This document shows positions 1-64,000 of a DNA stretch of 64,000 nt, one piece after another. The first letter of the stretch is position 1. Each line of letters opens with the position of its first letter. The notes under the pieces were generated by a model. It had not been told where the DNA came from and ran no database searches. It saw nothing but the letters and a program-made list of their open reading frames with translations. The position numbers were made by a program, and so were the translations under genes. The DNA comes from an uncultured Candidatus Saccharibacteria bacterium (lineage in GTDB: Bacteria; Patescibacteriota; Minisyncoccia; Phycocordibacterales; Zambryskibacteraceae): positions 1,635-65,634 of the forward strand of contig CAYLHJ010000002.1 in NCBI GenBank assembly GCA_964383705.1. Direction: 5' to 3'.

Positions 1-152
1 GCCGTATTTTGCAATAATTCTACGAAATGAAGCGTCCGTGACGTCTGCCATCGGAGCCAAGATAAAAATTGGTTTATTTAATTTCTCCCAGAAACCATTA
101 TTCATATGTCTTGCACCATATCACGCACGAAGTATGGTGACAATAAAAGTCA

Positions 153-2528
153 CTACGAATATAATTGCGACTTATCAAAAGCAATGTGAGAACCTGGTCG
201 TAAATTTCCTGAAATTATTCTGTCAGCAATTATTTTTTCAACTTTATCTTGTATTGCGCGATTCAATGGTCGTGCTCCAAATTTAGGATCACTCCCTTTT
301 TCTACAAGATAGTTAAGCAAGGTGTCATTTACCTCCAGCGTAACTCCTCTCTCTCGGAGTCGCCATTCAAGTTTTTTTAGAAGCATTTTTGCAATCTCTT
401 TAAGGTTGGCTGGGGAGAGCGGATGGAATAAAATGACGCCATCAAAGCGGTTCAGAAGTTCTGGACGAAAAACACCGTCACTTACAATCGAATTTATAAT
501 AAAATCTTTACTCTCCAAAAGGTCTTCCCCCTTCCCAACTGCATCAAAGATGAATTGGCTACCAGCATTTGAAGTTGCAATGATGATTAAATTCCTAGCA
601 CTAATTTTTTTACCTCGAGAATCCGAAAACACCCCCTCGTCAAGAATCTGGAGAAAAAGGTCTAGAACTCTCTTTTCTGTTTTTTCAAATTCATCAAGAA
701 GAAGAACTCCGTAAGGATTTTCTCGAATTAAAGAAACCAGAACACCCTGTTGATCTTGCCCGAAACCGCCTATCAAACGATTCAAAGCATCTGGAGTATT
801 GTATTCGGACATATCGAGACGGAGGATTTTTGCTTCTTTACCAAAAAATATTTCCGCAAGAGCTTTTGTTGTTTCAGTTTTACCAACTCCAGTAGGCCCC
901 AAAAAAAGAAATGAGCCGATTGGTCTATTCGGATTATTTATTCCGGACCGCGCACGACGAAGAGCGTCACTAATGAGTGAGACCGCCTCGTCTTGTCCAA
1001 CAATGCGTTGGTGTAAAAACTCTTCAAGTCGCGTTAGCGTATTTCTTTCCGTATCAGTTATTTCTCCAGTAGGAATTCCTGTTTTTGTTTTAACTAATGA
1101 TTCAATATCTTTATCCATTACTGTCGTTCTGCCAACCGATCTAGCTTCTGCCACAGCACCAATCAATAAGTCACTTGCCGTATCATAAAGCGGTGATCCG
1201 ACAAAATAGCGTGACGCACTTTGAACCGCCTCTTTAACAGCGCCGTATGTAAAAAAGATTCCTTCTTTCTCCTCCAAAACAATAACTTCTTCCATCAAGA
1301 CATCAGAGACCCGACCCTCATCTCCGTCCTCTATAATGATAGTTTCAAAATATTCCATGAGCTTTTGATCGCGCTCAAGGTGATTATGAAATCCTTCCCC
1401 ATCACTTACTGCAATAATGTGAATATCAGGTGAAACGAGAAACTCTGACATGATTGCAACAGCATCACTTTGTAGTGTTTCAGCCCCATATAAAAGACCC
1501 GGAAGATCTGGAATGACAAGAATAATATTGCCCGACTTGATAACTTCTCTAAGAATCTTTAGAAATAAGCGCTCAAACGAAGTCCCGTCTGAGACTGAGG
1601 AAAGTAAAGTCTGCACGGCAAGCACAAGAAATTTCTTATCATGGAGTGATTCATTGGTTTTTTTGTGAATTATTTTTTGGGCTAGACCCTTTATTATTTC
1701 CATCTTTCCACCACCATCTTCACCAATGACCAAAGCGTTAGCTTCTGATGATTTAGAAAGTACGGTTTCTAGTGTTTTGATTTCATTGGCGTAAAGATCT
1801 TTCCCTTGTTCAAGCGATAAATCTAATGAGCTACTAAATTTAAGAAGTGCATAAGCATTACCATATGCCCAATCTCTGCCTATTGGAGATAATCGATTAA
1901 GACGCGCCCTTGACCACCATCGCTCCTTTTGAATTAAATTTTTTTCTAAATCTGAAACCCAGCGAAAAGTATTCCAAAAAGTTTCTGGAGTAACTCCATG
2001 AGCACTGAGAAAGGTTTGAAATTCTTTTTCACCAGATATTAATCCTGAAATAAATGATTCAGCCTTTGATGATTTTTGTGAGAAAACAAAATCTGAAGGT
2101 TTAACCGTTTTCTTTCTACTATCAAGGAATATTTCAATAGAAGCATCGTCAATCCCAAGTCGCATCAAAGTCAAAGCGCCATAATAAGATTCAATGAAAT
2201 TGAGAATTAAATCTTTTCGATTCGAAGAAAAAATAATAGAAGCTAATTCAAATTCGTAAGCACTGTTTCTTTTATCAAAACGATATGAGTAATAAAAAGA
2301 CTCCATTATAAATACAATGAGAAAGGCCGATAAGACAATGAAGAAGAATCCGGACATTGCCCCACTCGCTTGCTCTACAATAATTCCACTTGAGATAACA
2401 AAAGAAATTAATACCAAAAAACCTAATATTTTTATAAACAATCTGCGAGTACTATGAGAAATGCTTTTTTCAAGAAAAAATACTGGTTGCAGATATGAGA
2501 TTTCTTTTTTTAAATCTTCTAAATTCAT
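153..2528 (-). CDS. Clp/Hsp100-family AAA+ ATPase, membrane-anchored, with degenerate first AAA module
   Basis: The second AAA module is canonical (Walker [21 protein letters not shown], sensor and arginine-finger region, ClpB_D2-small-like C-terminus). The first module aligns to ClpC D1 but has Walker A GEDGGGKM and a Walker B-like ILVIPDLP with the DE acidic pair missing. Two N-terminal hydrophobic helices replace the usual Clp_N repeats. Start taken at MNLEDL (2528) rather than the ORF-track start at 2672. Confidence 0.8.
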   Translation of the reverse strand: MNLEDLKKEISYLQPVFFLEKSISHSTRRLFIKILGFLVLISFVISSGIIVEQASGAMSGFFFIVLSAFLIVFIMESFYYSYRFDKRNSAYEFELASIIFSSNRKDLILNFIESYYGALTLMRLGIDDASIEIFLDSRKKTVKPSDFVFSQKSSKAESFISGLISGEKEFQTFLSAHGVTPETFWNTFRWVSDLEKNLIQKERWWSRARLNRLSPIGRDWAYGNAYALLKFSSSLDLSLEQGKDLYANEIKTLETVLSKSSEANALVIGEDGGGKMEIIKGLAQKIIHKKTNESLHDKKFLVLAVQTLLSSVSDGTSFERLFLKILREVIKSGNIILVIPDLPGLLYGAETLQSDAVAIMSEFLVSPDIHIIAVSDGEGFHNHLERDQKLMEYFETIIIEDGDEGRVSDVLMEEVIVLEEKEGIFFTYGAVKEAVQSASRYFVGSPLYDTASDLLIGAVAEARSVGRTTVMDKDIESLVKTKTGIPTGEITDTERNTLTRLEEFLHQRIVGQDEAVSLISDALRRARSGINNPNRPIGSFLFLGPTGVGKTETTKALAEIFFGKEAKILRLDMSEYNTPDALNRLIGGFGQDQQGVLVSLIRENPYGVLLLDEFEKTEKRVLDLFLQILDEGVFSDSRGKKISARNLIIIATSNAGSQFIFDAVGKGEDLLESKDFIINSIVSDGVFRPELLNRFDGVILFHPLSPANLKEIAKMLLKKLEWRLRERGVTLEVNDTLLNYLVEKGSDPKFGARPLNRAIQDKVEKIIADRIISGNLRPGSHIAFDKSQLYS

Positions 2529-2530
2529 AT

Positions 2531-2917
2531 TTATACGATTTGCTTTAATGCGAGAGCAATCAAAAAAGCAAAAACGACAGGAAACAGGAGCCAGAGAAAG
2601 AAAGATAAAATACCGGCGATGAAGATGGCGGTGGTAACAAAAATGCCGAGGATAATAACCGCACCTCGACAAACAAAACCAACCAAACGCATAATGAAAT
2701 TAATAATAGCCGTTTGAAAAAATTCCTTTGGATGAAAGCCTTCCTTATATTCATCTTGAAGCCTTTTCCATGGCGCAAAAAGCGTCCTTAGGAGAAGAGA
2801 AACAGAAAAATATGTAAACGAGGCTTCAATAAAAATAAGCCAATTAGAGTAGAAATCTTTTAAAGCCCTGCCATAGTGCCATCGAATGTAATACGGCAAG
2901 AACAAAAGCAAATGCAT
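2531..2917 (-). CDS. small integral membrane protein (hypothetical), translationally coupled to the Clp-like ATPase
   Basis: 128 aa with about three hydrophobic helices. Its stop lies 3 nt from the downstream Clp-like start. No recognisable family. Confidence 0.45.
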   Translation of the reverse strand: MHLLLFLPYYIRWHYGRALKDFYSNWLIFIEASFTYFSVSLLLRTLFAPWKRLQDEYKEGFHPKEFFQTAIINFIMRLVGFVCRGAVIILGIFVTTAIFIAGILSFFLWLLFPVVFAFLIALALKQIV

Positions 2918-2934
2918 GTATTAATTATACCTCA

Positions 2935-3744
2935 CTACTCTTGCTTTTTTAAGATAACCTTATTCCCATATTGCAAATCTATTGATTTAACTGTAAGCCC
3001 ACCGTCGTGGAGAACATCTAACTTAGGATCAGATAGAACTGACTCTAGGTTAGATACAACCTTTTCTGGATCATCACGGAGAGAAAAGAATATAACCCCA
3101 GTAGAAAGCTTCAATTCATATGTCTCTCCGACCACATGATTTAAACTTTCAAGGTTAAGGCCGAGAGAGCGAAACCCTGACAAAAATCTATTCATTAAAT
3201 CAAATTCTTTTTGTGGTAAATAATAATCGCCGAGCGGAGAATCATCTAATCTGCCGATATATACGAAATAAACGTTCGGAGAAAATGTTGGCGATTTATC
3301 AAAAACAAAACCTCGGCTATCTAAGAAATAACAGTCAGAGAAAGTGTCGTCTTTGCACCAAAGTGATTGGGGATTGCGCTCGGTGATTGAAATTTGGATT
3401 GATTTTAAAGAAGAAAGTTTAATTTTTACATCATCCACACGCGGAAAATTTAAGGCAATTTCTTTTTGGATTGTTTTTTTGGGATAAAGTAAAGTATTTG
3501 ATTTTGGAAATAAGAAAAAATAATTTCCGGTCAGATGTCTTTTTGAAAGCTCGATAATCTCATCAGACCTCACCACAGAGCTCCCCAAAACTTTAATTGA
3601 AGAAATCGTCACAAAATCAGCTCTAGATAAAAAAACCGGGCCAGCAATAACAAAAATAACTATCGATAAAAAAAATACTGAACGAAAAATAATTTTCTTG
3701 CGGCGCTTTTTTATAAGGTTCGGCGAACGCAAAGAGCGAGGCAT
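2935..3744 (-). CDS. ftsQ: cell division protein FtsQ/DivIB-like (POTRA domain)
   Basis: N-terminal basic tail plus one TM helix, followed by a POTRA-like region (VKIKLSSLKSIQISITERNP), as in FtsQ/DivIB. Confidence 0.6.
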   Translation of the reverse strand: MPRSLRSPNLIKKRRKKIIFRSVFFLSIVIFVIAGPVFLSRADFVTISSIKVLGSSVVRSDEIIELSKRHLTGNYFFLFPKSNTLLYPKKTIQKEIALNFPRVDDVKIKLSSLKSIQISITERNPQSLWCKDDTFSDCYFLDSRGFVFDKSPTFSPNVYFVYIGRLDDSPLGDYYLPQKEFDLMNRFLSGFRSLGLNLESLNHVVGETYELKLSTGVIFFSLRDDPEKVVSNLESVLSDPKLDVLHDGGLTVKSIDLQYGNKVILKKQE

Positions 3745-3756
3745 AATTTCTATTTA

Positions 3757-5025
3757 TTATCTCCCCAAGACCTCCCTGCCATTCAGATATTTTTGCAATA
3801 CTTGAGGGATGTGGACTAGACCATCTCTGTCTTGGTAATTTTCAACCAAAGAAACAAGAATGCGAGGCGTTGGGGCGGCTGTGCAATTTAAGGAATGAGC
3901 ATATTTTACTTTTCCATCTACATCTTTATAACGAATATTAAGTCTCCTTGTTTGAAAATCATGAAAATATGAAGCCGAGCTGATCTCACGATAAGCATTC
4001 TCAAGAGGAACCCAAAGTTCTATATCATATTTTTTTACCTGACCAAGACCAAGATCAGCCCCGCAATTTATAACTGTTCGATATGGGATACCAAGACTTT
4101 CAATAAATTCCTCGGTATTTCTATTTAATTCTTCATGAAAATTAACTGACATTTCATGATTTGCCTCACACAATATAACTTGTTCAACTTTGTAAAATTC
4201 ATGGACTCTAATAAGGCCCTTAACATCCTTACTATAACTTCCGGCTTCTCTTCTAAAGCAGGGAGAAAAAGAAAGAAACTTCTTAGGCAAATCAGAAATG
4301 GGTAGTATTTCATCTGCATGATATCCCATAGTTGCAACTTCTGCCGTGCCTGCTAAGAAATCACCGTCTTGGGTTCTATAAAGATCTTCTTCACCTTGTG
4401 GTAAAAATCCAGTTCCCATAAGATTTTCTCTTCGAACAATCGAAGGAACAATAAATGGAGAAAAACCTCTTTTCAAGAAAAATTCGTAAGCATATTGCCA
4501 AATAGCAAAAGAAAGAAGGGCTCCGTCATTTTTTAAGAAATAACCCCTGAAACCGGCAACTTTCGTCCCCCTATCAAGATCAACCATATCTAGAGATTCC
4601 ATGATCTCAATATGATTTTTTGGTTTAAAATCAAATTTCGGAATTTCTCCCCACCTCTTCACCTCTTTATTGTCTGCATCACTTTCTCCGTCTGGCACAG
4701 AAATATCTGGCACATTTGGAACAGAAACCATAAGCGATTGCCACTCTTTCATTATCTCTTTAAGCTCCGCTTCCTCTTTTTGAAGTTCTTCTTTTAGAAC
4801 TTTCATTTTTTCAATGTATTCTAATTTTAAGGTTGAATTAGTTTCAGAGACAATCAGATTACTGAACTCATTTTGTGTTTTCCTTTTGTCTTCCACCCTC
4901 TGGAGAATATCCTTGCGTTTATCATCTACAGCAATCAAAGAGCGAACATCAAATTTTACATTCTTTTTACGTGCCGCTTCAGCAATAAGATCAGTATTTT
5001 CTCTAATAAATTTAATATCCAACAT
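3757..5025 (-). CDS. serS: seryl-tRNA synthetase
   Basis: N-terminal MLDIKFIREN followed by a coiled-coil arm. Class II motifs are present (FSPCFRREAGSYSKDVKGLIRVHEF, GLGQ). Start chosen at MLDIK instead of the 16-codon ORF-track extension. Confidence 0.9.
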   Translation of the reverse strand: MLDIKFIRENTDLIAEAARKKNVKFDVRSLIAVDDKRKDILQRVEDKRKTQNEFSNLIVSETNSTLKLEYIEKMKVLKEELQKEEAELKEIMKEWQSLMVSVPNVPDISVPDGESDADNKEVKRWGEIPKFDFKPKNHIEIMESLDMVDLDRGTKVAGFRGYFLKNDGALLSFAIWQYAYEFFLKRGFSPFIVPSIVRRENLMGTGFLPQGEEDLYRTQDGDFLAGTAEVATMGYHADEILPISDLPKKFLSFSPCFRREAGSYSKDVKGLIRVHEFYKVEQVILCEANHEMSVNFHEELNRNTEEFIESLGIPYRTVINCGADLGLGQVKKYDIELWVPLENAYREISSASYFHDFQTRRLNIRYKDVDGKVKYAHSLNCTAAPTPRILVSLVENYQDRDGLVHIPQVLQKYLNGREVLGR

Positions 5026-5106
5026 AAAATTCAAAATCTGGCATATAGCCCTTAGTATTAAGCTTTTATACAATATATAGTAGCAGAAAATAGAAAATCA
5101 TTAAAA

Positions 5107-5970
5107 ATGACCTATTTAATTCGTAGATTAAAACCAGAGGAATTCCCGACACTCCTTAAAGAAATACCAGATAAGCCAGAACAGTTATTTTGTGCTGGCA
5201 ATCTACCAGACACAGAGACAAAGCTTATCTGCGTGGTGGGATCAAGAAAATATACCAACTACGGCAAAGAAGTTTGCGAAGAATTAATTTCTCAACTTAA
5301 AGGCTATCCAATTTCAATTGTGTCAGGGCTCGCTTTGGGGATTGACTCCATAGCCCACAAAAGCGCGGTTAGGCACAGCATCCATACGATAGCAATACCC
5401 GGGTCTGGCCTTTCTCCTAAAAATCTATATCCAAGTTCACACAGAAAACTTGCCGAAGAAATCGTGGATTCTGGCGGAGCTCTTCTTTCCGAATTTGAAA
5501 ATGATTTTCAAGCGACAAAATGGAGTTTCCCACAGAGAAACAGAATTATGGCTGGTATTTCCAATGCAACACTTGTTATCGAAGCAGAAGCAAAATCTGG
5601 GACACTCATTACCTCCCGTCTAGCAACGGAATATAACCGTGATGTTCTAACGGTTCCTGGCTCTATTTATTCTAAAAACTCAGAAGGACCTCATATGCTT
5701 ATAAAACTTGGAGCTACTCCTGTTACATCTGGAGACGATATATTAGAGGCCTTAGGTCTTAAAAAAGAAGAAAAACCATCAAGAATTAATTATGAAGAGT
5801 TATCTCAAGAAGAAAGAGAAATAGTGGCGCTACTAAAAACTCCAATTGAAAAAGATGAATTGATACGCAGGGCTGGAATTCCAACTTTTCAAATAAATGC
5901 AATTTTAACTGCTATGGAAATAAAAGGAATCATTGCTGAATCAATGGGAGAAATAAGACTCATAAAATGA
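5107..5970 (+). CDS. dprA: DNA processing protein DprA/Smf
   Basis: Rossmann-like DprA core (VVGSRKYTNYGKEVCEELISQL, SGLALGIDSIAHKSA) and a C-terminal winged-helix-like tail. Confidence 0.85.
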   Translation: MTYLIRRLKPEEFPTLLKEIPDKPEQLFCAGNLPDTETKLICVVGSRKYTNYGKEVCEELISQLKGYPISIVSGLALGIDSIAHKSAVRHSIHTIAIPGSGLSPKNLYPSSHRKLAEEIVDSGGALLSEFENDFQATKWSFPQRNRIMAGISNATLVIEAEAKSGTLITSRLATEYNRDVLTVPGSIYSKNSEGPHMLIKLGATPVTSGDDILEALGLKKEEKPSRINYEELSQEEREIVALLKTPIEKDELIRRAGIPTFQINAILTAMEIKGIIAESMGEIRLIK

Positions 5971-6040
5971 TTCTCTAATATCACCTAAACAGAGGGTAAT
6001 ATTTGCATTCAAAAAATATTTGTAGTACTAATAAGCGCTA

Positions 6041-8230
6041 ATGAAACTATTAATTGTCGAGTCTCCGGCAAAAGCAAAAACAATTTCAAAATATTTAGAT
6101 GGCGAATACGAAGTAGTCGCAAGTGTTGGACATGTCCGAGATTTACCCAAAAATAATAAAAAAGCCATCGATATTGATGGTGGGTTTACTCCTCGCTACG
6201 AAATAAGTAAAGGAAAAGAAAAAGTTATATCACAAATAAAAAAACTTGCAGCCGCATCTGATGAAGTGGTATTGGCAACCGACCCAGATCGCGAAGGTGA
6301 AGCAATAGCTTGGCATATTGCCCAAAGCGTTGGCCTTAAACACCCAAAAAGAGTTGTTTTTTATGAAATTACAAAAGATGCGGTTACAGAAGCAATAAAA
6401 CACCCTCGAGACATTGATGACAATTTAAAGACGGCCCAAGAAGCTCGCCGAGTTTTAGATCGCCTAGTTGGTTACGATCTGTCTGGTTTGATTTGGAAAA
6501 AAGTTCGCTATGGGCTTTCTGCTGGCCGAGTACAATCCCCCGCCCTTCGTATCATTATGGAACGCGAGAGAGAAATTCGCGCCTTTAAACCAGAAATATT
6601 TTGGACACTGTCTGGATTATTTGAAACTAATGATAAAAATCGCCTCACATTTACCTGCGAATCCGAACCTCATGACAAAAAAGAAGTTGATAGGATTGTG
6701 GCAATAGCAAATAAGGAAGATTGGGAAGTCAAAGACATTAGAGAAACTGAAGTTAAGCGAGCCCCTCGCGCGCCATTCATAACTTCCACGCTTCAACAAG
6801 CGGCAAGTTCTCGTCTCGGATTTTCACCCTCAAGAACAATGTCTATTGCCCAAAAACTTTACGAAGCTGGTCTCATTACATATATGAGAACAGACAGCAC
6901 AAACTTAAGTGCCCAGGCAAAAAAACAAATTGCCGATATTATAAAAAATAAATTTGGCAATGATTTACACGAATCACGTTTCTACGGGGAAAAAAGTAAA
7001 AATGCTCAAGAGGCACACGAAGCAGTAAGACCGTCTGATATAAGAAAAGAAAATGCCGGCCATACCGACGAACAAAAGAAACTCTATAACCTAATTTGGC
7101 AAAGAACCGTGGCTTCACAGATGAAAGATGCGAAAATGCTTCGCACCAAAATTGTCGCAAATGTGATAAATGGGTCTATCCCTGATTTCTCATTAAATGG
7201 GTCACGAATTCTTTTTGATGGCTGGCTTCTTGCTGACCCAAGAGCAAAACAAGATGATGTTGAGGTTCCAAAGATTGCAAAAGGCGCAAAATTGAAATTA
7301 ATTTCAATGAATACTGAGCAAAAGGAAACAACCCCTCCACCACGATATTCAGAAGCCGGACTAGTTAAAGAAATGGAAAAGCGCGGTATCGGCAGACCAT
7401 CAACATACGCTTCAATTATCAAGACCATTGTTGACCGAGGATACGTGGTTAAAGAACAACGTTCACTCATTCCAACCGACACCGGTGATGTTGTTAGTTC
7501 TTTCTTGGAAGACAACTTTACCGAATACATTAGTGACTCATTTACAGCAGAAATGGAAGACAAGCTTGATGACATTGCCTCTGGAAAACGCGAGTATGTA
7601 AAAACATTAAAAGATTTCTACAAACCATTTTTGAAAGATGTAAAATCAAAAGAAAAAACAGAAAAAATCACCAACCTCGGGAAAGCAGACGATAAGTGGA
7701 AGTGCCCAAAATGTAGTGGCAATATGATTATAAAACTCGGCCGGTCGGGCAAATTCCTTTCTTGTGAAAAATTCCCAGATTGTGTTGGGGCCCGAACTAT
7801 TGATGGTGCCGAACTTGAAGGACCGAAAGATACTGGTGAATTATGCCCTGAGTGCGGAAAAGCAAATCTAGTAGAAAGAGATGGAAAATTTGGAAGATTT
7901 ATAGCATGTACCAGATACCCCAAGTGTAAATTTGTAAAAGAAGATCCAGAAGCAAAGAAAAAACTCCTGACTGGTGTAAAGTGTCCAGACTGTAAAGACG
8001 GAGAGTTAATGGAAAGGCGTGGGAGATTTGGAATTTTTTACAGCTGCAGTAATTATCCAAAATGTAAAAATGCTATAAAAGCAAAACCAACAGGAAATAT
8101 CTGCAAACACCAAAGAGATTGGGGGCCTTGCGGAAAACTCATGATGGAAGGAACTAAGACGATACCAGAAAGATGTTCCGATAAAAACTGTCCGAACCAT
8201 AACCCACATAAACTAAAACAGATATCTTGA
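6041..8230 (+). CDS. topA: DNA topoisomerase I
   Basis: TOPRIM N-terminus (MKLLIVESPAKAKTISKYL, GHVRDLP). Active-site region has the catalytic Tyr context (LITYMRTDS). C-terminal C4 zinc ribbons (CPKCSG..CEKFPDC, CPECGK..CTRYPKC, CPDCKDG..CSNYPKC). Confidence 0.95.
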   Translation: MKLLIVESPAKAKTISKYLDGEYEVVASVGHVRDLPKNNKKAIDIDGGFTPRYEISKGKEKVISQIKKLAAASDEVVLATDPDREGEAIAWHIAQSVGLKHPKRVVFYEITKDAVTEAIKHPRDIDDNLKTAQEARRVLDRLVGYDLSGLIWKKVRYGLSAGRVQSPALRIIMEREREIRAFKPEIFWTLSGLFETNDKNRLTFTCESEPHDKKEVDRIVAIANKEDWEVKDIRETEVKRAPRAPFITSTLQQAASSRLGFSPSRTMSIAQKLYEAGLITYMRTDSTNLSAQAKKQIADIIKNKFGNDLHESRFYGEKSKNAQEAHEAVRPSDIRKENAGHTDEQKKLYNLIWQRTVASQMKDAKMLRTKIVANVINGSIPDFSLNGSRILFDGWLLADPRAKQDDVEVPKIAKGAKLKLISMNTEQKETTPPPRYSEAGLVKEMEKRGIGRPSTYASIIKTIVDRGYVVKEQRSLIPTDTGDVVSSFLEDNFTEYISDSFTAEMEDKLDDIASGKREYVKTLKDFYKPFLKDVKSKEKTEKITNLGKADDKWKCPKCSGNMIIKLGRSGKFLSCEKFPDCVGARTIDGAELEGPKDTGELCPECGKANLVERDGKFGRFIACTRYPKCKFVKEDPEAKKKLLTGVKCPDCKDGELMERRGRFGIFYSCSNYPKCKNAIKAKPTGNICKHQRDWGPCGKLMMEGTKTIPERCSDKNCPNHNPHKLKQIS

Positions 8231-8245
8231 TTTATACTAAAATCT

Positions 8246-8509
8246 GTGTTTGAATGGTTAGAGAAAAATCCACACACGGAGCAAATCATGGATCAAAACG
8301 AGATCCGAGAGAGAGTAACAAAGCTAAACCAGGAACGAGTGGCGGCTGAAGAAGTGATAATCCGGGTAACAGCAGAACTTCAAGGAATTCGAAATATCTG
8401 CAAACATCCGGGGGTACCTCAGCATTCTGCTTCAAGGACGATTTCTCCAATGGCCTGCCCCGACTGTCTTCACCCAGTGTTTCTATCAACGGCCGGACGT
8501 GTTGGTTAA
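8246..8509 (+). CDS. small GC-rich hypothetical protein (Cys/His-containing)
   Basis: 87 aa. GC content is clearly above that of neighbouring genes. Ends immediately before a strong terminator hairpin. Contains a CKHP...CPDCLHP motif. No recognisable family. Confidence 0.35.
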   Translation: MFEWLEKNPHTEQIMDQNEIRERVTKLNQERVAAEEVIIRVTAELQGIRNICKHPGVPQHSASRTISPMACPDCLHPVFLSTAGRVG

Positions 8510-8520
8510 TGGCACCAGAG

Positions 8521-8559
8521 AACCCCGAGCACAAAGCTGTTCGGGGTTTTGCTTTTTTG
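8521..8559 (+). terminator. rho-independent terminator
   Basis: Hairpin accccgagcacaaagctgttcggggt followed by tttgctttttt. Confidence 0.7.
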
Positions 8560-8582
8560 TTTGGAAAAAGTAGACTTTCATT

Positions 8583-10103
8583 ATGTTTGAAGTAAAGCAA
8601 ATATTTGAATTAATGGAGTCCCCTAGTACCGAAGAAAAGGCGCTTATACAGAGCGCTCACAACTTCGCAAAAAATGCACATAAAGATCATTTGAGATATT
8701 CCGGAGAACCATACTTTACTCACCTACATGAGACAGCAAAAATTTTGGCCCAGTATGGCATGCGAGCAACGACCATTGCGGCGGGCCTTCTTCACGACAC
8801 CATAGAAGACGTCGGGATAAAACCAGAAACAATAGAAAAAGAATTTGGGCCTGAAATACTTTTTCTGGTTGATGGAGTGACAAAACTCGGAAGCTTAAGA
8901 TATCGCGGGGCGGACAGGCACAATGAAAGCTTGCGCAAATTATTTGTAGCAATGTCTCAAGACATTCGTGTATTAATGATAAAACTCGCCGACAGATTAC
9001 ATAATATGCGCACACTTTCCCACGCACCGGAAGAAAAAAGGGGTCGCATTGCCCGAGAAACACTAGAAATTTACGCCCCGATAGCATACAGATTGGGTAT
9101 CAGAAAACTTTCTCGCGAACTTGAGGATCTAGCCTTCCCCTTTGTTTACCCAAGAGAATGGAGTGATGTGCAAGGAGTAATAAAACAAAGGCATGATGAA
9201 AATGTTAATAGCTTGGAGAAATTCCTAAAATCAGTCAAAAAGGCGCTGGCTAAAGAAGGCATAACTAATGTCCGCACAGAATATCGCGTTAAAGGACTTT
9301 ATAGTTTGTATAGAAAGATGCAAACAAAGAAAAAACAAGCTGAAGAAATTCATGATGTTTTGGCTCTTCGAATTATTGTTAAAGAACAAAATGATTGCTA
9401 TAAGGTTCTCGGAATCATACACGGAACCTGGCGGCCGCTTCCTGGGAAAATCAAAGATTATATTGCATTTCCAAAACCAAATGGCTACCAAGCCCTTCAT
9501 ACAACCGTATTCACCGGCGATGGAAGCCTTGTTGAAGTTCAAATCAAAACAGAAGAAATGTATAAGCACTCAGAATACGGTATTGCTTCCCATATTTCCT
9601 ATAAAGATGGTAATAAAAAAGAAATACCGCAAAGCCTTGTCTGGATAGAACACTTACTGCCCAAAAAACCTTATGAAATGGAAGATAAAACACAACACAT
9701 AACCACAAAAGATGTCCCACGTTGGATACAAGAGCTAGTGAAACATCAGGCACTAGAAGGAGATCATGAAAAATTTCAAGAAGGCTTAAAAAGCGACTTC
9801 TTTGAGCACCGTATTTTTGTCTTCACGCCTCTTGGGGATGTGGTCGACTTGCCTACCCACTCAACACCGGTTGATTACGCATATTCAATACATTCAGATA
9901 TTGGCGATCACATGTCGGGAGCAAAAGTAAATGGAAAGCTCGTCTCCCTTGATACAGAACTCCATAATGGAGATATTGTAGATATCATAACTAAGCCGAG
10001 CTCAAAACCAAATATAAAATGGCTTGAACATGCTCAGACAACTATGGCGCGCCATCACATTCGTTCAGCAATACAAAAACAAAGAAAAAAAGAAATCAAA
10101 TAG
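8583..10103 (+). CDS. rel: compact RelA/SpoT-family (p)ppGpp synthetase/hydrolase (HD, synthetase and TGS domains, no ACT/CC tail)
   Basis: HD motif HLHETAKIL...LLHDTIED. RelA/SpoT synthetase region (LALRIIV..YKVLGIIHGTWRPLPGKIKDYIAFPKPNGYQALHTTV). TGS (IFVFTPLGDVVDLP..GDIVDIIT). 506 aa. Confidence 0.9.
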   Translation: MFEVKQIFELMESPSTEEKALIQSAHNFAKNAHKDHLRYSGEPYFTHLHETAKILAQYGMRATTIAAGLLHDTIEDVGIKPETIEKEFGPEILFLVDGVTKLGSLRYRGADRHNESLRKLFVAMSQDIRVLMIKLADRLHNMRTLSHAPEEKRGRIARETLEIYAPIAYRLGIRKLSRELEDLAFPFVYPREWSDVQGVIKQRHDENVNSLEKFLKSVKKALAKEGITNVRTEYRVKGLYSLYRKMQTKKKQAEEIHDVLALRIIVKEQNDCYKVLGIIHGTWRPLPGKIKDYIAFPKPNGYQALHTTVFTGDGSLVEVQIKTEEMYKHSEYGIASHISYKDGNKKEIPQSLVWIEHLLPKKPYEMEDKTQHITTKDVPRWIQELVKHQALEGDHEKFQEGLKSDFFEHRIFVFTPLGDVVDLPTHSTPVDYAYSIHSDIGDHMSGAKVNGKLVSLDTELHNGDIVDIITKPSSKPNIKWLEHAQTTMARHHIRSAIQKQRKKEIK

Positions 10104-11076
10104 AGAAATTTTTTACAGAATAAATATCTTCAGCTTGTTTTTCTTCGGCAGATCTATCATCAATCAAGGGAGCTTTATCGGTATTACTCTCAGCGTTTTC
10201 TAAGACTTCGGATTCATGCCTATTGAGCGCTTCATTTGGATCTTTCGTCACATTAGTTTGAATGATATCTAAAAGACTTCGAAGGTCATCATTTGAAAAA
10301 AAATCAATCATAATCTTACCGCCAACATCTCGACGTTCGATTTGAACCCTAGTACCAAGGGCCTCTCGAAGTTTTTCTTCGAGATCGACCGTTTCTGGAT
10401 CAATTATATTTTCTTTTTTGCGAACCTTATCAAATGCGATGCGACGAGCAATGGCCTCCGCTTCACGCACAGTAAGTTTTTTAAAAATAACTTCTTTAAA
10501 TAGAACAAGTTGTTCATCAGGGCGATCACAAAGCATCATAAGAGGTCTCGCATGACCTTCAGAAATTTTGCCAAAAGATAATGCTTCAAGAATTTCAGGT
10601 GGCAAAGTAAGGAGACGCAATGTGTTTGAAACATACTCTCGACTTTTACCAACCTTTTGAGCAATGACATGGTGCTTAAAACCAAATTCTTTAACAAGGC
10701 GCTCGAATGCGCGAGCGCGATCAACGGCATTTAAATCCTCTCTCTGGATATTTTCAATAATCGCAAGCTCAAGTTTCATCAAGTCGGTGTCATCCCCCGT
10801 CTTTATGAGGACTGGAACTTGGAGAAGGCCAGCCAATTTTGAAGCGCGTAAACGACGCTCACCGGCAATAAGTTCATAATGAACACCAATACCACCTTCT
10901 GGTTTTTCATATTCTTTTCTAGTTACAACAAGGGCCTGAAGAACTCCGTATTGGCGAATTGAATCTGCTAAGCTTTGAAGTTCAGCTTGGTTAAATTCTC
11001 GACGAGGCTGAAAGGGGTTGGGCTCAATTTTGTCTACATCAATCCAAAAAACTGAGTCATTATAAAACTGTGTCAT
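10096..11076 (-). CDS. parB: chromosome partitioning protein ParB/Spo0J
   Basis: ParB N-terminal box (IEPNPFQPRREF, GERRLRASKLAG) and an HTH region. Confidence 0.9.
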   Translation of the reverse strand: MTQFYNDSVFWIDVDKIEPNPFQPRREFNQAELQSLADSIRQYGVLQALVVTRKEYEKPEGGIGVHYELIAGERRLRASKLAGLLQVPVLIKTGDDTDLMKLELAIIENIQREDLNAVDRARAFERLVKEFGFKHHVIAQKVGKSREYVSNTLRLLTLPPEILEALSFGKISEGHARPLMMLCDRPDEQLVLFKEVIFKKLTVREAEAIARRIAFDKVRKKENIIDPETVDLEEKLREALGTRVQIERRDVGGKIMIDFFSNDDLRSLLDIIQTNVTKDPNEALNRHESEVLENAESNTDKAPLIDDRSAEEKQAEDIYSVKNFSI

Positions 11077-11164
11077 AATGAAATTCTAACATATTCAATT
11101 TACGCTTTCAGCTAAATTGTAAAAGAGTTGTTTTTATTGTAACTTACAGTGGAGTTTGAAAATT

Positions 11165-11248
11165 GCCGGAGTGGTGGAATGGCAGACACGCACGACTCAA
11201 AATCGTGTATCGCAAGATGTGAGGGTTCAAGTCCCTCCTCCGGCACCA
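11165..11248 (+). tRNA. tRNA-Leu (anticodon CAA), CCA encoded
   Basis: Acceptor gccggag/ctccggc. Anticodon loop cuCAAaa. Long variable arm. T-arm ggttcaagtcc. Confidence 0.85.
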
Positions 11249-11335
11249 GTAAATTTAAATTCATTTGAATTTGACAAATCTATATATTATGATATTGTGG
11301 AGCTAGAATAGTTATTCAAAAACCCAAACCGCAAG

Positions 11336-11767
11336 GTGGCCATGTCGACACATCACAAACGACGCAGCCAATTTGCGTCAGTCGTGGTCCCAATCACAAT
11401 GGACCGAAGGGTCATCGTAGTCCGTGACCCTAAGGGTCGTCCCCCTCTCTGGAAATTCCCCGGAGGACATCAAGAATTTGGGGAAACCGCAGAGGAATGC
11501 GGAGTGCGTGAGCTCAAAGAAGAAACCGGGGCAACAACAGAAGTGAGTAACCTCAAGCACATCATCTCGCAAGAGAAAGGTGCCCATACTCGCCGGTTCT
11601 TCCTCGCAGAGGGCGTCTGCACAGAAAACCTCAAGGTAATCGGTGACGGAAATCTCGAGGTGAAAATCGCCCTTCCGCATGAGATTCTCGAGATGTCAGA
11701 TTTCGTCTTCGACCACCTGGCCGCAGCGAGAAACATTCTCGATGAGATTCGATTTGGGATTCTGTAA
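11336..11767 (+). CDS. NUDIX hydrolase (GC-rich gene)
   Basis: Nudix box GGHQEFGETAEECGVRELKEETG. Hand-counted GC is about 55-60%, against about 35% in flanking genes. Sits just downstream of tRNA-Leu. Confidence 0.8.
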   Translation: MAMSTHHKRRSQFASVVVPITMDRRVIVVRDPKGRPPLWKFPGGHQEFGETAEECGVRELKEETGATTEVSNLKHIISQEKGAHTRRFFLAEGVCTENLKVIGDGNLEVKIALPHEILEMSDFVFDHLAAARNILDEIRFGIL

Positions 11768-11807
11768 CCTGGGCAAGATTGGGCGCTAGAGAAATCTGGC
11801 GCCCTTT

Positions 11808-12605
11808 TTGATTTATAGCCATTTTTTATATAAAAACTTGATTTTTTATATAATATATGGTATTATTGAGGAGATGAAAGAATATGCAAAAAAACTAAAA
11901 AGATTGCTCTCGGCGCATAAGAAAGTTTATGTGCTGGCGTTTATTGGTATCATTCTTATACCAAGCTCATTTGTTATTGCTGAAATAAAGAATGATTCTA
12001 CTCCCTACCCGCCAAATCTTTACTCCCAGTGTTTTGATGGTAAAGACAATGATAATGATGGAACAATTGACCTAAAAGACATAGATTGTCCGAAATGTTT
12101 TGATGGAATTGATAATGATTTAGATGGACTTATAGATATAGAAGACCCAGACTGTCCAAAAGCAGAACAAGCAAATAAAGGAGTTTTTAAGGCCGCAGCC
12201 GCAGCTCTCTTATTTGGTGATGCTTCAAAAACCGAAAGACTAGATAATGTAATAGATCTAAATTCTATTCAGGTAATTAATCCAGTTCGCCTTTCCCCTG
12301 CAGAAAGAACTGCTGTTGAGGGTACTGGATGTCTACAAATCATTGTTTACAGAAAGACAATCAGAACTCAGAGCGGAGGAAAACATGAATATGTATTCAA
12401 ATGTGATAATAGATTACCTCGAGGTGAAAAGCTTGATGACATCAAAGAACTTGGTGTAAAAGATTTACCGGGACCAAGACATACAACACCCAAAGACACA
12501 CCTGATACTGTAGACCTACCACCCCCAGTTACTACAAATACTGAAAAGGTTAAATCAGAAAAGTTACCACCACCAATCCTTTTGCCAAAGCCAGAAAAAG
12601 TGTAA
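11808..12605 (+). CDS. membrane-anchored/secreted protein with two MopE-like Cys/Asp-rich (putative metal-binding) repeats
   Basis: One N-terminal hydrophobic helix. Tandem CFDGxDNDxDGxIDxxDxDCPK motifs. Pro/Thr-rich C-terminus. The true start is probably the MKEYAKK methionine at 11874. Confidence 0.6.
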   Translation: MIYSHFLYKNLIFYIIYGIIEEMKEYAKKLKRLLSAHKKVYVLAFIGIILIPSSFVIAEIKNDSTPYPPNLYSQCFDGKDNDNDGTIDLKDIDCPKCFDGIDNDLDGLIDIEDPDCPKAEQANKGVFKAAAAALLFGDASKTERLDNVIDLNSIQVINPVRLSPAERTAVEGTGCLQIIVYRKTIRTQSGGKHEYVFKCDNRLPRGEKLDDIKELGVKDLPGPRHTTPKDTPDTVDLPPPVTTNTEKVKSEKLPPPILLPKPEKV

Positions 12606-12642
12606 TATTCGAGGATAATCTTGCACGTGTTCCCATATTGTT

Positions 12643-13548
12643 ATGAAAAAAAAGATGGTCATTGCTGTTATTGGACCAACTGCAACTGGGAAAAGTGCCT
12701 TAGCAGTAAAAATTTCGAAGAAAATTAATGGGGAGATAATATCTGCGGACTCAAGACAGGTATACAGGGACCTCACAATCGGATCAGGAAAAATCACTAA
12801 GAAAGAGATGCGCGGTATACCCCATCATCTTATTGATGTTGCTAGTCCAAAAAAGATTTTTACAGTTTCCGACTTCCAATCAAGCGCGCTAAAGAAGATA
12901 GAAGAAATACACTCAAGAAATAAAATTCCTGTAATTTGTGGAGGAAGCGGTCTTTATATTGATTCGATTGTTTATGAAAGCAAATTTCCAGAAGTTCCAC
13001 CAAATAGAAAACTGCGAAAAGACCTACAGAAAAAATCGGCAGAAGAGCTTTTAGAAAAACTTAAGAAAATTGATCCAGAGAGGGCCGATAAAATCGATCC
13101 ACACAATAAAGTAAGAATTGTCCGCGCTCTTGAAATTGCTGAAAGGTTAGGAAAAGTTCCTCCTCTTCAAGCAAATAAATTGAAATATAAAACTCTTTTT
13201 ATAGGACTTAAATTAGAAAAAGATGAGCAAAGAATTGCAATAGCCAAAAGACTCAAAAAAAGGATTTCTGCTGGGCTTATCGCTGAAGCAAAAAAATTAA
13301 CAAAAGAAGGTCTCTCCTATAAAAGGATGAATGAATTGGGGCTAGAATACAGATACCTTGCAGAATATCTACAGAACAAAATAACGAAAGAGAAAATGGT
13401 TTCTCAACTTGAGAATGCCATTTTCCAATTCAGTAAAAGACAGATGACTTGGTTTAAAAGAAATAAAAAGATATTTTGGCTTAATCCAAATAAAAAAGGA
13501 GACTACAAAAAAGCGCTGGGTTTATCTAAAAAATTCCTAAAAAGTTAG
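12643..13548 (+). CDS. miaA: tRNA dimethylallyltransferase
   Basis: P-loop VIAVIGPTATGKSALAV, SADSRQVYRDLTIGSGK, GIPHHLID. Confidence 0.92.
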   Translation: MKKKMVIAVIGPTATGKSALAVKISKKINGEIISADSRQVYRDLTIGSGKITKKEMRGIPHHLIDVASPKKIFTVSDFQSSALKKIEEIHSRNKIPVICGGSGLYIDSIVYESKFPEVPPNRKLRKDLQKKSAEELLEKLKKIDPERADKIDPHNKVRIVRALEIAERLGKVPPLQANKLKYKTLFIGLKLEKDEQRIAIAKRLKKRISAGLIAEAKKLTKEGLSYKRMNELGLEYRYLAEYLQNKITKEKMVSQLENAIFQFSKRQMTWFKRNKKIFWLNPNKKGDYKKALGLSKKFLKS

Positions 13549-13578
13549 ATTTGAAAGGGCAAGGAAATCTGATAACAT

Positions 13579-13649
13579 GAACTTCCATGGGAGCTTAGTT
13601 AAGTGGTATAACTGCGGTCTCCAAAACCGCTGTCGAGGGTTCGATTCCT
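13579..13649 (+). tRNA. tRNA-Trp (anticodon CCA)
   Basis: Acceptor gggagct/agctccc. Anticodon loop cuCCAaa. T-arm gagggttcgattccttc. No encoded CCA. Confidence 0.85.
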
Positions 13650-13698
13650 TCAGCTCCCGCAACTTGTAAAGTCGACAATAATCACAAGAAATAACAAA

Positions 13699-13730
13699 AT
13701 CCCCGCAATATTGCGGGGATTTTGTTATTT
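13699..13730. terminator. bidirectional rho-independent terminator
   Basis: Perfect hairpin atccccgcaatattgcggggat flanked by an A-run and a T-run. Lies between tRNA-Trp (+) and rpmG (-). Confidence 0.7.
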
Positions 13731-13880
13731 CTTTGCTTCTTTAAAAACTACTCGTTTACGAAGTTTTTTGCTGTATTTTTTTAGCTCAATTTTTCGCTCA
13801 ACTTTCCTGCGATTTTTACGAGTAAAATAGACCTCTCCGGTCTCTTTGTTTTTAAGCTGTATAAGATTATCCTGTGACAT
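13725..13880 (-). CDS. rpmG: 50S ribosomal protein L33
   Basis: L33 signature TRKNRRKVERKIELKKYSKKLRKRVVFKE. Start taken at MSQDN; the ORF-track N-terminal extension is unlikely. Confidence 0.75.
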   Translation of the reverse strand: MSQDNLIQLKNKETGEVYFTRKNRRKVERKIELKKYSKKLRKRVVFKEAKK

Positions 13881-13989
13881 AGAGCACTTAAGATACCATA
13901 AACATTTGGAAATGCAACTTTTTTTTGACAAGCATTATAAAGATAATACCTTGAAAAAGTGGGTCCAAAATACTACAATGCTTTAACTT

Positions 13990-14075
13990 GCGTCGGTGGT
14001 AGAGTGGTCAATTACAAGAGACTGTAAATCTCTCGCCTTCGGGCTACGAAGGTTCGAATCCTTCCCGGCGCACCA
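13990..14075 (+). tRNA. tRNA-Tyr (anticodon GTA), CCA encoded
   Basis: Acceptor gcgtcgg/ccggcgc (one G-U pair). Anticodon loop cuGUAaa. Long variable arm. T-arm gaaggttcgaatccttc. Confidence 0.85.
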
Positions 14076-14139
14076 AAATAAAAATTAAAACCAGCATTAT
14101 GCTGGTTTTAATTTTGGATAATTATTTTGCAATCTTATC

Positions 14140-16830
14140 CTAAGAAGTTTTCTCTCTTGATTCTAGAAGATTCTCAACCCAAAGACTTCCCTTTCTCCCT
14201 TTTTTAACTTCAAAGGTAAATTCTCCATTTTTTACATCAGCATATATTGAGCCACCTTTAAGAATGCCTTTGGAAATCATAAGAGATGCTACTGGCGTCA
14301 AAATCTTATTTTGAATCATTCGCTTTAGAGGTCGTGCGCCGTATTGAGGATTGTATCCTTCCTTAACTAAAAATTCCAAAGCATTTGGAGAGACATCGAG
14401 AACAATCTCTTTTTGGAGAAGTCTTTCTTTGACCTGCTCAACTTGGATTTTTACGATATCACGAACAGCTTCGGGTGAAAGAATATTAAATAGGATGATG
14501 TCGTCGAGACGATTCAAAAATTCTGGACGGAAACTTTCTTTTACCGCCTCCATAACCTTTACCTTTGCTTCTTCGTAGTTGTCTTTATCGGCACCTTTTT
14601 CCGCAAAACCAATTTTTTCCATCTTATCAATAAATTGCGCGCCTATATTTGAAGTGAGAATTATGACTGTGTTTTTGAAATTAACCACTCTCCCCTTAGC
14701 ATCTGTCAAACGGCCATTATCAAGCACTTGAAGAAGGATGTTAAATACTTCTGGATGAGCTTTTTCTATTTCGTCAAAAAGAATCACAGAATACGGGCGA
14801 TGACGAACCATTTCTGTAAGATTTCCGCCTTCTTCATGACCCACATATCCTGGAGGAGCACCAATGAGCTTAGAGACAGCATGACGCTCCATAAACTCGG
14901 ACATATCGATTCTTATAAGAGCTTTTTCATCATCAAAAAGAAACTCTGCCAAAGCCTTCGTAAGCTCGGTTTTCCCGACCCCAGTCGGACCCAAAAATAT
15001 AAAAGAACCAATCGGCCGATTAGGGTCAGATATTCCCGCCCTGGATCGCTTTATGGTATCGGAAATTTTCTGAACAGCTTCATCTTGACCAATAATGCGC
15101 TTTTTTAGGAAGTACTCCATTCGACCCAGACGCTCTGCTTCTTCTTCAAGCATTCGAGAAACTGGAATACCTGTCCAACGAGAGACAATGTCAGCAATAT
15201 CTTGCTCAGTAATTTCTTCTTTCAAAATCCTACGAGAACTTTGGAGTCTCTTTAAGCGCTTTGATTTTGCATCCAATTCTTTCTCTAAATTTGGTATTTT
15301 CCCATATCGTATTTCAGCGGCTGTCGATAAATCAGCTCTTATTTCCGCCGCTTCCGCTTCAAGTCTTAAAGATTCCAAATCTTTTTTAATTTTTTTAATA
15401 TCACCGACTGTTTCTTTTTCATTTTTCCACTTTAGTTCAATTTCAGAAGTTTTTTCTTTTAGATCTGCGATGTTTTGATCTATCTCTTTTACCCTAACCT
15501 TTGTCTTTGGGTTCTTTGTAGTTCCTAATTCTTTTTTAAGGGCTTCGCGCTCAATCTCCAACTTCATAATTCTTGAGTGGGTCTCCTCAAGTACTGGGGG
15601 CATATTTTCCAATGAGATTTTTAAATGCGAGGCAGATTCATCAATGAGATCAACGGCCTTATCTGGGAGAAATCTGTCAGTAATATAACGACTCGATAAA
15701 TTAACCGCAGACACTATGGCATCGTCAGTGATTCGAACACCATGATAAAGTTCATATTTTTCTTTAAGTCCACGCAAAATGGTTATTGCATCTTCTTGAG
15801 ATGGCTCATTAACAAAAACCGGTTGGAATCTGCGTGTTAAGGCCGGGTCTTTTTCAATATATTTTTGGTATTCCTTAAGTGTTGTAGCACCAATAGCACG
15901 AAGCTCGCCACGAGCAAGAGCGGGCTTTAGCATATTTGAGGCATCAAGAGAACCTTCAGCAGAGCCGGCACCAACAATGGTGTGTATCTCATCAATAAAT
16001 AAAATGACTTTGCCGTCTGATCTCTCAATTTCTTTCAAGATATTTTTTAAACGCTCTTCAAATTCTCCTCGATATTTTGTGCCCGCAATAAGGAGGCCGA
16101 GATCAAGAGAAACTAGTTCCTTATCACGAAGAGATTCTGGAACATTGCCAGACGCCATCTTTAGAGCAAGACCTTCGACAATTGCGGTCTTTCCAACTCC
16201 GGCTTCTCCGATAAGGATTGGATTGTTTTTTGTGCGTCTCGAAAGTATTTGGATAATTCGAGAAATTTCATTATCACGACCAATAACTGGGTCTAATTTA
16301 TTTTGTGATGCAAGTTTTGTAAGACTTCTCGTGTATTTTAGAAGAGATTTGAGTTTCTTTGGTTCCTTTTCCGAATGAGATTTTGTAACACGAAGTTCTT
16401 CTATAACTCGAGTAACTGTAGCTCGGTCAAGTTTAAAGCGTGCAAGTAAATCCCTGGCAGGACCAGGAACATCAATTGCTGCTAAAAATAAATGCTCAGT
16501 TGAGACAAACTCATCACTTAAGCTCTGCGCAATCTTTGCACTACCTTCAATGATCTGCGCAAGTTCGGGTGTAAGAAAAATCTGATATGAGGGGGCAATA
16601 GTAGAAGAAGATTCTGGGGCCTCAATTGATTCTAAAATAGAATCCGTAAGAAGAATTGTATCTACATCTAACTTATCTAAAATAGAAGCGACCATACTCT
16701 CCTCTTGAACAATTAAAGAAGCGAGTAGATGCATAGGGCTAACATGATTTTGTCCACGTTCTATCGCGAGCTCGTGCGCCTTGCGAATTGCCTCCTTTGC
16801 TTTAGTTGTGAATTGATTAAAGGGGTGCAT
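14140..16830 (-). CDS. clpB: chaperone ClpB (Hsp100 disaggregase)
   Basis: Clp_N repeats. Both AAA modules intact ([15 protein letters not shown] / ILFIDEIH; [19 protein letters not shown]). Long coiled-coil M-domain between them. No ClpP-binding loop noticed. Confidence 0.95.
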
Positions 16831-16898
16831 ATTAGATTTATATTATGATACTTAACATATTAAGTAAAGAAAATCAAACTCCCTTTCCGACCAAATTT

Positions 16899-17693
16899 CT
16901 ATTTTATTTGGGAAAGCTCTTGACCTATGACACTTGAAGGAACAAAAGTCTCATTCCCCAATGAAAGACTGACACGGATACCTATGATTTCTGAAGACAA
17001 ATTAATGAGGGGTGCACCAACAACACTCGGCACTGCCGTGATATCTGTTTCAATCAATGAAACAGTATTCAAAGCTGACTCTTGTAAACTTGTAATCCTA
17101 CCAATGTAAACAGTGTTCTTGCTTTCCCCATCAAGCGCAATTACTGACTGCCCTAGTTGAGGACGACCAGAACTCAAAGTTGTTACAACTTGAGGAATAA
17201 CTTGATCTTCTCTTTTATCAATCCTAAAAAAGGCAAGATTGTGTTCTGAACCCATTAAAATAAATTTTGCGGAAAACTCTTGCCCGTCTTCAAAAACGAT
17301 TGTGTATGACCCCGAAGCGCTGACATTTTCTCGTTTTGCCGAAACAACAATCCCTTCGCTTGAAACAAGAAAGCCCATACCATAAAAAGGTTTTTGCCCA
17401 TTTGCAAGTCTGTCATCCCAAATACGAACCGTGCTTTTGGTATTTTTTTCAATCGCCTCAATTACTTGATCTTCCTCTTTTACAACAACCGTCACCTCTT
17501 TCACCGTCTCAGTGTTTCCAATTTCAGGAGAAACATTTTCAATCGTTTTTTCAACAACACGATTAATTACTTGAGTCACTCCGGGAGGCGCTTCTTGAAG
17601 AAGCGTGGTGGTTATAATACCCGTAGCAATCGAAGTGACGAAGCTTACAAGAAGCGTTAAAAGAATGAGTTGATTTTTATTTAAATCATTCAT
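16899..17693 (-). CDS. membrane-anchored trypsin-like (HtrA/S1C-fold) protein, apparently lacking the catalytic His and Ser
   Basis: N-terminal TM. Aligns to the HtrA protease domain (TVRIW..GMGFLVSSEGIVVSA..IETDITAVPSVVGAPLINLSSEIIGI). The positions equivalent to the His motif (TNNHV) and the GNSGGPL serine motif are substituted (SAKRE, PSVVGAPL). Confidence 0.55.
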   Translation of the reverse strand: MNDLNKNQLILLTLLVSFVTSIATGIITTTLLQEAPPGVTQVINRVVEKTIENVSPEIGNTETVKEVTVVVKEEDQVIEAIEKNTKSTVRIWDDRLANGQKPFYGMGFLVSSEGIVVSAKRENVSASGSYTIVFEDGQEFSAKFILMGSEHNLAFFRIDKREDQVIPQVVTTLSSGRPQLGQSVIALDGESKNTVYIGRITSLQESALNTVSLIETDITAVPSVVGAPLINLSSEIIGIRVSLSLGNETFVPSSVIGQELSQIK

Positions 17694-17734
17694 ATGTAGC
17701 TATATAATACGAGAAAAAACAAGTGCAATCAATA

Positions 17735-18922
17735 TTAAGAAATAATCTTTTTTAGAATCTTCAATAAATAGACAATATCTTCTCGTCTGGTTTCCCTTCC
17801 GAGAGTAAATCGTAGCGATGATTCACTGCATTCTGGTCGGCCCAAAGACTCAACAACATATGATCGAACATTTTCACTCAAACTCCTACAAGAGCTTGAT
17901 GAAGAAACAGCAATCCCGTGCGCATCCAACTGAATGACAGCGAACTCTCCATCAATATTAGGGAAGCAGACATTAACATTATTTGGCAAACGATTTTCCA
18001 AACTTCCATTAAGTTGCGACTTTGGAAATGCTTTCTTGATTTCACTTGCTAAATAATTACGAAGTTTCATCAAACGCCTTGTTTCGGCCTCACTATCAGA
18101 CTGAACCACAGAAAGAGCCTTAGAAAAGCCAATAATTAGAGGGACATTTTCTGTGCCGGATCTCAGACCCATCTCTTGACCACCGCCAACTATTATTGGA
18201 CTAATTTCTACCCCCTTTCTAACATATAAAAGCCCAATACCTTTGGGACCATATAACTTTGAAGCATCTAGGGTCATTAGGTCGACGTGAAGTTCAGATG
18301 TCTTCAAGCTAAGATAGTTCCCCGCCTGACTCGCATCAGTATGAAAATAAGGAAAAGTTTTATTTTTTATTTTATTTTCTTTAAATAGCCTAATGGTCTT
18401 TGAAATTTCTCTTAGAGGTTGAATAGTGCCAATCTCATTATTGGCATACATTATTGTGACAAGAACAGTATTGTCTCTCAGATTTTTTTTCAAATCCGCA
18501 AGACTCACAAAACCATTTCTATCGACCGGCAAGTATGTCACTGGGTAACCCCTTTTTTCCATTTTTAAAAGCGCCTCCATAACAGCAGGATGTTCAAATG
18601 ATGAAGCAATAATGTGAGGATTTTTGACACGCCCTTCTAATGATTCAATTAGACCAAAAATTGCCAGATTATTTGACTCAGTACCGCTTGCAGTAAAGAC
18701 AATCTCATCGCTATGCGCCCTCAAAATTCTAGCGATATTTTCCCTTGCCAGCTTAATTGCATTCTTCGCAATGACTCCCTCTTTATAAAGAGCCGAAGCG
18801 TTTGAGAAATCCTTAGAAAAAAATCTGTGCATTGCTTTAAAAACCTCAGGTAAGATTGGCGTAGCTGAAGCGTAATCGAGAAAGACTCTTTTTTTGTCCC
18901 CCATGATATCTATTCTTTTCAT
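17735..18922 (-). CDS. cysteine desulfurase / class V aminotransferase (IscS/NifS/SufS family)
   Basis: PLP-fold motifs (SATPIL, SGTESNNLA, FHTDASQAGNY, LDASKLYGPKGIGLLY, LRSGTENVP). An alternative start at MGDKK is possible. Confidence 0.85.
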   Translation of the reverse strand: MKRIDIMGDKKRVFLDYASATPILPEVFKAMHRFFSKDFSNASALYKEGVIAKNAIKLARENIARILRAHSDEIVFTASGTESNNLAIFGLIESLEGRVKNPHIIASSFEHPAVMEALLKMEKRGYPVTYLPVDRNGFVSLADLKKNLRDNTVLVTIMYANNEIGTIQPLREISKTIRLFKENKIKNKTFPYFHTDASQAGNYLSLKTSELHVDLMTLDASKLYGPKGIGLLYVRKGVEISPIIVGGGQEMGLRSGTENVPLIIGFSKALSVVQSDSEAETRRLMKLRNYLASEIKKAFPKSQLNGSLENRLPNNVNVCFPNIDGEFAVIQLDAHGIAVSSSSSCRSLSENVRSYVVESLGRPECSESSLRFTLGRETRREDIVYLLKILKKIIS

Positions 18923-19053
18923 GGCAAATTCATACCACTTTTAAGACATTTTGTATATTGATCCCCCATAGAGTTAATTGTTAAATTAATTGCAAATAGG
19001 AGTTTTTTTTGTATAATTGACCTCTCTCTATCGTTATTTTTAAAAGCAAATAT

Positions 19054-19548
19054 ATGCCTATTTTTGAGACCGAAGTGGTCATTTATATTCTAGTTGGATT
19101 GATGGTTATCCTGATTTCGTGGATTATACGATTAGAAGTAAGGCTTCATAAGATATTGGGTGGGAAAAAAGCACAAAGTGTAGAAAATGTCATAACAAGT
19201 ATCCAAAGCGATATGAAGGATATGCAGTCGTTTAAGTTAGACTCCATAAACTATCTAAAAAATATCGAAGCTCGACTAAAAAGGAGCATTCAGGCAATTG
19301 AGACAATACGTTTTAATCCATTTAAAGGTAGTGGGTCTGGCGGAAATCAAAGCTTCTCTACTGTATTTATGAGTGAAAAAGGTGATGGCGTTGTCGTATC
19401 AAGTCTTTACTCCAGAGACCATATAAGTGTTTTTTCAAAACCTCTGAAAAAATTTTCTTCAGAATTTGAAATGACAGAAGAAGAGCGTGAAGTAACACAG
19501 AAAGCAAAGGAATCTCTCGTTTACCAAAATCAGAATGAAAAAAACTGA
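19054..19548 (+). CDS. DUF4446-like membrane protein
   Basis: N-terminal TM plus a conserved RFNPFKGSGSGGNQSFSTVF..GVVVSSLYSRD block typical of the DUF4446 family. The 3' end overlaps the infB start. Confidence 0.55.
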   Translation: MPIFETEVVIYILVGLMVILISWIIRLEVRLHKILGGKKAQSVENVITSIQSDMKDMQSFKLDSINYLKNIEARLKRSIQAIETIRFNPFKGSGSGGNQSFSTVFMSEKGDGVVVSSLYSRDHISVFSKPLKKFSSEFEMTEEEREVTQKAKESLVYQNQNEKN

Positions 19549-21037
19549 ACATGAAAACCTCATAGAGCGACCACCTATCATCGTAGTCATGGGACATATT
19601 GACCATGGTAAATCAACACTCCTAGATTACATTCGCAAGAGTAACACTGTTCAAAAAGAAGCTGGAGGAATCACTCAACATATTTCTGCCTATGAAGTTA
19701 ACCACAGCGCCAAAGATGGAAAAGTTCATCGGATCACATTTCTTGATACACCAGGTCACGAAGCATTCCAAGCAATGCGAGAGCGCGGAGCCAAGGTTGC
19801 AGATATTGCAATACTTATTGTCTCCGCAGAAGATGGAGTAAAACCACAGACCATTGAGGCGCTCAATGCTATAAAAAAAGATGGTCTACCTTATGTAGTT
19901 GCGATAAGTAAGATTGATAAACCAGAAGCAAACATTGAAAAAACAAAACAAAGCCTCGCCGAAAATGATGTCTTTGTGGAAGGATTTGGTGGTGAAATAC
20001 CCTGTGTTGAGATTTCTGCAAAAAGTGGAGTTGGAATTCCAGAACTACTCGATATGCTCATTCTCGTTTCTGAATTAGAAGAACTTAAAGCAGAATCAAA
20101 TAAACCCGGAAGTGGTGTTGTAATTGAAAGCAATTTAGATACAAAAAAAGGACTAACAGCAACTGCCATAGTAACTGATGGGACCTTAGAGAGGGGCCAA
20201 TTTGCTGTTTCCGGAAAGAGCATCTCCCCTCTACGCTTGATAGAAAACTTTATGGGAGAAAATATCCAAAGCGCTTCTTTCTCAAGCCCAGTTAGAATTA
20301 TTGGGTGGGACACGCCACCTACGGTCGGTTCCAATTTCACTTGCGTAAAGACAAAAAAAGAAGCCCTCCTTCTTGTAGAAAAATTTAATGATAAAAAACC
20401 CGACCAAGCGGATGATCAATTTAAAAGCGAGGCAGAGATTATTCCTATAGTCATAAAAGCTGACACCTCAGGAAGTCTAGACGCTTTGGCTTATGAAATA
20501 AATAAACTGAACAACGACAGAGTAAATACAAAAATAGTCCTCTCTGGTATTGGGCCAATTTCAGAAAATGACATAAAGAATGCAGGAAGTAATAATAACG
20601 CTTTCGTTCTCGGATTTAACACAAAAATTGACCCGAAAGCAGAGAGCTTGGCATTGCGTCTTAATATCCCTGTTTATACTTTCGATATCATATATAAACT
20701 TACTGAATGGTTAGAGGGCGCAATTAAAGATCGCACACCATCACTAGAAGTTGAGGAAGTCTTGGGGGTAGCAAAAATTCTTAAAATCTTTAGCAAAGTA
20801 AAAGACAAACAAATCGTTGGGGGGCGTGTTGAATCAGGAGAAATAAAAATTGGTGAAAATGTTCGAATACTTAGAAGAGATGTGGAAATAAGCCGTGGCA
20901 GAATTAGAGAATTACAAAAACAAAAACAAAAAACTGGAACTGTTTCTCAAGGTGAAGAATTTGGCGCTCAAATCGAAGCAAAATTTGAAATTGCTCCGGG
21001 AGATAAGATAGAGTGTCTAACTCTAGTTAAGAAATAA
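19535..21037 (+). CDS. infB: translation initiation factor IF-2 (short form lacking the N-terminal domains)
   Basis: G domain VVMGHIDHGKSTLLD, DTPGHEAF, SKID. C-terminal beta-barrel domains. Only 500 aa. Confidence 0.92.
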   Translation: MKKTEHENLIERPPIIVVMGHIDHGKSTLLDYIRKSNTVQKEAGGITQHISAYEVNHSAKDGKVHRITFLDTPGHEAFQAMRERGAKVADIAILIVSAEDGVKPQTIEALNAIKKDGLPYVVAISKIDKPEANIEKTKQSLAENDVFVEGFGGEIPCVEISAKSGVGIPELLDMLILVSELEELKAESNKPGSGVVIESNLDTKKGLTATAIVTDGTLERGQFAVSGKSISPLRLIENFMGENIQSASFSSPVRIIGWDTPPTVGSNFTCVKTKKEALLLVEKFNDKKPDQADDQFKSEAEIIPIVIKADTSGSLDALAYEINKLNNDRVNTKIVLSGIGPISENDIKNAGSNNNAFVLGFNTKIDPKAESLALRLNIPVYTFDIIYKLTEWLEGAIKDRTPSLEVEEVLGVAKILKIFSKVKDKQIVGGRVESGEIKIGENVRILRRDVEISRGRIRELQKQKQKTGTVSQGEEFGAQIEAKFEIAPGDKIECLTLVKK

Positions 21038-21051
21038 TTCTTAAAAACTTT

Positions 21052-21453
21052 ATGGACGAAAAGAAAAGGGAAGAAAATACAGCCCAAAAAGCTAGAGATG
21101 TTGCTCAACAGGCTTCTTCCAATAAAGGAAAATCCTATAGAAAAGAAAAGTTGCCAGAATTGCTTAAACACTTGGCCGCTGAGTTTTTTCAAAGAGAGCT
21201 TGATAGCTCATCTCTCGTTACGATAACCAAGGCCGAATTATCACAAAATAAAAAAAGGGTAACAATATTTTTTACCGTGCTACCAGAAGAAAAAGAATTG
21301 ACGATCCTCACTTTTTTTGAAAAAAAAAGAGGGGCTCTTGCCCAATATGTGGATGATCACGCTCGTATCGGACGTATGCCAGAAATAAAATTCTCAGTTG
21401 ATACTGGCGAAAAAAATAGGCAACGAATTGATTTTTTGACCCAAAACGATTAA
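21052..21453 (+). CDS. rbfA: ribosome-binding factor A
   Basis: Immediately downstream of infB, in the conserved gene order. KH-like RbfA fold signature (RIGRMPEIKF). Confidence 0.75.
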   Translation: MDEKKREENTAQKARDVAQQASSNKGKSYRKEKLPELLKHLAAEFFQRELDSSSLVTITKAELSQNKKRVTIFFTVLPEEKELTILTFFEKKRGALAQYVDDHARIGRMPEIKFSVDTGEKNRQRIDFLTQND

Positions 21454-21506
21454 AATTCCTTAGCAGGCTAAGAAATAATTCTTATCCTTGTTAATACCGA
21501 GGTTGT

Positions 21507-21578
21507 GGCCACGTAGACAAGTGGTAAGTCGAGAGTCTGCAAAACTCTTATGCGCGAGTTCGATTCTCGCCGTGGCCT
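21507..21578 (+). tRNA. tRNA-Cys (anticodon GCA)
   Basis: Acceptor ggccacg/cgtggcc. Anticodon loop cuGCAaa. T-arm gcgagttcgattctcgc. Short D-stem. Confidence 0.8.
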
Positions 21579-21592
21579 CCGGGAATATATAT

Positions 21593-21674
21593 GCCCGAGT
21601 GGCGGAACTGGTATACGCGCGCGACTTAAAATCGCGTCCCGTAAGGGATGTGGGTTCGATTCCCACCTCGGGCA
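21593..21674 (+). tRNA. tRNA-Leu (anticodon TAA)
   Basis: Acceptor gcccgag/ctcgggc. Anticodon loop cuUAAaa. Long variable arm tcccgtaagggat. T-arm gtgggttcgattcccac. Confidence 0.85.
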
Positions 21675-21739
21675 CAGAGATCAAATTATCATAGCTGAAT
21701 TTGGTGGGCATAGAGTTAAATAGTAAAGTAATATAATAT

Positions 21740-21812
21740 GCGCCCATAGCTCAGTTGGTAGAGCTGCTCCCTCTTAAGGAGAAGGTCGCAGGTTCGAATC
21801 CTGCTGGGCGCA
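21740..21812 (+). tRNA. tRNA-Lys (anticodon CTT)
   Basis: Acceptor gcgccca/tgggcgc. D-arm gctcagttggtagagc. Anticodon loop cuCUUaa. T-arm gcaggttcgaatcctgc. Confidence 0.85.
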
Positions 21813-21827
21813 CAGTGCGAAATATAT

Positions 21828-21910
21828 GGGCACGTGGCGGAATTGGTATACGCGCTAGTCTTAGGAACTAGTTCCTTAACGGATTGGGAGTTCGAGTCTC
21901 CCCGTGCCCA
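21828..21910 (+). tRNA. tRNA-Leu (anticodon TAG)
   Basis: Acceptor gggcacg/cgtgccc. Anticodon stem ctagt/actag with loop cuUAGga. Long variable arm. T-arm gggagttcgagtctccc. Confidence 0.85.
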
Positions 21911-21994
21911 CAAAAAAGCGAAAAGGTTTATTGACTTTTTAATTATCTGTGATAAAATGTTGTCGGAAAAGTTCTCTCGAATTCAAGATTCTCA

Positions 21995-23005
21995 TTGGAG
22001 GTTCAAATGATGCTCATGATTATAGGCTTTTGGGAGAAAGCGTTCCTTCTCATGGTCGGAACAATCTCCCTCGGCACAGTAGTGGCAATCATTGCATGGT
22101 TTGGCTTCGATAGGCTTGTCCTAAAGATAGCAGACTATGACAAGTGGTGGTCCATCTTTCGGAGACTCCCACTTGAAGGCACTGTAGCATATATTCTGAA
22201 GGGCGGACCTGGCGGTCCAGTCCGCAAAGTCATCCACTCTGTACCGGGCTGGAGTATCAATGAAGATGGGATTTTTATTCCCATCCCAGAACCGGAGGGC
22301 GGATATCTCCGCAGAGAGCTCGGAGTGGTGCTAGTCTGGCCAAATAGCAAGTTCCATACCAGGACCCGACACTATGAGGTACTGGAGCAAGTGCAGGGCC
22401 AGCATGGCGCGGTGATGGTCCCAAAAACGCGCGAGGGTTCTGAATTCTTTTTTCAAACGGTGATCAGCATTGAAATCGTTGCTGCGGAAGATAAGGGTAA
22501 CTTCCCAATCAACGCTAAGGCAACTTTTACAATGCGGATTATCCAACCAATCACAGCAGAATTCACTTCTGGTAAGCCCGAAGTCCAAGCAATGTCTGCC
22601 GCTCGAGTCATGGCAAGAGAATACATCGGCTCGCATCACTTCGATGAGCTTCGAGGTAAAGTCCACCCTGTTCCAGACAATAGCTTGATTGAATTGTTTG
22701 GAATAGAAATCATTGCCATGCGACTCGAAGAATTCAATCCGGTAGATCCGGATAGTGACTATGCCAAGGCAAATCGATTGAAGGAAATCAATCGACTCAA
22801 TGCCGACGCAGCAGGAGAAAAAGCTCGGGAGATAGAGGTGCTAAGCAAGGCTGAAGAAGCAAGAGTCCTCCGGGTTTATGGAGCTAAGGCGGGAGTCAGG
22901 GATGGTGGTTTAATCGCCATGGCCGAGGCCATCGAGTCTTCTAAACCTTCGACCTTGGTAGTTGGGAATTTCCCAACATCAATTCCCCTTCCACCGATTA
23001 AGTAG
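21995..23005 (+). CDS. SPFH/band-7-like membrane protein (GC-rich gene)
   Basis: N-terminal TM, a central beta-rich region, and a C-terminal Ala/Glu-rich coiled-coil (EINRLNADAAGEKAREIEVLSKAEEARVLRVYGAKAG). GC is about 50%, clearly above surrounding genes. The family call is tentative. Confidence 0.45.
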   Translation: MEVQMMLMIIGFWEKAFLLMVGTISLGTVVAIIAWFGFDRLVLKIADYDKWWSIFRRLPLEGTVAYILKGGPGGPVRKVIHSVPGWSINEDGIFIPIPEPEGGYLRRELGVVLVWPNSKFHTRTRHYEVLEQVQGQHGAVMVPKTREGSEFFFQTVISIEIVAAEDKGNFPINAKATFTMRIIQPITAEFTSGKPEVQAMSAARVMAREYIGSHHFDELRGKVHPVPDNSLIELFGIEIIAMRLEEFNPVDPDSDYAKANRLKEINRLNADAAGEKAREIEVLSKAEEARVLRVYGAKAGVRDGGLIAMAEAIESSKPSTLVVGNFPTSIPLPPIK

Positions 23006-23127
23006 CTCTGCCCGCACCAAAACAGTATGAGCCCAGCAACGAATTAGTTGCTGGGCTTTTCCATTTGACAGATTGTATTATTTTATGATATAGTTCGGGA
23101 AGATCAGTTCTGTTAAATTTCCTTTTC

Positions 23128-24378
23128 TTGGAGGCGCCCATGTGGGCAACAATTCGACGATACCCGAAGCGGCTGGTTTTCTTTATCGCTATCTCAATAG
23201 TTCCAATCTTCTTCTTGCTTTTCTACACCCTCTCCCACTACTCAAAGAACGAGAGTGATGTGGTGCTGGAGAGACAAGATTCAGTAAACGTAGTTACGGC
23301 CCCAACCACAGAAAGAGAGCATGAGGGGAGCGCGTCTGGATTCTTTATCCCGCTGATCCTCATTGGCGTCGCAGGCTCTATATGGAGAATGGTAAAGGGG
23401 CGTTGGCCTCATATCCTGACAATGGCGATTTTGGCTAGCGGGATTCTTTTCAACTGGCTTTGGTGGTCAATCCATCCGGCAAGTTGGCAGGAATGGCGTA
23501 ACTCGTCTAGCTTCTGGCCACTGATTTTCTCCATGTTTATCGTCGCCTTTCTCAGTGGAGAAAGTAACCCCGTTGCGAAATTCGCCCGCGGCGCTCTTCT
23601 TGGGCTCGTGATTGTGAGCATCGCCATTGGGGTAACGAGCTATGCGAGAAAAAGTTGGTGTTGGGCAGCTTCAGATGAGGCGAAAGCCCAACTCTGCGCA
23701 ACTACTTATAGTTCAACATCGACCGTCTCGCTTCCTGCGAAGTTTGACGGCCATGCTCGGGATTACTTCAATGGACCCGAAAGAGACTCCGTCCTCGCCT
23801 ACTTCCACGACATCCCCGTACTTGCAGATATTGCTGGAGCCGAATCCGGTTTCAGGCAATACAACAATGGTTCTCCTGACAGGTCCTGTAGCACTGTCTT
23901 GAGAAACAAGAACACGAATGGTACGGAAGACATGGGGGTAATGCAGATCAACGAGGTTCACTGGGGAAAAGCCAAAGAACTCGGGCATGATCTCTGCTTG
24001 CTCAAGGGAAATATGGCTTTCGCCAGACACCTTTATGAGCAAGATGGCACCCAGCCTTGGGAAGCGTCGAGTCCTGTTTGGCGAGATCACTATGTGTCGG
24101 TTCCAAGATCCACCTCATCCACCCAAATAGCGGTAGGGGGCGGAAATACCGTAACTGTTATTGCTCCAAGTGATAGCAGTTGGAGCACCCCCATCGACAC
24201 AAAGGGTCGCAGGACAAGATGTGAAGGAATTCAACACAAGAAATACCGCGCCCTGATTGATAGGAAAAGAGAATTCCAAATCGAACCTGGCGCCTTTAAG
24301 AATGTTGGCCAGTTCCGCTTAATCCAATTCCGTTCAGACAGCTCAGAAGCAACTGAGGTTTCCTGCACGGTCGGATAG
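23128..24378 (+). CDS. polytopic membrane protein with C-terminal lytic transglycosylase (SLT/lysozyme-like) domain (GC-rich gene)
   Basis: About five N-terminal TM helices. Then an SLT-like motif set (AESGFRQYN...GVMQINEVHW...AFARHLYE). GC-rich like the preceding gene. A hairpin terminator follows. Confidence 0.6.
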   Translation: MEAPMWATIRRYPKRLVFFIAISIVPIFFLLFYTLSHYSKNESDVVLERQDSVNVVTAPTTEREHEGSASGFFIPLILIGVAGSIWRMVKGRWPHILTMAILASGILFNWLWWSIHPASWQEWRNSSSFWPLIFSMFIVAFLSGESNPVAKFARGALLGLVIVSIAIGVTSYARKSWCWAASDEAKAQLCATTYSSTSTVSLPAKFDGHARDYFNGPERDSVLAYFHDIPVLADIAGAESGFRQYNNGSPDRSCSTVLRNKNTNGTEDMGVMQINEVHWGKAKELGHDLCLLKGNMAFARHLYEQDGTQPWEASSPVWRDHYVSVPRSTSSTQIAVGGGNTVTVIAPSDSSWSTPIDTKGRRTRCEGIQHKKYRALIDRKREFQIEPGAFKNVGQFRLIQFRSDSSEATEVSCTVG

Positions 24379-24398
24379 CGGAAGATCGATAGCACCCC

Positions 24399-24432
24399 GG
24401 GCGCAGACAAGCAATATGTCTGCGCCCTTTTT
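24399..24432 (+). terminator. rho-independent terminator
   Basis: Hairpin gggcgcagacaagcaatatgtctgcgccc followed by ttttt. Confidence 0.75.
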
Positions 24433-24439
24433 CATAAAC

Positions 24440-24475
24440 AAAATAGCGCGAGAATATTTCTCGCGCTATTTTGAA
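24440..24475 (-). terminator. rho-independent terminator for the minus-strand pilin-like gene array
   Basis: Perfect inverted repeat aaatagcgcgaga / tctcgcgctattt with a U-tract on the minus strand. Convergent with the previous terminator. Confidence 0.6.
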
Positions 24476-24486
24476 TCCCTCAATTA

Positions 24487-24756
24487 TTAATTAAGTGGAT
24501 ATATATTTGTGGAAAAACCGAACGAATTGAGCACGAAACGAATAATACCAAAAACTGAAACCATAATGAGCATGCCAACAAGACCCCAAACAATAGATTT
24601 CTTACCCTCTTCCCTTGCTTTATCCTCGCCGGAATTCATAACAAACTTAAAAATACCGTAGAGAAATACAACAAGTGCCACGCTAAACAAAAGTATAATT
24701 ATCGGATTAAGGATAAACTCATTAACCTTGTTGATAAGCGCAACAATTGGAGACAT
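24487..24756 (-). CDS. VirB2/TrbC-like (T4SS-pilin-like) small two-helix membrane protein, paralog 1
   Basis: 89 aa with two hydrophobic helices separated by the charged loop NSGEDKAREEGKKSIVWG. Shares the Gx(E/D)Exx(K/R)xG(K/R)xxxxWG core with the five upstream paralogs. Confidence 0.6.
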   Translation of the reverse strand: MSPIVALINKVNEFILNPIIILLFSVALVVFLYGIFKFVMNSGEDKAREEGKKSIVWGLVGMLIMVSVFGIIRFVLNSFGFSTNIYPLN

Positions 24757-24780
24757 GTAAATCTAATCTAACTTGATTAA

Positions 24781-25080
24781 CTAGAAACCAGGAACGTATG
24801 GAGTTTCGGAAATCTGAGATTGTCGGATGCCGAAGATATTCCCGAGGAAAGTAGTAAGACCCCAAACAGTTACCATGACGAAAAGGGCTACAACCCCCCA
24901 AATCATAATTCGTCTTCCACGTTCCTTGGCCTCCTCATTTCCGGCAGCAAGAATGAATGTTGCCAATCCCCAGAAAAAGAATAGCAATGCGAGACCAGCA
25001 ACTATAGGTGTTGCTGTTTCAACGATATTGCCAATTTGTGTTATGAGCGTATTGAAATATGTAAAACCCGGAGTATTCAT
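24781..25080 (-). CDS. VirB2/TrbC-like (T4SS-pilin-like) small membrane protein, paralog 2
   Basis: LALLFFFWGLATFILAAGNEEAKERGRRIMIWGVVALFVMVTVWGL: two TM helices around an acidic/basic loop. Confidence 0.6.
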   Translation of the reverse strand: MNTPGFTYFNTLITQIGNIVETATPIVAGLALLFFFWGLATFILAAGNEEAKERGRRIMIWGVVALFVMVTVWGLTTFLGNIFGIRQSQISETPYVPGF

Positions 25081-25209
25081 CGTATTAAGTTTAATTTAAC
25101 TTATTAATAATCCTTATAATCAATTGAGTACATTAATGATAATAACTCAAAAAACCTCTAAAAACAACGGACTGGGGACAATTTTTCTCCCCCACCCCCA
25201 CACAAAACC

Positions 25210-25536
25210 CTAATTAACAGGAAGACTATATATAGGAGAACCGCCCAGAAAAACATTTTGAAGAAGTTCAACAATTCCCCAAATAGAAATCATTACAAAA
25301 AGGGCTACAACCCCCCATATTAAAAGCCTTCTGCCGTCCTTAACCGCCTCCTCACTTCCCGCCGCCAATATAAATTTGGCTATACCCCAAAAAAATAGAA
25401 GAAGAGCAACACCAATCGTGAGAGGTATAAGACCTTTCAGAATTGAAGCAATGGTTCCAATAATATTCTGGATACTTGCCGTAGCGGCAAAAGAAAATAT
25501 TGGGAAAATAAATAAAATCAAAATTTTCTTTTTCAT
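25210..25536 (-). CDS. VirB2/TrbC-like (T4SS-pilin-like) small membrane protein, paralog 3 (with signal peptide)
   Basis: N-terminal signal-like MKKKILILFIFPIFSFAATAS, then LLLFFWGIAKFILAAGSEEAVKDGRRLLIWGVVALFVMISIWGI. Confidence 0.6.
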   Translation of the reverse strand: MKKKILILFIFPIFSFAATASIQNIIGTIASILKGLIPLTIGVALLLFFWGIAKFILAAGSEEAVKDGRRLLIWGVVALFVMISIWGIVELLQNVFLGGSPIYSLPVN

Positions 25537-25961
25537 GGATTTGTATCAGGTAGTTGGGGTAGCCCTATCGGACCAGAACCAAAAATACTGTTTGAAAGAA
25601 CTTGGACTATACCCCAGATAGAAACTGCAACAAAAATCCCAACTGCTCCCCAGAGCATAAGATTTTTTCCTTCCTTTTGAGCATCTTCACTTCCCCCCGC
25701 TTGAATAAACTTCACTAGACCCCAAAAGAAAACAACTACTGTTGCACCAACTAATACTGGAAATAAAGAACTCGTTATATTTGTAACAATACAAATAAAA
25801 TCACCGAAATTTTGTGGAGGACCAGACGGGGCGCCAGAAAAAACTCCAGCTGGATTTGAAACGCATGCAGCATAAATCGTATTTGGCGAAAAAATCAAAC
25901 CAACCATAAAAATAATTACAAGAAAATGAAACAAAATATTTTTTAAAAAATAGATCCTCAT
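25533..25961 (-). CDS. VirB2/TrbC-like (T4SS-pilin-like) small membrane protein, paralog 4
   Basis: Signal/TM N-terminus, then VVVFFWGLVKFIQAGGSEDAQKEGKNLMLWGAVGIFVAVSIWGI. A 4-nt overlap (ATGA) with paralog 3 suggests an operon. Confidence 0.6.
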   Translation of the reverse strand: MRIYFLKNILFHFLVIIFMVGLIFSPNTIYAACVSNPAGVFSGAPSGPPQNFGDFICIVTNITSSLFPVLVGATVVVFFWGLVKFIQAGGSEDAQKEGKNLMLWGAVGIFVAVSIWGIVQVLSNSIFGSGPIGLPQLPDTNP

Positions 25962-26365
25962 GTTAGCTGGTCAATAGTGGCCTTTATCGCAGCAGAAATC
26001 GCCCAAGCACCCAAAAGCACCGCTGTACCTATGGCCGCGTACAGAAAAGCTCTCTTTGCTGTTTCAAGCTTAGTCTCATTTCCTTGCGCCGTTACAAAAA
26101 GAAAACCGGCGTAAATAATATATATTACGGCAATAACGCCGCCTAAAGGCAAGATGACAGTATTAATTATCAAATCAATGAATTCATACAGACTATCAGC
26201 ACCAGAAGCTAAAGGATTTGGTATTGATATGCTATATGACGGGTCATTTCCACCAATATCACCATCATCATTACCACCAATATCATGATTGCTAGCAAAA
26301 ACAGTGAAAGAGAGAGAAAGGAAGGTTATAAAAGATAGGACAGCTATATAACGAAATCGTTTCAT
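25958..26365 (-). CDS. VirB2/TrbC-like small membrane protein, divergent paralog 5
   Basis: Signal peptide. A Gly/Asp-rich stretch (HDIGGNDDGDIGGNDPS). Then two helices around the loop QGNETKLETAKRAF. 4-nt overlap with paralog 4. Confidence 0.5.
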   Translation of the reverse strand: MKRFRYIAVLSFITFLSLSFTVFASNHDIGGNDDGDIGGNDPSYSISIPNPLASGADSLYEFIDLIINTVILPLGGVIAVIYIIYAGFLFVTAQGNETKLETAKRAFLYAAIGTAVLLGAWAISAAIKATIDQLT

Positions 26366-26387
26366 ATTTGTAATATTATATCATTCA

Positions 26388-26795
26388 TTAAAAACCAATA
26401 AGAGTGAAACCTTGACCGGGCAATAATAAGGCTCTCACAATTGTATTTACGATCAGCCAAGCTGATAGAACAACAACAAAGCCAATTCCGGCTTTTGTAA
26501 AAATAGATTTAGCCTTTTTTGCCTGCCCCTCATCCCCCGCTGAAGTAAGATAAAGGAAACCAGCCCAAACAAAAGAAATTGCAACCAATGCGGTAGACAT
26601 GATAATAAGAAAATTTATTATCCTTACACCAAGTTCTACCAAGTCATTAAAATCACAATCATTGGGATCAACAGCCGGATCACAAAAAATTAGATAGCCG
26701 GGTTCTTGTGGTGAATCGGCCGAAAAAACTGGTAACGCAATAAAAAAGATTGAGGTGATAACTACAAATAAAATCTTATTTGAATGACTTAACAT
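26388..26795 (-). CDS. VirB2/TrbC-like small membrane protein, divergent paralog 6
   Basis: Signal peptide. A Cys/Asp-containing segment (FCDPAVDPNDCDFND). Two helices around SAGDEGQAKKAKSIF. Confidence 0.5.
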   Translation of the reverse strand: MLSHSNKILFVVITSIFFIALPVFSADSPQEPGYLIFCDPAVDPNDCDFNDLVELGVRIINFLIIMSTALVAISFVWAGFLYLTSAGDEGQAKKAKSIFTKAGIGFVVVLSAWLIVNTIVRALLLPGQGFTLIGF

Positions 26796-26797
26796 AA

Positions 26798-28087
26798 TTA
26801 TTTGAAATTATTAACCATCACTTGCAATTTTTGTTCTGTTTGGCTCAATGCTTCTTCGGTTCTTAATCTCCCCGAAGTTATTGACTCAACCATTTCTTTA
26901 AAAAGAATATTTGTCTCATTTATATCTGGATCAAGCCAACCACGAGACCATAATGCGCTCTCAAAGAAAAGAGTGAGAAAAGGATCTGTGGTCCCTCTGG
27001 ATATCACGTCCTTACGTATTGGTGGCAAACCAGTCAACTTTATTAATTCCGATATGGCCTCGGGCGAAGAAAGTCCGGCTATAACTCTAAGTGCACCAGC
27101 GATATTTTTGGAGGTCTTAGTGATTGCAAGTCCTTGCAAATCTCCATATGTGATTTTAGCACTACCAGTACGAGATTGAGGAATAGCAGAAACATCAAAA
27201 TTTAAATTAGGATTTTTAAGTTTCAAAGTATTTAGCTCGGAAGCGAAACCAAAATAAACCGCAAGATCTCCAGAAAGAAAAGCTGTTTGTGAATCTGGGA
27301 GAGACCTATTCCAAGAATAATGCGTCTTCGAAGGGTTAGAAAATTCTGTATAGAAATTTAATGCTGATAATGCTGGTGGAATTGCATAACCAAAATTATC
27401 TAAAATAGAAGCGCGATACCCAGTATCAGTTTTTGATATTATTGGGCTCCCTGCTTGAAAAATGAGCGTTGATATAATCTCTTTTGCATTATTTATATTT
27501 TGAAATTCACCAAAAGCGAGCGCTGACCGAGTTAGATTAAGAGCATTGTCTTTCTCTGTGAATTTCTTAGAAAATGCATAAAATTCATCCCAATACTTTG
27601 GTGGCGTAGCAGAGCCTAGAGAGAAAAGAATGTCCCGATTCCAATACATCACCAATGGATCAATTAGAATCGGAAAAGCAAATATTCCTTCCTTGTTCAA
27701 AAATAGTTCGCCTTCTTGGATAAATGTATCCCTAAACGTACGCTCAGAATAACTTTCAAAAGGCACTATAAATAATTTATTTTTTTGTTTCAGTAAATTA
27801 TCTTCTCCGATAAAGACAACATCTGGCCCAACTCCTGCGGCAATAGCCTCCACAAAATCCCTATCAAAATCACTTTTTGCCTTATATACATAGCGTATAG
27901 TAGTATTCTTATCTTTTGAAAGAGGCAATCGAGAATACATTGAAGAAAAATCTGTCTCTGATATTGTTCCCCAAACCAAAATATTTGCTCGCTCGCTTTG
28001 ATTTGGTCTTGCAAAAGCGAAAAGTAAGACGCCAATAATAATAAAAACTCCAAAAATGCCTGTCAGTATAATTTGAAATTTAGACAT
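26798..28087 (-). CDS. membrane-anchored extracellular solute-binding protein (ABC-type SBP family 1-like), no cognate permease adjacent
   Basis: N-terminal TM anchor. SBP_bac_1-like blocks (ILVWGT, AAGVGPDVVFIGEDNL, MYWNRDILF, PPKYWDEFYAFSKKF). The flanking genes are the pilin-like array and a methyltransferase, not ABC permease or ATPase genes. Confidence 0.6.
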   Translation of the reverse strand: MSKFQIILTGIFGVFIIIGVLLFAFARPNQSERANILVWGTISETDFSSMYSRLPLSKDKNTTIRYVYKAKSDFDRDFVEAIAAGVGPDVVFIGEDNLLKQKNKLFIVPFESYSERTFRDTFIQEGELFLNKEGIFAFPILIDPLVMYWNRDILFSLGSATPPKYWDEFYAFSKKFTEKDNALNLTRSALAFGEFQNINNAKEIISTLIFQAGSPIISKTDTGYRASILDNFGYAIPPALSALNFYTEFSNPSKTHYSWNRSLPDSQTAFLSGDLAVYFGFASELNTLKLKNPNLNFDVSAIPQSRTGSAKITYGDLQGLAITKTSKNIAGALRVIAGLSSPEAISELIKLTGLPPIRKDVISRGTTDPFLTLFFESALWSRGWLDPDINETNILFKEMVESITSGRLRTEEALSQTEQKLQVMVNNFK

Positions 28088-28088
28088 A

Positions 28089-28616
28089 TCAATTCTTCTT
28101 GAAGATTATACCAAAATGGTGTTTTCCTGCTTGTATTTCCCTTTCAAAAACAAAACCCTTCTTCTCAAAAAGCTCCATCACTTTTTCCTTTCCAAATAAA
28201 GCTTTACTTTCTGGTCCAATACCACCAAAAGAATCTGACCAATCAATAACAAGAACACTGCCACCACTTTTTAAGACTCTATATGCCTCACTCGCAATAA
28301 TTGCTTTGTTACTGACCTGAAACAGAAGATTGGAAATGACCACGCCATCGACACCGGCATCCTTAAGTTTTGTTCCTCTTTCTTGTTCAAGATCTCCCCA
28401 GATAACCTCAATATTTGAAAGACCTCTTTTGAGACCATCTGCTTTTAATCTTGCCAATAAGTCTTTTTGTATATCAACGGCATAAACCTTCCCTTTTTCA
28501 CCAACAGCCATTGCAAGCGCAAATGCATAATGACCAGAACCAGAACCAAAATCGGCAATTATTGCACCAAGAGGAAATCTAGCCTGTTCAATATTTTTTT
28601 CTGGGTCTGAAAACAT
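28089..28616 (-). CDS. class I SAM-dependent methyltransferase
   Basis: Motif I IIADFGSGSGHYAFALA, post-I acidic motif VYAVDIQ, motif II VDGVVISNLL. Start taken at MFSDP. Confidence 0.8.
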   Translation of the reverse strand: MFSDPEKNIEQARFPLGAIIADFGSGSGHYAFALAMAVGEKGKVYAVDIQKDLLARLKADGLKRGLSNIEVIWGDLEQERGTKLKDAGVDGVVISNLLFQVSNKAIIASEAYRVLKSGGSVLVIDWSDSFGGIGPESKALFGKEKVMELFEKKGFVFEREIQAGKHHFGIIFKKN

Positions 28617-28666
28617 ACTTTCTGTGTATATATTATACACAAAAAGATTAATCCATATGGTAATTA

Positions 28667-31144
28667 TCAAAGACAGACGATCGAGGCGAGACTGTCTCCT
28701 TCACGGAGCTTCATGATACGAACACCTTGAGTTTGGCGTCCAAGCTTTGGTATTTCTTCAATGGACGTTCTGATAACTTGACCTCTTTTTGATATAGCCA
28801 CCACTTCTTCTTCGGAGGTAACAGTAACAGAAGAGATAAGCGGACCTGTTTTTGTAGTCACATTACCCGTTTTTATCCCAGATCCACCTCGATTTTGAAT
28901 TTTATATTCATCGAGACCGGTCTTTTTGCCATATCCATTTTCTGAAATGACAAGAAGGTGGGGTTTCTCAAAATCTTTTCTAACAATATCTGCAGCAATA
29001 ACCCTATCACCTTTTGAGAGTTTCATAATTCTCACTCCAGCAGCACCTCGACCCATTTCACGAACATCAGCTTCCTTGAAGCGAATGGCTTGACCTTTAC
29101 TTGTGACAAGCACAACACTATCTCCTTTTTCAACGAGAGAAGCCGAAACAAGAAGATCGTCATCAGAAAGTTTTATAGCAATAATTCCGCTTGATCTTAC
29201 ATCCGAAAAGCTTTTTGCAGAGACTTTTTTACCAATACCATTCTTGGTTGCCATAACAAGCGAGAGATTTTCTTTGCCTTTAGCGTCCTTTGAAACAGGT
29301 AGAATCGAAGTAATTTTTTCTTCTGACTGAAGGGCGATAAAATTCATTATAGACTTTCCTCGGGTTGCCCGTTTGCCTTCGGGGATATCATACATCTTAA
29401 TCTGATAGACTTTCCCTTTATCAGTAAAAAATAGTAATTCGCTGTGAGTACTTGCAGTAAGAAAATGGGTTACAAAATCTTCCTCCTTAGTATTTAGATC
29501 AACGACACCAACACCACCACGCTTTTGCTTTTTGTATTCGTCTGGATTTGTCCTCTTAATATAACCACCAGAAGTCAAGACTAAAGCATTTTCCTCGTCA
29601 GCAATAAGATCTTCTGGTGAAAACACCTTGGCCCCATGCTTTATTATCTTCGTTCGACGGGCATCGCCATATTTCTCCTGAATCTGAGCAAGCTCCTTTT
29701 TAATTAAACCTAGTACTTTTTTAGGACTTTCTAAAATACCTCGATATTCTTCAATAAGAGCTTTTACCTCTTTCAATTCGTCCTCTACCTTCTGTCTCTC
29801 TAATCCAGCAAGTTTCTGCAAACGCATTTCAAGAATAGCTAAGGCCTGTTTCTCTGAGAATTTAAATTTATCGCAAAGATTCTTCTTCGCATCTTCAACC
29901 GTTTTTGATGCCCTAATAAGTTTTATTATTTCATCGATATGATCAAGCGCCTTCTTAAGACCAAGTAAGATATGCTCTCGATCAAGCGCTTTCTCAAGAT
30001 CAAATTCTGTTCGTCTACGAATAACTTCTTTACGATGGGACACAAACTCTTCTAATATTTTTTTAAGAGAAAGTGTTTGGGGAATACCACCAACAAGAGC
30101 CACTAGATTAAAGTGAAAAGAATCTTCAAGTTGGGTATGTTTATATAAAGTATTAAGAACTTTCTGTGGCTGACTACCAGACTTAAGTTCAATAACAATG
30201 CGAATATCTTTTGCTGATTCATCACGAAGACCTTTAATGCCCTCAACTTTCTTATCTCTAACGAGTTCGGCAATTTTTTCAATAAGAGTCGCCTTATTCA
30301 CACGATATGGAATTTCAGTAATGATGATTTGGAAACTCCCTAATTTTGTTTCAGTAATCTCAGCCACTCCACGGACAACCACCCCACCTCGCCCAGTAGC
30401 ATAAGCATGGTGAATATCCTTCTCATTGAAAGCAATCCCACCAGTTGGGAAATCTGGCCCTTTGATATATTCGAGAAGATCGTCTGACGTTGCTTCTGGA
30501 TTATCCACTAGAAAAGAAACCGCATCACAAACTTCAGTCAAGTTGTGCGGAGGAATATTTGTTGCCATTCCAACAGCAATTCCCAATGTCCCATTTAAAA
30601 GAAGGTTTGGCACACAGGTAGGCAGAACCGTTGGCTCCTTCTTAGTCCCATCGTAATTAGGTCTAAAATCAACAGTATTTTTTTCAATATCATTTAAGAG
30701 TTCCCCAGAAAGCCGGGACATCTTTGCTTCCGTGTATCGATAGGCTGCAGCATTGTCACCATCAATTGAACCGAAGTTTCCCTGTCCTAAAACAAGCGGA
30801 TATCTGGTTGAGAAATCTTGCGCCATTTTGACCATAGCATCATAGACCGAAGCATCACCATGAGGATGAAAACTTCCAAGCACATCTCCAACAACGGTTG
30901 CAGATTTTCTGAATTTAGACGTTGCCGAAAGCCCCATATTGTTCATGGCATATAAAATACGACGATGAACTGGTTTTAAGCCATCTCTAACGTCAGGAAG
31001 GGCGCGATCAGTAATAACTGACATTGCATAATCGATAAAAGATTCCTTCATCTCAGAAACAATGTTTCGTGAGATAACATTGACTCTTTCTCCGCCACTT
31101 ATTGGGTTTTCTTCTTTAGAATTTTCTTTTTTTGCCATATACAA
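28667..31144 (-). CDS. gyrA: DNA gyrase subunit A
   Basis: N-terminal [32 protein letters not shown] with the active-site Tyr context. C-terminal beta-pinwheel repeats. 825 aa. Confidence 0.95.
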
Positions 31145-31152
31145 TCAGGACA

Positions 31153-31521
31153 TTAAAATCTACTTCCAGATTCCTCTGATTTTGGAATAAATTTTATATC
31201 TCCATTTTCAACCTGTTTTTTTATTTTTTCATATTCAGTTTCTAGATTAAGATCCTCAACTGAAGTCTTACTATCAAACCAAAGACCACGAACAGCTTCA
31301 AACGCCTGTGCAACACCATTTTTAAGAGTAGAAATCGGCGTTTCCACCTTTTCAACTTTTTGCGCATTATTCTCTGCCACAATCTCGCGCGTGCCGTGAG
31401 GAAAAATAACAGAAGCCCACAGAACAAAAACTATAACAGTAATACCACCAGAAAGAGCAAAGGCTATATGTCTTTTTTGATGGTCGGGATATTTTTTTAG
31501 ACGTTCAATTAAATCTTCCAT
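31153..31521 (-). CDS. hypothetical membrane protein
   Basis: 122 aa. One TM helix (IAFALSGGITVIVFVLWASVIF). Charged C-terminal region. Confidence 0.4.
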   Translation of the reverse strand: MEDLIERLKKYPDHQKRHIAFALSGGITVIVFVLWASVIFPHGTREIVAENNAQKVEKVETPISTLKNGVAQAFEAVRGLWFDSKTSVEDLNLETEYEKIKKQVENGDIKFIPKSEESGSRF

Positions 31522-31530
31522 TGTCTTAAT

Positions 31531-32175
31531 TTAAGAAGTTACTGCTGACAATATAACAATATCACCTTCTTTACCTTCAAGATCTTTTTTCTTTATGGTT
31601 AATTTATCAACTGGTTTAATCCCCTCTTCTCCGCCTTCTTTTAGAAAGGTCTTTAAGGCCCCCGGATTGATATCATCCCCATAATAAATTGGAATAATTA
31701 CTTTTGGTTCAAGTTTAACGGCAAGACTATATGCCTCCGCTGAAGACAAAACGCCATTACCACCAATTGGAACAAATAAAATGTCTATATCATCAAGAGC
31801 TTCGACCGTTTCTGTGGGTATACTTTCGCTTGAAGTAAGAGCTCCGAGAAAACAAATATTCATCCCTTCAAGATTCATAGTGTAAATGGTATTAATCAAA
31901 CTCTCCCCACCATATTTTGTCTGAGAAATAAATCCACGGATAAAAACTCCGGCAATTTCATATTCACCTGGACCACGAATAACAAACGGTTCTTTCTCTC
32001 CTCTACTCGCATTATCTATCCCATTAAAATCAAAATGATTAGCAGAGACAAGAACAATATCTGCCCCAAATTTTGAAAACTTGAATTTTGACTCTTTTGA
32101 GGGTGGATTATAGGCCACAACCATGTCCCCAAACTGGATTTTGACCGATAAGGCCCCCTGATAAGAAATAATCAT
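31531..32175 (-). CDS. metallo-beta-lactamase-fold hydrolase (UPF0173-like)
   Basis: MBL-fold pattern (DIVLVSANHFDFNG, ...GESLINTIYTMNLEGMNICFLGALTS, DILFVPIGGNG) over about 214 aa. Confidence 0.6.
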   Translation of the reverse strand: MIISYQGALSVKIQFGDMVVAYNPPSKESKFKFSKFGADIVLVSANHFDFNGIDNASRGEKEPFVIRGPGEYEIAGVFIRGFISQTKYGGESLINTIYTMNLEGMNICFLGALTSSESIPTETVEALDDIDILFVPIGGNGVLSSAEAYSLAVKLEPKVIIPIYYGDDINPGALKTFLKEGGEEGIKPVDKLTIKKKDLEGKEGDIVILSAVTS

Positions 32176-33415
32176 TATGACTATATATTAGCATATGCAA
32201 ATGATCTCTGCCAGCCAATTATAGACCTATACAAAGCCATATTATATAGCTTTGTGGTTTGTGGATAAGATAATGTGTTGACAAAATTTGAGGACATGTT
32301 ATGATGGGAGTAGAAGCACATCGCAGTTTATCTATAATGAACCGCCTCCACATTGATGATTCACATCATCTTAGGGGCGGCGAAGGATCCGCAAGCACAA
32401 GCTCTGCGGAAACGACGAAGAGGAGAGGAGGTTTCATGACCCGGCTCGCCCGCGGCAGCCCCCATCAGGGGGGTGACATCAAGAGGACCCATTCGACCGC
32501 CGACCAGACCAACGACACCAACATCACCGGCTGATCTTCGGCCGGCTCGGGGTGAGAGCATGAACAAGATTGGGGAAGAGCCCCAACCCATGACCTCACC
32601 CCTCCCTTTCCCCCATAGAGCCCGATGGGCCCGTGCGGGAAAATTCGCGGATTGTCGACGATGGTCCGCGATGCTCGTCCACTTCTCGCCGATGAATCGG
32701 CCAGAACTTCACCTGCGGAGATCGAGCCATGCTCAGCAAGCTGGAAACCGTGCGGGGGGAGCCCGCGGAGATCTGGACGCCGACCGAGTGAGCTGACAAC
32801 ACCGTTCCTGCGCCAAAAGCGTGAGAAAGGAAGATGGCCACGAGGCACCCAGTCTAGCCACTGGGCTCGTCGATAAGATACTTTACTAACTTTCCGCCCA
32901 ACGAAAGCCCCTTCTATTTTGATCGATTCCCTAGTCCCGTATGAATGGGCCGGGTGTCGCAAAACAGCTAAACGCCGAAAATCCTGGTGATTAATAATCA
33001 CCGGATAGTCGCCAAACAGCTAGAAGGCAGATGGCGAAAACTTGGTGGGCTCTTCGCCCCTCGGTGGTGTCTACGAAACACTACCTCAAGTATTCGCGGT
33101 CATGGCATATGGCGGAAAAAGCCACCATTAAAGAAAACGGCGAGAAAAACAGAGAGTACAAACGCTCCGAGGCGCGTCATAAGCCTCGGGAACAGGCACC
33201 CAGTGTGGTGCGCTTCCAAAGAAGGGTCTTTGACCCTTGCCCCCACGACAACCGTTGTGGGGGCTTTCTTTATATATAGACAAATACAGATCTTTGCGGT
33301 AGACTTTCGCTTGTCTTTAAATTTTTAGAAGAGACATTAATTATACGACGCAAGAGCTAATCCCACTTAGGAGAATAGTAGAAACGGCAACAGGTGGACC
33401 TCGGCGGGCAAAAAA

Positions 33416-34546
33416 ATGAAAAATAATACAAAAGATTTCCAAGAAGAAAATCCTTCTTCTGAGGATAGATCGGTTAAAAAGGATTCTTTAATGACGGGCC
33501 TAATGGATGAGAGCGCAACTCCGCCATCCCTTGAAGATCTCATTGAGGGAAAAGTTATCGCCATAGACAAGGGGGCAGTTTATATTGATTTACCACCTTT
33601 TGGAACAGGTATCATTTACGGTAGAGAATATCTAAACGCTAGAGATATTATTCGTAAGGTAAATATTGGCGATACGGTTGCCGGAAAAGTTATCGCCTTA
33701 GATAACAAAGAGGGATATATTGAAATATCCCTAAAAGAAGCTCGCCAAGCAATTATTTGGAGCGAGGCTGAAGATGCTATCCGCGATAAAAAGATATTTG
33801 ATCTTGCAGTAATTGATGCAAATAAGGGAGGTCTTATTTTAAGCTGGCAAGGAATTCAGGGTTTCTTACCCGCCTCACAATTAAAGCCTGAGCACTATCC
33901 AAGAATTTCTGATGGAGACAAAGATAGAATATTAGAAGAATTACGAAAGCTTGTTGGAGAAAAGATTGCTGTGATAATAATTGCCGCAATACCAAAAGAG
34001 GGCAAGTTAATATTCTCTGAAAAGAGTCATGAGACAAAAGACAAAGGCGAGATGGTTGATAAATATGCCTTGGGAGATGAACTTGAAGGAGAAGTTACAG
34101 GAATCGTAGATTTCGGAATATTCATAAAAATCGAAGAAGGTTTAGAGGGTCTAGTTCATATATCAGAAATAGATTGGGCGCTTGTTGAAAACCCTCGAGC
34201 TCTTTATAAGGTGGGAGATAAAGTAAAAGTAAAAATTATTGACATCAAAGATGGCAAAATTTCACTCTCTATCAAGGCATTGAAAGAAAATCCTTGGGTA
34301 AGCGCATCAAAGAAATACAAAAAAGACGATGAAGTTAAAGGAGTAATTATTAAATTCAATAAACACGGCGCACTAGCCTCAATTGAAGAAGGGGTCGCTG
34401 GTCTTGTTCATATTTCTGAGTTTGGTAGCGAAGAAAAATTGCGAGAAAAACTTGAACTTGGAAGAACATACGATTTTAAGATTACTCTTTTTGATTCGAA
34501 AGAGCAGAAGATGGCACTTTCTTTTGTAGACTCAGCAAAAAAATAA
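33416..34546 (+). CDS. rpsA: 30S ribosomal protein S1 (four S1 domains)
   Basis: Repeated S1 OB-fold motifs (GKVIAIDKGAVYIDL, GDTVAGKVIALD, LEGEVTGIVDFGIFIKI, VKGVIIKFNKHGALASI). Confidence 0.85.
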   Translation: MKNNTKDFQEENPSSEDRSVKKDSLMTGLMDESATPPSLEDLIEGKVIAIDKGAVYIDLPPFGTGIIYGREYLNARDIIRKVNIGDTVAGKVIALDNKEGYIEISLKEARQAIIWSEAEDAIRDKKIFDLAVIDANKGGLILSWQGIQGFLPASQLKPEHYPRISDGDKDRILEELRKLVGEKIAVIIIAAIPKEGKLIFSEKSHETKDKGEMVDKYALGDELEGEVTGIVDFGIFIKIEEGLEGLVHISEIDWALVENPRALYKVGDKVKVKIIDIKDGKISLSIKALKENPWVSASKKYKKDDEVKGVIIKFNKHGALASIEEGVAGLVHISEFGSEEKLREKLELGRTYDFKITLFDSKEQKMALSFVDSAKK

Positions 34547-34594
34547 ATAAACTAAGCTCCAAATTTACTAGGAGTTAATTTATTTTTTCCTAAT

Positions 34595-34629
34595 AACAAA
34601 GGCGCGCAGATAAAAAGCGCGCCTTTGTT
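34595..34629. terminator. bidirectional rho-independent terminator
   Basis: Hairpin aacaaaggcgcgcagataaaaagcgcgcctttgtt between convergent rpsA (+) and the 34628..34972 gene (-). Confidence 0.7.
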
Positions 34630-34972
34630 ATTCCAAAACATTCAAACGAGAAATTATATCTTCTTTCAATTCCTTCGGTATCTCGCTGGTCTTTTCCGAA
34701 TAAGTCTCCTGAAGCTCTAAAACGTAAGATCCGAGCGACTTAGCCTTATCCAGATAATTTTTACCTTGTTCTTCTGAAATTAATCCGTCTTCCTGACAAA
34801 TCTCTATATAAGCCATAATCACATTTATGCGAGTTGCTACACAAGCAAGCCAAATATTATCCGTGTTTGCAAATTCCCTTTCTATATTTTCCGGAGATTG
34901 CTCAATCTCCCGCTTTAGCATTTCAAAATCATTTTTTGGTTCCCCTTCCATGTTGTTATGAATTAAACTCAC
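34628..34972 (-). CDS. hypothetical acidic cytoplasmic protein
   Basis: 114 aa, Glu-rich, no family recognised. Overlaps the pth stop. Confidence 0.4.
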   Translation of the reverse strand: MSLIHNNMEGEPKNDFEMLKREIEQSPENIEREFANTDNIWLACVATRINVIMAYIEICQEDGLISEEQGKNYLDKAKSLGSYVLELQETYSEKTSEIPKELKEDIISRLNVLE

Positions 34973-35537
34973 TCATGGCCCTTTCCCTGCCCTCTAAAAT
35001 TATAGAGACAATAGCCTCAGAAACTTTTTTGGATATTTTTTTTAATGCCTCGGTTTCTTTCGGACTAAAATTGCCAATAATAAATTTATCTACATTGTTT
35101 GGTTTCTTAATTTTACCCGAGGGCGTGCTAGGGCTAATACCAACACGGATACGAACAAATTCGGTAGTTTTTAAAGATTTAATAATAGACTCAAGTCCGC
35201 GGTGACCGCCCGAGCCACGATTATAAGAGACCTTTATGCTACCAAAAGCAAGGTCTAAATCATCATAAACCACTATCAAACTGTGCGCACCCTTAATACT
35301 TCCAACCGCAGTTGACAGACTGGCGCCCGACTTATTCATAAATGTTTCAGGAAAAATGACCAAAACTTTTTCTTTTCCGATTTTACCCTGAGAGATCAAG
35401 GCTTTGTGTTTTTTACTCAGAATGGGTAAATCAAAATCATTCTTTTTAAGAAAAGATGAGACGACAATTCGCCCCGTATTATGACGAGTGTTTGCATATT
35501 CTTCCCCCGGATTCCCCAATCCCGCTATAACAATCAT
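34956..35537 (-). CDS. pth: peptidyl-tRNA hydrolase
   Basis: MIVIAGLGNPGEEYANTRHNTG N-terminal motif, central GGHRGLES, C-terminal RVGI. Start at MIVIAG rather than the longer ORF. Confidence 0.9.
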   Translation of the reverse strand: MIVIAGLGNPGEEYANTRHNTGRIVVSSFLKKNDFDLPILSKKHKALISQGKIGKEKVLVIFPETFMNKSGASLSTAVGSIKGAHSLIVVYDDLDLAFGSIKVSYNRGSGGHRGLESIIKSLKTTEFVRIRVGISPSTPSGKIKKPNNVDKFIIGNFSPKETEALKKISKKVSEAIVSIILEGRERAMSEFNS

Positions 35538-35629
35538 ATTGTTTAGTTTATCACATGAAAGAATTAGGAAAACACACAAATATCTCTTGTGTCAAAGCGG
35601 TAAAACATATTACAATCTGATAACAAAAA

Positions 35630-36244
35630 ATGAACCCACCTAGTACAAGCCAAGAAATCGAAACAAAAAACTATTCTGAGAGAAATAGTAGTGGTAACAA
35701 TCAGACAAGAAAACAAAAAAGTTTTTTCAGGGAGCTTTTGGAATTTGCATTAATCGCGGTCGTCATCGTTATACCATTCCGAATATTTATCGCCCAGCCA
35801 TTTGTCGTAAACGGTTCATCAATGGATCCAACATTTGAAAATGGAGAATATCTCATTGTAGATCAAATTTCTTACCGATTCGAAAAGCCCGCTCGTGGTT
35901 CAATAATCATTTTTAAATACCCAAAAGACCCGTCAAAATATTTTATTAAAAGAGTCATCGGTCTCCCGGGCGAAGAAATTATCATAAAAGATGGCAAAGT
36001 CACAATAATAAATGATAATTACCCAGAAGGAATTCCTCTGGAAGAACCTTATATTCAATATGAAAAAAAAGATTCTTTCACGACAACTCTTGAAAACGAT
36101 GAATATTTTGTTATGGGAGATAACAGACTTGGAAGCGCTGATTCTAGAGTTTGGGGGCCGCTCCCAGAATACAATATTGTGGGACGCCCACTTATAAGAC
36201 TCTTTCCGATTTCCAGACTTGATGTTTTACCTGGCAACGAGTAA
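35630..36244 (+). CDS. lepB: signal peptidase I
   Basis: TM anchor. Catalytic Ser box (VVNGSSMDPTF) and Lys box (KRVIGLPGE), plus GDNRLGSADSR. Confidence 0.9.
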   Translation: MNPPSTSQEIETKNYSERNSSGNNQTRKQKSFFRELLEFALIAVVIVIPFRIFIAQPFVVNGSSMDPTFENGEYLIVDQISYRFEKPARGSIIIFKYPKDPSKYFIKRVIGLPGEEIIIKDGKVTIINDNYPEGIPLEEPYIQYEKKDSFTTTLENDEYFVMGDNRLGSADSRVWGPLPEYNIVGRPLIRLFPISRLDVLPGNE

Positions 36245-36267
36245 CAGTCTTCAAAATAATAATAAAT

Positions 36268-37485
36268 ATGTTTAAAACTCAAGAGATAAAAGCCCCAGCA
36301 GAAAAAACTGACAACGCTTTCGCTCTGAAAGAATTTGATAAAAGCCTTCTTGTAGCAACATATTTTGGATTCACCCCAATACGCACCCCATCAATTACCA
36401 AAGAAGATACCTTAAAACAAAAAATTGTTCGTGACCCACTTATTGAAATCCATGAACATAAAATCAGCAGTATCCACGAATGTGACCCAATTGAAAAAAC
36501 AGCGATATTAAGAACTTTTCTTGATTGGAAACTTGATACATTACCATCACCGGTAATGATTGCCTACAAAAAACCTCTTCAGGGCGCACATCATAAAAAA
36601 AATAATGAAACGTCCGTAGGTCTTGAGATAATAGGCCTTTCGGGAAGCCCGGCGGAAGCAATTCTAATTCGCACCGCAATCTCAATGCTTGAGGAAGATG
36701 GATGGAAAGATCTTTCCTTAACCATAAATAGTCTGGGTGATAAAGATTCCATCAATGATTTTGAAAGAATGATTACAAACTATGTAAAAAAGAATCTTAA
36801 TTTAATCCCAGCAGATATTCGAAATGTCCTGAAAAAAGATATCTTCGAAATTATTCGAACAGAAGATCCTCGATGCGAGAAAGTTCGGACAGACGCCCCC
36901 AAATCAATAAGTTTCCTACAGGAAACAGCCAGAAATCATCTAAAAGAAGTTCTTGAATACACAGAATCCTTTAATATCCCTTATAGCATAAATCCCTCTC
37001 TTATTGGTTCTCCAGCATATTGTTCTCATACACTATTTGAAATTCGAGCTGGAGAAAATAGAGAAATATTGCTTGCAAGCGGTTATCGATATGGAAGACT
37101 AACAAAAAAACTTGGCTTTAAAAAAGAGTTGCCGGCAGTTGGCGCAACAGTCAGCATAAAAAAGAAGGAAAAAAATACTCCCGTAAAAATACGACCGAAA
37201 TTCAAGTTCTATCTTATTCAGCTAGGATTTGGGGCCAAGATGAAAGCTTTGAAGGCAGTCGAGGTATTAAGAAAAGCCAAAACATTTGTTGCTCATTCAC
37301 TTGCTAAAGATAAACTTCAAAGCCAACTTACAAGTGCGGAAAATATGAAGGTGCCATATGTATTAATTATCGGCCAAAAAGAAGCTTTGGAGGAAACAGT
37401 TGTGGTTCGTGACACAAATACAAGGTTTCAGGAAAGTGTCCCAATCAACGAACTCGCCGAATACTTAAAAAAACTCCAAAAATAA
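36268..37485 (+). CDS. histidyl-tRNA synthetase-like protein (class II aaRS fold, catalytic motifs not evident)
   Basis: The C-terminal HisRS-type anticodon-binding domain is clear (VPYVLIIGQKEALEETVVVRD). A GYRYGRL block resembles HisRS GGRYDGL. I could not find class II motif 2 (FRYE..) or motif 3, so this may be a HisZ-like or divergent HisS. Confidence 0.55.
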   Translation: MFKTQEIKAPAEKTDNAFALKEFDKSLLVATYFGFTPIRTPSITKEDTLKQKIVRDPLIEIHEHKISSIHECDPIEKTAILRTFLDWKLDTLPSPVMIAYKKPLQGAHHKKNNETSVGLEIIGLSGSPAEAILIRTAISMLEEDGWKDLSLTINSLGDKDSINDFERMITNYVKKNLNLIPADIRNVLKKDIFEIIRTEDPRCEKVRTDAPKSISFLQETARNHLKEVLEYTESFNIPYSINPSLIGSPAYCSHTLFEIRAGENREILLASGYRYGRLTKKLGFKKELPAVGATVSIKKKEKNTPVKIRPKFKFYLIQLGFGAKMKALKAVEVLRKAKTFVAHSLAKDKLQSQLTSAENMKVPYVLIIGQKEALEETVVVRDTNTRFQESVPINELAEYLKKLQK

Positions 37486-37550
37486 GTAAAAATTGCAAAT
37501 TTAAACTACATCTTGCCTAAATTAGGATTATTGTGTTACTATTCCAAACT

Positions 37551-37796
37551 ATGATAAATGTAGAAGTACAACGTGGTAGCACCGAAAATAGCTTGTCACT
37601 ACTCCGCCGATTTACCAAAAGGGTACAGGGGGCTGGCATTTTGCCTAGAATGAGGTCTCTGCGATATTCTGAACGAACAATATCTGAGAGCGTAAAACGT
37701 AAGAAAACTTTAAAACTCATCCGCCGTCGCGCTGAAATAGAAAAACTCTTGCGACTCGGGAAAATTATTCCTGATGCAAAAAAGAAACGAAAGTAA
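37551..37796 (+). CDS. rpsU: 30S ribosomal protein S21
   Basis: MINVEVQRGSTENSLSLLRRFTKRVQGAGILPRMRSLRYSERTISESVKRKK fits the bS21 pattern. Start at MINVEV. Confidence 0.7.
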   Translation: MINVEVQRGSTENSLSLLRRFTKRVQGAGILPRMRSLRYSERTISESVKRKKTLKLIRRRAEIEKLLRLGKIIPDAKKKRK

Positions 37797-38184
37797 TTTA
37801 TCGTGTGAAATAACCAACAAAACAAAGGGCAAGCTTCCACGCTTGCCCTTTGTTGAGATAAAAGAGTCGCTTCTTGGAAAAAAATACTCTGTTTCACTCG
37901 TTTTTATAGGAGACAAGCTTTCCCAAAAACTCAACAGAGCCTATAGAAACAAAAATAAACCAACAAATGTTCTTTCTTTTTCTCTCTCAAAAAAAGAGGG
38001 TGAAATTTTTATAAATGTTAGCAAATCTCGAAGTGAGGCAAAAAAATTGGGTGAAAAAACATCATCATACATTGCATTTCTTTTTATCCACGGTTTACTG
38101 CATTTGAAAGGAATGGAACACGGTAGTAGAATGGAAGCTGAAGAATTAAGAACACTAAAAAAATTCAATATTAGGCGTATCTAA
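37774..38184 (+). CDS. ybeY: endoribonuclease YbeY (rRNA maturation factor)
   Basis: NVLSFSL and the zinc-binding HGLLHLKGMEH motif. Overlaps the rpsU 3' end. The true start could be a non-ATG codon further in. Confidence 0.8.
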   Translation: MQKRNESNLSCEITNKTKGKLPRLPFVEIKESLLGKKYSVSLVFIGDKLSQKLNRAYRNKNKPTNVLSFSLSKKEGEIFINVSKSRSEAKKLGEKTSSYIAFLFIHGLLHLKGMEHGSRMEAEELRTLKKFNIRRI

Positions 38185-38219
38185 ATTTAGATAGTTTCTT
38201 TTTCTCAATTACACCAACA

Positions 38220-39407
38220 ATGGCACGAAATATTGCAGTCGGTATAGATATAGGCACATACCAAATTAAGGTGGTTGTGGCCGAGCGACTACGTGACGAA
38301 AACAAGGATCATCCAAGAATTTTAGGAACCGGTTTTACAGAATCAAAAGGCTTGCGCCATGGTTACATTGTGAATATAAACGAAGTTACAAAGGGACTCA
38401 GAATAGCCCTCGCGCAAGCAGAAAAATCGTCTGGAATTGAAATAAAACGAGCATATGTCTCTGTAGGCGGCATTGGGCTTTCGGGAATAATTTCGGTCGG
38501 ACAAGTAATAATCTCCAGAGCAGACTCAGAAATAACCAAACTAGATACTGAGAAAACTTTAGAGATAGCGAGAGGAGAAATACCGGTGGCATTATCGCAA
38601 AATAGACGCATCATTTACGAAATTCCAGTTCGATACAGAGTAGACGGAAAAGAAGTACTCGGCAATCATCCAATAGGAATGAAGGGATCAAAGCTTGAAG
38701 TTAAAGCATTATTTGTAACCTGTCTTGATCGCCACCTAAAAGATCTTGTTGAGGCGGTTGAAGACGCTGGAGTTGAAGTAATAGATATCGTTGCCTCTCC
38801 AATCGCAGCAAGTTTTGTAACAATATCAAAAGCCCAACGTGTTGCTGGATGTGTATTGGCGAATATTGGCTCTGAAACAATTTCTATCGTCGTTTTTGAA
38901 GACAATAATCCAATTTCACTTGAAGTGTTCCCTATTGGCTCAACAGATATTACCAACGACATAGCTTTAGGCCTGAGAATTCCGCTTGAGGAAGCCGAGA
39001 ATATAAAAATCGGCAGCATCACAGCTGCTAACTATCCAAAAAAGAAACTTGATGAGATTGTCTCAGCTAGACTTTCAGATATGTTTGAGCTTATTGATGC
39101 GCACTTAAAAAAAATGGGTAAAAATGAATTATTACCAGCAGGTATTATAATTACTGGCGGTGGTTCAAATTTGGCAACCCTTGAAGATTTTGCAAAATCT
39201 TCTTTACGTCTTCCATCTCGAATTGCCCACATAAATTTTCCAGAAAGAGAGAAAGGTAAAATTAAAGATTCTTTTTTTGCAGTAGCTCTTGGGCTTTGTA
39301 TGATCGGTTGGAACGACGAAGATGACGGTCCAGCGAAAGTAGTTTTTAAAACCCCAGCAAATATCATCAATTCAGTTAAAAGCTGGCTCCGACCATTTTT
39401 GCCGTAA
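38220..39407 (+). CDS. ftsA: cell division protein FtsA
   Basis: Actin-like ATPase motifs (VGIDIGTYQIKVVV, IITGGGSNLATL). Followed by ftsZ. Confidence 0.9.
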   Translation: MARNIAVGIDIGTYQIKVVVAERLRDENKDHPRILGTGFTESKGLRHGYIVNINEVTKGLRIALAQAEKSSGIEIKRAYVSVGGIGLSGIISVGQVIISRADSEITKLDTEKTLEIARGEIPVALSQNRRIIYEIPVRYRVDGKEVLGNHPIGMKGSKLEVKALFVTCLDRHLKDLVEAVEDAGVEVIDIVASPIAASFVTISKAQRVAGCVLANIGSETISIVVFEDNNPISLEVFPIGSTDITNDIALGLRIPLEEAENIKIGSITAANYPKKKLDEIVSARLSDMFELIDAHLKKMGKNELLPAGIIITGGGSNLATLEDFAKSSLRLPSRIAHINFPEREKGKIKDSFFAVALGLCMIGWNDEDDGPAKVVFKTPANIINSVKSWLRPFLP

Positions 39408-39573
39408 GCTTTTTATAAAAATAACAATATAATTACTGTTTTTAGTCAAGGAGCTTTTCTTTTTACAACGCTTTGTTATTATGGTTTTACTTATTAGATT
39501 ATATGTCACGAAAGGGCCGTTATAAGATGGAATAGCAGGTCAAATAAAGACCTTAACCCGGTAATTAATCATT

Positions 39574-40737
39574 ATGCCTCAAGTCAAACCAGACGTTGAA
39601 ACCTTTGCAAGAATTAAGGTTATCGGAATTGGTGGTTCAGGAAAAAATGCAGTAAATCATATGATCAACTCCAAAGTGCGCGGAGTAGACTTTATTGCGG
39701 TAAATACTGATGCTCAAGATTTACACCATTCTCTTGCGAAGAAAAAAATCCACATTGGAAAAAACTTAACTCGTGGACTAGGTACGGGTATGAACCCTGA
39801 ATTGGGAAAACGTGCGGCGGAAGAAACAAAGGAAGAAATCCAAGAAGCAATCAAGGGGGCTGATATGGTATTTATTGCCTGCGGTATGGGTGGCGGAACA
39901 GGAACCGGAGCAGCCCCATCAATTGCAAAAACTTCTAAAGAATCCGGTTGCCTCACTGTCGCCGTTGTTTCCAAGCCATTTTTCTTCGAAGGTCTCCAGA
40001 GAATGCGCATCGCCGAACAAGGTATTGACGAGCTTAAACAATCAGTGGACGCAATTATTATTATTCCAAATGATCGTCTTTTCTCTACGATTGATAAAGA
40101 CACTACGGCAAAAAATGCATTCGCTATGTGCGACGATATCTTGCGCCGAGCAGTTGAAGGAATCTCTGATCTCGTAACTACTCCAGGTCTTATTAATATT
40201 GATTTTGCTGATATCAGAGCAGTAATGGAAAATGCTGGCCCAGCCCTTATGGGTATCGGATATGCTTCGGGAGATAAAAGAGCCGAGGAGGCGGCAAAAC
40301 TGGCTATCAATTCCCCACTCTTGGAAGTATCTATTTCTGGAGCTCGTGGAGTACTATTCTCCATCGCTGGCGGTGATGATCTTACAATGTTTGAAATCCA
40401 AGATGCTGCAAAGACGATAACTGAATCTGTTGATCAAAATGCCAAAATCATATTTGGAACAGTTCGTGATGATAAATTAAAGAAAGGGGAAATAAAAATC
40501 ACAGTTATTGCGTCTGGTTTTCCTGAATCTTTGGTAAAAAAATCACTATTCCAACAGGAAGGAATAAATGATGAAAAAAAGGGAAAAATATTTAACGCAG
40601 TTCCTTCTTTCTCTGGCCACAAAGACATAAAACCGGAAGATAAAAGATCTGATTCCCCAAATACACCGACAAATGATAATGATGAAGATGATTGGGGTGC
40701 GGTGCCGGCATTCTTGAGACGATCAAAGCTTAAGTAA
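39574..40737 (+). CDS. ftsZ: cell division protein FtsZ
   Basis: IKVIGIGGSGKNAVNHMI, the tubulin signature GGGTGTGAAP, the T7 loop region, and a C-terminal conserved peptide. Confidence 0.97.
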   Translation: MPQVKPDVETFARIKVIGIGGSGKNAVNHMINSKVRGVDFIAVNTDAQDLHHSLAKKKIHIGKNLTRGLGTGMNPELGKRAAEETKEEIQEAIKGADMVFIACGMGGGTGTGAAPSIAKTSKESGCLTVAVVSKPFFFEGLQRMRIAEQGIDELKQSVDAIIIIPNDRLFSTIDKDTTAKNAFAMCDDILRRAVEGISDLVTTPGLINIDFADIRAVMENAGPALMGIGYASGDKRAEEAAKLAINSPLLEVSISGARGVLFSIAGGDDLTMFEIQDAAKTITESVDQNAKIIFGTVRDDKLKKGEIKITVIASGFPESLVKKSLFQQEGINDEKKGKIFNAVPSFSGHKDIKPEDKRSDSPNTPTNDNDEDDWGAVPAFLRRSKLK

Positions 40738-40809
40738 AATAAACAAAAATTCCCACAATAAATGGGAATTTTTGTTTATTAGTTGGCGATATAGTAGTAT
40801 AAGAAAATT

Positions 40810-41733
40810 ATGACATACGACTTAGCAATATTGGGCGGAGGACCGGCCGGAGTATCAGCCGGTGTTTATGCTTCCAGAAAACAATTAAAAACAGTTCTTA
40901 TAACTGAAAGCTTTGGTGGACAAAGCGTGGAATCATCTGGTATTGAAAACTGGATTGGAACTATAAAAATCCCTGGACCAGAATTGGCAGAAAATCTAAA
41001 AAAGCACTTATTGGCTTATGCTCAAGATGTCGTATCTGTTCGAGAAGGTGAACGCATAACAGATGTCTCTAAACAGAACGATATATTCATAGTAAAGACC
41101 GATAAAGGAACTTACGAAGCAAGAACCGTACTTGTAACCACCGGAAGTTCAAGAAGGAAATTAGAGATACCTGGGGCTTCCGAATTTGAAAATAGAGGTA
41201 TAACTTATTGTGCTTCTTGCGACGGACCACTGTTTTCAGGAAAAGACGTGGTAGTAATTGGTGGAGGAAATGCGGGATTTGAGACTGCCGCCCAACTTCT
41301 TGCTTATGCAAAAAGCGTAACTCTCCTTAATCGAAGTGGAGAATTTAAGGCAGATCCAGTAACGGTAAAAAATGTGCTAGCAAAAAGCAATATGAAAGCA
41401 ATCATGAATGCTACTCCACTTGAAGTAAAAGGAGATACATTTGTAACATCCTTAACTTATGAAGATGCTCTGACAAAAGAGAAGATTGAACTGCCAGCTC
41501 AAGGTATATTTGTAGAAATTGGGCTTATACCATCAACGGATTACATAAAAAATCTCGCCCCAACAAATCAATACGGCCAAATTATCATTGACCCAAAAAC
41601 ACAGAAAACAAATACCCCTGGCATCTGGGCCGCTGGTGATTGTGCCGAAGGTTTGTATCACCAGAACAATATTGCAGCGGGTGATGCCGTTCGGGCACTT
41701 GAGGATATCTATCTCTCTCTCCACGCAAAATAA
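40810..41733 (+). CDS. trxB: thioredoxin-disulfide reductase
   Basis: FAD site YDLAILGGGPAGVSAGVYA, redox-active CASCDG, NADPH site VVVIGGGNAGFETA. Confidence 0.92.
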   Translation: MTYDLAILGGGPAGVSAGVYASRKQLKTVLITESFGGQSVESSGIENWIGTIKIPGPELAENLKKHLLAYAQDVVSVREGERITDVSKQNDIFIVKTDKGTYEARTVLVTTGSSRRKLEIPGASEFENRGITYCASCDGPLFSGKDVVVIGGGNAGFETAAQLLAYAKSVTLLNRSGEFKADPVTVKNVLAKSNMKAIMNATPLEVKGDTFVTSLTYEDALTKEKIELPAQGIFVEIGLIPSTDYIKNLAPTNQYGQIIIDPKTQKTNTPGIWAAGDCAEGLYHQNNIAAGDAVRALEDIYLSLHAK

Positions 41734-41748
41734 AACTCAAAAGCTATA

Positions 41749-42825
41749 TCAAACAATCAATATTTCTGAGAATAAGCTCGCCCTATACACATAGGTCAAT
41801 ATGATAATGAGAGCAAGCAAACCAATTCCATATAGTATATGTTGTGTATGTTGCTTTCTAACCTCAATGATTATCATAAGAATAAGAGACAAGAGAACAA
41901 AGGCCCCAAGAAATATATAAAGATAACCAATTGTCATTTTTGGACTCGTTATTATGCGGCCAATTAATGATATAAATTTTTGCTTCTGAGTTACCTTATC
42001 TGAATATATCGGCTGGATTGATTCACCGCCGTCTTGAAGCTCAATATAAGTCTCCGCTTGACCTAATACGCTGAAACCATTTGATTTTTCTGAAAGCGTG
42101 GTAGTACTTGTGGTGCTCACATTAGCACTCTTGGCCGGCAGAGTGGTGCTAGAGTAATTAGCATTAGTCTGAACAATCTGGTTTTGATTAATATCTTTTT
42201 TGTCGTTTGTAATTTCTGTTACCGGATCGGGCAATTGAGATGCCAGTCTTGATTGCTCTTGTGGTTTACCAAACATTTGAACAACAAAAACAGTTTCATA
42301 ACCTTTGTAGAAACCTCTTGCGGTCGCCACACCAATTTCCGTAAATTTACTATTTAATATATTTGCACGATGTCCTGCGGAATTCATCCAAGCGTCATCT
42401 ACTTCTTCTGAATCAGAGAAATTTACTGCAAGATTCTCACCCGCATACACAAAGTCATAACCGACATCTTCAAACCAGTACCACGGAGTTTTGCCATCCG
42501 GAGATGTGTGAGCAAAATAACCCTTAGTAGCCATGTCATTCGCTTTTCTTTGGGCCGCAAGTTCAAGAATTGGATTGATTGTCAAATTTCCAATTTTATT
42601 TTCTGTCCTATTTTCATTAGCAAGACTTACGATGGTGCCAGATATCACAGCGCTCAATAAACTGCTGTTTTGGATTAGCGCGACATTCATCGTACCTATA
42701 AAAAAAAGAAAAAGGGCTAAGGAAGAAATGACCGCCAAAGAGGCCTCACGCATGATGTGTGGCTTATACTCATTCTTTTCATTTGGAATAAAATACTTTT
42801 TCAAGGCCCCTATCATTAAAACCAA
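41749..42825 (-). CDS. membrane-anchored CAP/SCP/PR-1 (YkwD-like) domain protein
   Basis: N-terminal TM helices plus a CAP domain (ANDMATKGYFAHTSPDGKTPW..GENLA..AWMNSAGHRANILNSKFTEIGVA). Confidence 0.7.
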   Translation of the reverse strand: MVLMIGALKKYFIPNEKNEYKPHIMREASLAVISSLALFLFFIGTMNVALIQNSSLLSAVISGTIVSLANENRTENKIGNLTINPILELAAQRKANDMATKGYFAHTSPDGKTPWYWFEDVGYDFVYAGENLAVNFSDSEEVDDAWMNSAGHRANILNSKFTEIGVATARGFYKGYETVFVVQMFGKPQEQSRLASQLPDPVTEITNDKKDINQNQIVQTNANYSSTTLPAKSANVSTTSTTTLSEKSNGFSVLGQAETYIELQDGGESIQPIYSDKVTQKQKFISLIGRIITSPKMTIGYLYIFLGAFVLLSLILMIIIEVRKQHTQHILYGIGLLALIIILTYVYRASLFSEILIV

Positions 42826-42849
42826 TTATATCACATTTATTCAAATATT

Positions 42850-43458
42850 TCAATATCCAACCACTCTTTCCGTAAAAATGACTAAACGCTCGCTATACAT
42901 CTTTTTTTCCGGAATCCAGATACCATCACATGTTATCAAATTAAGCCTGCTTTCAGAAGATTGTCCGAATATATCCAAAAGTGGAGGATTTAGGTAATCT
43001 ACAAGTCTAATCTCCTTAACGGCAAAGACCACTTTCTCTCCATTGGCATTCTCTGCAATAATTTCATCGCCAATATTTATATCTCTCAAATTATGAAACA
43101 CCGCAGGCTTCCCTTTTCCATCGTCCAAGTGGCCAGCAAGAACCGAATTGCCTATTTGCCCAGGGGTAGGACCGTATTTATACCAGCCAACATCTTCAAA
43201 TCTCTCTGGCACCGCCATATTACCACTTTCAGTTTTACCAACCGAAATCACCGCAGCATCTATACCTAAATTAGGAATAACGATTCGAGTCGGAGCAGAG
43301 GAAGAAACAACCCCGCTATAGACGCTGGCCGGAACTGGCACAACGACCGATCTCTGATCTAAAAAAGGAATCAGAAAGAAAATAATGCCAATAAAAAAGA
43401 GGAGAATAATGGTAAAAATGATTCTGTTCTTAGTGGAATTTAAATCCAAATGAATCAT
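42850..43458 (-). CDS. sortase (transpeptidase)
   Basis: N-terminal TM anchor, catalytic His (VLAGHLD), Cys in LNLITCDG (TLxTC-type), and a downstream Arg. Confidence 0.85.
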   Translation of the reverse strand: MIHLDLNSTKNRIIFTIILLFFIGIIFFLIPFLDQRSVVVPVPASVYSGVVSSSAPTRIVIPNLGIDAAVISVGKTESGNMAVPERFEDVGWYKYGPTPGQIGNSVLAGHLDDGKGKPAVFHNLRDINIGDEIIAENANGEKVVFAVKEIRLVDYLNPPLLDIFGQSSESRLNLITCDGIWIPEKKMYSERLVIFTERVVGY

Positions 43459-44087
43459 GTAAGCATTGCTATATACAATTTCATCAGTCTAATAATCTCC
43501 AATATAATTTTCTCTCTTTGGGCAAATTCATCCTGAATTTGAGCAGTTACCGGAGTTTGTTTAATAAAAAGGCTGGAAGGAGATTCTTCTTCTGTGGGCA
43601 ATCCGAAATAAACCACGATATATTGTCCAACTTTTCCATTGTGTTTACCAGGCTCCGCCCCTACTCCTATCTCTGTATAAACACTATTTAGGATGTTTGC
43701 CTTGTGTTTTGATGATTTTATCCAATTTTTTAAAACCTCCTTTGGTGAAGATAAATCTACTGCCAAATTTTCCCCCGCCAATTTATATTGATAGCCGACT
43801 TTTGCAAGTGAAGGCCAAGGTTTATCTTTTGCTGATTTAATGTGCACAAGGTAACCAAGCGAAACAAGCTCTTTGGCCCTATCTTGAGCGGCCATAGATA
43901 GTAAAGAATTCTCTAAAAGAGCACTTTTACCTTGAAGTTCCCTGTATTTATTTATTTCTGTAATTAAGCCATTAATATCAAATTGACCAGACGCAAAGCT
44001 CGTCACATAAAATGATAAAAAAAACAAAACAAAACAAGTAATCCCAACCAGAGGTTTTATCGCCATACATTTATTATACCAATACAA
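43455..44087 (-). CDS. CAP/SCP/PR-1 (YkwD-like) domain protein with signal peptide
   Basis: Signal peptide plus a CAP domain (AQDRAKELVSLGYLVH..GENLA..NWIKSSKHKANILNSVYTEIGV). Overlaps the sortase start. Confidence 0.7.
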   Translation of the reverse strand: MYWYNKCMAIKPLVGITCFVLFFLSFYVTSFASGQFDINGLITEINKYRELQGKSALLENSLLSMAAQDRAKELVSLGYLVHIKSAKDKPWPSLAKVGYQYKLAGENLAVDLSSPKEVLKNWIKSSKHKANILNSVYTEIGVGAEPGKHNGKVGQYIVVYFGLPTEEESPSSLFIKQTPVTAQIQDEFAQREKIILEIIRLMKLYIAMLT

Positions 44088-44126
44088 GCAACAACCATGC
44101 GATTGTTATTTGTCTTAGATATAAAT

Positions 44127-47100
44127 TTAATTAGTCTTTCTTTTCTTTGAAACAGAAGCGGAAACCAAGTTCAAACCCATAATAGATAGAGTCAGTGAAA
44201 TCAAAGCCATGAATGTTGAGAATGACTTTTTGTTGTCTGCAAAATTGATTGGACCATTCCCCGCATTTGGCAAACCTGGGAGCTCCGAAGTTGCACCCAA
44301 AACTTCCCCTAAAGGACTTATGCCGCCGGCGCCACCGCCACTTCCACCACTACTTCCACTGCTACCCCCACCACCCCCATTATTTCCACTACTACCACTA
44401 CTACGACGTGATGAAGGTGAAGGTGGATCATCATCACTTGTATCAACATTAGTTACAATTATCTCTTCTTCTGAAGAATCATCATCGTTTGAATTCACCA
44501 CATCAAATTTCTCTATAGACTCATCAATAGAAACTTCACCAAGACCAGAGATATTTTCCCAACCATCTTGCATAATTTCATCTAGAACATAATCTCCAAA
44601 TGGAACATCTTCAAATGTTACGCAACCATTGTCTCCTGTAACACCGCTATATCCTTCATAAATGTCAACTAACAAACTACCGGAATTATCTGCAAACCAA
44701 GATGGGTTTTGAACATTGTTTTCTCCATCAAATATGCCGAAGTTAACGGGGCCATCTGAAAGCGGAGTGAATGACTGCCAATAACTGTGATCACCCTTAT
44801 ACCCGCCCCAGAAACTAAACTGGCCTTGAATTCTTAAATCCAACACATCATCTGACTGCGAGAAGCCCGGATATACTTCTAGCGGTGATACCCAATTATC
44901 TACAGTAGAATATTCTGCATCTGCTGGATTATTTCCTCCTTGATTTGTCCATGTCCCGATTGCATTAGCTAAATACGAAGTTCCGGAAAGGAGAGCTACC
45001 GAATCTGCTCCAGCAACTAGACTAGAATCAACTGATAAATCGTTCTGAACTTCTTCCCCTCGGAGCATTATTGTCCATCCAGAAAGAAGGTTTTCTTCTG
45101 AAATTTCATCATCGTATTTACATACGGTTACACCAGCAATTTCTGGATCAGGTTCACCATCTCCCGGATCATTTGGTTCTTCTGGCTCACATGCACCAGA
45201 GCTAATTCCCAAAGTTACTGAAGATGAGGCGCTAATTTCACCATCCTCGCCATATGAGGCGCTAGCATTTGCTGTGTTTTTTACGTCACAAATATTTGGC
45301 ACCTTATGAAACACTCTAACAGCATCGACATCATAACCGTCTGCTGTTGTTTCAAATAAACTTTTATTAGATGACTCTGAAAGACGAATCTTGTCTGATG
45401 TGGAGAGAGAACCTAAATCAACTTCACCATCGCGATCAACAATACCTAGATCAACCCAGTTAGATCCATCCCAAGCCTCAACTTTTACCGATTCTGTTGG
45501 ATATGTTCCGCCCGTAGTCTCATAAACCTTAATATCATTTCCAACACCATTCCATACTGGATTATCAAAGGTAACAACAATATTTCCATTATCAAACCCT
45601 AAAGCAAAGAAAGAGTTCGGGACAACAACATCAGAAGCGCTTCCATTTGTTTGAGCTACACCTAATATATAGCTTGGATCAGATCGTTCTGGTAAAACAT
45701 TTGTTCCATCTTTCCTTTTCCCTTGATTATTATCTGAAGTACCACTAGCCCATTCATTCATTGATAAGGCGGCGTCTAGAGTTACTTCAAAAGATAGTGA
45801 CCCGTTTGCTCCAGCACTCTTTGATCCAAGATTCCATGTTACAGTCCCTGGTAGAAGGCCATCATGTACTCCGCCATCTGTCGCAGAATCAACGACATAT
45901 GTTGTGCCAGTCGGTAAGTTGTCAGTAATAACTAAATTATCTACATCATCATCGGAAACTTTCCAATCAATGGTAAAAGTAATTTTACCAGTGCTTGTAG
46001 CAAATGTTGCACTCTTTGAGAGCTCTAGGGAAGGAAGATCGGGGCAAGTTTCATTCTCAACTATAATATATCTATCTTGTTCTAAATTCTCAAAATTTGG
46101 TGATTGAGATAGTAGGTCGTTAGCCTTAGCATCAGCAAAACTTCCACCAACTCTGTACCCCAAAAGTCTATACTCGCCAGGAGAACATTCTCCACCAATT
46201 GGAATAACCCTACCGTCATCTGTTATTTCATTCGTTGAATAGTCAGCTGGAGCGTTCATAACGGCTGTATTTGCTTCATATGGGTCACCATTAAATCCAG
46301 TTGCATTTAACCCATAGAAACCACTGCCATTATTTCCAGGATAGACTACATCCCCAACTTTGACTTCAGGCCAATTCCAACTTGATTGCATTGGAAAATC
46401 ATAATCATTGGCAGATTCAGAAGTTGCATGTTCACCATCTAAGTATTTTGCTATATGAACAACAACAGTATTTCTCTCTTCGGGAGGAGGAGGTGGTGGT
46501 TCACCACAATCTTTACCATTCCATGAAAGAGCAAACATTAGGCCTGCTGGATTGGATTCTGGACTACTTCCATCAACTCCTTTATTAGTTGCCTCAATTT
46601 TTATTTCATTTGACCCACTTACGAGCAAACTAGATACATCGTAGGAATCTTGAGTGCCTATTTGAAAATTATTCTCATCAACAAGTTCTGCTCCAACCTG
46701 AATTCCATTTACCCAAACAGTGTAGAAATTATCTGCCGCAACATTTAATGTGCCACCTATTGGCGTTCCAGGGATGTTAAAGTTTTTTATAAATGTTTTT
46801 GTAGTATCTACCAAAGTGTCTGCTGGCAAGACTGGATTTTCAGACCAAATCCACTTTGCACTATCACTACTTCCATCTACATCAGCATCCCATGCTGGGT
46901 GCGTAGGCGACAAAACGACAGCAAAAGTGTCTGGGGTATCACCTGGATTATCTAGTTTGGTATCGTTATTACTTACTACCAAACCATCTATAGGATCACA
47001 TTCTTCTTTTTCTTCTTTACATTGCACGCTTACATTGTCGAGGAATGTTCCAACAGAGTTGCCAGTTCCACGATCCTCAAATTGGATACGGGAAAGAGAA

Positions 47101-48446
47101 TCATTTGCAACAACCGTTTTTGAATATTCTGTCCATTCCGTTTGAGAATCAGTGCTATTCAAAGAAAATGGTGAACCATTAACATCTGTCCCTTCCCAAG
47201 TAACTCCAAGAATATTTTGGGTATCATTTTCTCCAGGTCGAGGTGAAAAAGCGAATTTTATTTCATATTCACGACCAGGAACAGTAGGAATATCTTGATA
47301 AATTTTTGTTGAAGCCGGCTCTCCGCTTGTATCCCCATCTGGGCCTTCCCAGTCACCGTCTAATTCAGTATGTTGCAAACCGTCAAAAGAGAGCCAACCA
47401 TTAACATTCCTATGAAGTTCGAGGCTTGCTAATTCTGGCTGATTATCCCCACCAAATGGTCCTTCTGTATTCATCCATTCAACGGCCCAATCAAGATTAG
47501 AAGTCCCATTGTCAAAATTATCCCATAGTGCTCCGTGTGTAACTTCAGGGTTTTCGAAACTGCCATTCTTTATGAGTTCCTCTCCTGGAACGCATTGGGT
47601 TGGTTCCGGTTCAGGATCACGGGGAGCATTTTCTTCACACCAAGCGTCTCTAGTTTCTTTTTCTTCAGCATCTTCCCCTTCATAAGGAAAATCGCCGTGG
47701 TCCTCATGTTCATTCCAAGCACTTTCATTTATTTTAATTGCTTCCCATGGGTTTTCTTCTGAACCAGTAGCGTGACAAATATTTATTTTTTTCTCTTCAG
47801 ATTCTCTTTTTGTGCCCGTTACTTGGACATTATCAACTCTGGCGCCGCTCTTACTTGAATATGTTTTACCATCAAATTTTATAACAACAGAATCGTCAGA
47901 AAGTTCTGTCGGAAGAGCAAAAGTGACCTCAGGACTCCACACCGTTACATTCTTTATATGATATTCACCTAATTGTGTATATGAGGCATCAGTAGCTTTT
48001 TTCCAATAGACAATAAGTCGATCTGTAGATTCAACTTTATCGCCCGAATCTCCGCGCCACTTGAATGTCAACTGTATATTTTTGTATCCAGACACATTAA
48101 CAGAGTGAGAAATGGAAGCATTCTCTGTAAGACGAGCATTGGCACCAACAAGAGGAGAATTAACATCCTTGCGAGCAAAACTGGCGTTTCCTTCAATCTC
48201 CACCCAACCATTTCCAACATTGTCATTGTTTACAGCACCAAATGATTCTGAAAATAATACACTTGGAGATAAAGCTATCGCCTCCTTGACCGCAATGAGG
48301 CCTGGGCCAAATGCCTGAATGATCATCAAGAGAGACAATGCAATACTAGTAGCTGGACGAGCTTTCTTGAAAAGGAGTTTTGAGATTTTTTTTCTTTTAT
48401 AAATCATATTAGTAATTATTAATAATGTTAATAAAATAAACCACAC
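44127..48446 (-). CDS. giant cell-surface protein (1439 aa) with C-terminal sortase-type sorting signal
   Basis: Signal peptide, then long beta-rich Asn/Asp/Gly/Thr-rich repeats. A Gly/Ser linker (GGGGGSSGSSGGSGGGAGG). The C-terminus has an LPGLPNAG motif, a hydrophobic helix and a basic tail (SKKRKTN). Confidence 0.8.
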   Translation of the reverse strand: MWFILLTLLIITNMIYKRKKISKLLFKKARPATSIALSLLMIIQAFGPGLIAVKEAIALSPSVLFSESFGAVNNDNVGNGWVEIEGNASFARKDVNSPLVGANARLTENASISHSVNVSGYKNIQLTFKWRGDSGDKVESTDRLIVYWKKATDASYTQLGEYHIKNVTVWSPEVTFALPTELSDDSVVIKFDGKTYSSKSGARVDNVQVTGTKRESEEKKINICHATGSEENPWEAIKINESAWNEHEDHGDFPYEGEDAEEKETRDAWCEENAPRDPEPEPTQCVPGEELIKNGSFENPEVTHGALWDNFDNGTSNLDWAVEWMNTEGPFGGDNQPELASLELHRNVNGWLSFDGLQHTELDGDWEGPDGDTSGEPASTKIYQDIPTVPGREYEIKFAFSPRPGENDTQNILGVTWEGTDVNGSPFSLNSTDSQTEWTEYSKTVVANDSLSRIQFEDRGTGNSVGTFLDNVSVQCKEEKEECDPIDGLVVSNNDTKLDNPGDTPDTFAVVLSPTHPAWDADVDGSSDSAKWIWSENPVLPADTLVDTTKTFIKNFNIPGTPIGGTLNVAADNFYTVWVNGIQVGAELVDENNFQIGTQDSYDVSSLLVSGSNEIKIEATNKGVDGSSPESNPAGLMFALSWNGKDCGEPPPPPPEERNTVVVHIAKYLDGEHATSESANDYDFPMQSSWNWPEVKVGDVVYPGNNGSGFYGLNATGFNGDPYEANTAVMNAPADYSTNEITDDGRVIPIGGECSPGEYRLLGYRVGGSFADAKANDLLSQSPNFENLEQDRYIIVENETCPDLPSLELSKSATFATSTGKITFTIDWKVSDDDVDNLVITDNLPTGTTYVVDSATDGGVHDGLLPGTVTWNLGSKSAGANGSLSFEVTLDAALSMNEWASGTSDNNQGKRKDGTNVLPERSDPSYILGVAQTNGSASDVVVPNSFFALGFDNGNIVVTFDNPVWNGVGNDIKVYETTGGTYPTESVKVEAWDGSNWVDLGIVDRDGEVDLGSLSTSDKIRLSESSNKSLFETTADGYDVDAVRVFHKVPNICDVKNTANASASYGEDGEISASSSVTLGISSGACEPEEPNDPGDGEPDPEIAGVTVCKYDDEISEENLLSGWTIMLRGEEVQNDLSVDSSLVAGADSVALLSGTSYLANAIGTWTNQGGNNPADAEYSTVDNWVSPLEVYPGFSQSDDVLDLRIQGQFSFWGGYKGDHSYWQSFTPLSDGPVNFGIFDGENNVQNPSWFADNSGSLLVDIYEGYSGVTGDNGCVTFEDVPFGDYVLDEIMQDGWENISGLGEVSIDESIEKFDVVNSNDDDSSEEEIIVTNVDTSDDDPPSPSSRRSSGSSGNNGGGGGSSGSSGGSGGGAGGISPLGEVLGATSELPGLPNAGNGPINFADNKKSFSTFMALISLTLSIMGLNLVSASVSKKRKTN

Positions 48447-48607
48447 ACCAAAAATCTTTATTCGGCTTGAAAAATAATATGGTCAACAGAGACATTTTGC
48501 CCCTCACGCAAATAGCTCGCAATCATCAAATTTCTGGCAAAAGAATACCATATTTAGGGCAAAATATCAATTATAAAAACAAAGAAAAAGGGGATAAAAA
48601 GTGAACA

Positions 48608-48638
48608 AAAAAAGAGGGGCAGCGTTAAGCTACCCCTC
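48608..48638 (-). terminator. rho-independent terminator
   Basis: gagggg..cccctc hairpin with a T-run on the minus strand, downstream of the 48654..49511 gene. Confidence 0.55.
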
Positions 48639-48653
48639 ACCCTGACTCAAGCC

Positions 48654-49511
48654 CTAGAATGCGAACTGGAACGAAATGACGTTGGGAGGATTCACGGGCC
48701 CACCGCCATCTTTCTTACAGAGTCTGCAGGTAACACTTTCCTGCCCTCTCTTGTAGGCAATCAAACCCACAACTACGCCAGTAACAACAGCGGCCCCAAT
48801 CACAAGTGGCCAATTCGTGCCCTTTTTCGCGGCGGACCTCTGGGGAGCCTGGGGAACCGTGTCCTTGACGACAGTGAAAAGGACATCGGTCTGCCTCGGG
48901 AAAAAGAATGCTCTGTCCCTTACCACGCTTTCGGTCACGCCCGCAACAACGACTGTCGCGGAATCTGCGACCAGAATGCGAACAGTGTCAGCAGGAGGCA
49001 CAATTGCCTGAGATGCTACCTCTGGCAAAGCAACTGGCGGATTTGCCTGGCGAAAAGTGACTTCATCACCATTCGGGTTTCCACACCAGAGCGAAAACTC
49101 GATGAGACCGGTATTGTTATCGCCGAGACAGATCTCGTTTGGGCGAAACGGTCTCGACCAACCATTGGCGTCAACCCTCCGACTGCCGATACCAATGAGA
49201 AGCCTCGCCAGACGAACCTCGACTCCCTGAGGGCAAGCCACATTCACCAGATTCCTGATGAATACTTCGAGCTCGCCAACAGTTCGAATGTTGGGATGAC
49301 GAACCTGGACAGTCGAGAGAATCTCTTGAGGACTTACCCGAAGGCACTTCCTGTCATTGCGATTGACGCAATCAGCGTAGTCATCACCACTGAGAAGTGG
49401 CCGACGACTGAAAGCGTAACCGTGAACTCCGCCCGTACCCGAGTCCACCTGGGCCATTCCGGCTGTCGTAAAAAACAGCACGAGCGCGAAGATAGAGATC
49501 AAATACCTCAT
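48654..49511 (-). CDS. GC-rich hypothetical secreted/membrane-anchored protein
   Basis: Signal peptide (MRYLISIFALVLFFTTAGMA), Cys-containing ectodomain, C-terminal TM (WPLVIGAAVVTGVVVGLIAY). GC is about 50-58%. No family recognised. Confidence 0.5.
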   Translation of the reverse strand: MRYLISIFALVLFFTTAGMAQVDSGTGGVHGYAFSRRPLLSGDDYADCVNRNDRKCLRVSPQEILSTVQVRHPNIRTVGELEVFIRNLVNVACPQGVEVRLARLLIGIGSRRVDANGWSRPFRPNEICLGDNNTGLIEFSLWCGNPNGDEVTFRQANPPVALPEVASQAIVPPADTVRILVADSATVVVAGVTESVVRDRAFFFPRQTDVLFTVVKDTVPQAPQRSAAKKGTNWPLVIGAAVVTGVVVGLIAYKRGQESVTCRLCKKDGGGPVNPPNVISFQFAF

Positions 49512-49620
49512 TTATGGCTCCTTTTGTTGGTCTTTACTAAGATAGTTTCGAAGATCAATCCTCCCAGCAAACTACCACAAAACTATCTAAAAGTAAAGAG
49601 AATGTAGATTGATAAAATAG

Positions 49621-49693
49621 TGGGCGGTAGAGGACTCGAACCTCTGACCCTCTCAACGTCAATGAGATGCTCTACCAACTGAGCTAACCGCCC
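49621..49693 (-). tRNA. tRNA-Val (anticodon GAC)
   Basis: Reverse complement: gggcggt tagctcagttggtagagc atctc attGACgt tgaga ... ttcgagt ... accgccc a. Confidence 0.85.
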
Positions 49694-49721
49694 CTTAAAG
49701 AAAACTTAATCTAAAAATACC

Positions 49722-49811
49722 TGGCGGAAGAGGCGAGATTTGAACTCGCGAGAGGATTACTCCCCTGCCGGTTTTCGAAACCGGTGCCTTCAACCACTCA
49801 GCCACTCTTCC
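49722..49811 (-). tRNA. tRNA-Ser (anticodon CGA), CCA encoded
   Basis: Reverse complement: acceptor ggaagag/ctcttcc, anticodon stem ccggt/accgg with loop uuCGAaa, long variable arm, T-arm gcgagttcaaatctcgc. Confidence 0.8.
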
Positions 49812-49895
49812 ATAATAACTTATTCGTGGATCAAAATATCCTAGCATTTTTTTTGTTTTTTAAACAAAAAATGTTAGAATCTCTTTGTTTTATAT

Positions 49896-49967
49896 GGCCC
49901 TATCGTCTATCGGTTAGGACACAAGCTTTTCAAGCTTGGAAGCCGGGTTCGATTCCCGGTAGGGTCA
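49896..49967 (+). tRNA. tRNA-Glu (anticodon TTC)
   Basis: Acceptor ggcccta/tagggtc. Anticodon stem caagc/gcttg with loop uuUUCaa. T-arm ccgggttcgattcccgg. Confidence 0.8.
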
Positions 49968-50037
49968 CAAATACTTGACTAAAGCAGTGTTTTATGCTAG
50001 TATACGAGCAGACCTTGAAACCCGAAGGAGGTAACTC

Positions 50038-50226
50038 GTGCCTAGAGCTAAGAGGGGTGATAAGTTCTTCATGCAAAAGCTGGGAGCAGGCAAGGGAAGG
50101 TATTTGATCGGCATTCGAGTCGATCAGAGGCTCACCATACAAGATCTCCTCGCTTTCATCGAAGAAAAGGGTATCGAACCAGCAAAGGTCGATCTCCCGC
50201 CGTCCTTCATCACTCAAGCCGGGTGA
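50038..50226 (+). CDS. GC-rich small protein (62 aa) with GTG start and strong Shine-Dalgarno
   Basis: aaggaggt lies 7 nt upstream of the GTG. GC-rich. A long hairpin terminator follows. No family recognised. Confidence 0.4.
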   Translation: MPRAKRGDKFFMQKLGAGKGRYLIGIRVDQRLTIQDLLAFIEEKGIEPAKVDLPPSFITQAG

Positions 50227-50227
50227 G

Positions 50228-50275
50228 ACCCGCCCCGACAAGAGATTCGTCTCGCGTCGGAGGCGGGTTTCTTGT
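50228..50275 (+). terminator. rho-independent terminator
   Basis: Outer stem acccgcc...ggcgggt with inner stem ccgac...gtcgg, followed by ttcttgttt. Confidence 0.6.
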
Positions 50276-50437
50276 TTATATAAACTGAAAACTTTTTATA
50301 TTCTTAGCAATTGAGTTCCAATTCTGTATAATGTGGGTCACATTCAGAAACTCGGTCGGAAAGTGAGCGAGATGTTGAATTCTTGATAATTGCTGGATAA
50401 TTGGTTTTGAATTCTGTATCTTTAGGATCACTGGTTT

Positions 50438-51598
50438 ATGAAAATTCTCTCAATTGAAACAAGCTGTGACGAAACCGCTGTTTCTATCTTAGATATTAAT
50501 GGCAAAGCGACATCTCCAAAAATCCTATTGCTAGGAAATGCCCTTTTTTCTCAAGTTAAAATCCACGAAAAATATGGGGGAGTATTCCCAAACATAGCAA
50601 AGCGCGAACATGCAAAAAACTTACCCCCATTGCTTTTAAAAGCATTGGATCAGGCCGGCTTTGAAAAGAGAACAGGCAGGAATCAATTTACAAAAAATCA
50701 AATAAAAAAAGTTGGAAAAATTTTAGAGCGCGAGTATGGGGTCGCGCAAACACTCATAGATTTACTTTCAAATATTGAAAAACCCCCTATTGATATTATA
50801 GCCGTTACAAAGGGCCCAGGACTTGAACCCGCCCTTTGGGTTGGAATAAATGTTGCAATCGCACTTGGTGTCCTCTGGAACATTAAAGTTTTGCCAATAA
50901 ACCATATGGAAGGTCATATATTTTCAGTTTTGTATAAAAAAAATGAAGATATTAAGTTTCCAGTATTAAGTTTGCTCATATCGGGTGGCCACACTGAACT
51001 CGTATATTCGAAAAGCTTACTCTCTTATAAAATCCTTGGAGAAACAAGAGACGATGCGGTAGGAGAAGCATTTGATAAGGTTGCCCGAATGATTTCTTTA
51101 CCATACCCAGGAGGCCCACAAATAAGTCGCCTTGCGGAGAGAAAAAGGAAAAGTGGATACAAAAAATCTCTCTGGGGTTTCCCTAGACCGATGATTCACT
51201 CGAAAGATTTAGATTTCTCCTTTTCGGGATTAAAGACTGCAGTTCTCTATGCAATAAAAGGGAAAAAATTAAAAAAATCCCAAAAAGAGGAAATCGCTTT
51301 TGAATTTGAAGAAGCCGTAACAGATGTTCTTATCTCAAAAACAAGATCTGCCCTAAAAATGTTCCCCACTAGATCTCTCATTGTTGCCGGTGGAGTAATT
51401 GCCAATAAACATCTCCAAAAATCATTTAATAAACTAATAAGAGAATTTAATAATCTTAAACTTTATGTACCCGAAAAAGAATTGGCAACAGATAATAGCG
51501 TAATGATTGGAATTGCCGCTTTTTGTAAAATAAAGACATCTACCAAGAAGAATTTATGGAGCAAAAAAATAAAAGCTGAGGGAAACTTGAGACTTTAA
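50438..51598 (+). CDS. tsaD: tRNA N6-adenosine threonylcarbamoyltransferase TsaD (Kae1/YgjD family)
   Basis: MKILSIETSCDETAVSILD, the metal-binding HMEGH, GGVIANKHL, and the ASKH-fold C-terminal motifs. Confidence 0.9.
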   Translation: MKILSIETSCDETAVSILDINGKATSPKILLLGNALFSQVKIHEKYGGVFPNIAKREHAKNLPPLLLKALDQAGFEKRTGRNQFTKNQIKKVGKILEREYGVAQTLIDLLSNIEKPPIDIIAVTKGPGLEPALWVGINVAIALGVLWNIKVLPINHMEGHIFSVLYKKNEDIKFPVLSLLISGGHTELVYSKSLLSYKILGETRDDAVGEAFDKVARMISLPYPGGPQISRLAERKRKSGYKKSLWGFPRPMIHSKDLDFSFSGLKTAVLYAIKGKKLKKSQKEEIAFEFEEAVTDVLISKTRSALKMFPTRSLIVAGGVIANKHLQKSFNKLIREFNNLKLYVPEKELATDNSVMIGIAAFCKIKTSTKKNLWSKKIKAEGNLRL

Positions 51599-54500
51599 TT
51601 AGGAGAGATTGTTTTCTTCGATTTTAATAATCGTGCGAATTTCCTTTTTCCTGGATATTAGCCAAAAGAGAGAAGCTGAAACGATAATAATAAGTAAAAT
51701 AAGTGGCAAAATTATTACATAGAATTCAAGGACAAAAATTAGAACCGTAGCAATGACAAGCCCAATCGTGAATATAAATGTTTTTCTAATCTGAGCAGAC
51801 TCTTCCGTCAAAGCTCCGTTTCTATTCTGAAAATTAACAATTCCGCGAGACAGTAAATATATGGATAGCAATATGGTCAAAAATACCGCAATTGCATTCA
51901 TTGATTCATCCCAACCTTGTGGACCAGCAAAAACTGCCGCCGCTAGAGAGCGAAAGTCCCTTTCTTCTCCAATTTCATTCTCGGTACTAGAGGCGCTTAT
52001 CATTGCTACGCTATTTGGGTCCTCAGCAACAATAGCCCCAGTAGCGAATTGAATGCCCTTTTGGGAGAGAATTGGGGATTCTTTTGTCCTTGATTGAGAA
52101 GTATCTTGTCCTTGATAGTTATTTTGTCCTTGATACCCCCTATCTAGATCTGAAAAGCCTTGAGCTTTCAAGCTTGTGAGGAAGTTTCTAAAATCAACTA
52201 TCTCTTGCTCCTGCTGGGCATTCAACGGAAATGCTTGATTACATACTATTTCATTTACCTTTTTCTTCGTAAGAATATAGACAAATCCAGTACTTTGATC
52301 ATGACCCCAAGGAGTGAGGATGTCTCCAATATAGCGCTCCTGAAATACTCCTACCGCATCATAGGTTCCTTTATCAAATACGCCAGTGATTGGGAGATTC
52401 TTGAAACCCTCTAATTCTCTTAGGAAAACTTGGAGTTTAATAACTTCAAATGAATCGTTAACCCAATCTATACGCATATAATCTTCCAAGTAGTTGCACG
52501 CCAAAGTCGCACCAAGGACTTCTGGCTCTGGTCGGTTTCTGCTACTTCGTCCGCCACCACCACCCCCACCACCACCGCCATTGTCTCCCCCTCCACCACC
52601 ACCGTTATCTTCTGGATCAATAACAATTGTTAGGGTCTCCGTGTCACTACCGCATTGATTTGTAGCAGTAAGTAAGACAGTAAATGTTCCTGATTCGGTT
52701 GGAGTACCACTTAAGACATTGCTGGAAACAGAAAGGCCGGCAGGAAGAGTTGAGGTTGCTATGTTGTAAGTAATTGGTGTTGTTGTGCCGGTCGCAGTAG
52801 CAGAAAGTGTGTATGAAAAGGCATTTCCAACTTTACCGCTAGCCGTTAGTGCACTATCAATAGCTGGCAATGGGCAACTTGGTCCTTGAACACGAGTAAC
52901 AACGACGCTGTCTGTCGCATGTTGACCAGAAGCGTCTTGGCAATCAATTAAAAATGTATGACTTCCATTTGTTGGTGGATAAAAAGGACTTTGAGAATCA
53001 ATCGGGCCAGCACTTCCATTTAAAGCAACTAAACCAAGATCCTGAACACCTTGGATAGAAAGATTGCATGAAGTTGTATTCGTAGAAACCCAATTAACTG
53101 TAAATTGTTCGCCACTTGAAAGAAGAAGCGGACCTTGAGAGCCGTTAGCTGTGATGTCTGCGGTTGGAGATTGGGGTAAGCAATCAGTAGAAGATGTCGC
53201 GGTAACGGTATTTGATGGGTTGGAATCCCCTCTACTATTTGTTGCTTTAACAAAATATGAGAAAGATGTGCTTGCATTCACCAAATCCGTATAAGAAATC
53301 GCTGTTGTAGAAGCAATCTCAGATCCATTTCTAAATATTTTATAGAAAGATGCCTGTGAAACGGCGTTCCAAGATAAGTCAATTCGACCACCGCATTGAG
53401 AGCCAGTATTAGCAGAAAGGTTTGGAGATTGTGGTTTTCCCCCTCCACCACCACCGTTATCTTCTGGATCAATAACAATTGTTAGGGTCTCCGTGTCACT
53501 ACCGCATTGATTTGTAGCAGTAAGTAAGACAGTAAATGTTCCTGATTCGGTTGGAGTACCACTTAAGACATTGCTGGAAACAGAAAGGCCGGCAGGAAGA
53601 GTTGAGGTTGCTATGTTGTAAGTAATTGGTGTTGTTGTGCCGGTCGCAGTAGCAGAAAGTGTGTATGAAAAGGCATTTCCAACTTTACCGCTAGCCGTTA
53701 GTGCACTATCAATAGCTGGCAATGGGCAACTTGGTCCTTGAACACGAGTAACAACGACGCTGTCTGTCGCATGTTGACCAGAAGCGTCTTGGCAATCAAT
53801 TAAAAATGTATGACTTCCATTTGTTGGTGGATAAAAAGGACTTTGAGAATCAATCGGGCCAGCACTTCCATTTAAAGCAACTAAACCAAGATCCTGAACA
53901 CCTTGGATAGAAAGATTGCATGAAGTTGTATTCGTAGAAACCCAATTAACTGTAAATTGTTCGCCACTTGAAAGAAGAAGCGGACCTTGAGAGCCGTTAG
54001 CTGTGATGTCTGCGGTTGGAGAACCTGGCGGATTCACAATCGGTGGATTCACAACAACAGAATCCGTAGCGGTCTTTCCATTTCCATCATCACAGCTAAT
54101 ACTGTAAGTGACCGCCGTGTCTGTCGGATAAAAAGGATGTGATGGTGAAAGATCCATCTCGTCAGAAAGATTAACATTTGAATCAATCGGGGCCCCCAAT
54201 GAACAACTTTGTGTGTTAGTAGAATCCCATTCAATTAAAAGATTTTCTCCTTGCGAAAGGGTAATTGGTCCCTGAGAGCCATTTGCTTTTATATCCACAG
54301 TCGGATCATTTGAAGGAACATTGTTGCTGGAAACTTTAAAGCGGGCAACCACACTACCTTGGCTTTCCCAACCAGGAGCAATAGTTCCAAGATTTACACC
54401 CTGTGATGTTACGAACTCATCTCCAGTCTGCCCAAAAGGAAATTTTTTTGATGAAAGAGACTGGTCTGGATACCATTTTGTAGAACCCGGTATATAGGTG

Positions 54501-54982
54501 AGAGACTCGGAACTTGAAATAATAATTGATGATTGGCCATCAACCTGTGAAGCGTTATCAGCCCAAAGCGAACCATCCGCACTAATTGAAGTATCTTCAG
54601 ATTCTGGAACAGAGATTGAGGCGCGAACATTCAGGGCGTCTTCGGATGAGGTATTGTGATAATAAATTGTAAAACTGACAACATCTCCAGCCTCAGCATC
54701 TGTTGTAACCGCCCAATTGGTGGTTGAATTAGGAAATTTTGTAAAATTAGAAGATCTAAGTGTTTCAAAATCCTCTGGGTCAGTGTTAAAAGTGGCCGCC
54801 GCCCGAACAATCTTTGCAAACAAAGCATGGCTCGCATCGAAAGATATAAAAACATAGGCAAACATAACCGAAAATAGAGCAAAAAGGAGAATTGCCTTTA
54901 TTTTTTTTGATATTCTGTTTGTGTATCCAGTATTCATAGGCAGAATGTTTTGTCGTAACCAACATACTCCATTTTTTTTCAT
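51599..54982 (-). CDS. large surface/membrane protein (1127 aa) with FN3-like and putative Ig-like (He_PIG-like) modules, poly-Gly linkers and C-terminal TM helices; contains an exact internal duplication
   Basis: N-terminal TM/signal. The PTADITANGSQGP...IVIDPEDNGGGGGG block (about 194 aa) occurs twice. An FN3-like segment (YKIFRNGSEIASTTAISYTDL). C-terminal hydrophobic helices. The stop abuts the tsaD stop. Confidence 0.8.
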   Translation of the reverse strand: MKKNGVCWLRQNILPMNTGYTNRISKKIKAILLFALFSVMFAYVFISFDASHALFAKIVRAAATFNTDPEDFETLRSSNFTKFPNSTTNWAVTTDAEAGDVVSFTIYYHNTSSEDALNVRASISVPESEDTSISADGSLWADNASQVDGQSSIIISSSESLTYIPGSTKWYPDQSLSSKKFPFGQTGDEFVTSQGVNLGTIAPGWESQGSVVARFKVSSNNVPSNDPTVDIKANGSQGPITLSQGENLLIEWDSTNTQSCSLGAPIDSNVNLSDEMDLSPSHPFYPTDTAVTYSISCDDGNGKTATDSVVVNPPIVNPPGSPTADITANGSQGPLLLSSGEQFTVNWVSTNTTSCNLSIQGVQDLGLVALNGSAGPIDSQSPFYPPTNGSHTFLIDCQDASGQHATDSVVVTRVQGPSCPLPAIDSALTASGKVGNAFSYTLSATATGTTTPITYNIATSTLPAGLSVSSNVLSGTPTESGTFTVLLTATNQCGSDTETLTIVIDPEDNGGGGGGKPQSPNLSANTGSQCGGRIDLSWNAVSQASFYKIFRNGSEIASTTAISYTDLVNASTSFSYFVKATNSRGDSNPSNTVTATSSTDCLPQSPTADITANGSQGPLLLSSGEQFTVNWVSTNTTSCNLSIQGVQDLGLVALNGSAGPIDSQSPFYPPTNGSHTFLIDCQDASGQHATDSVVVTRVQGPSCPLPAIDSALTASGKVGNAFSYTLSATATGTTTPITYNIATSTLPAGLSVSSNVLSGTPTESGTFTVLLTATNQCGSDTETLTIVIDPEDNGGGGGGDNGGGGGGGGGGRSSRNRPEPEVLGATLACNYLEDYMRIDWVNDSFEVIKLQVFLRELEGFKNLPITGVFDKGTYDAVGVFQERYIGDILTPWGHDQSTGFVYILTKKKVNEIVCNQAFPLNAQQEQEIVDFRNFLTSLKAQGFSDLDRGYQGQNNYQGQDTSQSRTKESPILSQKGIQFATGAIVAEDPNSVAMISASSTENEIGEERDFRSLAAAVFAGPQGWDESMNAIAVFLTILLSIYLLSRGIVNFQNRNGALTEESAQIRKTFIFTIGLVIATVLIFVLEFYVIILPLILLIIIVSASLFWLISRKKEIRTIIKIEENNLS
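52586..53170. repeat. direct repeat copy 1 (585 bp, 100% identical to copy 2)
   Basis: Identity with 53438..54022 checked line by line. The period of 852 bp equals 284 codons, so the frame is preserved. Confidence 0.9.
53438..54022. repeat. direct repeat copy 2 (585 bp)
   Basis: See copy 1. Confidence 0.9.
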
Positions 54983-55310
54983 TTATGTCAAATAAAGACG
55001 TGAGTCACTAGATTACATTACAGCCTTATTTATAGCCATATTATTAATATTTGTCCTTTAACAAGTTATGACCTTTATTAAAACATCACGGTAGTCAATA
55101 TATATTCATAAACATAACTACATTTAAATACCCAATGAATAGGCCAATTTTTCTTAAAAGAACGTAAATTTTTGTCCTTTATGCTTAATATTTTCTTAGC
55201 TTTATCCCCTATTTTTTGACATATTTTAAGAACTGAATCATTAATATGGATTACGAATAATTGAATGGTCTAATATAAACAGTTTTCTCATGCTACGATA
55301 GACAATATTC

Positions 55311-57443
55311 ATGAATGAAAAACTTCTAAAAGCCTACGATCCTAAAGAGACGGAGCAAAGAATATATGAGAAATGGGAAAAGAGTGGCTATTTTAACCCA
55401 GACAATCTTCCTGGAGAAAGAAGGGGTCCATTTACTATTGTAATGCCACCACCAAATTCTAATGGTAATCTCCACACAGGACACTCACTATTTATAACGC
55501 TTGAGGATATAATCACCCGATTCAAGAGAATGTGTGGATACAAAGCTTTGTGGCTACCCGGGGCTGATCATGCCGGATTTGAAACTCAAGTAGTTTATGA
55601 AAGAAAACTCGAAAAAGAAGGCCGCTCGAGATTTGGTATGGATCCCAAAGAGCTCTACAGCGAGATACTCTCCTTTACTTTGGAAAATAAAAAAAATATG
55701 GAGTCTCAGGTCAGAATGCTCGGGGCATCTTGCGATTGGTCCCGTGAAAAATTTACTCTTGACGATGAGGTGGTTAGGAAAACTCAAAAAACTTTCATTA
55801 AAATGTTTGATGAAGGATTAATTTATCGAGGAAAGCGCGCAATTAATTGGTGCTCAAAACACCAAACCTCACTCTCTGATGTTGAAACAGAAACAACGGA
55901 GGAAAACACACCGCTTTATTATTTTAAATATGGACCGTTTGAAATAGCGACCGTTAGACCTGAAACTAAATTTGGGGATAAATATGTTGTTATGCATCCA
56001 GATGACAGCAGATATAAGGAATATTCTCATAATCAAAAAATTAAAGTTGAATGGATAAACGGAGAGATAGAAGCGACTATCATTAAAGATAAATCTATAG
56101 ACATGAATTTTGGTACAGGAGTTATGACCATCACTCCGTGGCATTCTCAAATTGATTATGAAATCGCGAAACGACATGGCCTAGACATAGAACAAATAAT
56201 TGATTGGCGAGGTAAATTACTGCCTATTGCTGAAGAATTTTCAGGAATAAGCATAAAAGAAGCCAGACCAAAAATAGTTGAAAAATTAAATGCAAAGGGT
56301 TTACTTACTCGTGTAGATGATAAATATCAAAATGCGGTCAAGAGATGCTACAAATGCAATACAATTATTGAACCTCAGATAAAAGATCAGTGGTTTGTGA
56401 AGATGGAACCATTAGCTCGGATGGCTATCGAATCAGTTAATCGTGGTGATATTAAATTTATCCCCAATAACTATGAGAAGATATTTCGATATTGGATGGA
56501 AAATAGTCAGGATTGGAATATATCAAGGCAAATAGTTTGGGGAATACCAATTCCAGCTTGGTTTAAAGATGACAAGGTTCATGCAAGCATTGAAAAACCG
56601 CCCGGAGACGGTTGGATTGCCGATTCTGACACCTTTGATACTTGGTTCTCAAGTGGCCAATGGCCTCTTATGATGACCGGCTTCCCTGAAAATAAGGATT
56701 TTAAAGAATATTATCCTACAGACATAATGGAAACTGGTCATGACCTAATTTTCAAGTGGGTACCAAGAATGATTATGTTTGGCCTTTACCTTACACAAAA
56801 ACCACCATTTCATACTGTCTACCTCCACGGTCTTGTAAATGATGCTCAGGGCAAAAAAATGAGTAAATCTAAAGGAAATACAATAAACCCGACCGATCTG
56901 ACAGAAAAATACGGAACTGATGCCTTACGAATGGCTCTTGTTGTCGGTAACGCTCCTGGAATGGATTTGGCCCTCCGTGAAGACAAGGTAAAGGGCTATA
57001 AGCACTTTGCCAATAAGATATGGAATGCCTCTCGCTTTGTATTAGAAAACACAGAAAATATAGATTACGAAAAAATACCAAATTTGTTGGAGGGAGATAA
57101 AAAATATATCGATGAGATGGATAAAATCTTTGAAGACATCACTCAAGATCTAAATAAACTCAGATTCCATCTTGCATCGGAAAAAATCTATCACTATTTC
57201 TGGCACACATTTGCTGACATAATTATAGAGTCATCTAAAAATATAATATTCAATGGAACTGAGTCTGAGAAAGAGTCGGCACAATGGACGATCTACCACA
57301 TTCTTATTTCATCGCTTAGATTGCTTCACCCATTCATGCCATTTATTACAGAAGAAATTTGGTCATTTCTACCACACAATAACAAAAAAATACTTATGGT
57401 CGAATCTTGGCCAGTCAAAATAATAGATGACAATATCAGTTGA
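55311..57443 (+). CDS. valS: valyl-tRNA synthetase (short form without C-terminal coiled-coil)
   Basis: Class I HIGH (PPPNSNGNLHTGHSL) and KMSKS (KMSKSKGN). The ValRS-type N-terminus YDPKETEQRIYEKWEKSGYFNP. LWLPGADHAGFETQ. 710 aa. Confidence 0.85.
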   Translation: MNEKLLKAYDPKETEQRIYEKWEKSGYFNPDNLPGERRGPFTIVMPPPNSNGNLHTGHSLFITLEDIITRFKRMCGYKALWLPGADHAGFETQVVYERKLEKEGRSRFGMDPKELYSEILSFTLENKKNMESQVRMLGASCDWSREKFTLDDEVVRKTQKTFIKMFDEGLIYRGKRAINWCSKHQTSLSDVETETTEENTPLYYFKYGPFEIATVRPETKFGDKYVVMHPDDSRYKEYSHNQKIKVEWINGEIEATIIKDKSIDMNFGTGVMTITPWHSQIDYEIAKRHGLDIEQIIDWRGKLLPIAEEFSGISIKEARPKIVEKLNAKGLLTRVDDKYQNAVKRCYKCNTIIEPQIKDQWFVKMEPLARMAIESVNRGDIKFIPNNYEKIFRYWMENSQDWNISRQIVWGIPIPAWFKDDKVHASIEKPPGDGWIADSDTFDTWFSSGQWPLMMTGFPENKDFKEYYPTDIMETGHDLIFKWVPRMIMFGLYLTQKPPFHTVYLHGLVNDAQGKKMSKSKGNTINPTDLTEKYGTDALRMALVVGNAPGMDLALREDKVKGYKHFANKIWNASRFVLENTENIDYEKIPNLLEGDKKYIDEMDKIFEDITQDLNKLRFHLASEKIYHYFWHTFADIIIESSKNIIFNGTESEKESAQWTIYHILISSLRLLHPFMPFITEEIWSFLPHNNKKILMVESWPVKIIDDNIS

Positions 57444-58122
57444 GACAATCTTTTTTTCATTGGTCGGCGGTATTGTTCCATCAATACTGTGGCTTTTCTT
57501 TTGGCTAAAAGAAGATAAAAAGCGACCCGAACCACGAGGGCTCATCGCATTAACTTTTATTTGTGGAATGCTAATGGTGCCCCTTGTCATCCCATTTCAA
57601 AAACTAACGCAGATTGACTCAAATGGAACCCTTACATTTTTCATTTGGGCGACACTTGAAGAATCGTTAAAATTCGCCGCGGCATACTTTATAGCTATAC
57701 GACGCAAAGAAGATAACGAACCAGTAGATGGTCTCATATACATAATGACAGCCGCACTGGGGTTCGCGGCTCTTGAAAATGCGATATTTATATTCCAACC
57801 ACTTTCAAGTGGCAATGTAACCGAAAGCCTTATCACGGGAAATATCCGTTTTATTGGAGCAAGCCTACTTCACACTATTTCTTCCGCGGTTATTGGAATA
57901 GCCCTTGGTTTATCATTCTACAAAGATAAGTTCACAAAACTTTTTAGTGTTCTATTCGCATTACTTATCGCAATCGCATTGCATACTGCGTTCAACTTAT
58001 TTATAATGAAAGAGCATAGTGGAACAACATTTGCCACCTTCGGATTTGTCTGGATTACGATTGTTGTTTTAATGCTCTTTTTTGAGAAAATAAAGAAAAT
58101 ATACCCAGTAAATAAAATATAA
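57427..58122 (+). CDS. PrsW-like intramembrane metalloprotease
   Basis: Polytopic. Motifs ATLEESLKF (EExxK-like), GFAALEN and a conserved His (LLHTISSA). Its start overlaps the valS stop. Confidence 0.6.
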   Translation: MTISVETIFFSLVGGIVPSILWLFFWLKEDKKRPEPRGLIALTFICGMLMVPLVIPFQKLTQIDSNGTLTFFIWATLEESLKFAAAYFIAIRRKEDNEPVDGLIYIMTAALGFAALENAIFIFQPLSSGNVTESLITGNIRFIGASLLHTISSAVIGIALGLSFYKDKFTKLFSVLFALLIAIALHTAFNLFIMKEHSGTTFATFGFVWITIVVLMLFFEKIKKIYPVNKI

Positions 58123-58125
58123 AAA

Positions 58126-58590
58126 ATGTTCAAGGATAAAAGATCTTTTTTTGAAAAATTAACCGGCTCTGTAAGGATAGAGGATGATGATTTAGAGCCA
58201 GCTGTGCCTATAAAAGCTCGAAATAACGAAAGTGCTGAATGGCTTGAAGAGGAGGCAGAAGATGGTCAGCTTACTGTTGATGTATACGAAACTCCGTCAG
58301 AAATTATTATTAAAACAATGGTTGCCGGAGTTAAACCAGAAGACCTTGATATATCTATCACGAGGGAAATGGTCACTATCAGGGGAAAGCGAGAGGAAGA
58401 CCGAAGTGCGTCTTCTGAGGATTACTTCCATAGAGAGCTTTATTGGGGATCATTTTCTCGTACCATTGTCCTGCCAAAAGAAGTCGATATAGACGAAGCG
58501 GAAGCAGTTGAAAAATATGGCTTACTTATATTGAAACTACCAAAATTAGACAAAAACAAAGAAGCTCGACTAAAGGTAAGGGGCTCTTAA
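58126..58590 (+). CDS. Hsp20/alpha-crystallin small heat-shock protein
   Basis: Alpha-crystallin domain (LTVDVYETPSEIIIKTMVAGVKPEDLDISI..VTIRGKREE..SFSRTIVLPKEVD..AEAVEKYGLLILKLPK). Confidence 0.85.
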   Translation: MFKDKRSFFEKLTGSVRIEDDDLEPAVPIKARNNESAEWLEEEAEDGQLTVDVYETPSEIIIKTMVAGVKPEDLDISITREMVTIRGKREEDRSASSEDYFHRELYWGSFSRTIVLPKEVDIDEAEAVEKYGLLILKLPKLDKNKEARLKVRGS

Positions 58591-58595
58591 AAATG

Positions 58596-58669
58596 TGCTT
58601 GGACCCAGGTTCGAACTGGGGACCCTTCGCTCTTCAGGCGAATGCTCTACCAACTGAGCTATCCAAGCT
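58596..58669 (-). tRNA. tRNA-Phe (anticodon GAA)
   Basis: Reverse complement: gcttgga tagctcagttggtagagc attcgc cuGAAga gcgaa ... ttcgaac ... tccaagc a. Confidence 0.85.
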
Positions 58670-58727
58670 TGTTTTGTTTATTAATCAGCAATACCACCCA
58701 CCAAAACAACTAGAAGTATAATTTAGT

Positions 58728-58973
58728 TTAATCAAAAAAACCATTTACACTGTCAACCGTACCTTTTATTCCACCATACACCTCTCTTAATTGGTCAATA
58801 TACGGTTGGAAAAAATAGAGCGCCCCAACTGATACTCCGATGATAACCAGCCAATAAACAATACGGACAAGCCGAGCCCATCGCATTGTTCGGAGCATTT
58901 TTTTTAAGATCTTATTGTTTTCCTCAGAAAGCTCCAACGCCCTTACTAGTCTTCTTTTGTCTTCGGTATCCAT
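58728..58973 (-). CDS. hypothetical small membrane protein
   Basis: 81 aa with one TM helix (LVRIVYWLVIIGVSVGALYFF). Confidence 0.4.
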   Translation of the reverse strand: MDTEDKRRLVRALELSEENNKILKKMLRTMRWARLVRIVYWLVIIGVSVGALYFFQPYIDQLREVYGGIKGTVDSVNGFFD

Positions 58974-59021
58974 AGAGCCTTAAAACTATAACAAAAATTA
59001 CCCAAAATACAAATAAGGTTG

Positions 59022-59093
59022 TGCTCTCGGCAGGAATCGAACCTACAATGGTCCCTTAGGACGGGACAGTTATATCCATTTAACTACGAGAGC
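59022..59093 (-). tRNA. tRNA-Arg (anticodon CCT)
   Basis: Reverse complement: acceptor gctctcg/cgagagc, anticodon stem gtccc/gggac with loop guCCUaa, T-arm taggttcgattcctg. Confidence 0.7.
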
Positions 59094-59129
59094 ATTATCG
59101 AACTATAATATACAACTGGTAAAATTAAA

Positions 59130-59160
59130 AACCCCGCATGGTTGTAAGGCGGGGTTTTTA
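59130..59160 (-). terminator. rho-independent terminator downstream of the glutaredoxin-like gene
   Basis: Hairpin aaccccgcatggttgtaaggcggggtt with T-runs on both sides. Confidence 0.65.
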
Positions 59161-59170
59161 ATTTTTACTC

Positions 59171-59407
59171 TTAAGCGGTGATTCCTAATAGCTCCGAGAG
59201 TCGATCTTTATCAAACCCAACAACCATCTCATCATCGACAAAGATTACCGGAACACCCATTTGGCTACTTCTTTCAATCATTTCTTGCCGTTTAGCAAGA
59301 TCTGATGCGACATCAAAAGTCTCGAACTGAACATTATTTGCCTTAAAAAACTCTTTTGCCGCATTGCAATATACGCAGGACGGAGTTGAATAAATAACTA
59401 CTTTTTT
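59171..59407 (-). CDS. glutaredoxin/NrdH-like thioredoxin-fold protein
   Basis: MKKVVIYSTPSCVYCNAAKEFF with a CxxC active site. C-terminal GVPVIFVDDEMVVGFD. Confidence 0.8.
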   Translation of the reverse strand, partial: KKVVIYSTPSCVYCNAAKEFFKANNVQFETFDVASDLAKRQEMIERSSQMGVPVIFVDDEMVVGFDKDRLSELLGITA

Positions 59408-59528
59408 CATTTCACTTAACAAGTAAACTGATAATGGTTTAGTATACCGCAGAAGAAAAAAGAACTCAAATATTTAGGTCTCAATTGCTGAGAAAATAAC
59501 TTATCTTGTCCCCAAAATTATAATTTTG

Positions 59529-59599
59529 TGCGAGTAGGGGGAATCGAACCCCCGCCCGATGCTTGGGAAGCACCAGTTCTACCACTAAACCATACTCGC
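59529..59599 (-). tRNA. tRNA-Gly (anticodon CCC)
   Basis: Reverse complement: gcgagta tggtttagtggtagaac tggtgc uuCCCaa gcatc ... gggggttcgattccccc tactcgc a. Confidence 0.8.
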
Positions 59600-59606
59600 A
59601 TGGTAT

Positions 59607-59996
59607 TTAATTTTTAAAAAACTGCGAAATCCAATCACTTATTTTAATAAATATTGATCTGTCATCACTTTTTACCCCATCCTCACCCCCTTCTTCCTCT
59701 ATTACAAGTATAACTTCTTCTCCGTCTCTGGCTACACTAAATTTATCACGAACTTCTCTCTCTAAGCCCTGGGAAGTCTTTAAATACGACATTGAAGAAG
59801 ACAGTTCGGCCTCTCTTTTCTCAAGAGATTTAAGATATAGTCTAGCTCTCAATAAATCATCTTCGCTCTCTCTTTGTTTTTTAATCACCCCAAGCGTACC
59901 TTTAACAATAAGAATTGTGATGATGCATAATACCAAAAAAGTGGTTCGAGAATAAATACGTTTTCTTATTTTTTTTATTCTTTGAAAATCTTCCAT
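59607..59996 (-). CDS. septum formation initiator (FtsB/DivIC/FtsL-like): TM plus coiled-coil
   Basis: Basic N-terminus, one TM (TFLVLCIITILIV), then a heptad-rich coiled-coil (LLRARLYLKSLEKREAELSS). Confidence 0.55.
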   Translation of the reverse strand: MEDFQRIKKIRKRIYSRTTFLVLCIITILIVKGTLGVIKKQRESEDDLLRARLYLKSLEKREAELSSSMSYLKTSQGLEREVRDKFSVARDGEEVILVIEEEGGEDGVKSDDRSIFIKISDWISQFFKN

Positions 59997-60151
59997 ATAT
60001 ACGATAATCTAAATAGTATACAACCAATACAATATGTTATTTCAACAAAAAAACAAAAAGGCAATACAGATAATTTGGACAGTTATTTGTATACTTATTA
60101 TTGTAAGTATGATTGCTTTCTCTGCGCCATCGCTATTCACAAATTAAATAT

Positions 60152-61942
60152 CTAATCCGAACGCATCATCTTGAGAAAGACATCGTGCGGGATATTCACT
60201 CTCCCCTCCTCTTTCATCCTCTTTTTACCCTTTTTTTGCTTTTCCCAAAGCTTCTTTTTTCTTGTTATGTCTCCACCATAGAGATATCCCGTGACATCTT
60301 TACGAAGAGCCGACATCGTTCTTGATGAGATAATCCTACCGAGAGCCTTGCCTTGAATTTTTGTAACAAACATTTGTTTTGGTAAAACAGAAAAAAGTTT
60401 CTCTACTGCCGATTCGGCCTCCGTTTCAACTAATCTCTTAGCGACAATTCGTGAAAATGCAGGAACAACTTCATCGGCCACTAAAATATCTAATCTCGTA
60501 ACATCCGCTTCTCGCATTTCAGATAGTTCATATGACATTGAAGCAAATCCAGATGACACGCTTTTAACCTGATCAAAAAAATTCCTCATCAGCTCACGAA
60601 GAGGCATATGTAATGTTAGCTTTGTACGAACTCCACCGAAAGTTTCAGTATCTTTCACTTCTGCTTCATGGTCATAAAGTATCTGCATAAGCTGACCAAT
60701 ATAAGACATTGGTGAAATAATCACTACGGTCGCCCAGGGTTCAAAAACTTTATTTATCTGGAAATCCTCTGGAAAATAAACGGGAGAATAGACCGTCTGC
60801 TTTTTTCCATTCTTTAATTCGACTTCATATGTGATACTCGGAGAAGTTACAATGAGCGATAAATTAAATTCCCTCCTGAGTCTCTCTGTAATAATTTCAA
60901 GATGAAGCATCCCAAGAAAACCTGAGCGATACCCTCTTCCGAGCGCCCCAGATGATTCTTCTTCATATGAAAACGATGAATCAGAAAGCCTAAGACGGCC
61001 TAAGGCAAGTTTCAAAAGAGGAAAATCATCCTGGCTCTCTGGGTAAATTGATGCCCAGACAACAGGCCTTGGGCTCATATAACCAGGAAGAGGCGGGGTC
61101 TTACTTCCAAAAAAGGTTACGGTGTCTCCGACGGAAGCAATGCCTGGTTCTTTTATACCGGTAACAAGATACCCGATTTCACCTGATACGAGCTCATCTT
61201 TCGAGACTTCTTCTGGAGAAAATATTCCGACTTCCATTGGAGCAAAACGCTCTTTACCGACTTGAAAAACAAGAGAATCACCACGCTTTGCTTTGCCATT
61301 CATTACTCTGACGAAAACAACAACACCTTTATGATTGGAATACTTGAAATCAAAAATCAAACCCCTAAAAATGCTCGAATCAGAAAGTTCGTCTTTGGGT
61401 GGAGGAATACGCGCCACTATTTCCTGAAGAAGTTTCTCCACACCCTCGCCTGTCCTGCCAGATACTTCTAAAACAGTGCCTATATCCACCCCAAGTAATT
61501 GCGCGATTTCTTGTTTTACTTCTCTTGTCCTTGCCAATGGCGAATCTATCTTGCTCACAACAGGGATAAGAACTAAACCTGCGTCCTGGGCCATTGAAAG
61601 AGTGGTCAGCGTCTGAGCTTGGACACCTTGAGTCGCATCAACAAGGATAATTCCACCCTCGACCGCCTTAAGAGCGCGTGATACCTCGTAAGAAAAATCA
61701 ATATGGCCTGGGGTGTCGATTAAATTAAATATGTAATTTTGTTCATTACATTTAAAATTCATTCTAACCGGCTGCATTTTTATAGTAATACCACGCTCTC
61801 GTTCAAGATCCATGGAATCCAAGACTTGATCGCGCATCTTTCTACTTTCAACAGTATTAGTAATTTCAAGCATACGATCAGCTAATGTTGATTTTCCGTG
61901 ATCAATGTGGGCAATAATTGAGAAATTCCGTATATTTTTCAT
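60152..61942 (-). CDS. lepA: elongation factor 4 (LepA)
   Basis: G domain (IRNFSIIAHIDHGKSTLADRMLE, DTPGHIDF) and the LepA-specific C-terminal domain. Confidence 0.95.
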   Translation of the reverse strand: MKNIRNFSIIAHIDHGKSTLADRMLEITNTVESRKMRDQVLDSMDLERERGITIKMQPVRMNFKCNEQNYIFNLIDTPGHIDFSYEVSRALKAVEGGIILVDATQGVQAQTLTTLSMAQDAGLVLIPVVSKIDSPLARTREVKQEIAQLLGVDIGTVLEVSGRTGEGVEKLLQEIVARIPPPKDELSDSSIFRGLIFDFKYSNHKGVVVFVRVMNGKAKRGDSLVFQVGKERFAPMEVGIFSPEEVSKDELVSGEIGYLVTGIKEPGIASVGDTVTFFGSKTPPLPGYMSPRPVVWASIYPESQDDFPLLKLALGRLRLSDSSFSYEEESSGALGRGYRSGFLGMLHLEIITERLRREFNLSLIVTSPSITYEVELKNGKKQTVYSPVYFPEDFQINKVFEPWATVVIISPMSYIGQLMQILYDHEAEVKDTETFGGVRTKLTLHMPLRELMRNFFDQVKSVSSGFASMSYELSEMREADVTRLDILVADEVVPAFSRIVAKRLVETEAESAVEKLFSVLPKQMFVTKIQGKALGRIISSRTMSALRKDVTGYLYGGDITRKKKLWEKQKKGKKRMKEEGRVNIPHDVFLKMMRSD

Positions 61943-61982
61943 GCCGGGTCATTTTATCTGATAGATACCAAAAAATAAAGGA

Positions 61983-63659
61983 TTATAAAAGCTCAGCGTC
62001 TGGTGAAAGAGTCTTCGTCTTCCAAAACTTCTGGTGAAGCGTCTTTTGAATGTCTGTGAGTTCTGGACTTTCAAGCGCCCGTAAAACAAAAACTAATGAA
62101 ATTATTCCACAAAGAGCGGATAGCGTCGCTTGAGTAAATACTCCCCAAAAAGTATCTAGAGAGATAAAGAGATTAAAAAAACGAAGAGAAAGAAATGTAA
62201 CAAAACCCATTATGACTGAAGCTGAAAATACCCTAAAAAGAGATGCTAGGAGCGGAGAAGAAAATCCTTTGCAGTACTTATTAAATAGAATCCAAATTAG
62301 TGTCCCCTCAAGAATACTGCCGAAAGTGAAACCTAGAGCAAGCATAGAAACAACAGAACCAGAAATATCGGGAATCTTAAGAAGCGTCTCCATAAAATAA
62401 CGAAAGGTTGGAAATAATTCAAAAAGACGGACAAAAATGTAAGAAAATAAGATGGTGGAGATGCCAGAGAGAAAAGTTATATAAAAAGGCTTCCCGGTCG
62501 ATCCCATCGAATAAAGAGCTCTTACAAAAAGGAGTACTAGTGACTGAAAAACCAGTGAGACACAAAATAGGGCCAGAACAGCGGCCGTAAGCCTAGTGTC
62601 AGTCCAATCAAATTGCCCCGCCCCCAAAACAATACGAACAATATGTGCCCTTAAAACAATAAATAGCACGCTTGACGGAACAACCCAAAATAAGATGTGA
62701 CGAGCTGATATTAAGAACTGAGATAAAAATTTTTCCTTCTCCCCAGAAACAAAAAATCTGGATAGTGTTGGAAAAGCTGCCATTGAATAACTAACGCCAA
62801 AGATACTAAGAGGTACTGACTGAAGATTAAAAGCCAAATTAAATATTGAAATAGAACCAGCCGTCATAAGCGAGGCAAATGAAAGTAAAAAAAAGATAAC
62901 GATGTGAGAAACCGACAAAGTAAAGGTGCGAGGGAAAGAAAGAAATAGAACTTTTTTTATACAAGAGAAGTTTGGTTTGAGCGTGAGTTTTGGTAAAACT
63001 CCAAGATGCAACACAGTTGGGACCTGCACAAGGAGATGAAGTGCCGCCCCGACTATTACACCCCAAGCAAGACCAGAGAGACCAAAATAAGGGTAGAGAA
63101 AGAGAATACCTAAAATAATCCCAATATTATATAAAAGCGGACTTATTGCATAAACAAAAAAACGATTTCGGGATTGAATAAGACTTCCGAAAAGATTTGA
63201 TATGCCGAGCAAGATCGGTGATAGAAGGATTATTCTCGCCAATGAAATTGTAATTTCTATCTCTCTTGCAGAAAAACCTGGGAAAAGCTTATCAATTAGG
63301 AGAGGGGTTAGAAAGAAAACTATCACACTCACCGCAAGTATAAGCCAGATAAAAAAAGTAAATATGTTATCAACAAAGGTCTGGTATCGTTCCGCCCCTT
63401 TCTCTTGCTCCCCAATTAAAAATGGAATTAGAACAGAAAGAGAAACGAGGGACCCAATCGTTACAAATAAAAAGTCTGGAATACGAAAGGCCGCATAATA
63501 AAGATCCAGGCTGGTGCTTGCGCCAAATGAGTAAGCAAGTAATTTATCTCTTACAAGAGCGAGAATCTGCGACAAGAGAGCAAAAAAACCCAAAAGGAAT
63601 GCGGCTTGATGGACCCCCCCAACCTCTTTATTAAAGATTTTTATTACTGATTCCACCAT
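61983..63659 (-). CDS. murJ: lipid II flippase MurJ (MviN family)
   Basis: About 14 predicted TM helices. MurJ-like N-terminal region with the conserved Arg context (YYAAFRIPDFLF). Confidence 0.8.
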   Translation of the reverse strand: MVESVIKIFNKEVGGVHQAAFLLGFFALLSQILALVRDKLLAYSFGASTSLDLYYAAFRIPDFLFVTIGSLVSLSVLIPFLIGEQEKGAERYQTFVDNIFTFFIWLILAVSVIVFFLTPLLIDKLFPGFSAREIEITISLARIILLSPILLGISNLFGSLIQSRNRFFVYAISPLLYNIGIILGILFLYPYFGLSGLAWGVIVGAALHLLVQVPTVLHLGVLPKLTLKPNFSCIKKVLFLSFPRTFTLSVSHIVIFFLLSFASLMTAGSISIFNLAFNLQSVPLSIFGVSYSMAAFPTLSRFFVSGEKEKFLSQFLISARHILFWVVPSSVLFIVLRAHIVRIVLGAGQFDWTDTRLTAAVLALFCVSLVFQSLVLLFVRALYSMGSTGKPFYITFLSGISTILFSYIFVRLFELFPTFRYFMETLLKIPDISGSVVSMLALGFTFGSILEGTLIWILFNKYCKGFSSPLLASLFRVFSASVIMGFVTFLSLRFFNLFISLDTFWGVFTQATLSALCGIISLVFVLRALESPELTDIQKTLHQKFWKTKTLSPDAELL

Positions 63660-63673
63660 CTATCAAAAAATCA

Positions 63674-63973
63674 CTAATTATCTTGTTCCAAAGGTAGCGT
63701 TGGTCGTTTTTCTGGACTAGCATCGACTGGTGGCTTAGCATCAGTAAATGGATCTTTACCTGATAGTAAATTGTTTAAGATAAGTGTTAATTCTGGATTA
63801 TTTGGGTTTGTTATATTCAATTCGGAAAATTGTTTAATTGATTCATCAATTTCTCCTAAACGATAAAGAGATAGCCCGAGAAAATATTTTGCATTTGCAT
63901 ATTCTGGGACTATTTCTATTGCGCGCGCGAATGATTCAGTGGCCCCAGAAAAATCCCTACCGTTATATTTCAA
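63674..63973 (-). CDS. TPR-repeat protein, C-terminal part (N-terminus probably beyond the window end)
   Basis: TPR-like AKYFLGLSLYRLGEIDESIKQF. The ORF runs to the window edge. Confidence 0.45.
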   Translation of the reverse strand: MKYNGRDFSGATESFARAIEIVPEYANAKYFLGLSLYRLGEIDESIKQFSELNITNPNNPELTLILNNLLSGKDPFTDAKPPVDASPEKRPTLPLEQDN

Positions 63974-64000
63974 AAGACCTAACTGAAAAAATAACCCTGG

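Follow-up and report, generated by a model that had tools for sequence, protein, structure and literature searches.

What kind of genetic element occupies the conspicuously GC-rich patch between an MBL-fold gene and rpsA? We addressed this question for a 64-kb stretch of DNA (hereafter the window), in which the patch (32300-33290) has a GC content of 50-63% over a background of about 37%. A sequence-only reading of the same DNA had described the patch as an extreme compositional outlier in a divergent intergenic position, had seen no credible ORF, and had offered two explanations for it, namely an unannotated large noncoding RNA (ncRNA) or a leftover of acquired DNA of high GC content. Our analysis indicates that the patch is probably the gene for a stand-alone, highly structured ncRNA of ~960 nt, predicted to extend from 32312 to 33272 on the + strand.

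A GC-rich intergenic patch lacks coding signals

Base composition agrees with the description of the patch as an outlier. In 200-nt windows the GC fraction is 0.555-0.63 across 32300-32900, 0.505-0.53 from there on to 33300, and 0.36-0.40 in the flanks, and 32001-33000 is the top 1-kb GC bin (0.504) of the whole 64 kb. The sole near rival in GC, at 22-24 kb (0.49), is coding; a GC-rich block of apparently acquired genes spans 22-24.4 kb. The divergent intergenic placement was likewise confirmed, because the left neighbor (31531-32175, - strand) matches the MBL-fold family PF13483 (E = 2e-24) and the right neighbor, rpsA (33416-34546, + strand), encodes four S1 domains. The gene gyrA is 1 kb away.

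The claim that there is no credible ORF also held when examined in several ways. The six overlapping ORFs of the patch (77-178 amino acids) matched no Pfam family, and its 3-periodicity of 2.3 compares with a 99th percentile of 3.3 in shuffled sequence and with values of 6-47 for real genes of the same window, GC-rich ones included. A strain variant 94.6% identical to the patch carries indels of 7, 1, 1, 3, 1, 2, 1, and 2 nt, and no long reading frame would survive them. When the patch was compared with its true homologs by tblastx, all six frames matched about equally and there was no ORF in common. These results rule out a protein-coding gene or a recent pseudogene; the clean in-frame protein match that the earlier reading had allowed for was found neither with Pfam nor with tblastx.

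Promoter and terminator signals define a predicted transcription unit

A sigma-70-type promoter with an extended -10 element (TTGACA, 16 nt, TG-n-TATGAT) is located at 32278-32305 on the + strand and matches 11 of 12 consensus positions in addition to the TG extension. At the other end of the patch, a terminator scan identified an intrinsic terminator (33239-33272, +) comprising an 11-bp stem with 8 G-C pairs, a 4-nt loop, and then UUUCUUUAU. From these two signals, the patch is predicted to be a discrete + strand transcription unit, and they set the ends of the predicted primary transcript given above. In more than 20 related loci, the promoter position is taken by a homologous promoter (TTGACAA...TGnTAnnnT), and strong terminators of the same kind, with covarying stems, close the units in L004, L008, L011, L012, L164, L166, L169, and L171. 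The same arrangement of promoter and terminator was also seen in five relatives that were scanned, with the L006 terminator missed by the scan. Outside the RNA, rpsA has a promoter of its own (TAGACA, 17 nt, TAGACT) and a conserved leader of ~110 nt (33277-33415, +). This promoter, in the form TATAGACA-N17-TAGAAT, and the leader can be aligned throughout the clade, including where the RNA cores cannot.

Approximately 10 nt upstream of the -35 hexamer of the RNA is a candidate DnaA box, a perfect 9-mer (TTATCCACA) on the - strand at 32260-32268, which is the only zero-mismatch copy within the 64 kb. The same box is found at the same position in L166, a perfect box in reverse orientation in L169, and a box with one mismatch in L164. 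It may serve as a regulatory site in the region common to both divergent promoters. The locus was rejected as an oriC, given one perfect DnaA box, no cluster, and a GC-rich region.

The predicted RNA folds with exceptional stability

The window RNA (A.26, C.29, G.27, U.18) has a predicted minimum free energy (MFE) of -384 kcal/mol, corresponding to z-scores of -6.3, -7.7, and -11.8 in three shuffle sets. Controls gave z-scores of -0.6 to +1.4 for coding sequence and of -2.4 and -3.4 for GC-rich ORFs. Natural strain substitutions break 10 pairs of the predicted structure, compared with 15.7 +/- 2.3 when substitutions are placed randomly (P ~0.01), and the MFE after natural substitution is -387, compared with -368 +/- 7 for random placement. 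Both the fold z-score and the substitution signal are as good on the minus strand as on the plus strand, and the strand call consequently rests on the promoter, the terminator, the bias in AGGAGG motifs described below, and the U-poor composition.

This symmetry of the fold statistics would be compatible with an element that acts as DNA, for example as part of a replication origin, as an R-loop-forming region, or as a supercoiling insulator by the gyrA operon, with the RNA being a by-product. The perfect DnaA box that abuts the promoter at a conserved position and the divergent genes with gyrA close by would suit such a function. However, the box is single, with neither a cluster nor an AT-rich unwinding element, and the AGGAGG and U-depletion biases are strand-specific. 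Furthermore, two features belong to the RNA level, namely base pairs that include G-U and a covarying pseudoknot whose loop is conserved (see below). We therefore consider a DNA-level function highly unlikely.

Related units occupy the same slot, and alignable homologs retain the predicted fold

A unit of the same layout is present in the same slot in ~20 related Paceibacteria (Zambryskibacteria-like) species, and it consists of the promoter, a U-poor GC-rich noncoding core of 0.2-1 kb, and, in most, the terminator. The window and its relatives share the MBL-fold/rpsA slot with a TTGACAA-N-TGnTAnnnT promoter on the rpsA strand, together with a noncoding, U-poor GC-rich core that has an exceptionally stable fold (z of -6 to -12 in the window). 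The cores of 15 relatives have U fractions of.15-.24 and fold z-scores of about -4 to -10.6.

Primary sequence is much less well preserved. Searches of 160 S1-anchored loci with the patch by blastn and nhmmer recovered only the same species, and homologs of the L164/L166 type surfaced only once relatives were picked by the MBL protein, which evolves faster. These nearest homologs are collinear with the window RNA (nhmmer E = 8e-20 for L164 and 4.5e-10 for L166). There were no intermediate strains with S1 of 90-100% identity or MBL of 76-97%. The cores of most relatives contain no sequence alignable to the window RNA, even in species with 80-90% identical S1, in which the RNA is mostly unalignable, and k-mers common to the cores were no better than shuffles save for AAGGAGGT. 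Because most cores are unalignable to the window RNA and the pseudoknot is missing in several units, the assignment of all units to a single family rests on synteny, promoter, composition, and a moderately supported module (module 2, below).

Where alignment is possible, the base pairs covary. In a full-length alignment that covers three or four sequences (A5), 91.3% of cells are paired, compared with 81.2 +/- 1.1 in shuffles. Double-sided changes occur in 35 of 117 pairs, compared with 14.3 +/- 2.8 in shuffles and reached by 0 of 500 of them, with the consensus structure having come from the same alignment. In a second lineage, represented by L012 and L173, none of 95 predicted pairs is broken and 10 have compensatory changes. 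The comparison of homologous regions for covariation that had been proposed in the sequence-only reading thus yielded covarying pairs, both at full length and in the pseudoknot (7 of 11 pairs), and these homologs are shown to retain the predicted fold via compensatory changes. Lack of conservation, which that reading had named, together with lack of transcription, as a mark of junk or contaminant DNA, is contradicted by same-slot homologs that share covarying stems and a pseudoknot.

These data also permit an evaluation of the idea that the patch derives from high-GC DNA of foreign origin, for instance a dead gene or the remnant of a mobile element, which landed in a permissive intergenic hotspot and is decaying there without a function. 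Clearly acquired GC-rich genes for small proteins do exist in the same gap, as in L030 (3963-4400, GC3 of 0.82) and similarly in L132, L172, and L174. The window itself holds the other apparently acquired block at 22-24.4 kb, and an unalignable core in most species might be read in the same way. Yet the patch exhibits neither residual periodicity nor a conserved frame, and blastn searches of phage and plasmid records in distant mode gave no match. In ~20 species it is bracketed by a conserved promoter and terminator, and its U-poor composition and extreme fold stability are seen in all lineages, although neutral decay at 37-45% GC would erase both. Similarity of the element follows the phylogeny of the MBL and S1 proteins, which indicates vertical inheritance. 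Compensatory substitutions are present in the pseudoknot and in two lineages independent of each other, and because of this covariation the foreign-DNA explanation is largely refuted; we view it as having very little chance of being correct. Promoter and terminator signals, fold stability, and covarying homologs in the same slot instead support the large ncRNA that had been offered as the other option, and the patch very probably represents a conserved structured RNA gene.

Mapped parts of the RNA

Several substructures could be assigned on the + strand. In the 5' domain, the hairpin UCCGC-AAGC-ACAA-GCU-C-U-GCGGA (32388-32410), whose inner part and loop are conserved (AAGCACAAGCU), corresponds to helix 1 of alignment A5. 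All of its cells are paired and 3 of its 9 pairs have double-sided changes, as exemplified by UCCGC/GCGGA in the window versus CUCAC/GUGAG in L164. The hairpin GCGGG-GGGAG-CCCGC (32752-32766; A5 helix 12; conserved block 32745-32770) is identical in L164.

Further downstream, a segment that we call module 2 (AAAGGAAGAUGGCCACGAGG-CACCCAG[loop]CUGGGCUCGUCG, 32826-32872) recurs with the same flanks in L166, L169, L033, L012 (twice), and L008 (twice). An initial MAFFT alignment of this CACCCAG module was uninformative because of variable inserts, and a pattern search rescued the module in part. Its stem covaries (CCCAG/CUGGG, CCCAAG/CUUGGG, CCCGA/UCGGG), and the raw pattern count of 18 is slightly above that in shuffles (4-17), such that support is moderate. 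The AAGGAAG of the window copy is degenerate.

The block UCCGCCC..CGAAAGCCCCUUCU (32893-32915) is kept in the window, L164, and L166. Within these coordinates, the CGAAAGYCCC block at 32901-32911 has a likeness to RNase P CR-I that is superficial only. A second conserved block with a small hairpin, AUGGCGGAAA(A/C)A..CC (33103-33125; A5 helices 18-19), has a core that is identical in the same three sequences. Two conserved 3' hairpins, GGCACC-CAGUGU-GGUGC(GC) and, after a conserved AAAG, AAGGGUC-UUU-GACCCUU (33194-33238), correspond to A5 helices 21 and 22, in which 96% and 95% of cells are paired, respectively, and both lie within conserved blocks. Internal repeats of the window RNA are limited to short pairs of 12-15 nt.

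A conserved H-type pseudoknot precedes the terminator

Between these blocks, nucleotides 33162-33189 (+) are predicted to form an H-type pseudoknot, which is followed in the window by the 3' hairpins and the terminator. Helix S1 pairs 33162-33165 (ACGC) with 33174-33177 (GCGU), and helix S2 pairs 33167-33173 with 33183-33189; loop 1 is U33166 and loop 3 is CAUAA (33178-33182). In an alignment of seven species, 96.1% of cells are paired, compared with 82.7 +/- 2.5 in shuffles. Double-sided changes occur in 7 of 11 pairs, the covariation score is reached by 0 of 500 shuffles, and slid controls gave 18-53%. A covariance model of the pseudoknot (R1) matched once per locus in eight species (E = 1e-10 to 8e-16), including 33150-33199 of the window (48.9 bits, E = 4e-12), and found no match outside these loci in about 1.4 Mb searched. 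The R1 pseudoknot is absent from several other units of the clade.

The 3' element locally resembles the preQ1-I pattern (AGAGGUUCU...CCUC.AUAA), a likeness that we treat as a lead only. Its topology is that of preQ1-I and other small H-type pseudoknots whose loop 3 is A-rich: helix 1 is short (AGGU/ACCU), loop 1 consists of one nucleotide, helix 2 follows, and loop 3 (CAUAA) is rich in A. In contrast to preQ1-I, however, helix 2 has 7 bp rather than 3-4, loop 2 is absent, leaving no ligand pocket, and the element lies at the 3' end of an RNA of 1 kb rather than in a 5' UTR. Rfam preQ1 models, RF00522 among them, were unmatched at E up to 10 in the window and up to 1 in the homologs, and a preQ1-I riboswitch was thus rejected.

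A pseudoknot adjacent to a ribosomal-protein gene is also reminiscent of the rpsO/S15 leader, the S1 SELEX pseudoknot, and the tisB standby pseudoknot (for S1 binding, see PMC7708055). One alternative is that the RNA serves rpsA in cis, as a long leader or attenuator. The strong upstream promoter would then drive S1 expression through the structured RNA, the pseudoknot, 3' hairpins, and terminator would form a conditional terminator, and occupancy of a mini-ORF by S1 or the ribosome would set read-through. The unit indeed points toward rpsA and ends ~140 nt before its start codon, with the conserved pseudoknot just 5' of the terminator, and leader pseudoknots often autoregulate ribosomal-protein genes, with S1 being a protein that binds pseudoknots (PMC7708055). 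Unlike in ribosomal-protein leaders, though, the strong terminator and the separate conserved rpsA promoter and leader intervene between the RNA and the gene. Moreover, genes or several hundred nucleotides separate the two in L004, L009, L030, L086, L172, and L174, with inserted genes in L030, L086, L172, and L174. No nucleotides are common to the pseudoknot and the terminator stem, and hence no obvious antiterminator is possible. Finally, many Paceibacteria in which the gap between MBL and rpsA is just 80-230 nt do without the element. A cis-acting rpsA leader was rejected on account of the intervening signals and genes, and we judge the attenuator explanation to be improbable.

The predicted RNA matches no Rfam family

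Rfam 15 (4227 models) was searched, as the sequence-only reading had recommended, and yielded no match at gathering level in the patch or in 15 related loci. The models included those for RNase P, tmRNA, SRP, 6S, group I and II introns, OLE, GOLLD, ROOL, raiA, HEARO, and riboswitches. The best permissive matches in the patch scored 11-16 bits relative to thresholds of 36-84, and the homologs L164, L166, L169, and L171 gave no relevant match. The failure of the earlier reading to find signatures of RNase P, tmRNA, or a group II intron by eye is therefore consistent with Rfam and ARAGORN results. Bacterial RNase P RNA was rejected because, at E up to 10, none of the RNase P models matched. For tmRNA, ARAGORN reported 13 tRNAs and 0 tmRNAs in the window, and the lone tmRNA-model match (10.7 bits) is truncated and outside the patch, which argues that the RNA has no tRNA-like domain or tag frame. 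A sponge of the CsrB/RsmZ type was also rejected, since GGA is not enriched (z of -1.6) and AGGA is unpaired in 35% of positions versus 38% overall. In the literature, we found no CPR ncRNA of this type described. On this sequence evidence, the units constitute a new, fast-evolving, and previously undescribed putative RNA family, whose slot is flanked by the MBL-fold/gyrA operon and rpsA in a small clade of ultra-small, Zambryskibacteria-like Paceibacteria (CPR).

The large ornate ncRNAs OLE, GOLLD, ROOL, raiA, and HEARO, whose functions are partly known at most and which come from GC-rich intergenic regions in AT-rich genomes, resemble the window RNA in size (several hundred to ~1000 nt), in GC excess over the genome, in having their own promoter and terminator, in lineage restriction, and in the presence of many covarying helices amid conserved single-stranded blocks. 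The present family differs from them by much faster turnover of primary sequence, by a length range of 0.2-1 kb, and by its strand-specific Shine-Dalgarno (SD) motifs, mini-ORFs, and fixed slot beside rpsA. RNAIII of S. aureus, SgrS, and SR1, structured regulatory RNAs that have a dual function and include a small ORF, share with the window RNA a long multi-hairpin architecture in which a ribosome-binding site and short ORF are 5' and conserved hairpins are 3'. However, there is no homology to these RNAs in sequence or structure, the ORF of the window RNA is not conserved, and no candidate target-pairing seeds were identified in it. Like tmRNA, the window RNA is structured and GC-rich against an AT-rich genome and has a pseudoknot and a short frame; the link of tmRNA to ribosome function would be a further likeness, which for the window RNA is a hypothesis only. 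The pseudoknots of tmRNA are known S1 ligands (PMC7708055). The ORF of the window RNA has an SD and an AUG, whereas tmRNA is without them, and the window RNA is two to three times longer.

SD motifs and mini-ORFs suggest a possible link to translation

An SD-like motif, GGAGAGGAGG (32422-32431, +), precedes an AUG at 32436 that opens a 32-codon ORF (32436-32534), and within this region (32420-32534) it is the motif that is conserved and not the ORF. Across 16 cores there are 13 copies of AGGAGG on the RNA strand, compared with 2.6 +/- 1.7 expected, and 0 copies of CCTCCT. In most units, a strong SD with proper spacing to an AUG is found 40-110 nt past the predicted start of transcription, downstream of a region that is A-rich and unstructured.

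One reading of these features is that the transcript serves, as an mRNA or as a dual-function RNA, to make a tiny peptide as its essential product (32 amino acids in the window, MPFx or other micro-ORFs elsewhere), with the GC-rich remainder being a stabilizing 3' UTR. The strength and spacing of the SD-AUG pairs fit this reading, as does the A-rich stretch 5' of the SD, which is like that of efficient mRNAs. In addition, four species have mini-ORFs encoding MPFP*, MPFQ*, or MPFL*, whose Pro and Phe codons vary synonymously. Nevertheless, homologs do not share a peptide: within the ORF, all 6 changes between the window and L001 are non-synonymous (0 synonymous), L164 carries an unrelated 44-amino-acid ORF, and L166 has no AUG following the same AGGAGG. 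Among units, the ORF may be as short as 1 codon or as long as 62, several of the AGGAGG motifs lack a start codon, and the 3' domain, which is distant from the ORF, shows the strongest conservation and covariation. A peptide product as the main function is accordingly quite improbable in our estimation.

We favor the view that the structured RNA itself is the product, and that it would act in trans after accumulating as a stable RNA or RNP poor in U. The translation machinery is suggested as a partner by the strand-specific SD motifs, the recurrent mini-ORFs of 1-4 codons, the S1-type pseudoknot, and the adjacency to rpsA. H-type pseudoknots are high-affinity ligands of S1 (PMC7708055), and 30S subunits might be engaged through the perfect SD motifs, with or without a mini-ORF. 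The RNA may thus bind or titrate 30S subunits or S1, or it may report ribosome status via translation of the mini-ORF. A translation-related mechanism of some kind is a tentative proposal, and a role related to the ribosome or S1 is offered purely as a hypothesis. More speculative still is its specific form, in which a CPR-specific ribosome-associated regulatory RNA, abundant, nuclease-resistant, and hairpin-rich, would contact 30S via SD motifs and S1 via the pseudoknot and thereby buffer or sense translational capacity in minimal genomes. If selection acts mainly on fold, composition, and a few motifs, this would explain the near-neutral turnover of sequence while the locus persists.

Implications

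Large structured ncRNAs are rare in bacteria, and new classes have tended to uncover unexpected biology. To our knowledge, none has been described for Paceibacteria/Parcubacteria. The genomes of these organisms are ~1 Mb in size and contain very little noncoding DNA, and the retention of 0.5-1 kb behind one of the strongest promoters of the region therefore implies an important role. The putative RNA family provides an unusually clear case of a locus in which synteny, composition, and fold persist despite replacement of most of the sequence, and elements of this kind escape homology-based RNA discovery. The presence of SD motifs, mini-ORFs, and an S1-type pseudoknot beside rpsA may offer a testable link to translation control in uncultivated episymbionts.

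A GC-rich, non-coding patch lies between the MBL-fold gene and rpsA

The sequence-only reading had placed a strongly GC-rich patch without a credible ORF at 32290–33290, between the MBL hydrolase gene and rpsA, and GC windows and gene calls confirm both parts of this description. The window averages ~37–40% GC, while GC in 200-nt windows within 32300–33300 climbs to 0.555–0.63 and is at least 0.505 throughout. The patch is also the highest 1-kb GC bin of the 64 kb (0.504), the nearest being that at 22–24 kb (0.49). It is flanked by the MBL-fold gene (31531–32175, minus strand; PF13483) and the S1-domain gene rpsA (33416–34546, plus strand), with gyrA further upstream on the minus strand. Overlapping Arg/Pro-rich ORFs of 77–178 aa are present on both strands of the patch, but none matches a Pfam family. 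By Fourier analysis, 3-periodicity was 6–47 in every real gene tested (gyrA, MBL, S1, the two GC-rich ORFs at 22–24.4 kb, and relatives' GC-rich ORFs), versus 2.3 for the patch and 1.6–2.3 for its thirds, which is below the shuffle 99th percentile of ~3–4. The same species is present in three Logan contigs (S1 100% identical), and in one of them, the strain variant L001, the patch is 94.6% identical to that of the window, with indels of 7, 1, 1, 3, 1, 2, 1, and 2 nt. In tblastx comparisons with true homologs, the conserved block was matched to a similar degree in all six frames, without any shared ORF. The patch is non-coding.

The second GC-rich zone (0.49 GC) carries orphan ORFs at 21995–23005 (plus strand, 336 aa) and 23128–24378 (plus strand, 416 aa), which match no Pfam family despite clear coding periodicity and whose predicted folds are somewhat more stable than those of shuffles (z −2.4 and −3.4). 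Two small adjoining genes at 24487–24756 and 24781–25080 (both minus strand) match PF18895, a family of type IV secretion system pilins, and a four-tRNA cluster (Cys, Leu-UAA, Lys-CUU, Leu-UAG; 21507–21911) lies directly upstream. Such clusters are common integration sites. The 21995–25080 zone is probably a horizontally acquired block.

The patch is a predicted transcription unit with a stable fold

A promoter (TTGACA-16 nt-TG-n-TATGAT; 32278–32305, plus strand) that agrees with consensus at 11 of 12 positions precedes the patch, and a terminator with an 11-bp G+C-rich hairpin and a U-tract (33239–33272, plus strand) ends it, followed by a second, weaker promoter for rpsA (33277–33305, plus strand). 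The patch thus reads as a transcription unit whose ends are predicted from promoter and terminator. The resulting RNA (32312–33272) is U-poor (A.26, C.29, G.27, U.18) and has an MFE of −384 kcal/mol, with z values of −6.3, −7.7, and −11.8 against three shuffle sets; equal-length coding controls gave −0.6 to +1.4 and the GC-rich ORFs −2.4 and −3.4. Because the minus strand of the patch folds equally well, the strand call rests on the promoter, terminator, and U-poor composition.

Known families were searched with Rfam 15, as the sequence-only reading had proposed. At gathering thresholds the whole window yielded only 13 tRNAs, and nothing meaningful was found in the patch at E values up to 10; the patch matches no Rfam family. 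ARAGORN finds no tmRNA, and a CsrB-like sponge is rejected because GGA by itself is not enriched. The patch had no match among the 50,697 phage and 72,556 plasmid records searched with blastn in distant mode, and no description of such an RNA was found in the literature searched.

The layout recurs in the same slot of relatives

S1 protein scans of GTDB species representatives and JGI metagenomes provided 160 Paceibacteria/Parcubacteria loci (L numbers), many labelled Zambryskibacteria. The divergent MBL/rpsA arrangement is widespread among them, and the gap measures 80–230 nt in many species, whereas the clade nearest the window has gaps of 0.8–1.9 kb that contain a GC-rich core. Neither blastn nor nhmmer found the window patch in the gaps of these S1-anchored relatives, where alignment is limited to the two ends: the part next to MBL, and the promoter of rpsA with its leader. 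Nevertheless, the layout recurs: a TTGACAA...TGnTAnnnT promoter, a non-coding GC-rich core of 0.2–0.96 kb, a strong terminator in most loci (that of L006 was missed by the scan), TATAGACA-N17-TAGAAT, and rpsA. Fifteen relatives' cores share the composition of the window RNA (U.15–.24, with C at or above G in most) and fold with z of −4.1 to −10.6; those tested showed no coding periodicity. Neither property would survive in neutral DNA in genomes of 37–45% GC, so composition and fold are under selection even in cores whose sequence is not retained.

More distant relatives carry an ordinary methyltransferase-like gene in this slot. The slot has repeatedly gained small, often GC-rich genes (L030 3963–4400 and 4530–4815; L172 ~1500–2000, minus strand; L174 2096–2776; L086 ~2965–3135; L009 ~4610–4765; L132 2742–3090), among them genes for small membrane proteins, a lipoprotein-like ORF, and a gene with GC3 0.82 whose product has a signal peptide; a ~115-aa ORF in L132 directly follows the strong promoter. 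The gap looks like a gene-gain hotspot. In three species, the DNA that separates the RNA unit from the rpsA promoter contains a conserved perfect palindrome, TTTGTCGACCTCGCAGGTCGACAAA (L004 ~2152–2183, L005 ~4723–4750, L086 ~3137–3165), which could be an operator or extra terminator stem. At the contig end, L007 7201–7651 has 74% GC in a 44% GC genome and may reflect chimeric assembly or be a further foreign or structured element.

True homologs reveal covariation and a 3′ pseudoknot

Because MBL evolves faster than S1, closer relatives were picked by MBL protein. The units of L164 (MBL 76%) and L166 (MBL 75%) are collinear with the window RNA and homologous to it (nhmmer E 8e-20 and 4.5e-10, with additional weaker matches in 5′ and middle segments; ~62–71% identity), with conserved blocks at 32374–32411, 32745–32770, 32826–32872, 32893–32915, 33103–33125, and 33160–33275. 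A four-sequence alignment has 117 consensus pairs, and, with the structure derived from that same alignment, 91.3% of cells are paired versus 81.2 ± 1.1 when shuffled (35–47% in slid controls) and 35 of 117 pairs show double-sided changes versus 14.3 ± 2.8 (0/500 shuffles). The 39 substitutions in L001 break 10 predicted pairs versus 15.7 ± 2.3 at random (P ~0.01), and yield an MFE of −387 versus −368 ± 7 kcal/mol for random substitutions. In a second, independent lineage, L012 and L173 (~71% identity over 514 nt) have 0 of 95 predicted pairs broken and 10 pairs with compensatory changes.

Just 5′ of the 3′ hairpins is a 7-bp stem whose sequence differs in each species (CCGAGGC, CUGGAGC, CCGAAGC, CUCGAGC, UCUGAGC, UCCAAGC, CCCAAGC). 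Its loop begins with four bases that pair, with covariation, to the four bases 5′ of the stem (ACGC/GCGU in the window, AGGC/GCCU in L169, AGGU/ACCU in others). The predicted geometry is that of an H-type pseudoknot in which loop 1 is a single nucleotide, loop 2 is absent, and loop 3 is CAUAA. Across seven species, 96.1% of cells are paired (slid controls 18–53%) and 7 of 11 pairs show double-sided changes; the covariation score is reached by 0 of 500 shuffles. The covariance model has exactly one match per locus, at the same position, in eight species (E 1e-10 to 8e-16) and no other match in the ~1.4 Mb searched; the pseudoknot was not found in the clade units L004, L006–L008, L010, L011, and L033.

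A further motif, module 2 (AAGGAGR...ACGA..CACCCRG-insert-CYGGGCUCG; window 32826–32872), would join L008 and L033 to the window, L166, L169, and L012, a link with only moderate statistical support. Internal duplications of ~90 nt of the module 2 region occur in L008 (4453–4545 and 4579–4672, 89% identical) and L012 (~998–1100 and ~1284–1375, copies that would be read in different frames), which shows that these RNAs grow by duplicating modules.

Gene organization favors an independent RNA gene

The RNA could be part of an rpsA leader or a gene of its own. An independent RNA gene is favored by the locus organization, because rpsA retains a promoter and leader of its own, the RNA terminator is set apart from rpsA by additional DNA or entire genes in L004, L009, L030, L086, L172, and L174, and the RNA promoter stays ~100 nt from the MBL start, adjoining the window's only perfect DnaA box. 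The rpsA promoter (TATAGACA-N17-TAGAAT/TAGACT) and ~110-nt leader (33277–33415) are conserved in sequence where the RNA cores cannot be aligned, with equivalents in L006, L007, L008, L012, L088, L169, and L171–L173; this leader may be an S1 autoregulatory leader. The DnaA box (TTATCCACA; 32260–32268, minus strand), the only perfect match in 64 kb, lies ~10 nt 5′ of the −35 element of the RNA promoter, in DNA that this promoter shares with the divergent MBL/gyrA operon. It occupies the same place in L166 and L169, with a one-mismatch copy in L164, and a DnaA-box-like TGTGGRTAT is within the promoter spacer of L004, L005, L169, and L171.

Shine–Dalgarno motifs and possible partners

Only one k-mer, AAGGAGGT, is common to the cores more often than chance would give. 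On the RNA strand, 16 cores together contain 13 copies of AGGAGG versus 2.6 ± 1.7 expected and 0 copies of its complement, and CCUCC-like and UCCU-like words are depleted. The first copy is 40–110 nt after the predicted start, 3′ of an A-rich stretch, and in most cases a start codon and a very short ORF come next: start-stop in L012 and L168, MPP in L006 (late in the unit, not near the 5′ end), MPFP, MPFQ, or MPFL in L007 (~4297–4311), L169 (minus strand), L171 (minus strand, two copies), and L172 (minus strand), and 18–62 codons elsewhere, including 32 codons in the window (32436–32534). Other copies, such as that in module 2, lack a start codon. The MPFx mini-ORF reads AUG/GUG-CCN-UUY-NNN-stop behind a strong AAGGAGG in four species, between which the Pro and Phe codons vary synonymously, and such mini-ORFs may be ribosome-sensing or stalling elements. 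Longer ORFs are not conserved: that of L164 is an unrelated 44 aa, L166 has no AUG, and the 32-codon ORF differs from L001 by 6 non-synonymous and 0 synonymous changes.

S1 binds H-type pseudoknots with high affinity, including those of tmRNA, a preQ1 riboswitch, and rpsO mRNA (PMC7708055). Given this precedent, S1 or the 30S subunit would be a plausible partner of the window RNA. The window's S1 protein (33416–34546) is short, with 376 aa and four S1 domains. E. coli S1 is a six-domain protein, and the short four-domain form bears on any S1–RNA binding hypothesis.

From this evidence, we infer that the patch is a genuine gene, predicted to be expressed, for a large structured RNA not described before, and that this RNA belongs to a fast-evolving family restricted to this Zambryskibacteria-like clade. 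A translation-related role is the best-motivated hypothesis for its function.

Follow-up and report, generated by a model that had tools for sequence, protein, structure and literature searches.

A probable sortase-dependent surface-protein operon in Patescibacteria with an LPNAG sorting signal and two co-encoded CAP-domain proteins

[quoted passage not shown] Its core, a giant and putatively sugar-binding surface protein (BIG) encoded with its own class-F-type sortase, is that of a fairly ordinary CPR cell-wall anchoring operon, and the central finding of a sortase and its substrate is itself ordinary. The less usual features are a sorting motif in which LPNAG replaces LPNTG and the presence of two co-encoded CAP-domain envelope proteins. 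Host attachment is central to the biology of the CPR/Patescibacteria, which are for the most part uncultivated episymbionts. Over half of all CPR genomes contain sortases (PMC6744442), but despite this frequency none of these enzymes has been characterised so far. The locus and its relatives supply a lectin-rich candidate adhesin and a recurrent genetic link between wall-anchored surface proteins and YkwD-type CAP proteins, whose bacterial function is largely unknown. The practical value is modest: the enzyme could add to the range of sortase specificities available for protein ligation, and the CAP genes offer a lead on what such proteins do in bacteria.

The ORF list of the window contains the four minus-strand genes of a preliminary description at the positions reported there, in the order BIG (48407/48446..44127), CAP1 (44087..43455), sortase (43458..42850) and CAP2 (42816/42825..41749). 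The giant gene had been placed directly downstream of the CAP and sortase genes, which is wrong, as BIG is the first gene of the operon and lies upstream of the other three. The sortase had also been described as overlapping both CAP genes; the overlap with CAP1 is real (4 nt, ACATGA), but a gap separates the sortase from CAP2 (24 nt to a TTG start, 33 nt to the ATG start chosen by the gene caller). A terminator-like hairpin at 48614..48638 on the minus strand (10-bp stem with 7 G-C pairs and a T7 tail) separates an upstream 285-aa ORF from the BIG unit and thus delimits the operon at its 5' end, while the same consensus scan found no terminator-like site in the spaces between BIG, CAP1, sortase and CAP2. 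The operon structure is therefore supported by the small gaps and overlaps between genes and by a hairpin found only upstream of BIG. Furthermore, the 4-nt overlap suggests translational coupling between CAP1 and the sortase.

The middle protein had been recognised as a sortase from a His in VLAGH and a Cys in LITCDG, and this identification is borne out by a match to PF04203 (E=8e-23; 81 bits vs a cutoff of 26.6) that covers the profile in full (1–125). The 202-aa protein (42850..43458, minus strand) consists of an N-terminal TM anchor (aa 9–33), a disordered linker and a catalytic domain (aa 56–198). The complete His-Cys-Arg triad is present in the conserved TLxTC-type context, comprising His110 (43129–43131), Cys177 (42928–42930) and Arg191 (42886–42888), all on the minus strand; in a 39-sequence alignment (A1), H110 and C177 are invariant and R191, in ERLVIF, is kept in at least 90%. 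The AF2 model (pLDDT 89) matches many solved sortases with a Foldseek probability of 1.0 (E~1e-10), and the predicted fold, the eight-stranded beta-barrel of sortases, can be assigned with confidence.

Classification by HMM places the enzyme closest to class F, with 126.5 bits for NF033748 followed by 33.8 for class E; the label "class-F-like" is used because this score falls below the curated class F cutoff of 166 bits yet is the best of any class by more than 90 bits. Other CPR sortases (L085–L087) score 171–180 bits on the same model. Grouping by phmmer matches gives a similar picture, as proteins that NCBI names class F sortases, from Parcubacteria, Paceibacteria, Saccharimonadales and Amycolatopsis, are among the matches. 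SrtF of Propionibacterium/Cutibacterium acnes, given as the sole biochemically studied class F sortase where it is cited in PMC8225981, recognises LPXTG. Similar to class F enzymes, the window sortase is a small, single-TM protein with a His-Cys-Arg triad, the substrates neighbouring its family carry (L/M/V)PxTG, and the arrangement is of the housekeeping type, with pilin genes absent. In contrast to class F enzymes, it scores below the class cutoff and is encoded by a member of the CPR, position 4 of the motif in its predicted substrate is Ala, and its operon contains two CAP-domain genes.

The top Foldseek matches of the model are class C sortases, and BIG contains a weak SpaA-like (prealbumin fold) match, both of which would fit a pilus-type (class C-like) enzyme that polymerises BIG into a fibre instead of attaching it to the wall. 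Such a role is highly improbable. Foldseek barely separates classes C, A and E (E~1e-9 to 1e-10, at most 27% identity), whereas the HMM scores are 126 bits for class F vs 25 for class C (24.9 for NF033745, against its cutoff of 160). A lid or DP(F/W/Y) segment is not seen in the linker at aa 34–55, and the window contains a single substrate gene and neither pilin genes, a pilin-motif/E-box module nor a second sortase. Assignment to class C was consequently rejected.

The proposal of a dedicated sortase and substrate pair is strengthened by the relatives of this enzyme. From 160 related loci in genomes and metagenomes, 68 non-redundant putative substrates were collected beside related sortases in CPR, Chloroflexota and Bacillales. 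These proteins, which combine an xPxTG-type signal with a TM and a basic tail, end at most 1 kb and usually at most 100 nt upstream of the sortase. Such a protein is the immediate upstream neighbour in about 65 loci besides that of the window. In the window, BIG occupies the same operon as its sortase, two genes upstream. The consensus (P)G(L/M/V)PxTG, together with its natural Ala variants, offers a testable prediction for CPR class F substrates.

The C-terminus of the 1439-aa ORF reads ...GEVLGATSELPGLPNAG-NGPINFADNKKSFST-FMALISLTLSIMGLNLVSASV-SKKRKTN, as previously described, and in a hydropathy/tail scan BIG is the sole ORF in the 64-kb window with a sorting-type tail. The motif LPNAG (aa 1392–1396; 44259..44273, minus strand) is followed by a predicted 21-aa hydrophobic helix (aa 1412–1432; 44151–44213) and then by SKKRKTN, which contains the KKRK tail (aa 1434–1437; 44136–44147). 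The motif-to-helix spacer is 15 aa (17 by the tally script; the family range by the same measure is 6–21). The L-P-x-T-G pentapeptide is absent from the tail, with Ala (codon GCG, 44262–44264) in place of Thr at position 4, and the NCBIfam LPXTG-anchor model has no match in BIG at E<=0.01. Of the two motifs initially proposed, LPNAG and LPGLP, the former stands; LPGLP was excluded as flanking context, since only PGLPxTG is conserved and the first L is replaced by A, T, V or S elsewhere. The signals of the closest relatives read (E/D/S)LPGLP(N/D)TG. Because essentially all relatives have xPxTG and the close ones PGLPNTG, the PGLPNAG of the window represents a single Thr-to-Ala change in a canonical context. 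The description of the recognition motif as unusual is overstated for a one-residue variant of PGLPNTG that has precedents.

The aligned position 4 is T in at least 63 of the 68 related substrates, and the window sequence is the only one in the set with A. Since Thr is near-universal at this position, Ala could reduce or abolish cleavage, and the signal may have decayed: in that case BIG would stay tethered in the membrane by its C-terminal helix or be released by another protease, and the sortase would serve other, canonical substrates, which may be encoded elsewhere in the genome, the analysis covering 64 kb of it. Several observations make decay distinctly unlikely. Apart from this position the signal agrees with the family consensus at every residue (PGLPN_GNGP, spacer, TM, KKRK), BIG still heads the sortase operon, and LPNAG is identical in an independent assembly (L081). 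Furthermore, three BIG paralogues from other CPR loci (P0159, P0173, P0184) end in GAP(D/N)AG, and each of their genes overlaps the 5' end of a sortase gene whose product scores 171–180 bits and passes the class F cutoff of 166. Other CPR lineages thus combine an APxAG signal with a bona fide class F sortase. LPxAG proteins are also counted as sortase substrates in Gram-positive cocci, with two in S. aureus (PMC3436756) and SUB0207 and SUB0241 in S. uberis (PMC2657157). These share with BIG the Thr-to-Ala change at position 4 in an otherwise standard tripartite signal. They differ from it in that their class A sortases are encoded at other sites and handle many substrates, whereas BIG shares its operon with a class-F-like enzyme and has a longer spacer before the helix. 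These sequence comparisons indicate that LPNAG is precedented and is not a sequence error.

BIG itself (44127..48446, minus strand), the predicted sortase substrate, has 1439 aa when read from the GTG at 48446. The true start is probably the ATG at 48407, which gives 1426 aa and matches the orthologue P0121 (1426 aa, 99% identical); 77 BIG homologues were found in CPR. The N-terminus, as read from the sequence, has a K/R-rich stretch that leads into a hydrophobic signal peptide, MIYKRKKISKLLFKKARPATSIALSLLMIIQAFGPGLIAV..., supplying the secretion signal that accompanies an LPXTG-type sorting signal. Three domains can be delineated, all on the minus strand. The first is a DUF642/"choice-of-anchor C" jelly-roll domain at aa 364–474 (47025..47357; TIGR04362 E=1.3e-12, PF04862 E=5e-5). 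The second is a lectin/CBM67-like (rhamnosidase N-terminal-like) module at aa ~526–641 (46524..46871), for which phmmer against the PDB finds the lectins 6T1D and 6KBJ (E=6e-7) and the CBM region of rhamnosidase 3W5M (E=2e-4), with a local match to NCBIfam NF041573 (E=8e-9). The third is a DUF11-type Ig-like repeat at aa 816–906 (45729..46001; PF01345 E=8e-6, above the gathering score; TIGR01451). Foldseek matches of an AF2 model of aa 63–752 are tandem CBM-like beta-sandwiches. The protein had been characterised as rich in Asn, Asp, Thr and Gly and built of repeated beta-rich modules. The beta modules are confirmed, but the composition is actually rich in Ser, Gly, Asp and Asn, and self-BLAST found no internal sequence repeats, the protein consisting of distinct beta-sandwich domains. 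A string of lectin/CBM-like domains fits the earlier suggestion of an adhesin, and on the basis of these domain matches and models BIG is probably one.

These features suggest the following mechanism. BIG, an acidic surface protein of ~150 kDa, would be exported by Sec via its N-terminal signal peptide and retained in the membrane by PGLPNAG, the 15-aa spacer, the hydrophobic helix and the KKRK tail. The membrane-anchored sortase, using His110, Cys177 and Arg191, would then cleave LPNA|G between Ala and Gly, with Ala at position 4 acting as a tolerated natural variant of the family Thr, and transfer BIG to a peptidoglycan precursor amine; we infer the cleavage and transfer step from the family mechanism and the ~65 analogous gene pairs. 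Once displayed, the lectin/CBM-like and Ig-like beta-sandwiches, recognised at the level of domain and fold, would probably bind glycans of the host cell or substrate. CAP1 and CAP2 are both predicted to be extracytoplasmic envelope proteins, the three-TM CAP2 displaying its CAP domain outside the cell. In the weakest step of the mechanism, these two proteins would most likely be wall-associated accessories, acting as peptidoglycan-binding scaffolds or as modulators of the insertion or processing of the wall-anchored giant protein, by analogy to DalA and PrgA.

The assignment of a CAP domain to both flanking proteins is well supported, with PF00188 giving E=2e-18 for CAP2 (67.7 bits) and 6.5e-13 for CAP1 (50 bits) against a gathering cutoff of 21.1; both are of the YkwD type (TIGR02909). 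CAP1 (43455..44087, minus strand) is a secreted protein of 210 aa (203 aa if translation begins at the ATG at 44066). It carries a signal peptide, the CAP domain at aa 44–161 and a C-terminal amphipathic helix. CAP2 (41749..42825, minus strand) is a membrane protein of 355–358 aa, and P0198, with 355 aa, agrees with the ATG start. It comprises an N-terminal cytoplasmic KKYFIPxExNxYKPH segment, TM1 and the extracytoplasmic CAP domain (aa 68–185), followed by a Ser/Thr/Pro linker, TM2, an RKQH loop and TM3. More than 120 full-length CAP2 homologues occur in CPR, and a CAP2 alignment (A2) has 46 invariant columns, which include H106, E130, H152 and E163, by motif position the candidate residues of the His/Glu cavity (CAP tetrad). 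In CAP1, the corresponding candidates H82, E106 and H128, likewise placed by motif position, are invariant while the fourth position (the Glu of TEIG) varies.

Two characterised systems offer points of comparison. DalA, a CAP-type divisome-associated lipoprotein of Rhodobacter sphaeroides, binds peptidoglycan and cooperates with the neighbouring Cys L,D-transpeptidase RSP_1199 (PMC10470522). The DalA model NF052539 matches CAP2 and CAP1 (E=8e-13 and 1e-8; 48.6 and 35.1 bits) at scores far below its equivalog cutoff of 200, indicating homology at the domain level and not orthology. As in the DalA system, an extracytoplasmic CAP-type domain is encoded next to a Cys-transpeptidase, an enzyme that attaches proteins or peptides to peptidoglycan, and the window cassette lies beside ftsZ/ftsA. 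In contrast, DalA belongs to a diderm, where it is a lipoprotein of the outer membrane, and its partner has a YkuD and not a sortase fold. In PrgA/PrgB of Enterococcus faecalis pCF10, the CAP domain of PrgA is implicated in the post-translational processing of PrgB, the LPXTG adhesin encoded next to it (bioRxiv 10.1101/2020.06.18.156562), so that here too a CAP-domain protein is encoded beside a large adhesin with a sortase-type anchor. PrgA is itself LPXTG-anchored, with a 40-nm coiled-coil stalk and a CAP domain recognisable only by structure, unlike CAP1 and CAP2, which are YkwD-type, membrane-anchored or secreted, and lack a sorting signal.

Within the clade, the CAP genes are conserved companions of the sortase. 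The cassette is kept in L001–L005, L013, L081 and L089–L092, although their sortases are merely 44–57% identical; CAP1 orthologues occupy the same position in L001–L004, L013, L081 and L090, and CAP2 lies directly downstream of the sortase in L001–L005, L081, L086 and L089–L092. The whole neighbourhood is syntenic in the clade, running from the 285-aa ORF through BIG, CAP1, sortase and CAP2 to trxB, ftsZ, ftsA and ybeY on the opposite strand, and the linkage is therefore partly explained by descent. Accordingly, CAP2, and perhaps CAP1, may be general envelope or division-site proteins whose position is inherited synteny and which have no role in sorting, a reading that falls only a little short of an even chance. 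L170 retains CAP2 at the same trxB/ftsZ position with BIG and the sortase absent, none of seven independently sampled CAP2 homologues adjoins a sortase, about 150 other class-F-type sortase loci have no adjacent CAP gene, and CAP1 is missing from L089 and L092. Against this, the CAP1 stop overlaps or abuts the sortase start in seven loci despite 28–36% CAP1 identity, and the order BIG, sortase, CAP2 recurs within 0–3.3 kb in separate lineages (L085/L086, L087) with different sortases that pass the class F cutoff. Moreover, in four of the seven sampled sortase-less homologues CAP2 directly follows a PG_binding_1-anchored surface protein, far above chance in a genome of ~1 Mb, the usual size in CPR.

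This last association suggests that CAP2 tracks wall-anchored proteins rather than sortases; conserved co-encoding of CAP genes with the sortase thus holds for the clade but sortase specificity does not extend to the wider CAP2 family. A bolder form of the accessory reading, speculative and fairly unlikely, is that CAP1 and CAP2 are dedicated accessories of a CPR surface-display module, which bind peptidoglycan or its precursor and then position giant adhesins or gate or process their attachment. It would cover both covalent (class F sortase) and non-covalent (PG_binding_1) anchors and, if true, would assign a definite function to the CAP/YkwD proteins of bacteria and provide class F sortases with their first described accessory factor.

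A short motif in BIG also spans the different anchor types. EVLGA (aa 1381–1385; 44292..44306, minus strand) follows a poly-Gly/Ser linker, lies directly before the anchor module and occurs twice in the window, where 0.23 occurrences are expected. The conserved junction (E/Q)VLG(A/E/D), which precedes anchors of every type, could serve for processing or for the exchange of modules; EVLGA is found at a fixed C-terminal distance in 36 of the 77 BIG homologues, regardless of the type of anchor.

The minus strand between 41749 and 48446 carries four head-to-tail ORFs. The first in the direction of transcription encodes BIG, the giant surface protein and predicted sortase substrate (48446..44127, a 1439-aa ORF), whose start is probably the ATG at 48407, giving a protein of 1426 aa, the same length as its 99%-identical orthologue P0121. 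This gene is followed by those of the CAP-domain protein CAP1 (44087..43455, 210 aa), the sortase (43458..42850, 202 aa), and a second CAP-domain protein, CAP2 (42825..41749, 358 aa, or 355 aa from the ATG at 42816 chosen by gene callers). The preliminary description placed the giant gene directly downstream of the others, which reverses the actual order. The overlap it reported between CAP1 and the sortase start is present (4 nt shared, ACATGA), while the sortase and CAP2 genes do not overlap and are separated by a spacer of 24–33 nt. A terminator scan identified no terminator-like site inside the BIG-CAP1-sortase-CAP2 unit, and a strong terminator-like hairpin (48638-48614, minus strand; 10-bp stem, T7 tail) lies between this unit and the preceding 285-aa ORF. 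A promoter scan was uninformative (22 sites vs 20.7 expected). One extended -10-like element, TGTGATATAAT, is located at 42816-42853 on the minus strand and ends ~9 nt short of the CAP2 ATG; a TTGAAA precedes it by 17 nt, and 11/12 positions match the consensus. If this element is real, CAP2 could additionally have its own promoter and a nearly leaderless mRNA; promoter-like sites occur at chance frequency here, and the element is only a lead.

The identity of the sortase is confirmed by a match to PF04203 (81 bits) and by its catalytic residues. The Cys/His/Arg triad is intact: across an alignment of 39 homologues, His110 (VLAGH) and Cys177 (LITCDG) do not vary, while at least 90% keep Arg191 (ERLVIF). 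Comparison with the NCBIfam class models gives class F as the best match (126.5 bits, with class E at 33.8, class D at 28 and class C at 25); as this score is below the curated cutoff of 166, the enzyme is best labelled class-F-like. The sole class F enzyme studied, from P. acnes, recognises LPXTG (PMC8225981). The AlphaFold2 model of the sortase is confident (pLDDT 89) and consists of an N-terminal TM helix (aa 9–33), a disordered linker, and a β-barrel. A sequence search of the PDB for a close structure returned marginal matches alone (E~0.005), making a fold search necessary, and Foldseek matched the model to solved class C, A, and E sortases (E~1e-9 to 1e-10) at no more than 27% identity.

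The C-terminus of BIG reads ...GGSGGGAGGISPLGEVLGATSELPGLPNAG-NGPINFADNKKSFST-FMALISLTLSIMGLNLVSASV-SKKRKTN and, as originally described, has the motif, spacer, hydrophobic helix, and KKRK tail of a sorting signal. The stretch from motif to helix is 15 aa (17 by the scoring used for other loci), within the family range of 6–21. No further sorting-signal protein was found among the window ORFs, where the tail of BIG is unique; the other candidate tails belong to ordinary membrane proteins or spurious ORFs. Family recognition was probed in 80 genome and 80 metagenome loci with sortase relatives, which were scanned for ORFs ending in a hydrophobic helix and basic tail. In CPR, Chloroflexota, and Bacillales, the sortase gene is preceded by such an ORF, which ends at a distance of ~100 nt or less and carries (L/M/V/I)PxTG. 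CPR examples are PGLPNTG and PGLPTTG; Halobacillus and Jeotgalibacillus have MPETGMGG, and Ktedonobacteria have LPQTG and MPGTG. Position 4 is Thr in 63 of the 68 non-redundant putative substrates and Ala in the window alone; two of the five non-Thr exceptions are regular-expression mis-picks in which the true motifs are LPTTG and LPNTG.

The signals of the closest relatives are ELPGLPDTG, ELPGLPNTG, DLPGLPNTG, EAPGLPNTG, and SLPGLPNTG. Read against these sequences, the BIG motif is LPNAG, a single Thr-to-Ala change (codon GCG, 44264-44262) in an otherwise consensus context. This was one of two readings offered initially; the other, LPGLP, is not retained, as its first LP is unconserved and the relatives keep only PGLPxTG. 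A sequencing error as the origin of the Ala is rejected, as an independent Logan assembly (L081) has an identical C-terminus and a sortase that is 95% identical. The motif is unusual, as first proposed, in that it differs from LPXTG, but the same substitution recurs elsewhere. Among 77 BIG homologues, the C-termini of one group have GAP(D/N)AG-x-GG and those of another GAP(N/G)TG, and each of three Ala-type proteins (P0173, P0159, P0184) overlaps a directly following gene for a sortase scoring above the class F cutoff (171–180 bits). Furthermore, two LPxAG sortase substrates are recorded in S. aureus (PMC3436756), and LPxAG substrates are also recorded in S. uberis (PMC2657157). LPNAG is thus a rare, recurrent natural variant rather than a new type of signal. 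The sortase was also examined for residues co-varying with the Ala substrate. Residue 161, in the β6/β7-loop helix, is Leu in the window and in the near-identical relative P0001, in none of the 37 others, and Glu in 12 of 15 clade members. This E161L substitution is the sole change near the substrate site and, as a single observation, is not evidence of co-variation.

BIG is acidic and rich in Ser, Gly, Asp, and Asn. The repeated modules initially attributed to it are not borne out, as self-BLAST detects no internal sequence repeats. Its recognisable modules are a DUF642/'choice-of-anchor C' domain (aa 364–474), a lectin/CBM67-like domain (aa ~526–641), a DUF11 repeat (aa 816–906), and a weak SpaA-like match. 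The lectin/CBM67-like domain matches two PDB lectins, 6T1D and 6KBJ (E=6e-7), as well as rhamnosidase 3W5M in its CBM region. The AlphaFold2 model of aa 63–752 is all-β and of moderate quality (pLDDT 74), and resembles tandem jelly-roll/CBM arrays such as reelin repeats, the CBM-like domains of Cry and Vip3, CBM22, CBM51, and EngBF. The lectin/CBM-like domains and all-β model fit the adhesin proposed at the outset, and BIG can reasonably be predicted to be a glycan-binding adhesin.

The anchors of BIG homologues are interchangeable, and include xPx[TA]G, LAQTG or LPRTG followed by a TM helix, the non-covalent peptidoglycan-binding domain PG_binding_1, and a plain TM helix; this swapping of anchors accounts for the 'choice-of-anchor' family name. 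The anchor module is preceded at a fixed distance by the motif [EQ]VLG[AEDS] in 36 of the 77 homologues, with ~30–64 aa from motif to C-terminus for xPx[TA]G/LAQTG plus TM anchors and ~110–130 aa for PG_binding_1. The motif occurs exactly twice in the window ORFs (0.23 expected), at 44292-44306 (minus strand) in BIG and at aa 821–825 of a 1127-aa protein (51599-54982, minus strand), in both cases after a poly-Gly/Ser run in a large surface protein. By its placement, [EQ]VLG[AEDS] marks the passenger/anchor junction irrespective of anchor type; it might serve in processing, in module swapping, or as a portion of an extended signal. In the 1127-aa protein, a ~280-aa block with He_PIG/PKD Ig-like domains is duplicated; the protein also has poly-Gly runs, PG_binding_1 following an EVLGAT junction, and a hydrophobic C-terminus of several helices. 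It represents, in the same genome, a counterpart of BIG with a non-covalent anchor.

The presence of two CAP/YkwD-like proteins flanking the sortase is upheld by domain searches. CAP2 and CAP1 match PF00188 with 67.7 and 50 bits (cutoff 21.1) and TIGR02909 with E=6e-31 and 2e-21, respectively, and both match the DalA model NF052539 below its threshold. With >120 full-length homologues, the CPR family of CAP2 is large and has a fixed layout, in which a TM helix separates a cytoplasmic KKYFIPxExNxYKPH segment from a highly conserved CAP domain, and a Ser/Thr/Pro linker then leads to two TM helices. The BIG-CAP1-sortase-CAP2 cassette is kept in six relative loci (L001-L004, L081, L090), with BIG-sortase-CAP2 variants lacking CAP1 in L089 and L092 and a BIG-CAP1-sortase variant in L013. 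This order persists with sortases that are just 44–57% identical and BIG proteins of 885 to 1641 aa, and in seven loci the CAP1 stop codon either overlaps the start of the sortase gene or directly adjoins it, despite CAP1 conservation of only 28–36%.

Several results limit a sorting role for the CAP genes. The whole neighbourhood through trxB-ftsZ-ftsA-ybeY is syntenic in the clade, and in one relative, L170, CAP2 lies beside trxB/ftsZ with neither BIG nor sortase. Seven CAP2 homologues were sampled without reference to sortases, and no sortase adjoins any of them; a CAP gene is also absent beside class-F-type sortases in 74 other genome and ~76 other metagenome loci. CAP matches in two Bacillales loci (L057, L073) lie kilobases from the sortase and on the other strand. 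Pure coincidence is argued against by two further results. Four of the seven CAP2 genes are directly downstream of a PG_binding_1-anchored surface protein, two of which are clearly of the BIG family, and the order BIG, sortase, then CAP2 (0–3.3 kb) recurs in L085-L087. The upstream same-strand neighbour of CAP2 is wall-anchored (PG_binding_1 or xPx[TA]G) in these four and in every sortase-linked case. CAP2 therefore tracks genes for wall-anchored surface proteins and not sortases as such. The idea that CAP2 reads the (E/Q)VLG junction is weakened, as PG_binding_1 proteins upstream of CAP2 in L169 and L171 do not contain the motif.

The order of CAP2 and the opposite-strand trxB, ftsZ, ftsA, ybeY, and rpsU-like genes is kept across divergent Paceibacteria-type genomes (L170:7001-7972 and the flanks of L001-L005, L013, and L081), whether or not the BIG/sortase module is present. 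Consequently, the ancestral place of CAP2 was seemingly next to the division gene cluster, reminiscent of the divisome-associated CAP-type protein DalA. DalA is a lipoprotein that binds peptidoglycan and cooperates with a neighbouring Cys L,D-transpeptidase (PMC10470522), and PrgA has a CAP domain with an implicated part in processing the adjacent LPXTG adhesin PrgB (bioRxiv 10.1101/2020.06.18.156562). Neither is orthologous to CAP1 or CAP2, but these precedents make a wall-related accessory role plausible. That the CAP proteins are true accessory factors for the wall anchoring of giant adhesins in CPR is considered unlikely. No description of CAP-sortase co-encoding or of CPR sortase motifs was found in the literature searched.

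The genes, domains, triad, and fold are established at the locus, as are the conserved pairing and conserved signal architecture; we infer cleavage and its nucleophile, what BIG binds, and any function of the CAP proteins. In the proposed mechanism, BIG would be exported via Sec and retained by its C-terminal helix and KKRK tail. Next, Cys177 of the membrane-anchored sortase would attack the Ala-Gly bond, between LPNA and G. Finally, the acyl-enzyme would be resolved by a peptidoglycan-precursor amine, placing the lectin-rich BIG covalently on the wall. Earlier work has shown that CPR commonly encode sortases (PMC6744442) and also large surface proteins that bear lectin domains and sortase motifs (PMC5220378), and NCBI already names such CPR enzymes class F; the sortase and BIG are therefore a pair of known type. 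What goes beyond this is the Ala variant at motif position 4 and the conserved co-encoding with CAP proteins.

The genes around the locus include ybeY, ftsA, ftsZ, trxB, and tsaD, G+C is low, and the taxonomy of all close homologues indicates a Patescibacteria/CPR bacterium of Paceibacteria/Parcubacteria type. The 285-aa ORF just upstream of BIG (48654-49511, minus strand) is richer in GC than its surroundings (0.455 in a 2-kb block vs ~0.39) and has no Pfam or NCBIfam matches. It has a signal peptide and a C-terminal TM helix followed by a conserved Cys-containing tail, C..D(G/T)GGPV(N/D)PPN...F, that terminates in alternating hydrophobic residues and Phe, and homologues occupy the equivalent position in L081, L002, L003, and probably L001. 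Between this ORF and tsaD are three tRNA genes (49620-49968), Val-GAC and Ser-CGA on the minus strand and Glu-TTC on the plus strand, which account for the spurious ORFs called at 49784-50241 and for some of the locally higher GC. Elsewhere on the minus strand, 24487-26807 holds a run of about six small ORFs of about 90–145 aa, each with two terminal hydrophobic helices and a conserved ...FxxAxGxEExxxxGxxxxxWG... pattern, an arrangement suggestive of a family of tandem genes for small proteins of membrane or pilin-like (perhaps TrbC/VirB2-like) type.

Follow-up and report, generated by a model that had tools for sequence, protein, structure and literature searches.

Concerted evolution by intragenic gene conversion is a general phenomenon among the repeat domains of surface proteins, and high-identity repeats in the genes encoding them are known to let protein length change rapidly and in frame, with intragenic recombination as an ordinary route. 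Bacterial surface proteins of variable length with high-identity repeats have been grouped as the Periscope Proteins, which include SasG/Aap, Rib/alpha C, Sgo_0707 SHIRT, Esp and CdrA, and in which high DNA identity is expected to permit intragenic recombination that gains or loses in-frame units (Whelan et al. 2021, PMC8201768). Here, we describe an exact 585-bp repeat within a single gene of an uncultured Patescibacteria lineage, located in a 64-kb stretch of DNA (the window), and weigh the ways in which its two copies may have arisen.

The encoded protein has much in common with the Periscope Proteins. Its repeats are longer than 50 aa and 100 % identical in both DNA and protein, it is predicted to carry a distal N-terminal domain on a stalk of folded beta-sandwich domains, and its orthologues, at 911-1775 aa, vary widely in stalk length between species. 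It differs from them in having two copies with a different domain between (a period of 284 aa, about 1.7 units) in place of a head-to-tail tandem array, in a module whose adjacent domains differ and a stalk that mixes three domain types, in a predicted anchor consisting of a peptidoglycan-binding domain and C-terminal TM segments instead of an LPXTG or outer-membrane anchor, and in its uncultured Patescibacteria host. Like the fibrillar adhesins (PMC8286594, PMC9210967), it is long and multidomain, with Ig-like, He_PIG and FN3-like stalk domains, and the top Foldseek match of its repeated module is to SraP, an S. aureus adhesin, in its cadherin-like modules (1.7e-9); unlike them, it has no recognised adhesive domain, and its head is a beta-sandwich for which no Pfam family at threshold, PDB sequence match or significant fold match was found. 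The exact DNA tracts within diverged domains of its orthologues and the clustering of paralogues by genome are as in cases of concerted evolution, whereas the exact tract in our protein spans a whole two-domain module, including the junction between its Ig-like A-II domain and its He_PIG domain. A literature search for Patescibacteria surface adhesins found nothing relevant.

A base-for-base comparison within the window confirmed that the two copies, R1 and R2 (Table 1), form a perfect direct repeat of 585 bp at an offset of 852 bp. The exact match extends 0 bases beyond this length on either side, where identity at the same offset drops to about 20-40 %. Such a match cannot have arisen by chance, and the pair is the sole long repeat that a repeat search found in the window. 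The offset equals 284 codons, so the reading frame is preserved between the copies with zero divergence, as had been proposed, and both encode the same 195-aa segment. The original prediction gave a module of about 194 aa ending in poly-Gly; the unit is really two domains, one Ig-like and one He_PIG, plus a Gly6 linker, and the ends of R match the domain and linker boundaries predicted by the domain parse and the AF2 model. The copies are interspersed in the order R-S-R, with a unique 267-bp spacer, S (89 aa), between them. Tandem Repeats Finder reported no tandem array, as expected for interspersed copies with a period above 500, and a tandem array of R is itself ruled out by the unique spacer. 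Two further candidates were rejected: an 852-bp unit simply duplicated in tandem would leave 852 bp of identity at this offset, where 585 bp are seen, and selection at the protein level does not account for the identity of R1 and R2, since synonymous differences are absent too.

Table 1. Features of the gene and its neighbours, with positions in the window and residues in the encoded protein
Feature	Position	Strand	Evidence
Whole gene, modular surface protein, 1127 aa	51599..54982	-	ORF list, translation, Pfam
Hydrophobic N-terminal stretch, aa about 29-48, a signal peptide or signal anchor	54839..54898	-	Kyte-Doolittle
Head domain N, beta-sandwich, aa 61-226	54305..54802	-	orthologue conservation, AF2
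Ig-like domain A-I, unique, aa 226-313	54044..54307	-	jackhmmer domain parse
Repeat copy R1, aa 321-515	53438..54022	-	exact identity to R2, domain parse
R1 domains: A-II Ig-like; He_PIG; then Gly6	53738-54022; 53456-53737	-	
Spacer S, FN3/Ig-like 'F' domain, aa 516-604	53171..53437	-	homology to orthologue F domains
Repeat copy R2, aa 605-799	52586..53170	-	exact identity to R1
R2 domains: A-II; He_PIG; then Gly6	52886-53170; 52604-52885	-	
Asp-Asn-Gly10 linker after R2	52550..52585	-	sequence, translation, short repeat family D2
Peptidoglycan-binding domain region, aa 816-905	52268..52537	-	Pfam PF01471, orthologue conservation
Three hydrophobic, TM-like segments near the C-terminus, aa about 1029-1110	51653..51898	-	hydropathy scan
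tsaD, convergent, directly adjoining the stop codon of the gene	50438..51598	+	Pfam TsaD 6e-79
Class I aminoacyl-tRNA synthetase, divergent neighbour	55311..57443	+	Pfam tRNA-synt_1 2e-121

The gene stands as an open reading frame of the length first given, with an ATG start, and is to be read on the minus strand. Its assignment as a surface protein is supported by the N-terminal hydrophobic segment, Ig-like domains with one Cys pair each, a PG_binding_1 domain and three TM-like segments, from which the product is predicted to be a surface-type, membrane-anchored, peptidoglycan-binding protein. Similar hydrophobic leaders begin the orthologues P0015-P0018. The head is modelled by AF2 with a pLDDT of 93 and shows 65 % mean column identity across 13 orthologues, and A-I clusters with the first A domains of orthologues in a neighbour-joining (NJ) tree, making it position-specific. 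The R module is modelled (pLDDT 85) as a pair of beta-sandwiches with a disordered tail, and He_PIG (PF05345) is matched in two stretches, one per copy, scoring 65.9 bits where the cut-off is 24 (4.6e-18). The spacer shares 50-58 % identity with orthologue F domains, which give weak or faint PF00041 matches; S itself has no PF00041 match and gives only Ig_2, Ig_7 and RGI_lyase below threshold, at E 0.005-0.02, so that we name it FN3/Ig-like only. The Asp-Asn-Gly10 linker after R2 repeats, in diverged form, the Asp-Asn-Gly6 with which R ends. PG_binding_1 (PF01471) passes its threshold marginally at aa 846-884 (23.3 bits against 23), the region is conserved across all orthologues, one of which (P0018) has a precomputed PF01471 match, and the C-terminal region of the protein is likewise conserved in orthologues.

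The tsaD and aminoacyl-tRNA synthetase (aaRS) neighbours are present at all orthologous loci and serve as synteny markers. In NCBI, a protein identical to the query (P0001) is found on a 70,060-bp contig, and the relatives of the protein come from Patescibacteria (Zambryskibacteria-like). Seven more genes occupy the same setting (HSP20-PrsW-aaRS, gene, TsaD) and share the head, the peptidoglycan-binding domain and the C-terminus with the query, with varying numbers of A, F and B domains among the positional orthologues. The order A-I, A-II, F, A-II occurs in P0005, P0007 and P0009, and the R2 region, P0015 and P0016 have in common the succession A-long, He_PIG, polyGly, PG-binding. Among the closest orthologues, an A-II to He_PIG junction is found only in P0015, P0016 and P0018, and the A-B-polyGly unit of P0015 can be aligned with the whole of R (48.5 %). 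No relative with a complete gene above about 55 % identity was found; a protein-pattern scan of GTDB genomes returned no match to the same gene elsewhere, an exact 30-mer of R had none in JGI metagenomes or GTDB genomes, and a search for contigs that encode the exact protein was likewise empty. The original prediction had raised repeat-driven length variation and a comparison of module counts as its check. Counts at the same locus do differ greatly between orthologues, but length variation within species was not seen for P0002 and P0003, whose genes are each identical across three assemblies.

Whole-protein self-BLAST gave no off-diagonal matches, and windowed BLAST was used in its place. In three orthologues, paralogous segments that are otherwise 67-85 % identical contain stretches of exact DNA identity 81-288 bp long: one of 288 bp in L001, where neighbouring F domains are about 58 % identical, two in L002 (116 bp and 81 bp) and one of 164 bp in L006. 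In a permutation test, the observed run was reached by 0/10,000 permutations in each instance. The L002 and L006 tracts span just part of a domain, and the DNA of the L002 gene, tracts included, is the same in three independent assemblies, as is that of the P0003 gene (L007-L009), which is without an exact tract. In the NJ tree, A-II copies group by genome, not by position, and both He_PIG copies of the query sit in a 'last-B' clade. Exact tracts within diverged paralogous domains are the signature of gene conversion. Of the three origins first offered for the repeat, recent duplication and gene conversion were of the right class, and the mosaic exact tracts in the orthologues support conversion directly; the third, an assembly artefact, has become unlikely.

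Our favoured explanation, to which we give a probability of about 0.7, is that R is real, lies in the stalk and stems from very recent intragenic recombination between paralogous Ig-like modules. The copying would have been non-allelic and of the gene-conversion type, the same process as that behind the exact tracts in orthologues. R2, beside the peptidoglycan-binding domain, is probably the ancestral copy, because both He_PIG domains fall in the 'last-B' clade and R aligns with the A-B-polyGly unit of P0015. We infer the direction of copying, in which the upstream copy, R1, probably replaced a lone A-II domain that ancestrally stood between A-I and F. The event would have taken the stalk from about 4 domains to 6, the identical 585-bp copies would now allow 852 bp (284 aa) to be lost or gained in frame, and stalk length would set how far the head projects from the cell. 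The sequence where R1 meets F (Gly6, then Lys-Pro-Gln) shows no homology to that where R2 meets its linker, so simple two-sided homologous conversion fails at the right end of R1 and a non-homologous or microhomology step is needed. Between R1 and R2, identity persists on both sides for as far as homology can be detected; a copy so clean and module-sized would be equally expected from a discrete duplication, and in the query a fresh duplication and a homogenised older duplicate are indistinguishable.

This brings in a rival that we consider unlikely, though the strongest of those weighed, in which a one-off recent segmental duplication, through non-homologous or microhomology template switching, inserted the module 267 bp away with conversion playing no part. 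It would explain a module-sized copy with sharp ends against non-homologous sequence on both sides, and short similarities of the appropriate kind exist, with CAATCTCCAA found where S begins and again at the S|R2 junction, and with the Asp-Asn-Gly6 end of R resembling the adjoining Asp-Asn-Gly10. It requires, however, two precise in-frame breakpoints at domain boundaries, and it sets aside the frequent homology-driven copying among A-II domains seen in the same gene of orthologues. The order A-I, A-II, F, A-II already existing in P0005, P0007 and P0009 also speaks against it, as a homologous A-II target probably pre-existed at the position of R1.

Far less probable is an assembly artefact, in which a single genomic R was misthreaded through a graph loop or a longer array was collapsed. 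The source contig is metagenome-derived, an exact 585-bp repeat is longer than short reads, and a graph of the form X-R-S-R-Y fits R(SR)n with n >1 equally. Against this, S makes up an entire domain, in frame and homologous to orthologue F domains, and joins the gene only through R on both sides, which requires at least two copies of R; there may also be more than two. A second read set (SRR33452760) yielded the Logan contigs L012 and L013, whose identity to the window (94.6 % and 98.9 %) assigns them to another strain; the comparison with them covers the outer flanks plus 30 nt of R per side. L012 ends at window position 53993 and L013 at 52615, exactly 30 nt inside R at both outer sides, and a k=31 de Bruijn unitig stops k-1 = 30 nt into R when R has two contexts. 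The breaks at the outer boundaries in this second read set match how an assembly graph forks at a true repeat, and the analogous exact tracts of L002 recur in three independent assemblies. An artefact is accordingly unlikely, and the region is correctly assembled in outline. An attempt to date the duplication through the second strain failed, as divergence in the C-terminal flank (1/1017 nt) is too low to predict differences between R1 and R2.

The poly-Gly tracts had been described as flanking both copies and as slippage-prone, and neither description is supported. Each copy contains a Gly-coding tract of its own at the 3' end in the gene sense, with the extra Asp-Asn-Gly10 tract following R2 only, and the junction sequence has no Gly tract before either copy. 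Nearly all orthologue He_PIG domains are followed by a poly-Gly linker, so the linker is a conserved design feature. Programmed or high-frequency phase or length variation through slippage in these G-rich tracts is highly implausible, for although G-rich codon runs do stand at each module end and in the next linker, and linker length does vary among orthologues, the codons are mixed (GGT/GGA/GGG/GGC) with a longest G run of 5, the second strain has an identical linker beside a C-terminal flank differing by 1/1017 nt, and changes in trinucleotide units keep the frame and so give no on/off switch.

More tentatively, the locus may house a Patescibacteria-specific family of surface proteins, set between aaRS and tsaD, in which gene conversion and duplication at the level of domains continually rebuild a stalk beneath a constant head of unmatched fold. 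If so, stalk length would tune the reach of small, probably host-attached cells towards a partner, and the candidate phyla radiation would possess a 'periscope' system of which the 585-bp repeat is a snapshot of stalk rebuilding. The pattern of high-identity repeats in surface-protein genes is now extended to an uncultured, ultra-small Patescibacteria lineage whose surface biology is almost unexplored, at a locus that pairs a conserved head with a stalk bearing clear gene-conversion tracts in several species. The arrangement aaRS, gene, tsaD is concrete and easy to find, and might serve as a marker of strain-level variation in long-read metagenomes. Between the second strain and the window, codon differences in the gene number 34 synonymous and 9 non-synonymous, so that the gene is under purifying selection between strains.

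In the stalk of a modular surface protein from a Patescibacteria bacterium, a module of two domains has been duplicated; the duplication is genuine, recent and the product of recombination. The repeat of 585 bp expected within this gene is exact on base-by-base comparison and cannot be extended by even one base; directly beyond its ends, identity at the 852-bp offset is at background (about 0.2-0.4), and a repeat scan recovered the same pair of copies, R1 and R2, as the sole long repeat in the 64-kb window. The predicted open reading frame was likewise confirmed, on the minus strand, and the offset of 284 codons keeps both copies in frame. The arrangement is not tandem, as a unique 267-bp spacer, S, lies between the copies in the order R1-S-R2, and simple tandem duplication is ruled out, since the copies would then match at the offset over 852 bp and not over the 585 bp observed.

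Parsing the protein together with its relatives by iterative HMM gave the domain order and distinguished two Ig-like classes (A-I and A-II), an FN3/Ig-like domain (F) and a He_PIG domain. Every stalk domain has two Cys. He_PIG is a Pfam match (65.9 bits), PG_binding_1 a marginal one (23.3 bits, cut-off 23), and spacer S has only Ig matches below the Pfam threshold; it is homologous to orthologue domains bearing weak fn3 matches. In an AlphaFold2 model of the repeated unit (pLDDT 85), a pair of beta-sandwiches is followed by a disordered tail of Gly residues, which puts the ends of the repeat at domain/linker boundaries. In fold, the unit is closest to the cadherin-like modules of SraP, an adhesin, and to titin Ig pairs and cadherins. 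A hydropathy scan supports a predicted extracellular body with a C-terminal anchor. The head domain is modelled as a beta-sandwich of high confidence (pLDDT 93), and has no Pfam family, no significant PDB match by sequence and none in a fold search against the PDB (Foldseek E of 0.011 at best, TM no higher than 0.38). An imperfect tandem of 15 nt (gtgaatccaccgatt / gtgaatccgccaggt) codes for the linker ahead of R1, a linker-scale duplication adjoining the large one.

Coordinates of the surface gene, its parts and other features of the window
Feature	Position (strand)	Residues	Content
Surface gene	51599-54982 (-)	1127 aa	ATG start
N-terminal hydrophobic leader		about 29-48
Head domain N	54305-54802 (-)	61-226
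A-I		226-313	Ig-like
Linker ahead of R1	54023-54052 (-)	about 311-320	Val-Asn-Pro-Pro-Ile-Val-Asn-Pro-Pro-Gly
R1	53438-54022 (-)	321-515	A-II (321-415), He_PIG (416-509), Gly6 linker
Spacer S	53171-53437 (-)	516-604	F domain
R2	52586-53170 (-)	605-799	A-II, He_PIG, Gly6
Linker after R2		800-811	Asp-Asn-Gly10
PG-binding region		816-905
Tail		about 1029-1110	three TM-like segments
Four-tRNA cluster	21507-21910
High-GC stretch	21995-24378 (+)	336 and 416 aa	two ORFs
Pilin-like genes	24487-26795 (-)	89-142 aa each	six tandem paralogues
Second very large ORF	44127-48446 (-)	1439 aa	GTG start, DUF11 match
tRNA cluster	49621-49967

The closest named relatives of the protein belong to Candidatus Zambryskibacteria, Minisyncoccia and Paceibacterota, and the window (GC about 39 %) therefore derives from a Patescibacteria (CPR) genome. 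The gene is flanked by a convergent tsaD, with abutting stop codons, and on the other side by a class I aaRS gene and then PrsW. The context HSP20-PrsW-aaRS, gene, TsaD recurs in 7/7 homologues for which DNA was retrieved (P0002, P0003, P0006, P0007, P0008, P0009 and P0015), making these positional orthologues. They conserve the head (mean column identity 65 %), the PG-binding domain and the C-terminus; their stalks contain A, F and He_PIG domains in varying number and order, giving protein lengths of 911-1775 aa. Zero bases separate the stop codons of the surface gene and tsaD (51598/51599), and at four orthologous loci (L001, L005, L006 and L010) the two genes are either separated by 1-12 nt or share 4-11 nt, leaving no space for terminators and implying overlapping 3' transcripts.

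A spurious second copy created during assembly from a single true one is unlikely. S, a complete in-frame domain, can join the gene only through the repeat on both sides, which requires at least two copies; the copy number may be above two. Both the tsaD and the aaRS protein cluster at >=90 % identity with a sequence from the Logan assembly of SRR33452760; the contigs encoding these sequences, L013 and L012, share 98.9 % and 94.6 % identity with the window and thus represent a different strain. L013 ends at window position 52615 and L012 at 53993, exactly 30 nt inside the outer ends of R2 and R1. In a de Bruijn graph with k=31, the value used by Logan, a unitig running from unique sequence into a repeat has to halt at exactly this distance, so the repeat ends have two contexts in another read set too.

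The same strain comparison bears on constraint, as 34 codons in the N-terminal third of the gene differ synonymously and 9 non-synonymously, indicating a functional, constrained gene. Divergence across window positions 50336-58650 is uneven, with 95.3 % identity in the aaRS gene, 95.4 % in the 5' third of the surface gene, 99.9 % in its 3' third and 98.5 % in tsaD, and differences drop from 7-8 to 1-2 per 99 nt approaching the repeat. This unevenness suggests a between-strain recombination boundary in or near the repeat region.

Orthologues carry exact tracts of their own. One A-II domain of L001 is covered by an exact run of 288 bp, in contrast to an identity of only about 58 % between the adjoining F domains. 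The exact runs in L002 measure 116 bp and 81 bp and lie in domains whose overall identity is 81 % and 67 %; the run in L006 is of 164 bp. None of 10,000 permutations gave runs as long. The L002 gene is identical in DNA across three separate assemblies, as is the P0003 gene (L007-L009), which is without such a tract. In the domain tree, A-II copies group by genome and A-I is position-specific. The tracts and tree pattern, read from sequence, bear the marks of non-allelic gene conversion and concerted evolution, and are evidence that such copying operates in this gene. The L001 repeat (4934-5221 and 5492-5779; P0006, GCA_964646785.1) places one A-II either side of an F domain, the R-S-R layout of the window.

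Against pure conversion, identity in the window's repeat spans the entire homologous unit, in contrast to the part-domain tracts of L002 and L006, and the right end of R1 (Gly6 followed by Lys-Pro-Gln) is without a homologous counterpart, which requires a non-homologous or microhomology step. Short similarities at the junctions comprise CAATCTCCAA and Asp-Asn-Gly6 versus Asp-Asn-Gly10. Domain trees place the A domain of the repeat in A-II (best match P0009_A3, 59 %), a class found before and between F domains in orthologues, and both He_PIG copies in the clade of the last He_PIG ahead of the PG-binding domain. The order A-long, He_PIG, polyGly, PG-binding is common to P0015 and P0016, the repeat aligns with P0015 over its full length (48.5 %), and P0005, P0007 and P0009 share A-I, A-II, F, A-II. 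Given these relationships, the simplest history would start from A-I, A-II, F, [A-II, He_PIG, Gly], PG-binding, with a copy of the downstream module overwriting the upstream A-II. The original prediction offered recent duplication or gene conversion; a recent, recombinational origin stands, with conversion tracts in orthologues, and we do not choose between the two, as the identity may reflect either a fresh duplication or homogenisation of an older duplicate.

The identical copies would be a substrate for RecA-type unequal exchange, which would shorten or lengthen the gene, in frame, by 852 bp (284 aa, three domains). The differences in stalk length between species indicate that such changes are tolerated and fixed; within species, no length polymorphism was seen where several assemblies allowed a check. 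Slippage at poly-G tracts, also proposed, was not supported: codons are mixed with G runs of at most 5, the second strain has the same linker, and poly-Gly following He_PIG is conserved across the family. Periscope Proteins (PMC8201768) come closest in concept, a class marked by repeat length and identity, a tandem array, surface anchoring and variation in repeat number between close strains. The present repeat is of that length and identity, but is not a tandem array, and surface anchoring is predicted; the broader fibrillar adhesins are also close. We liken the protein to a periscope or fibrillar-adhesin stalk, without counting it as a member of the class in the strict sense. What is chiefly added is a conserved locus combining a head of unmatched fold with clear conversion tracts across species.

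Elsewhere in the window, a second surface protein is probably encoded by the 1439-aa ORF directly upstream of a tRNA cluster. All six small paralogues match Pfam T4SS_pilin (PF18895), one additionally matches TrbC/VirB2, and their conserved TM-coding part contains a 59-nt repeat family recorded in the whole-window scan. The stretch of highest GC (0.49 versus about 0.38), whose two ORFs have no Pfam match, immediately follows the four-tRNA cluster and may be foreign DNA inserted beside tRNA genes.
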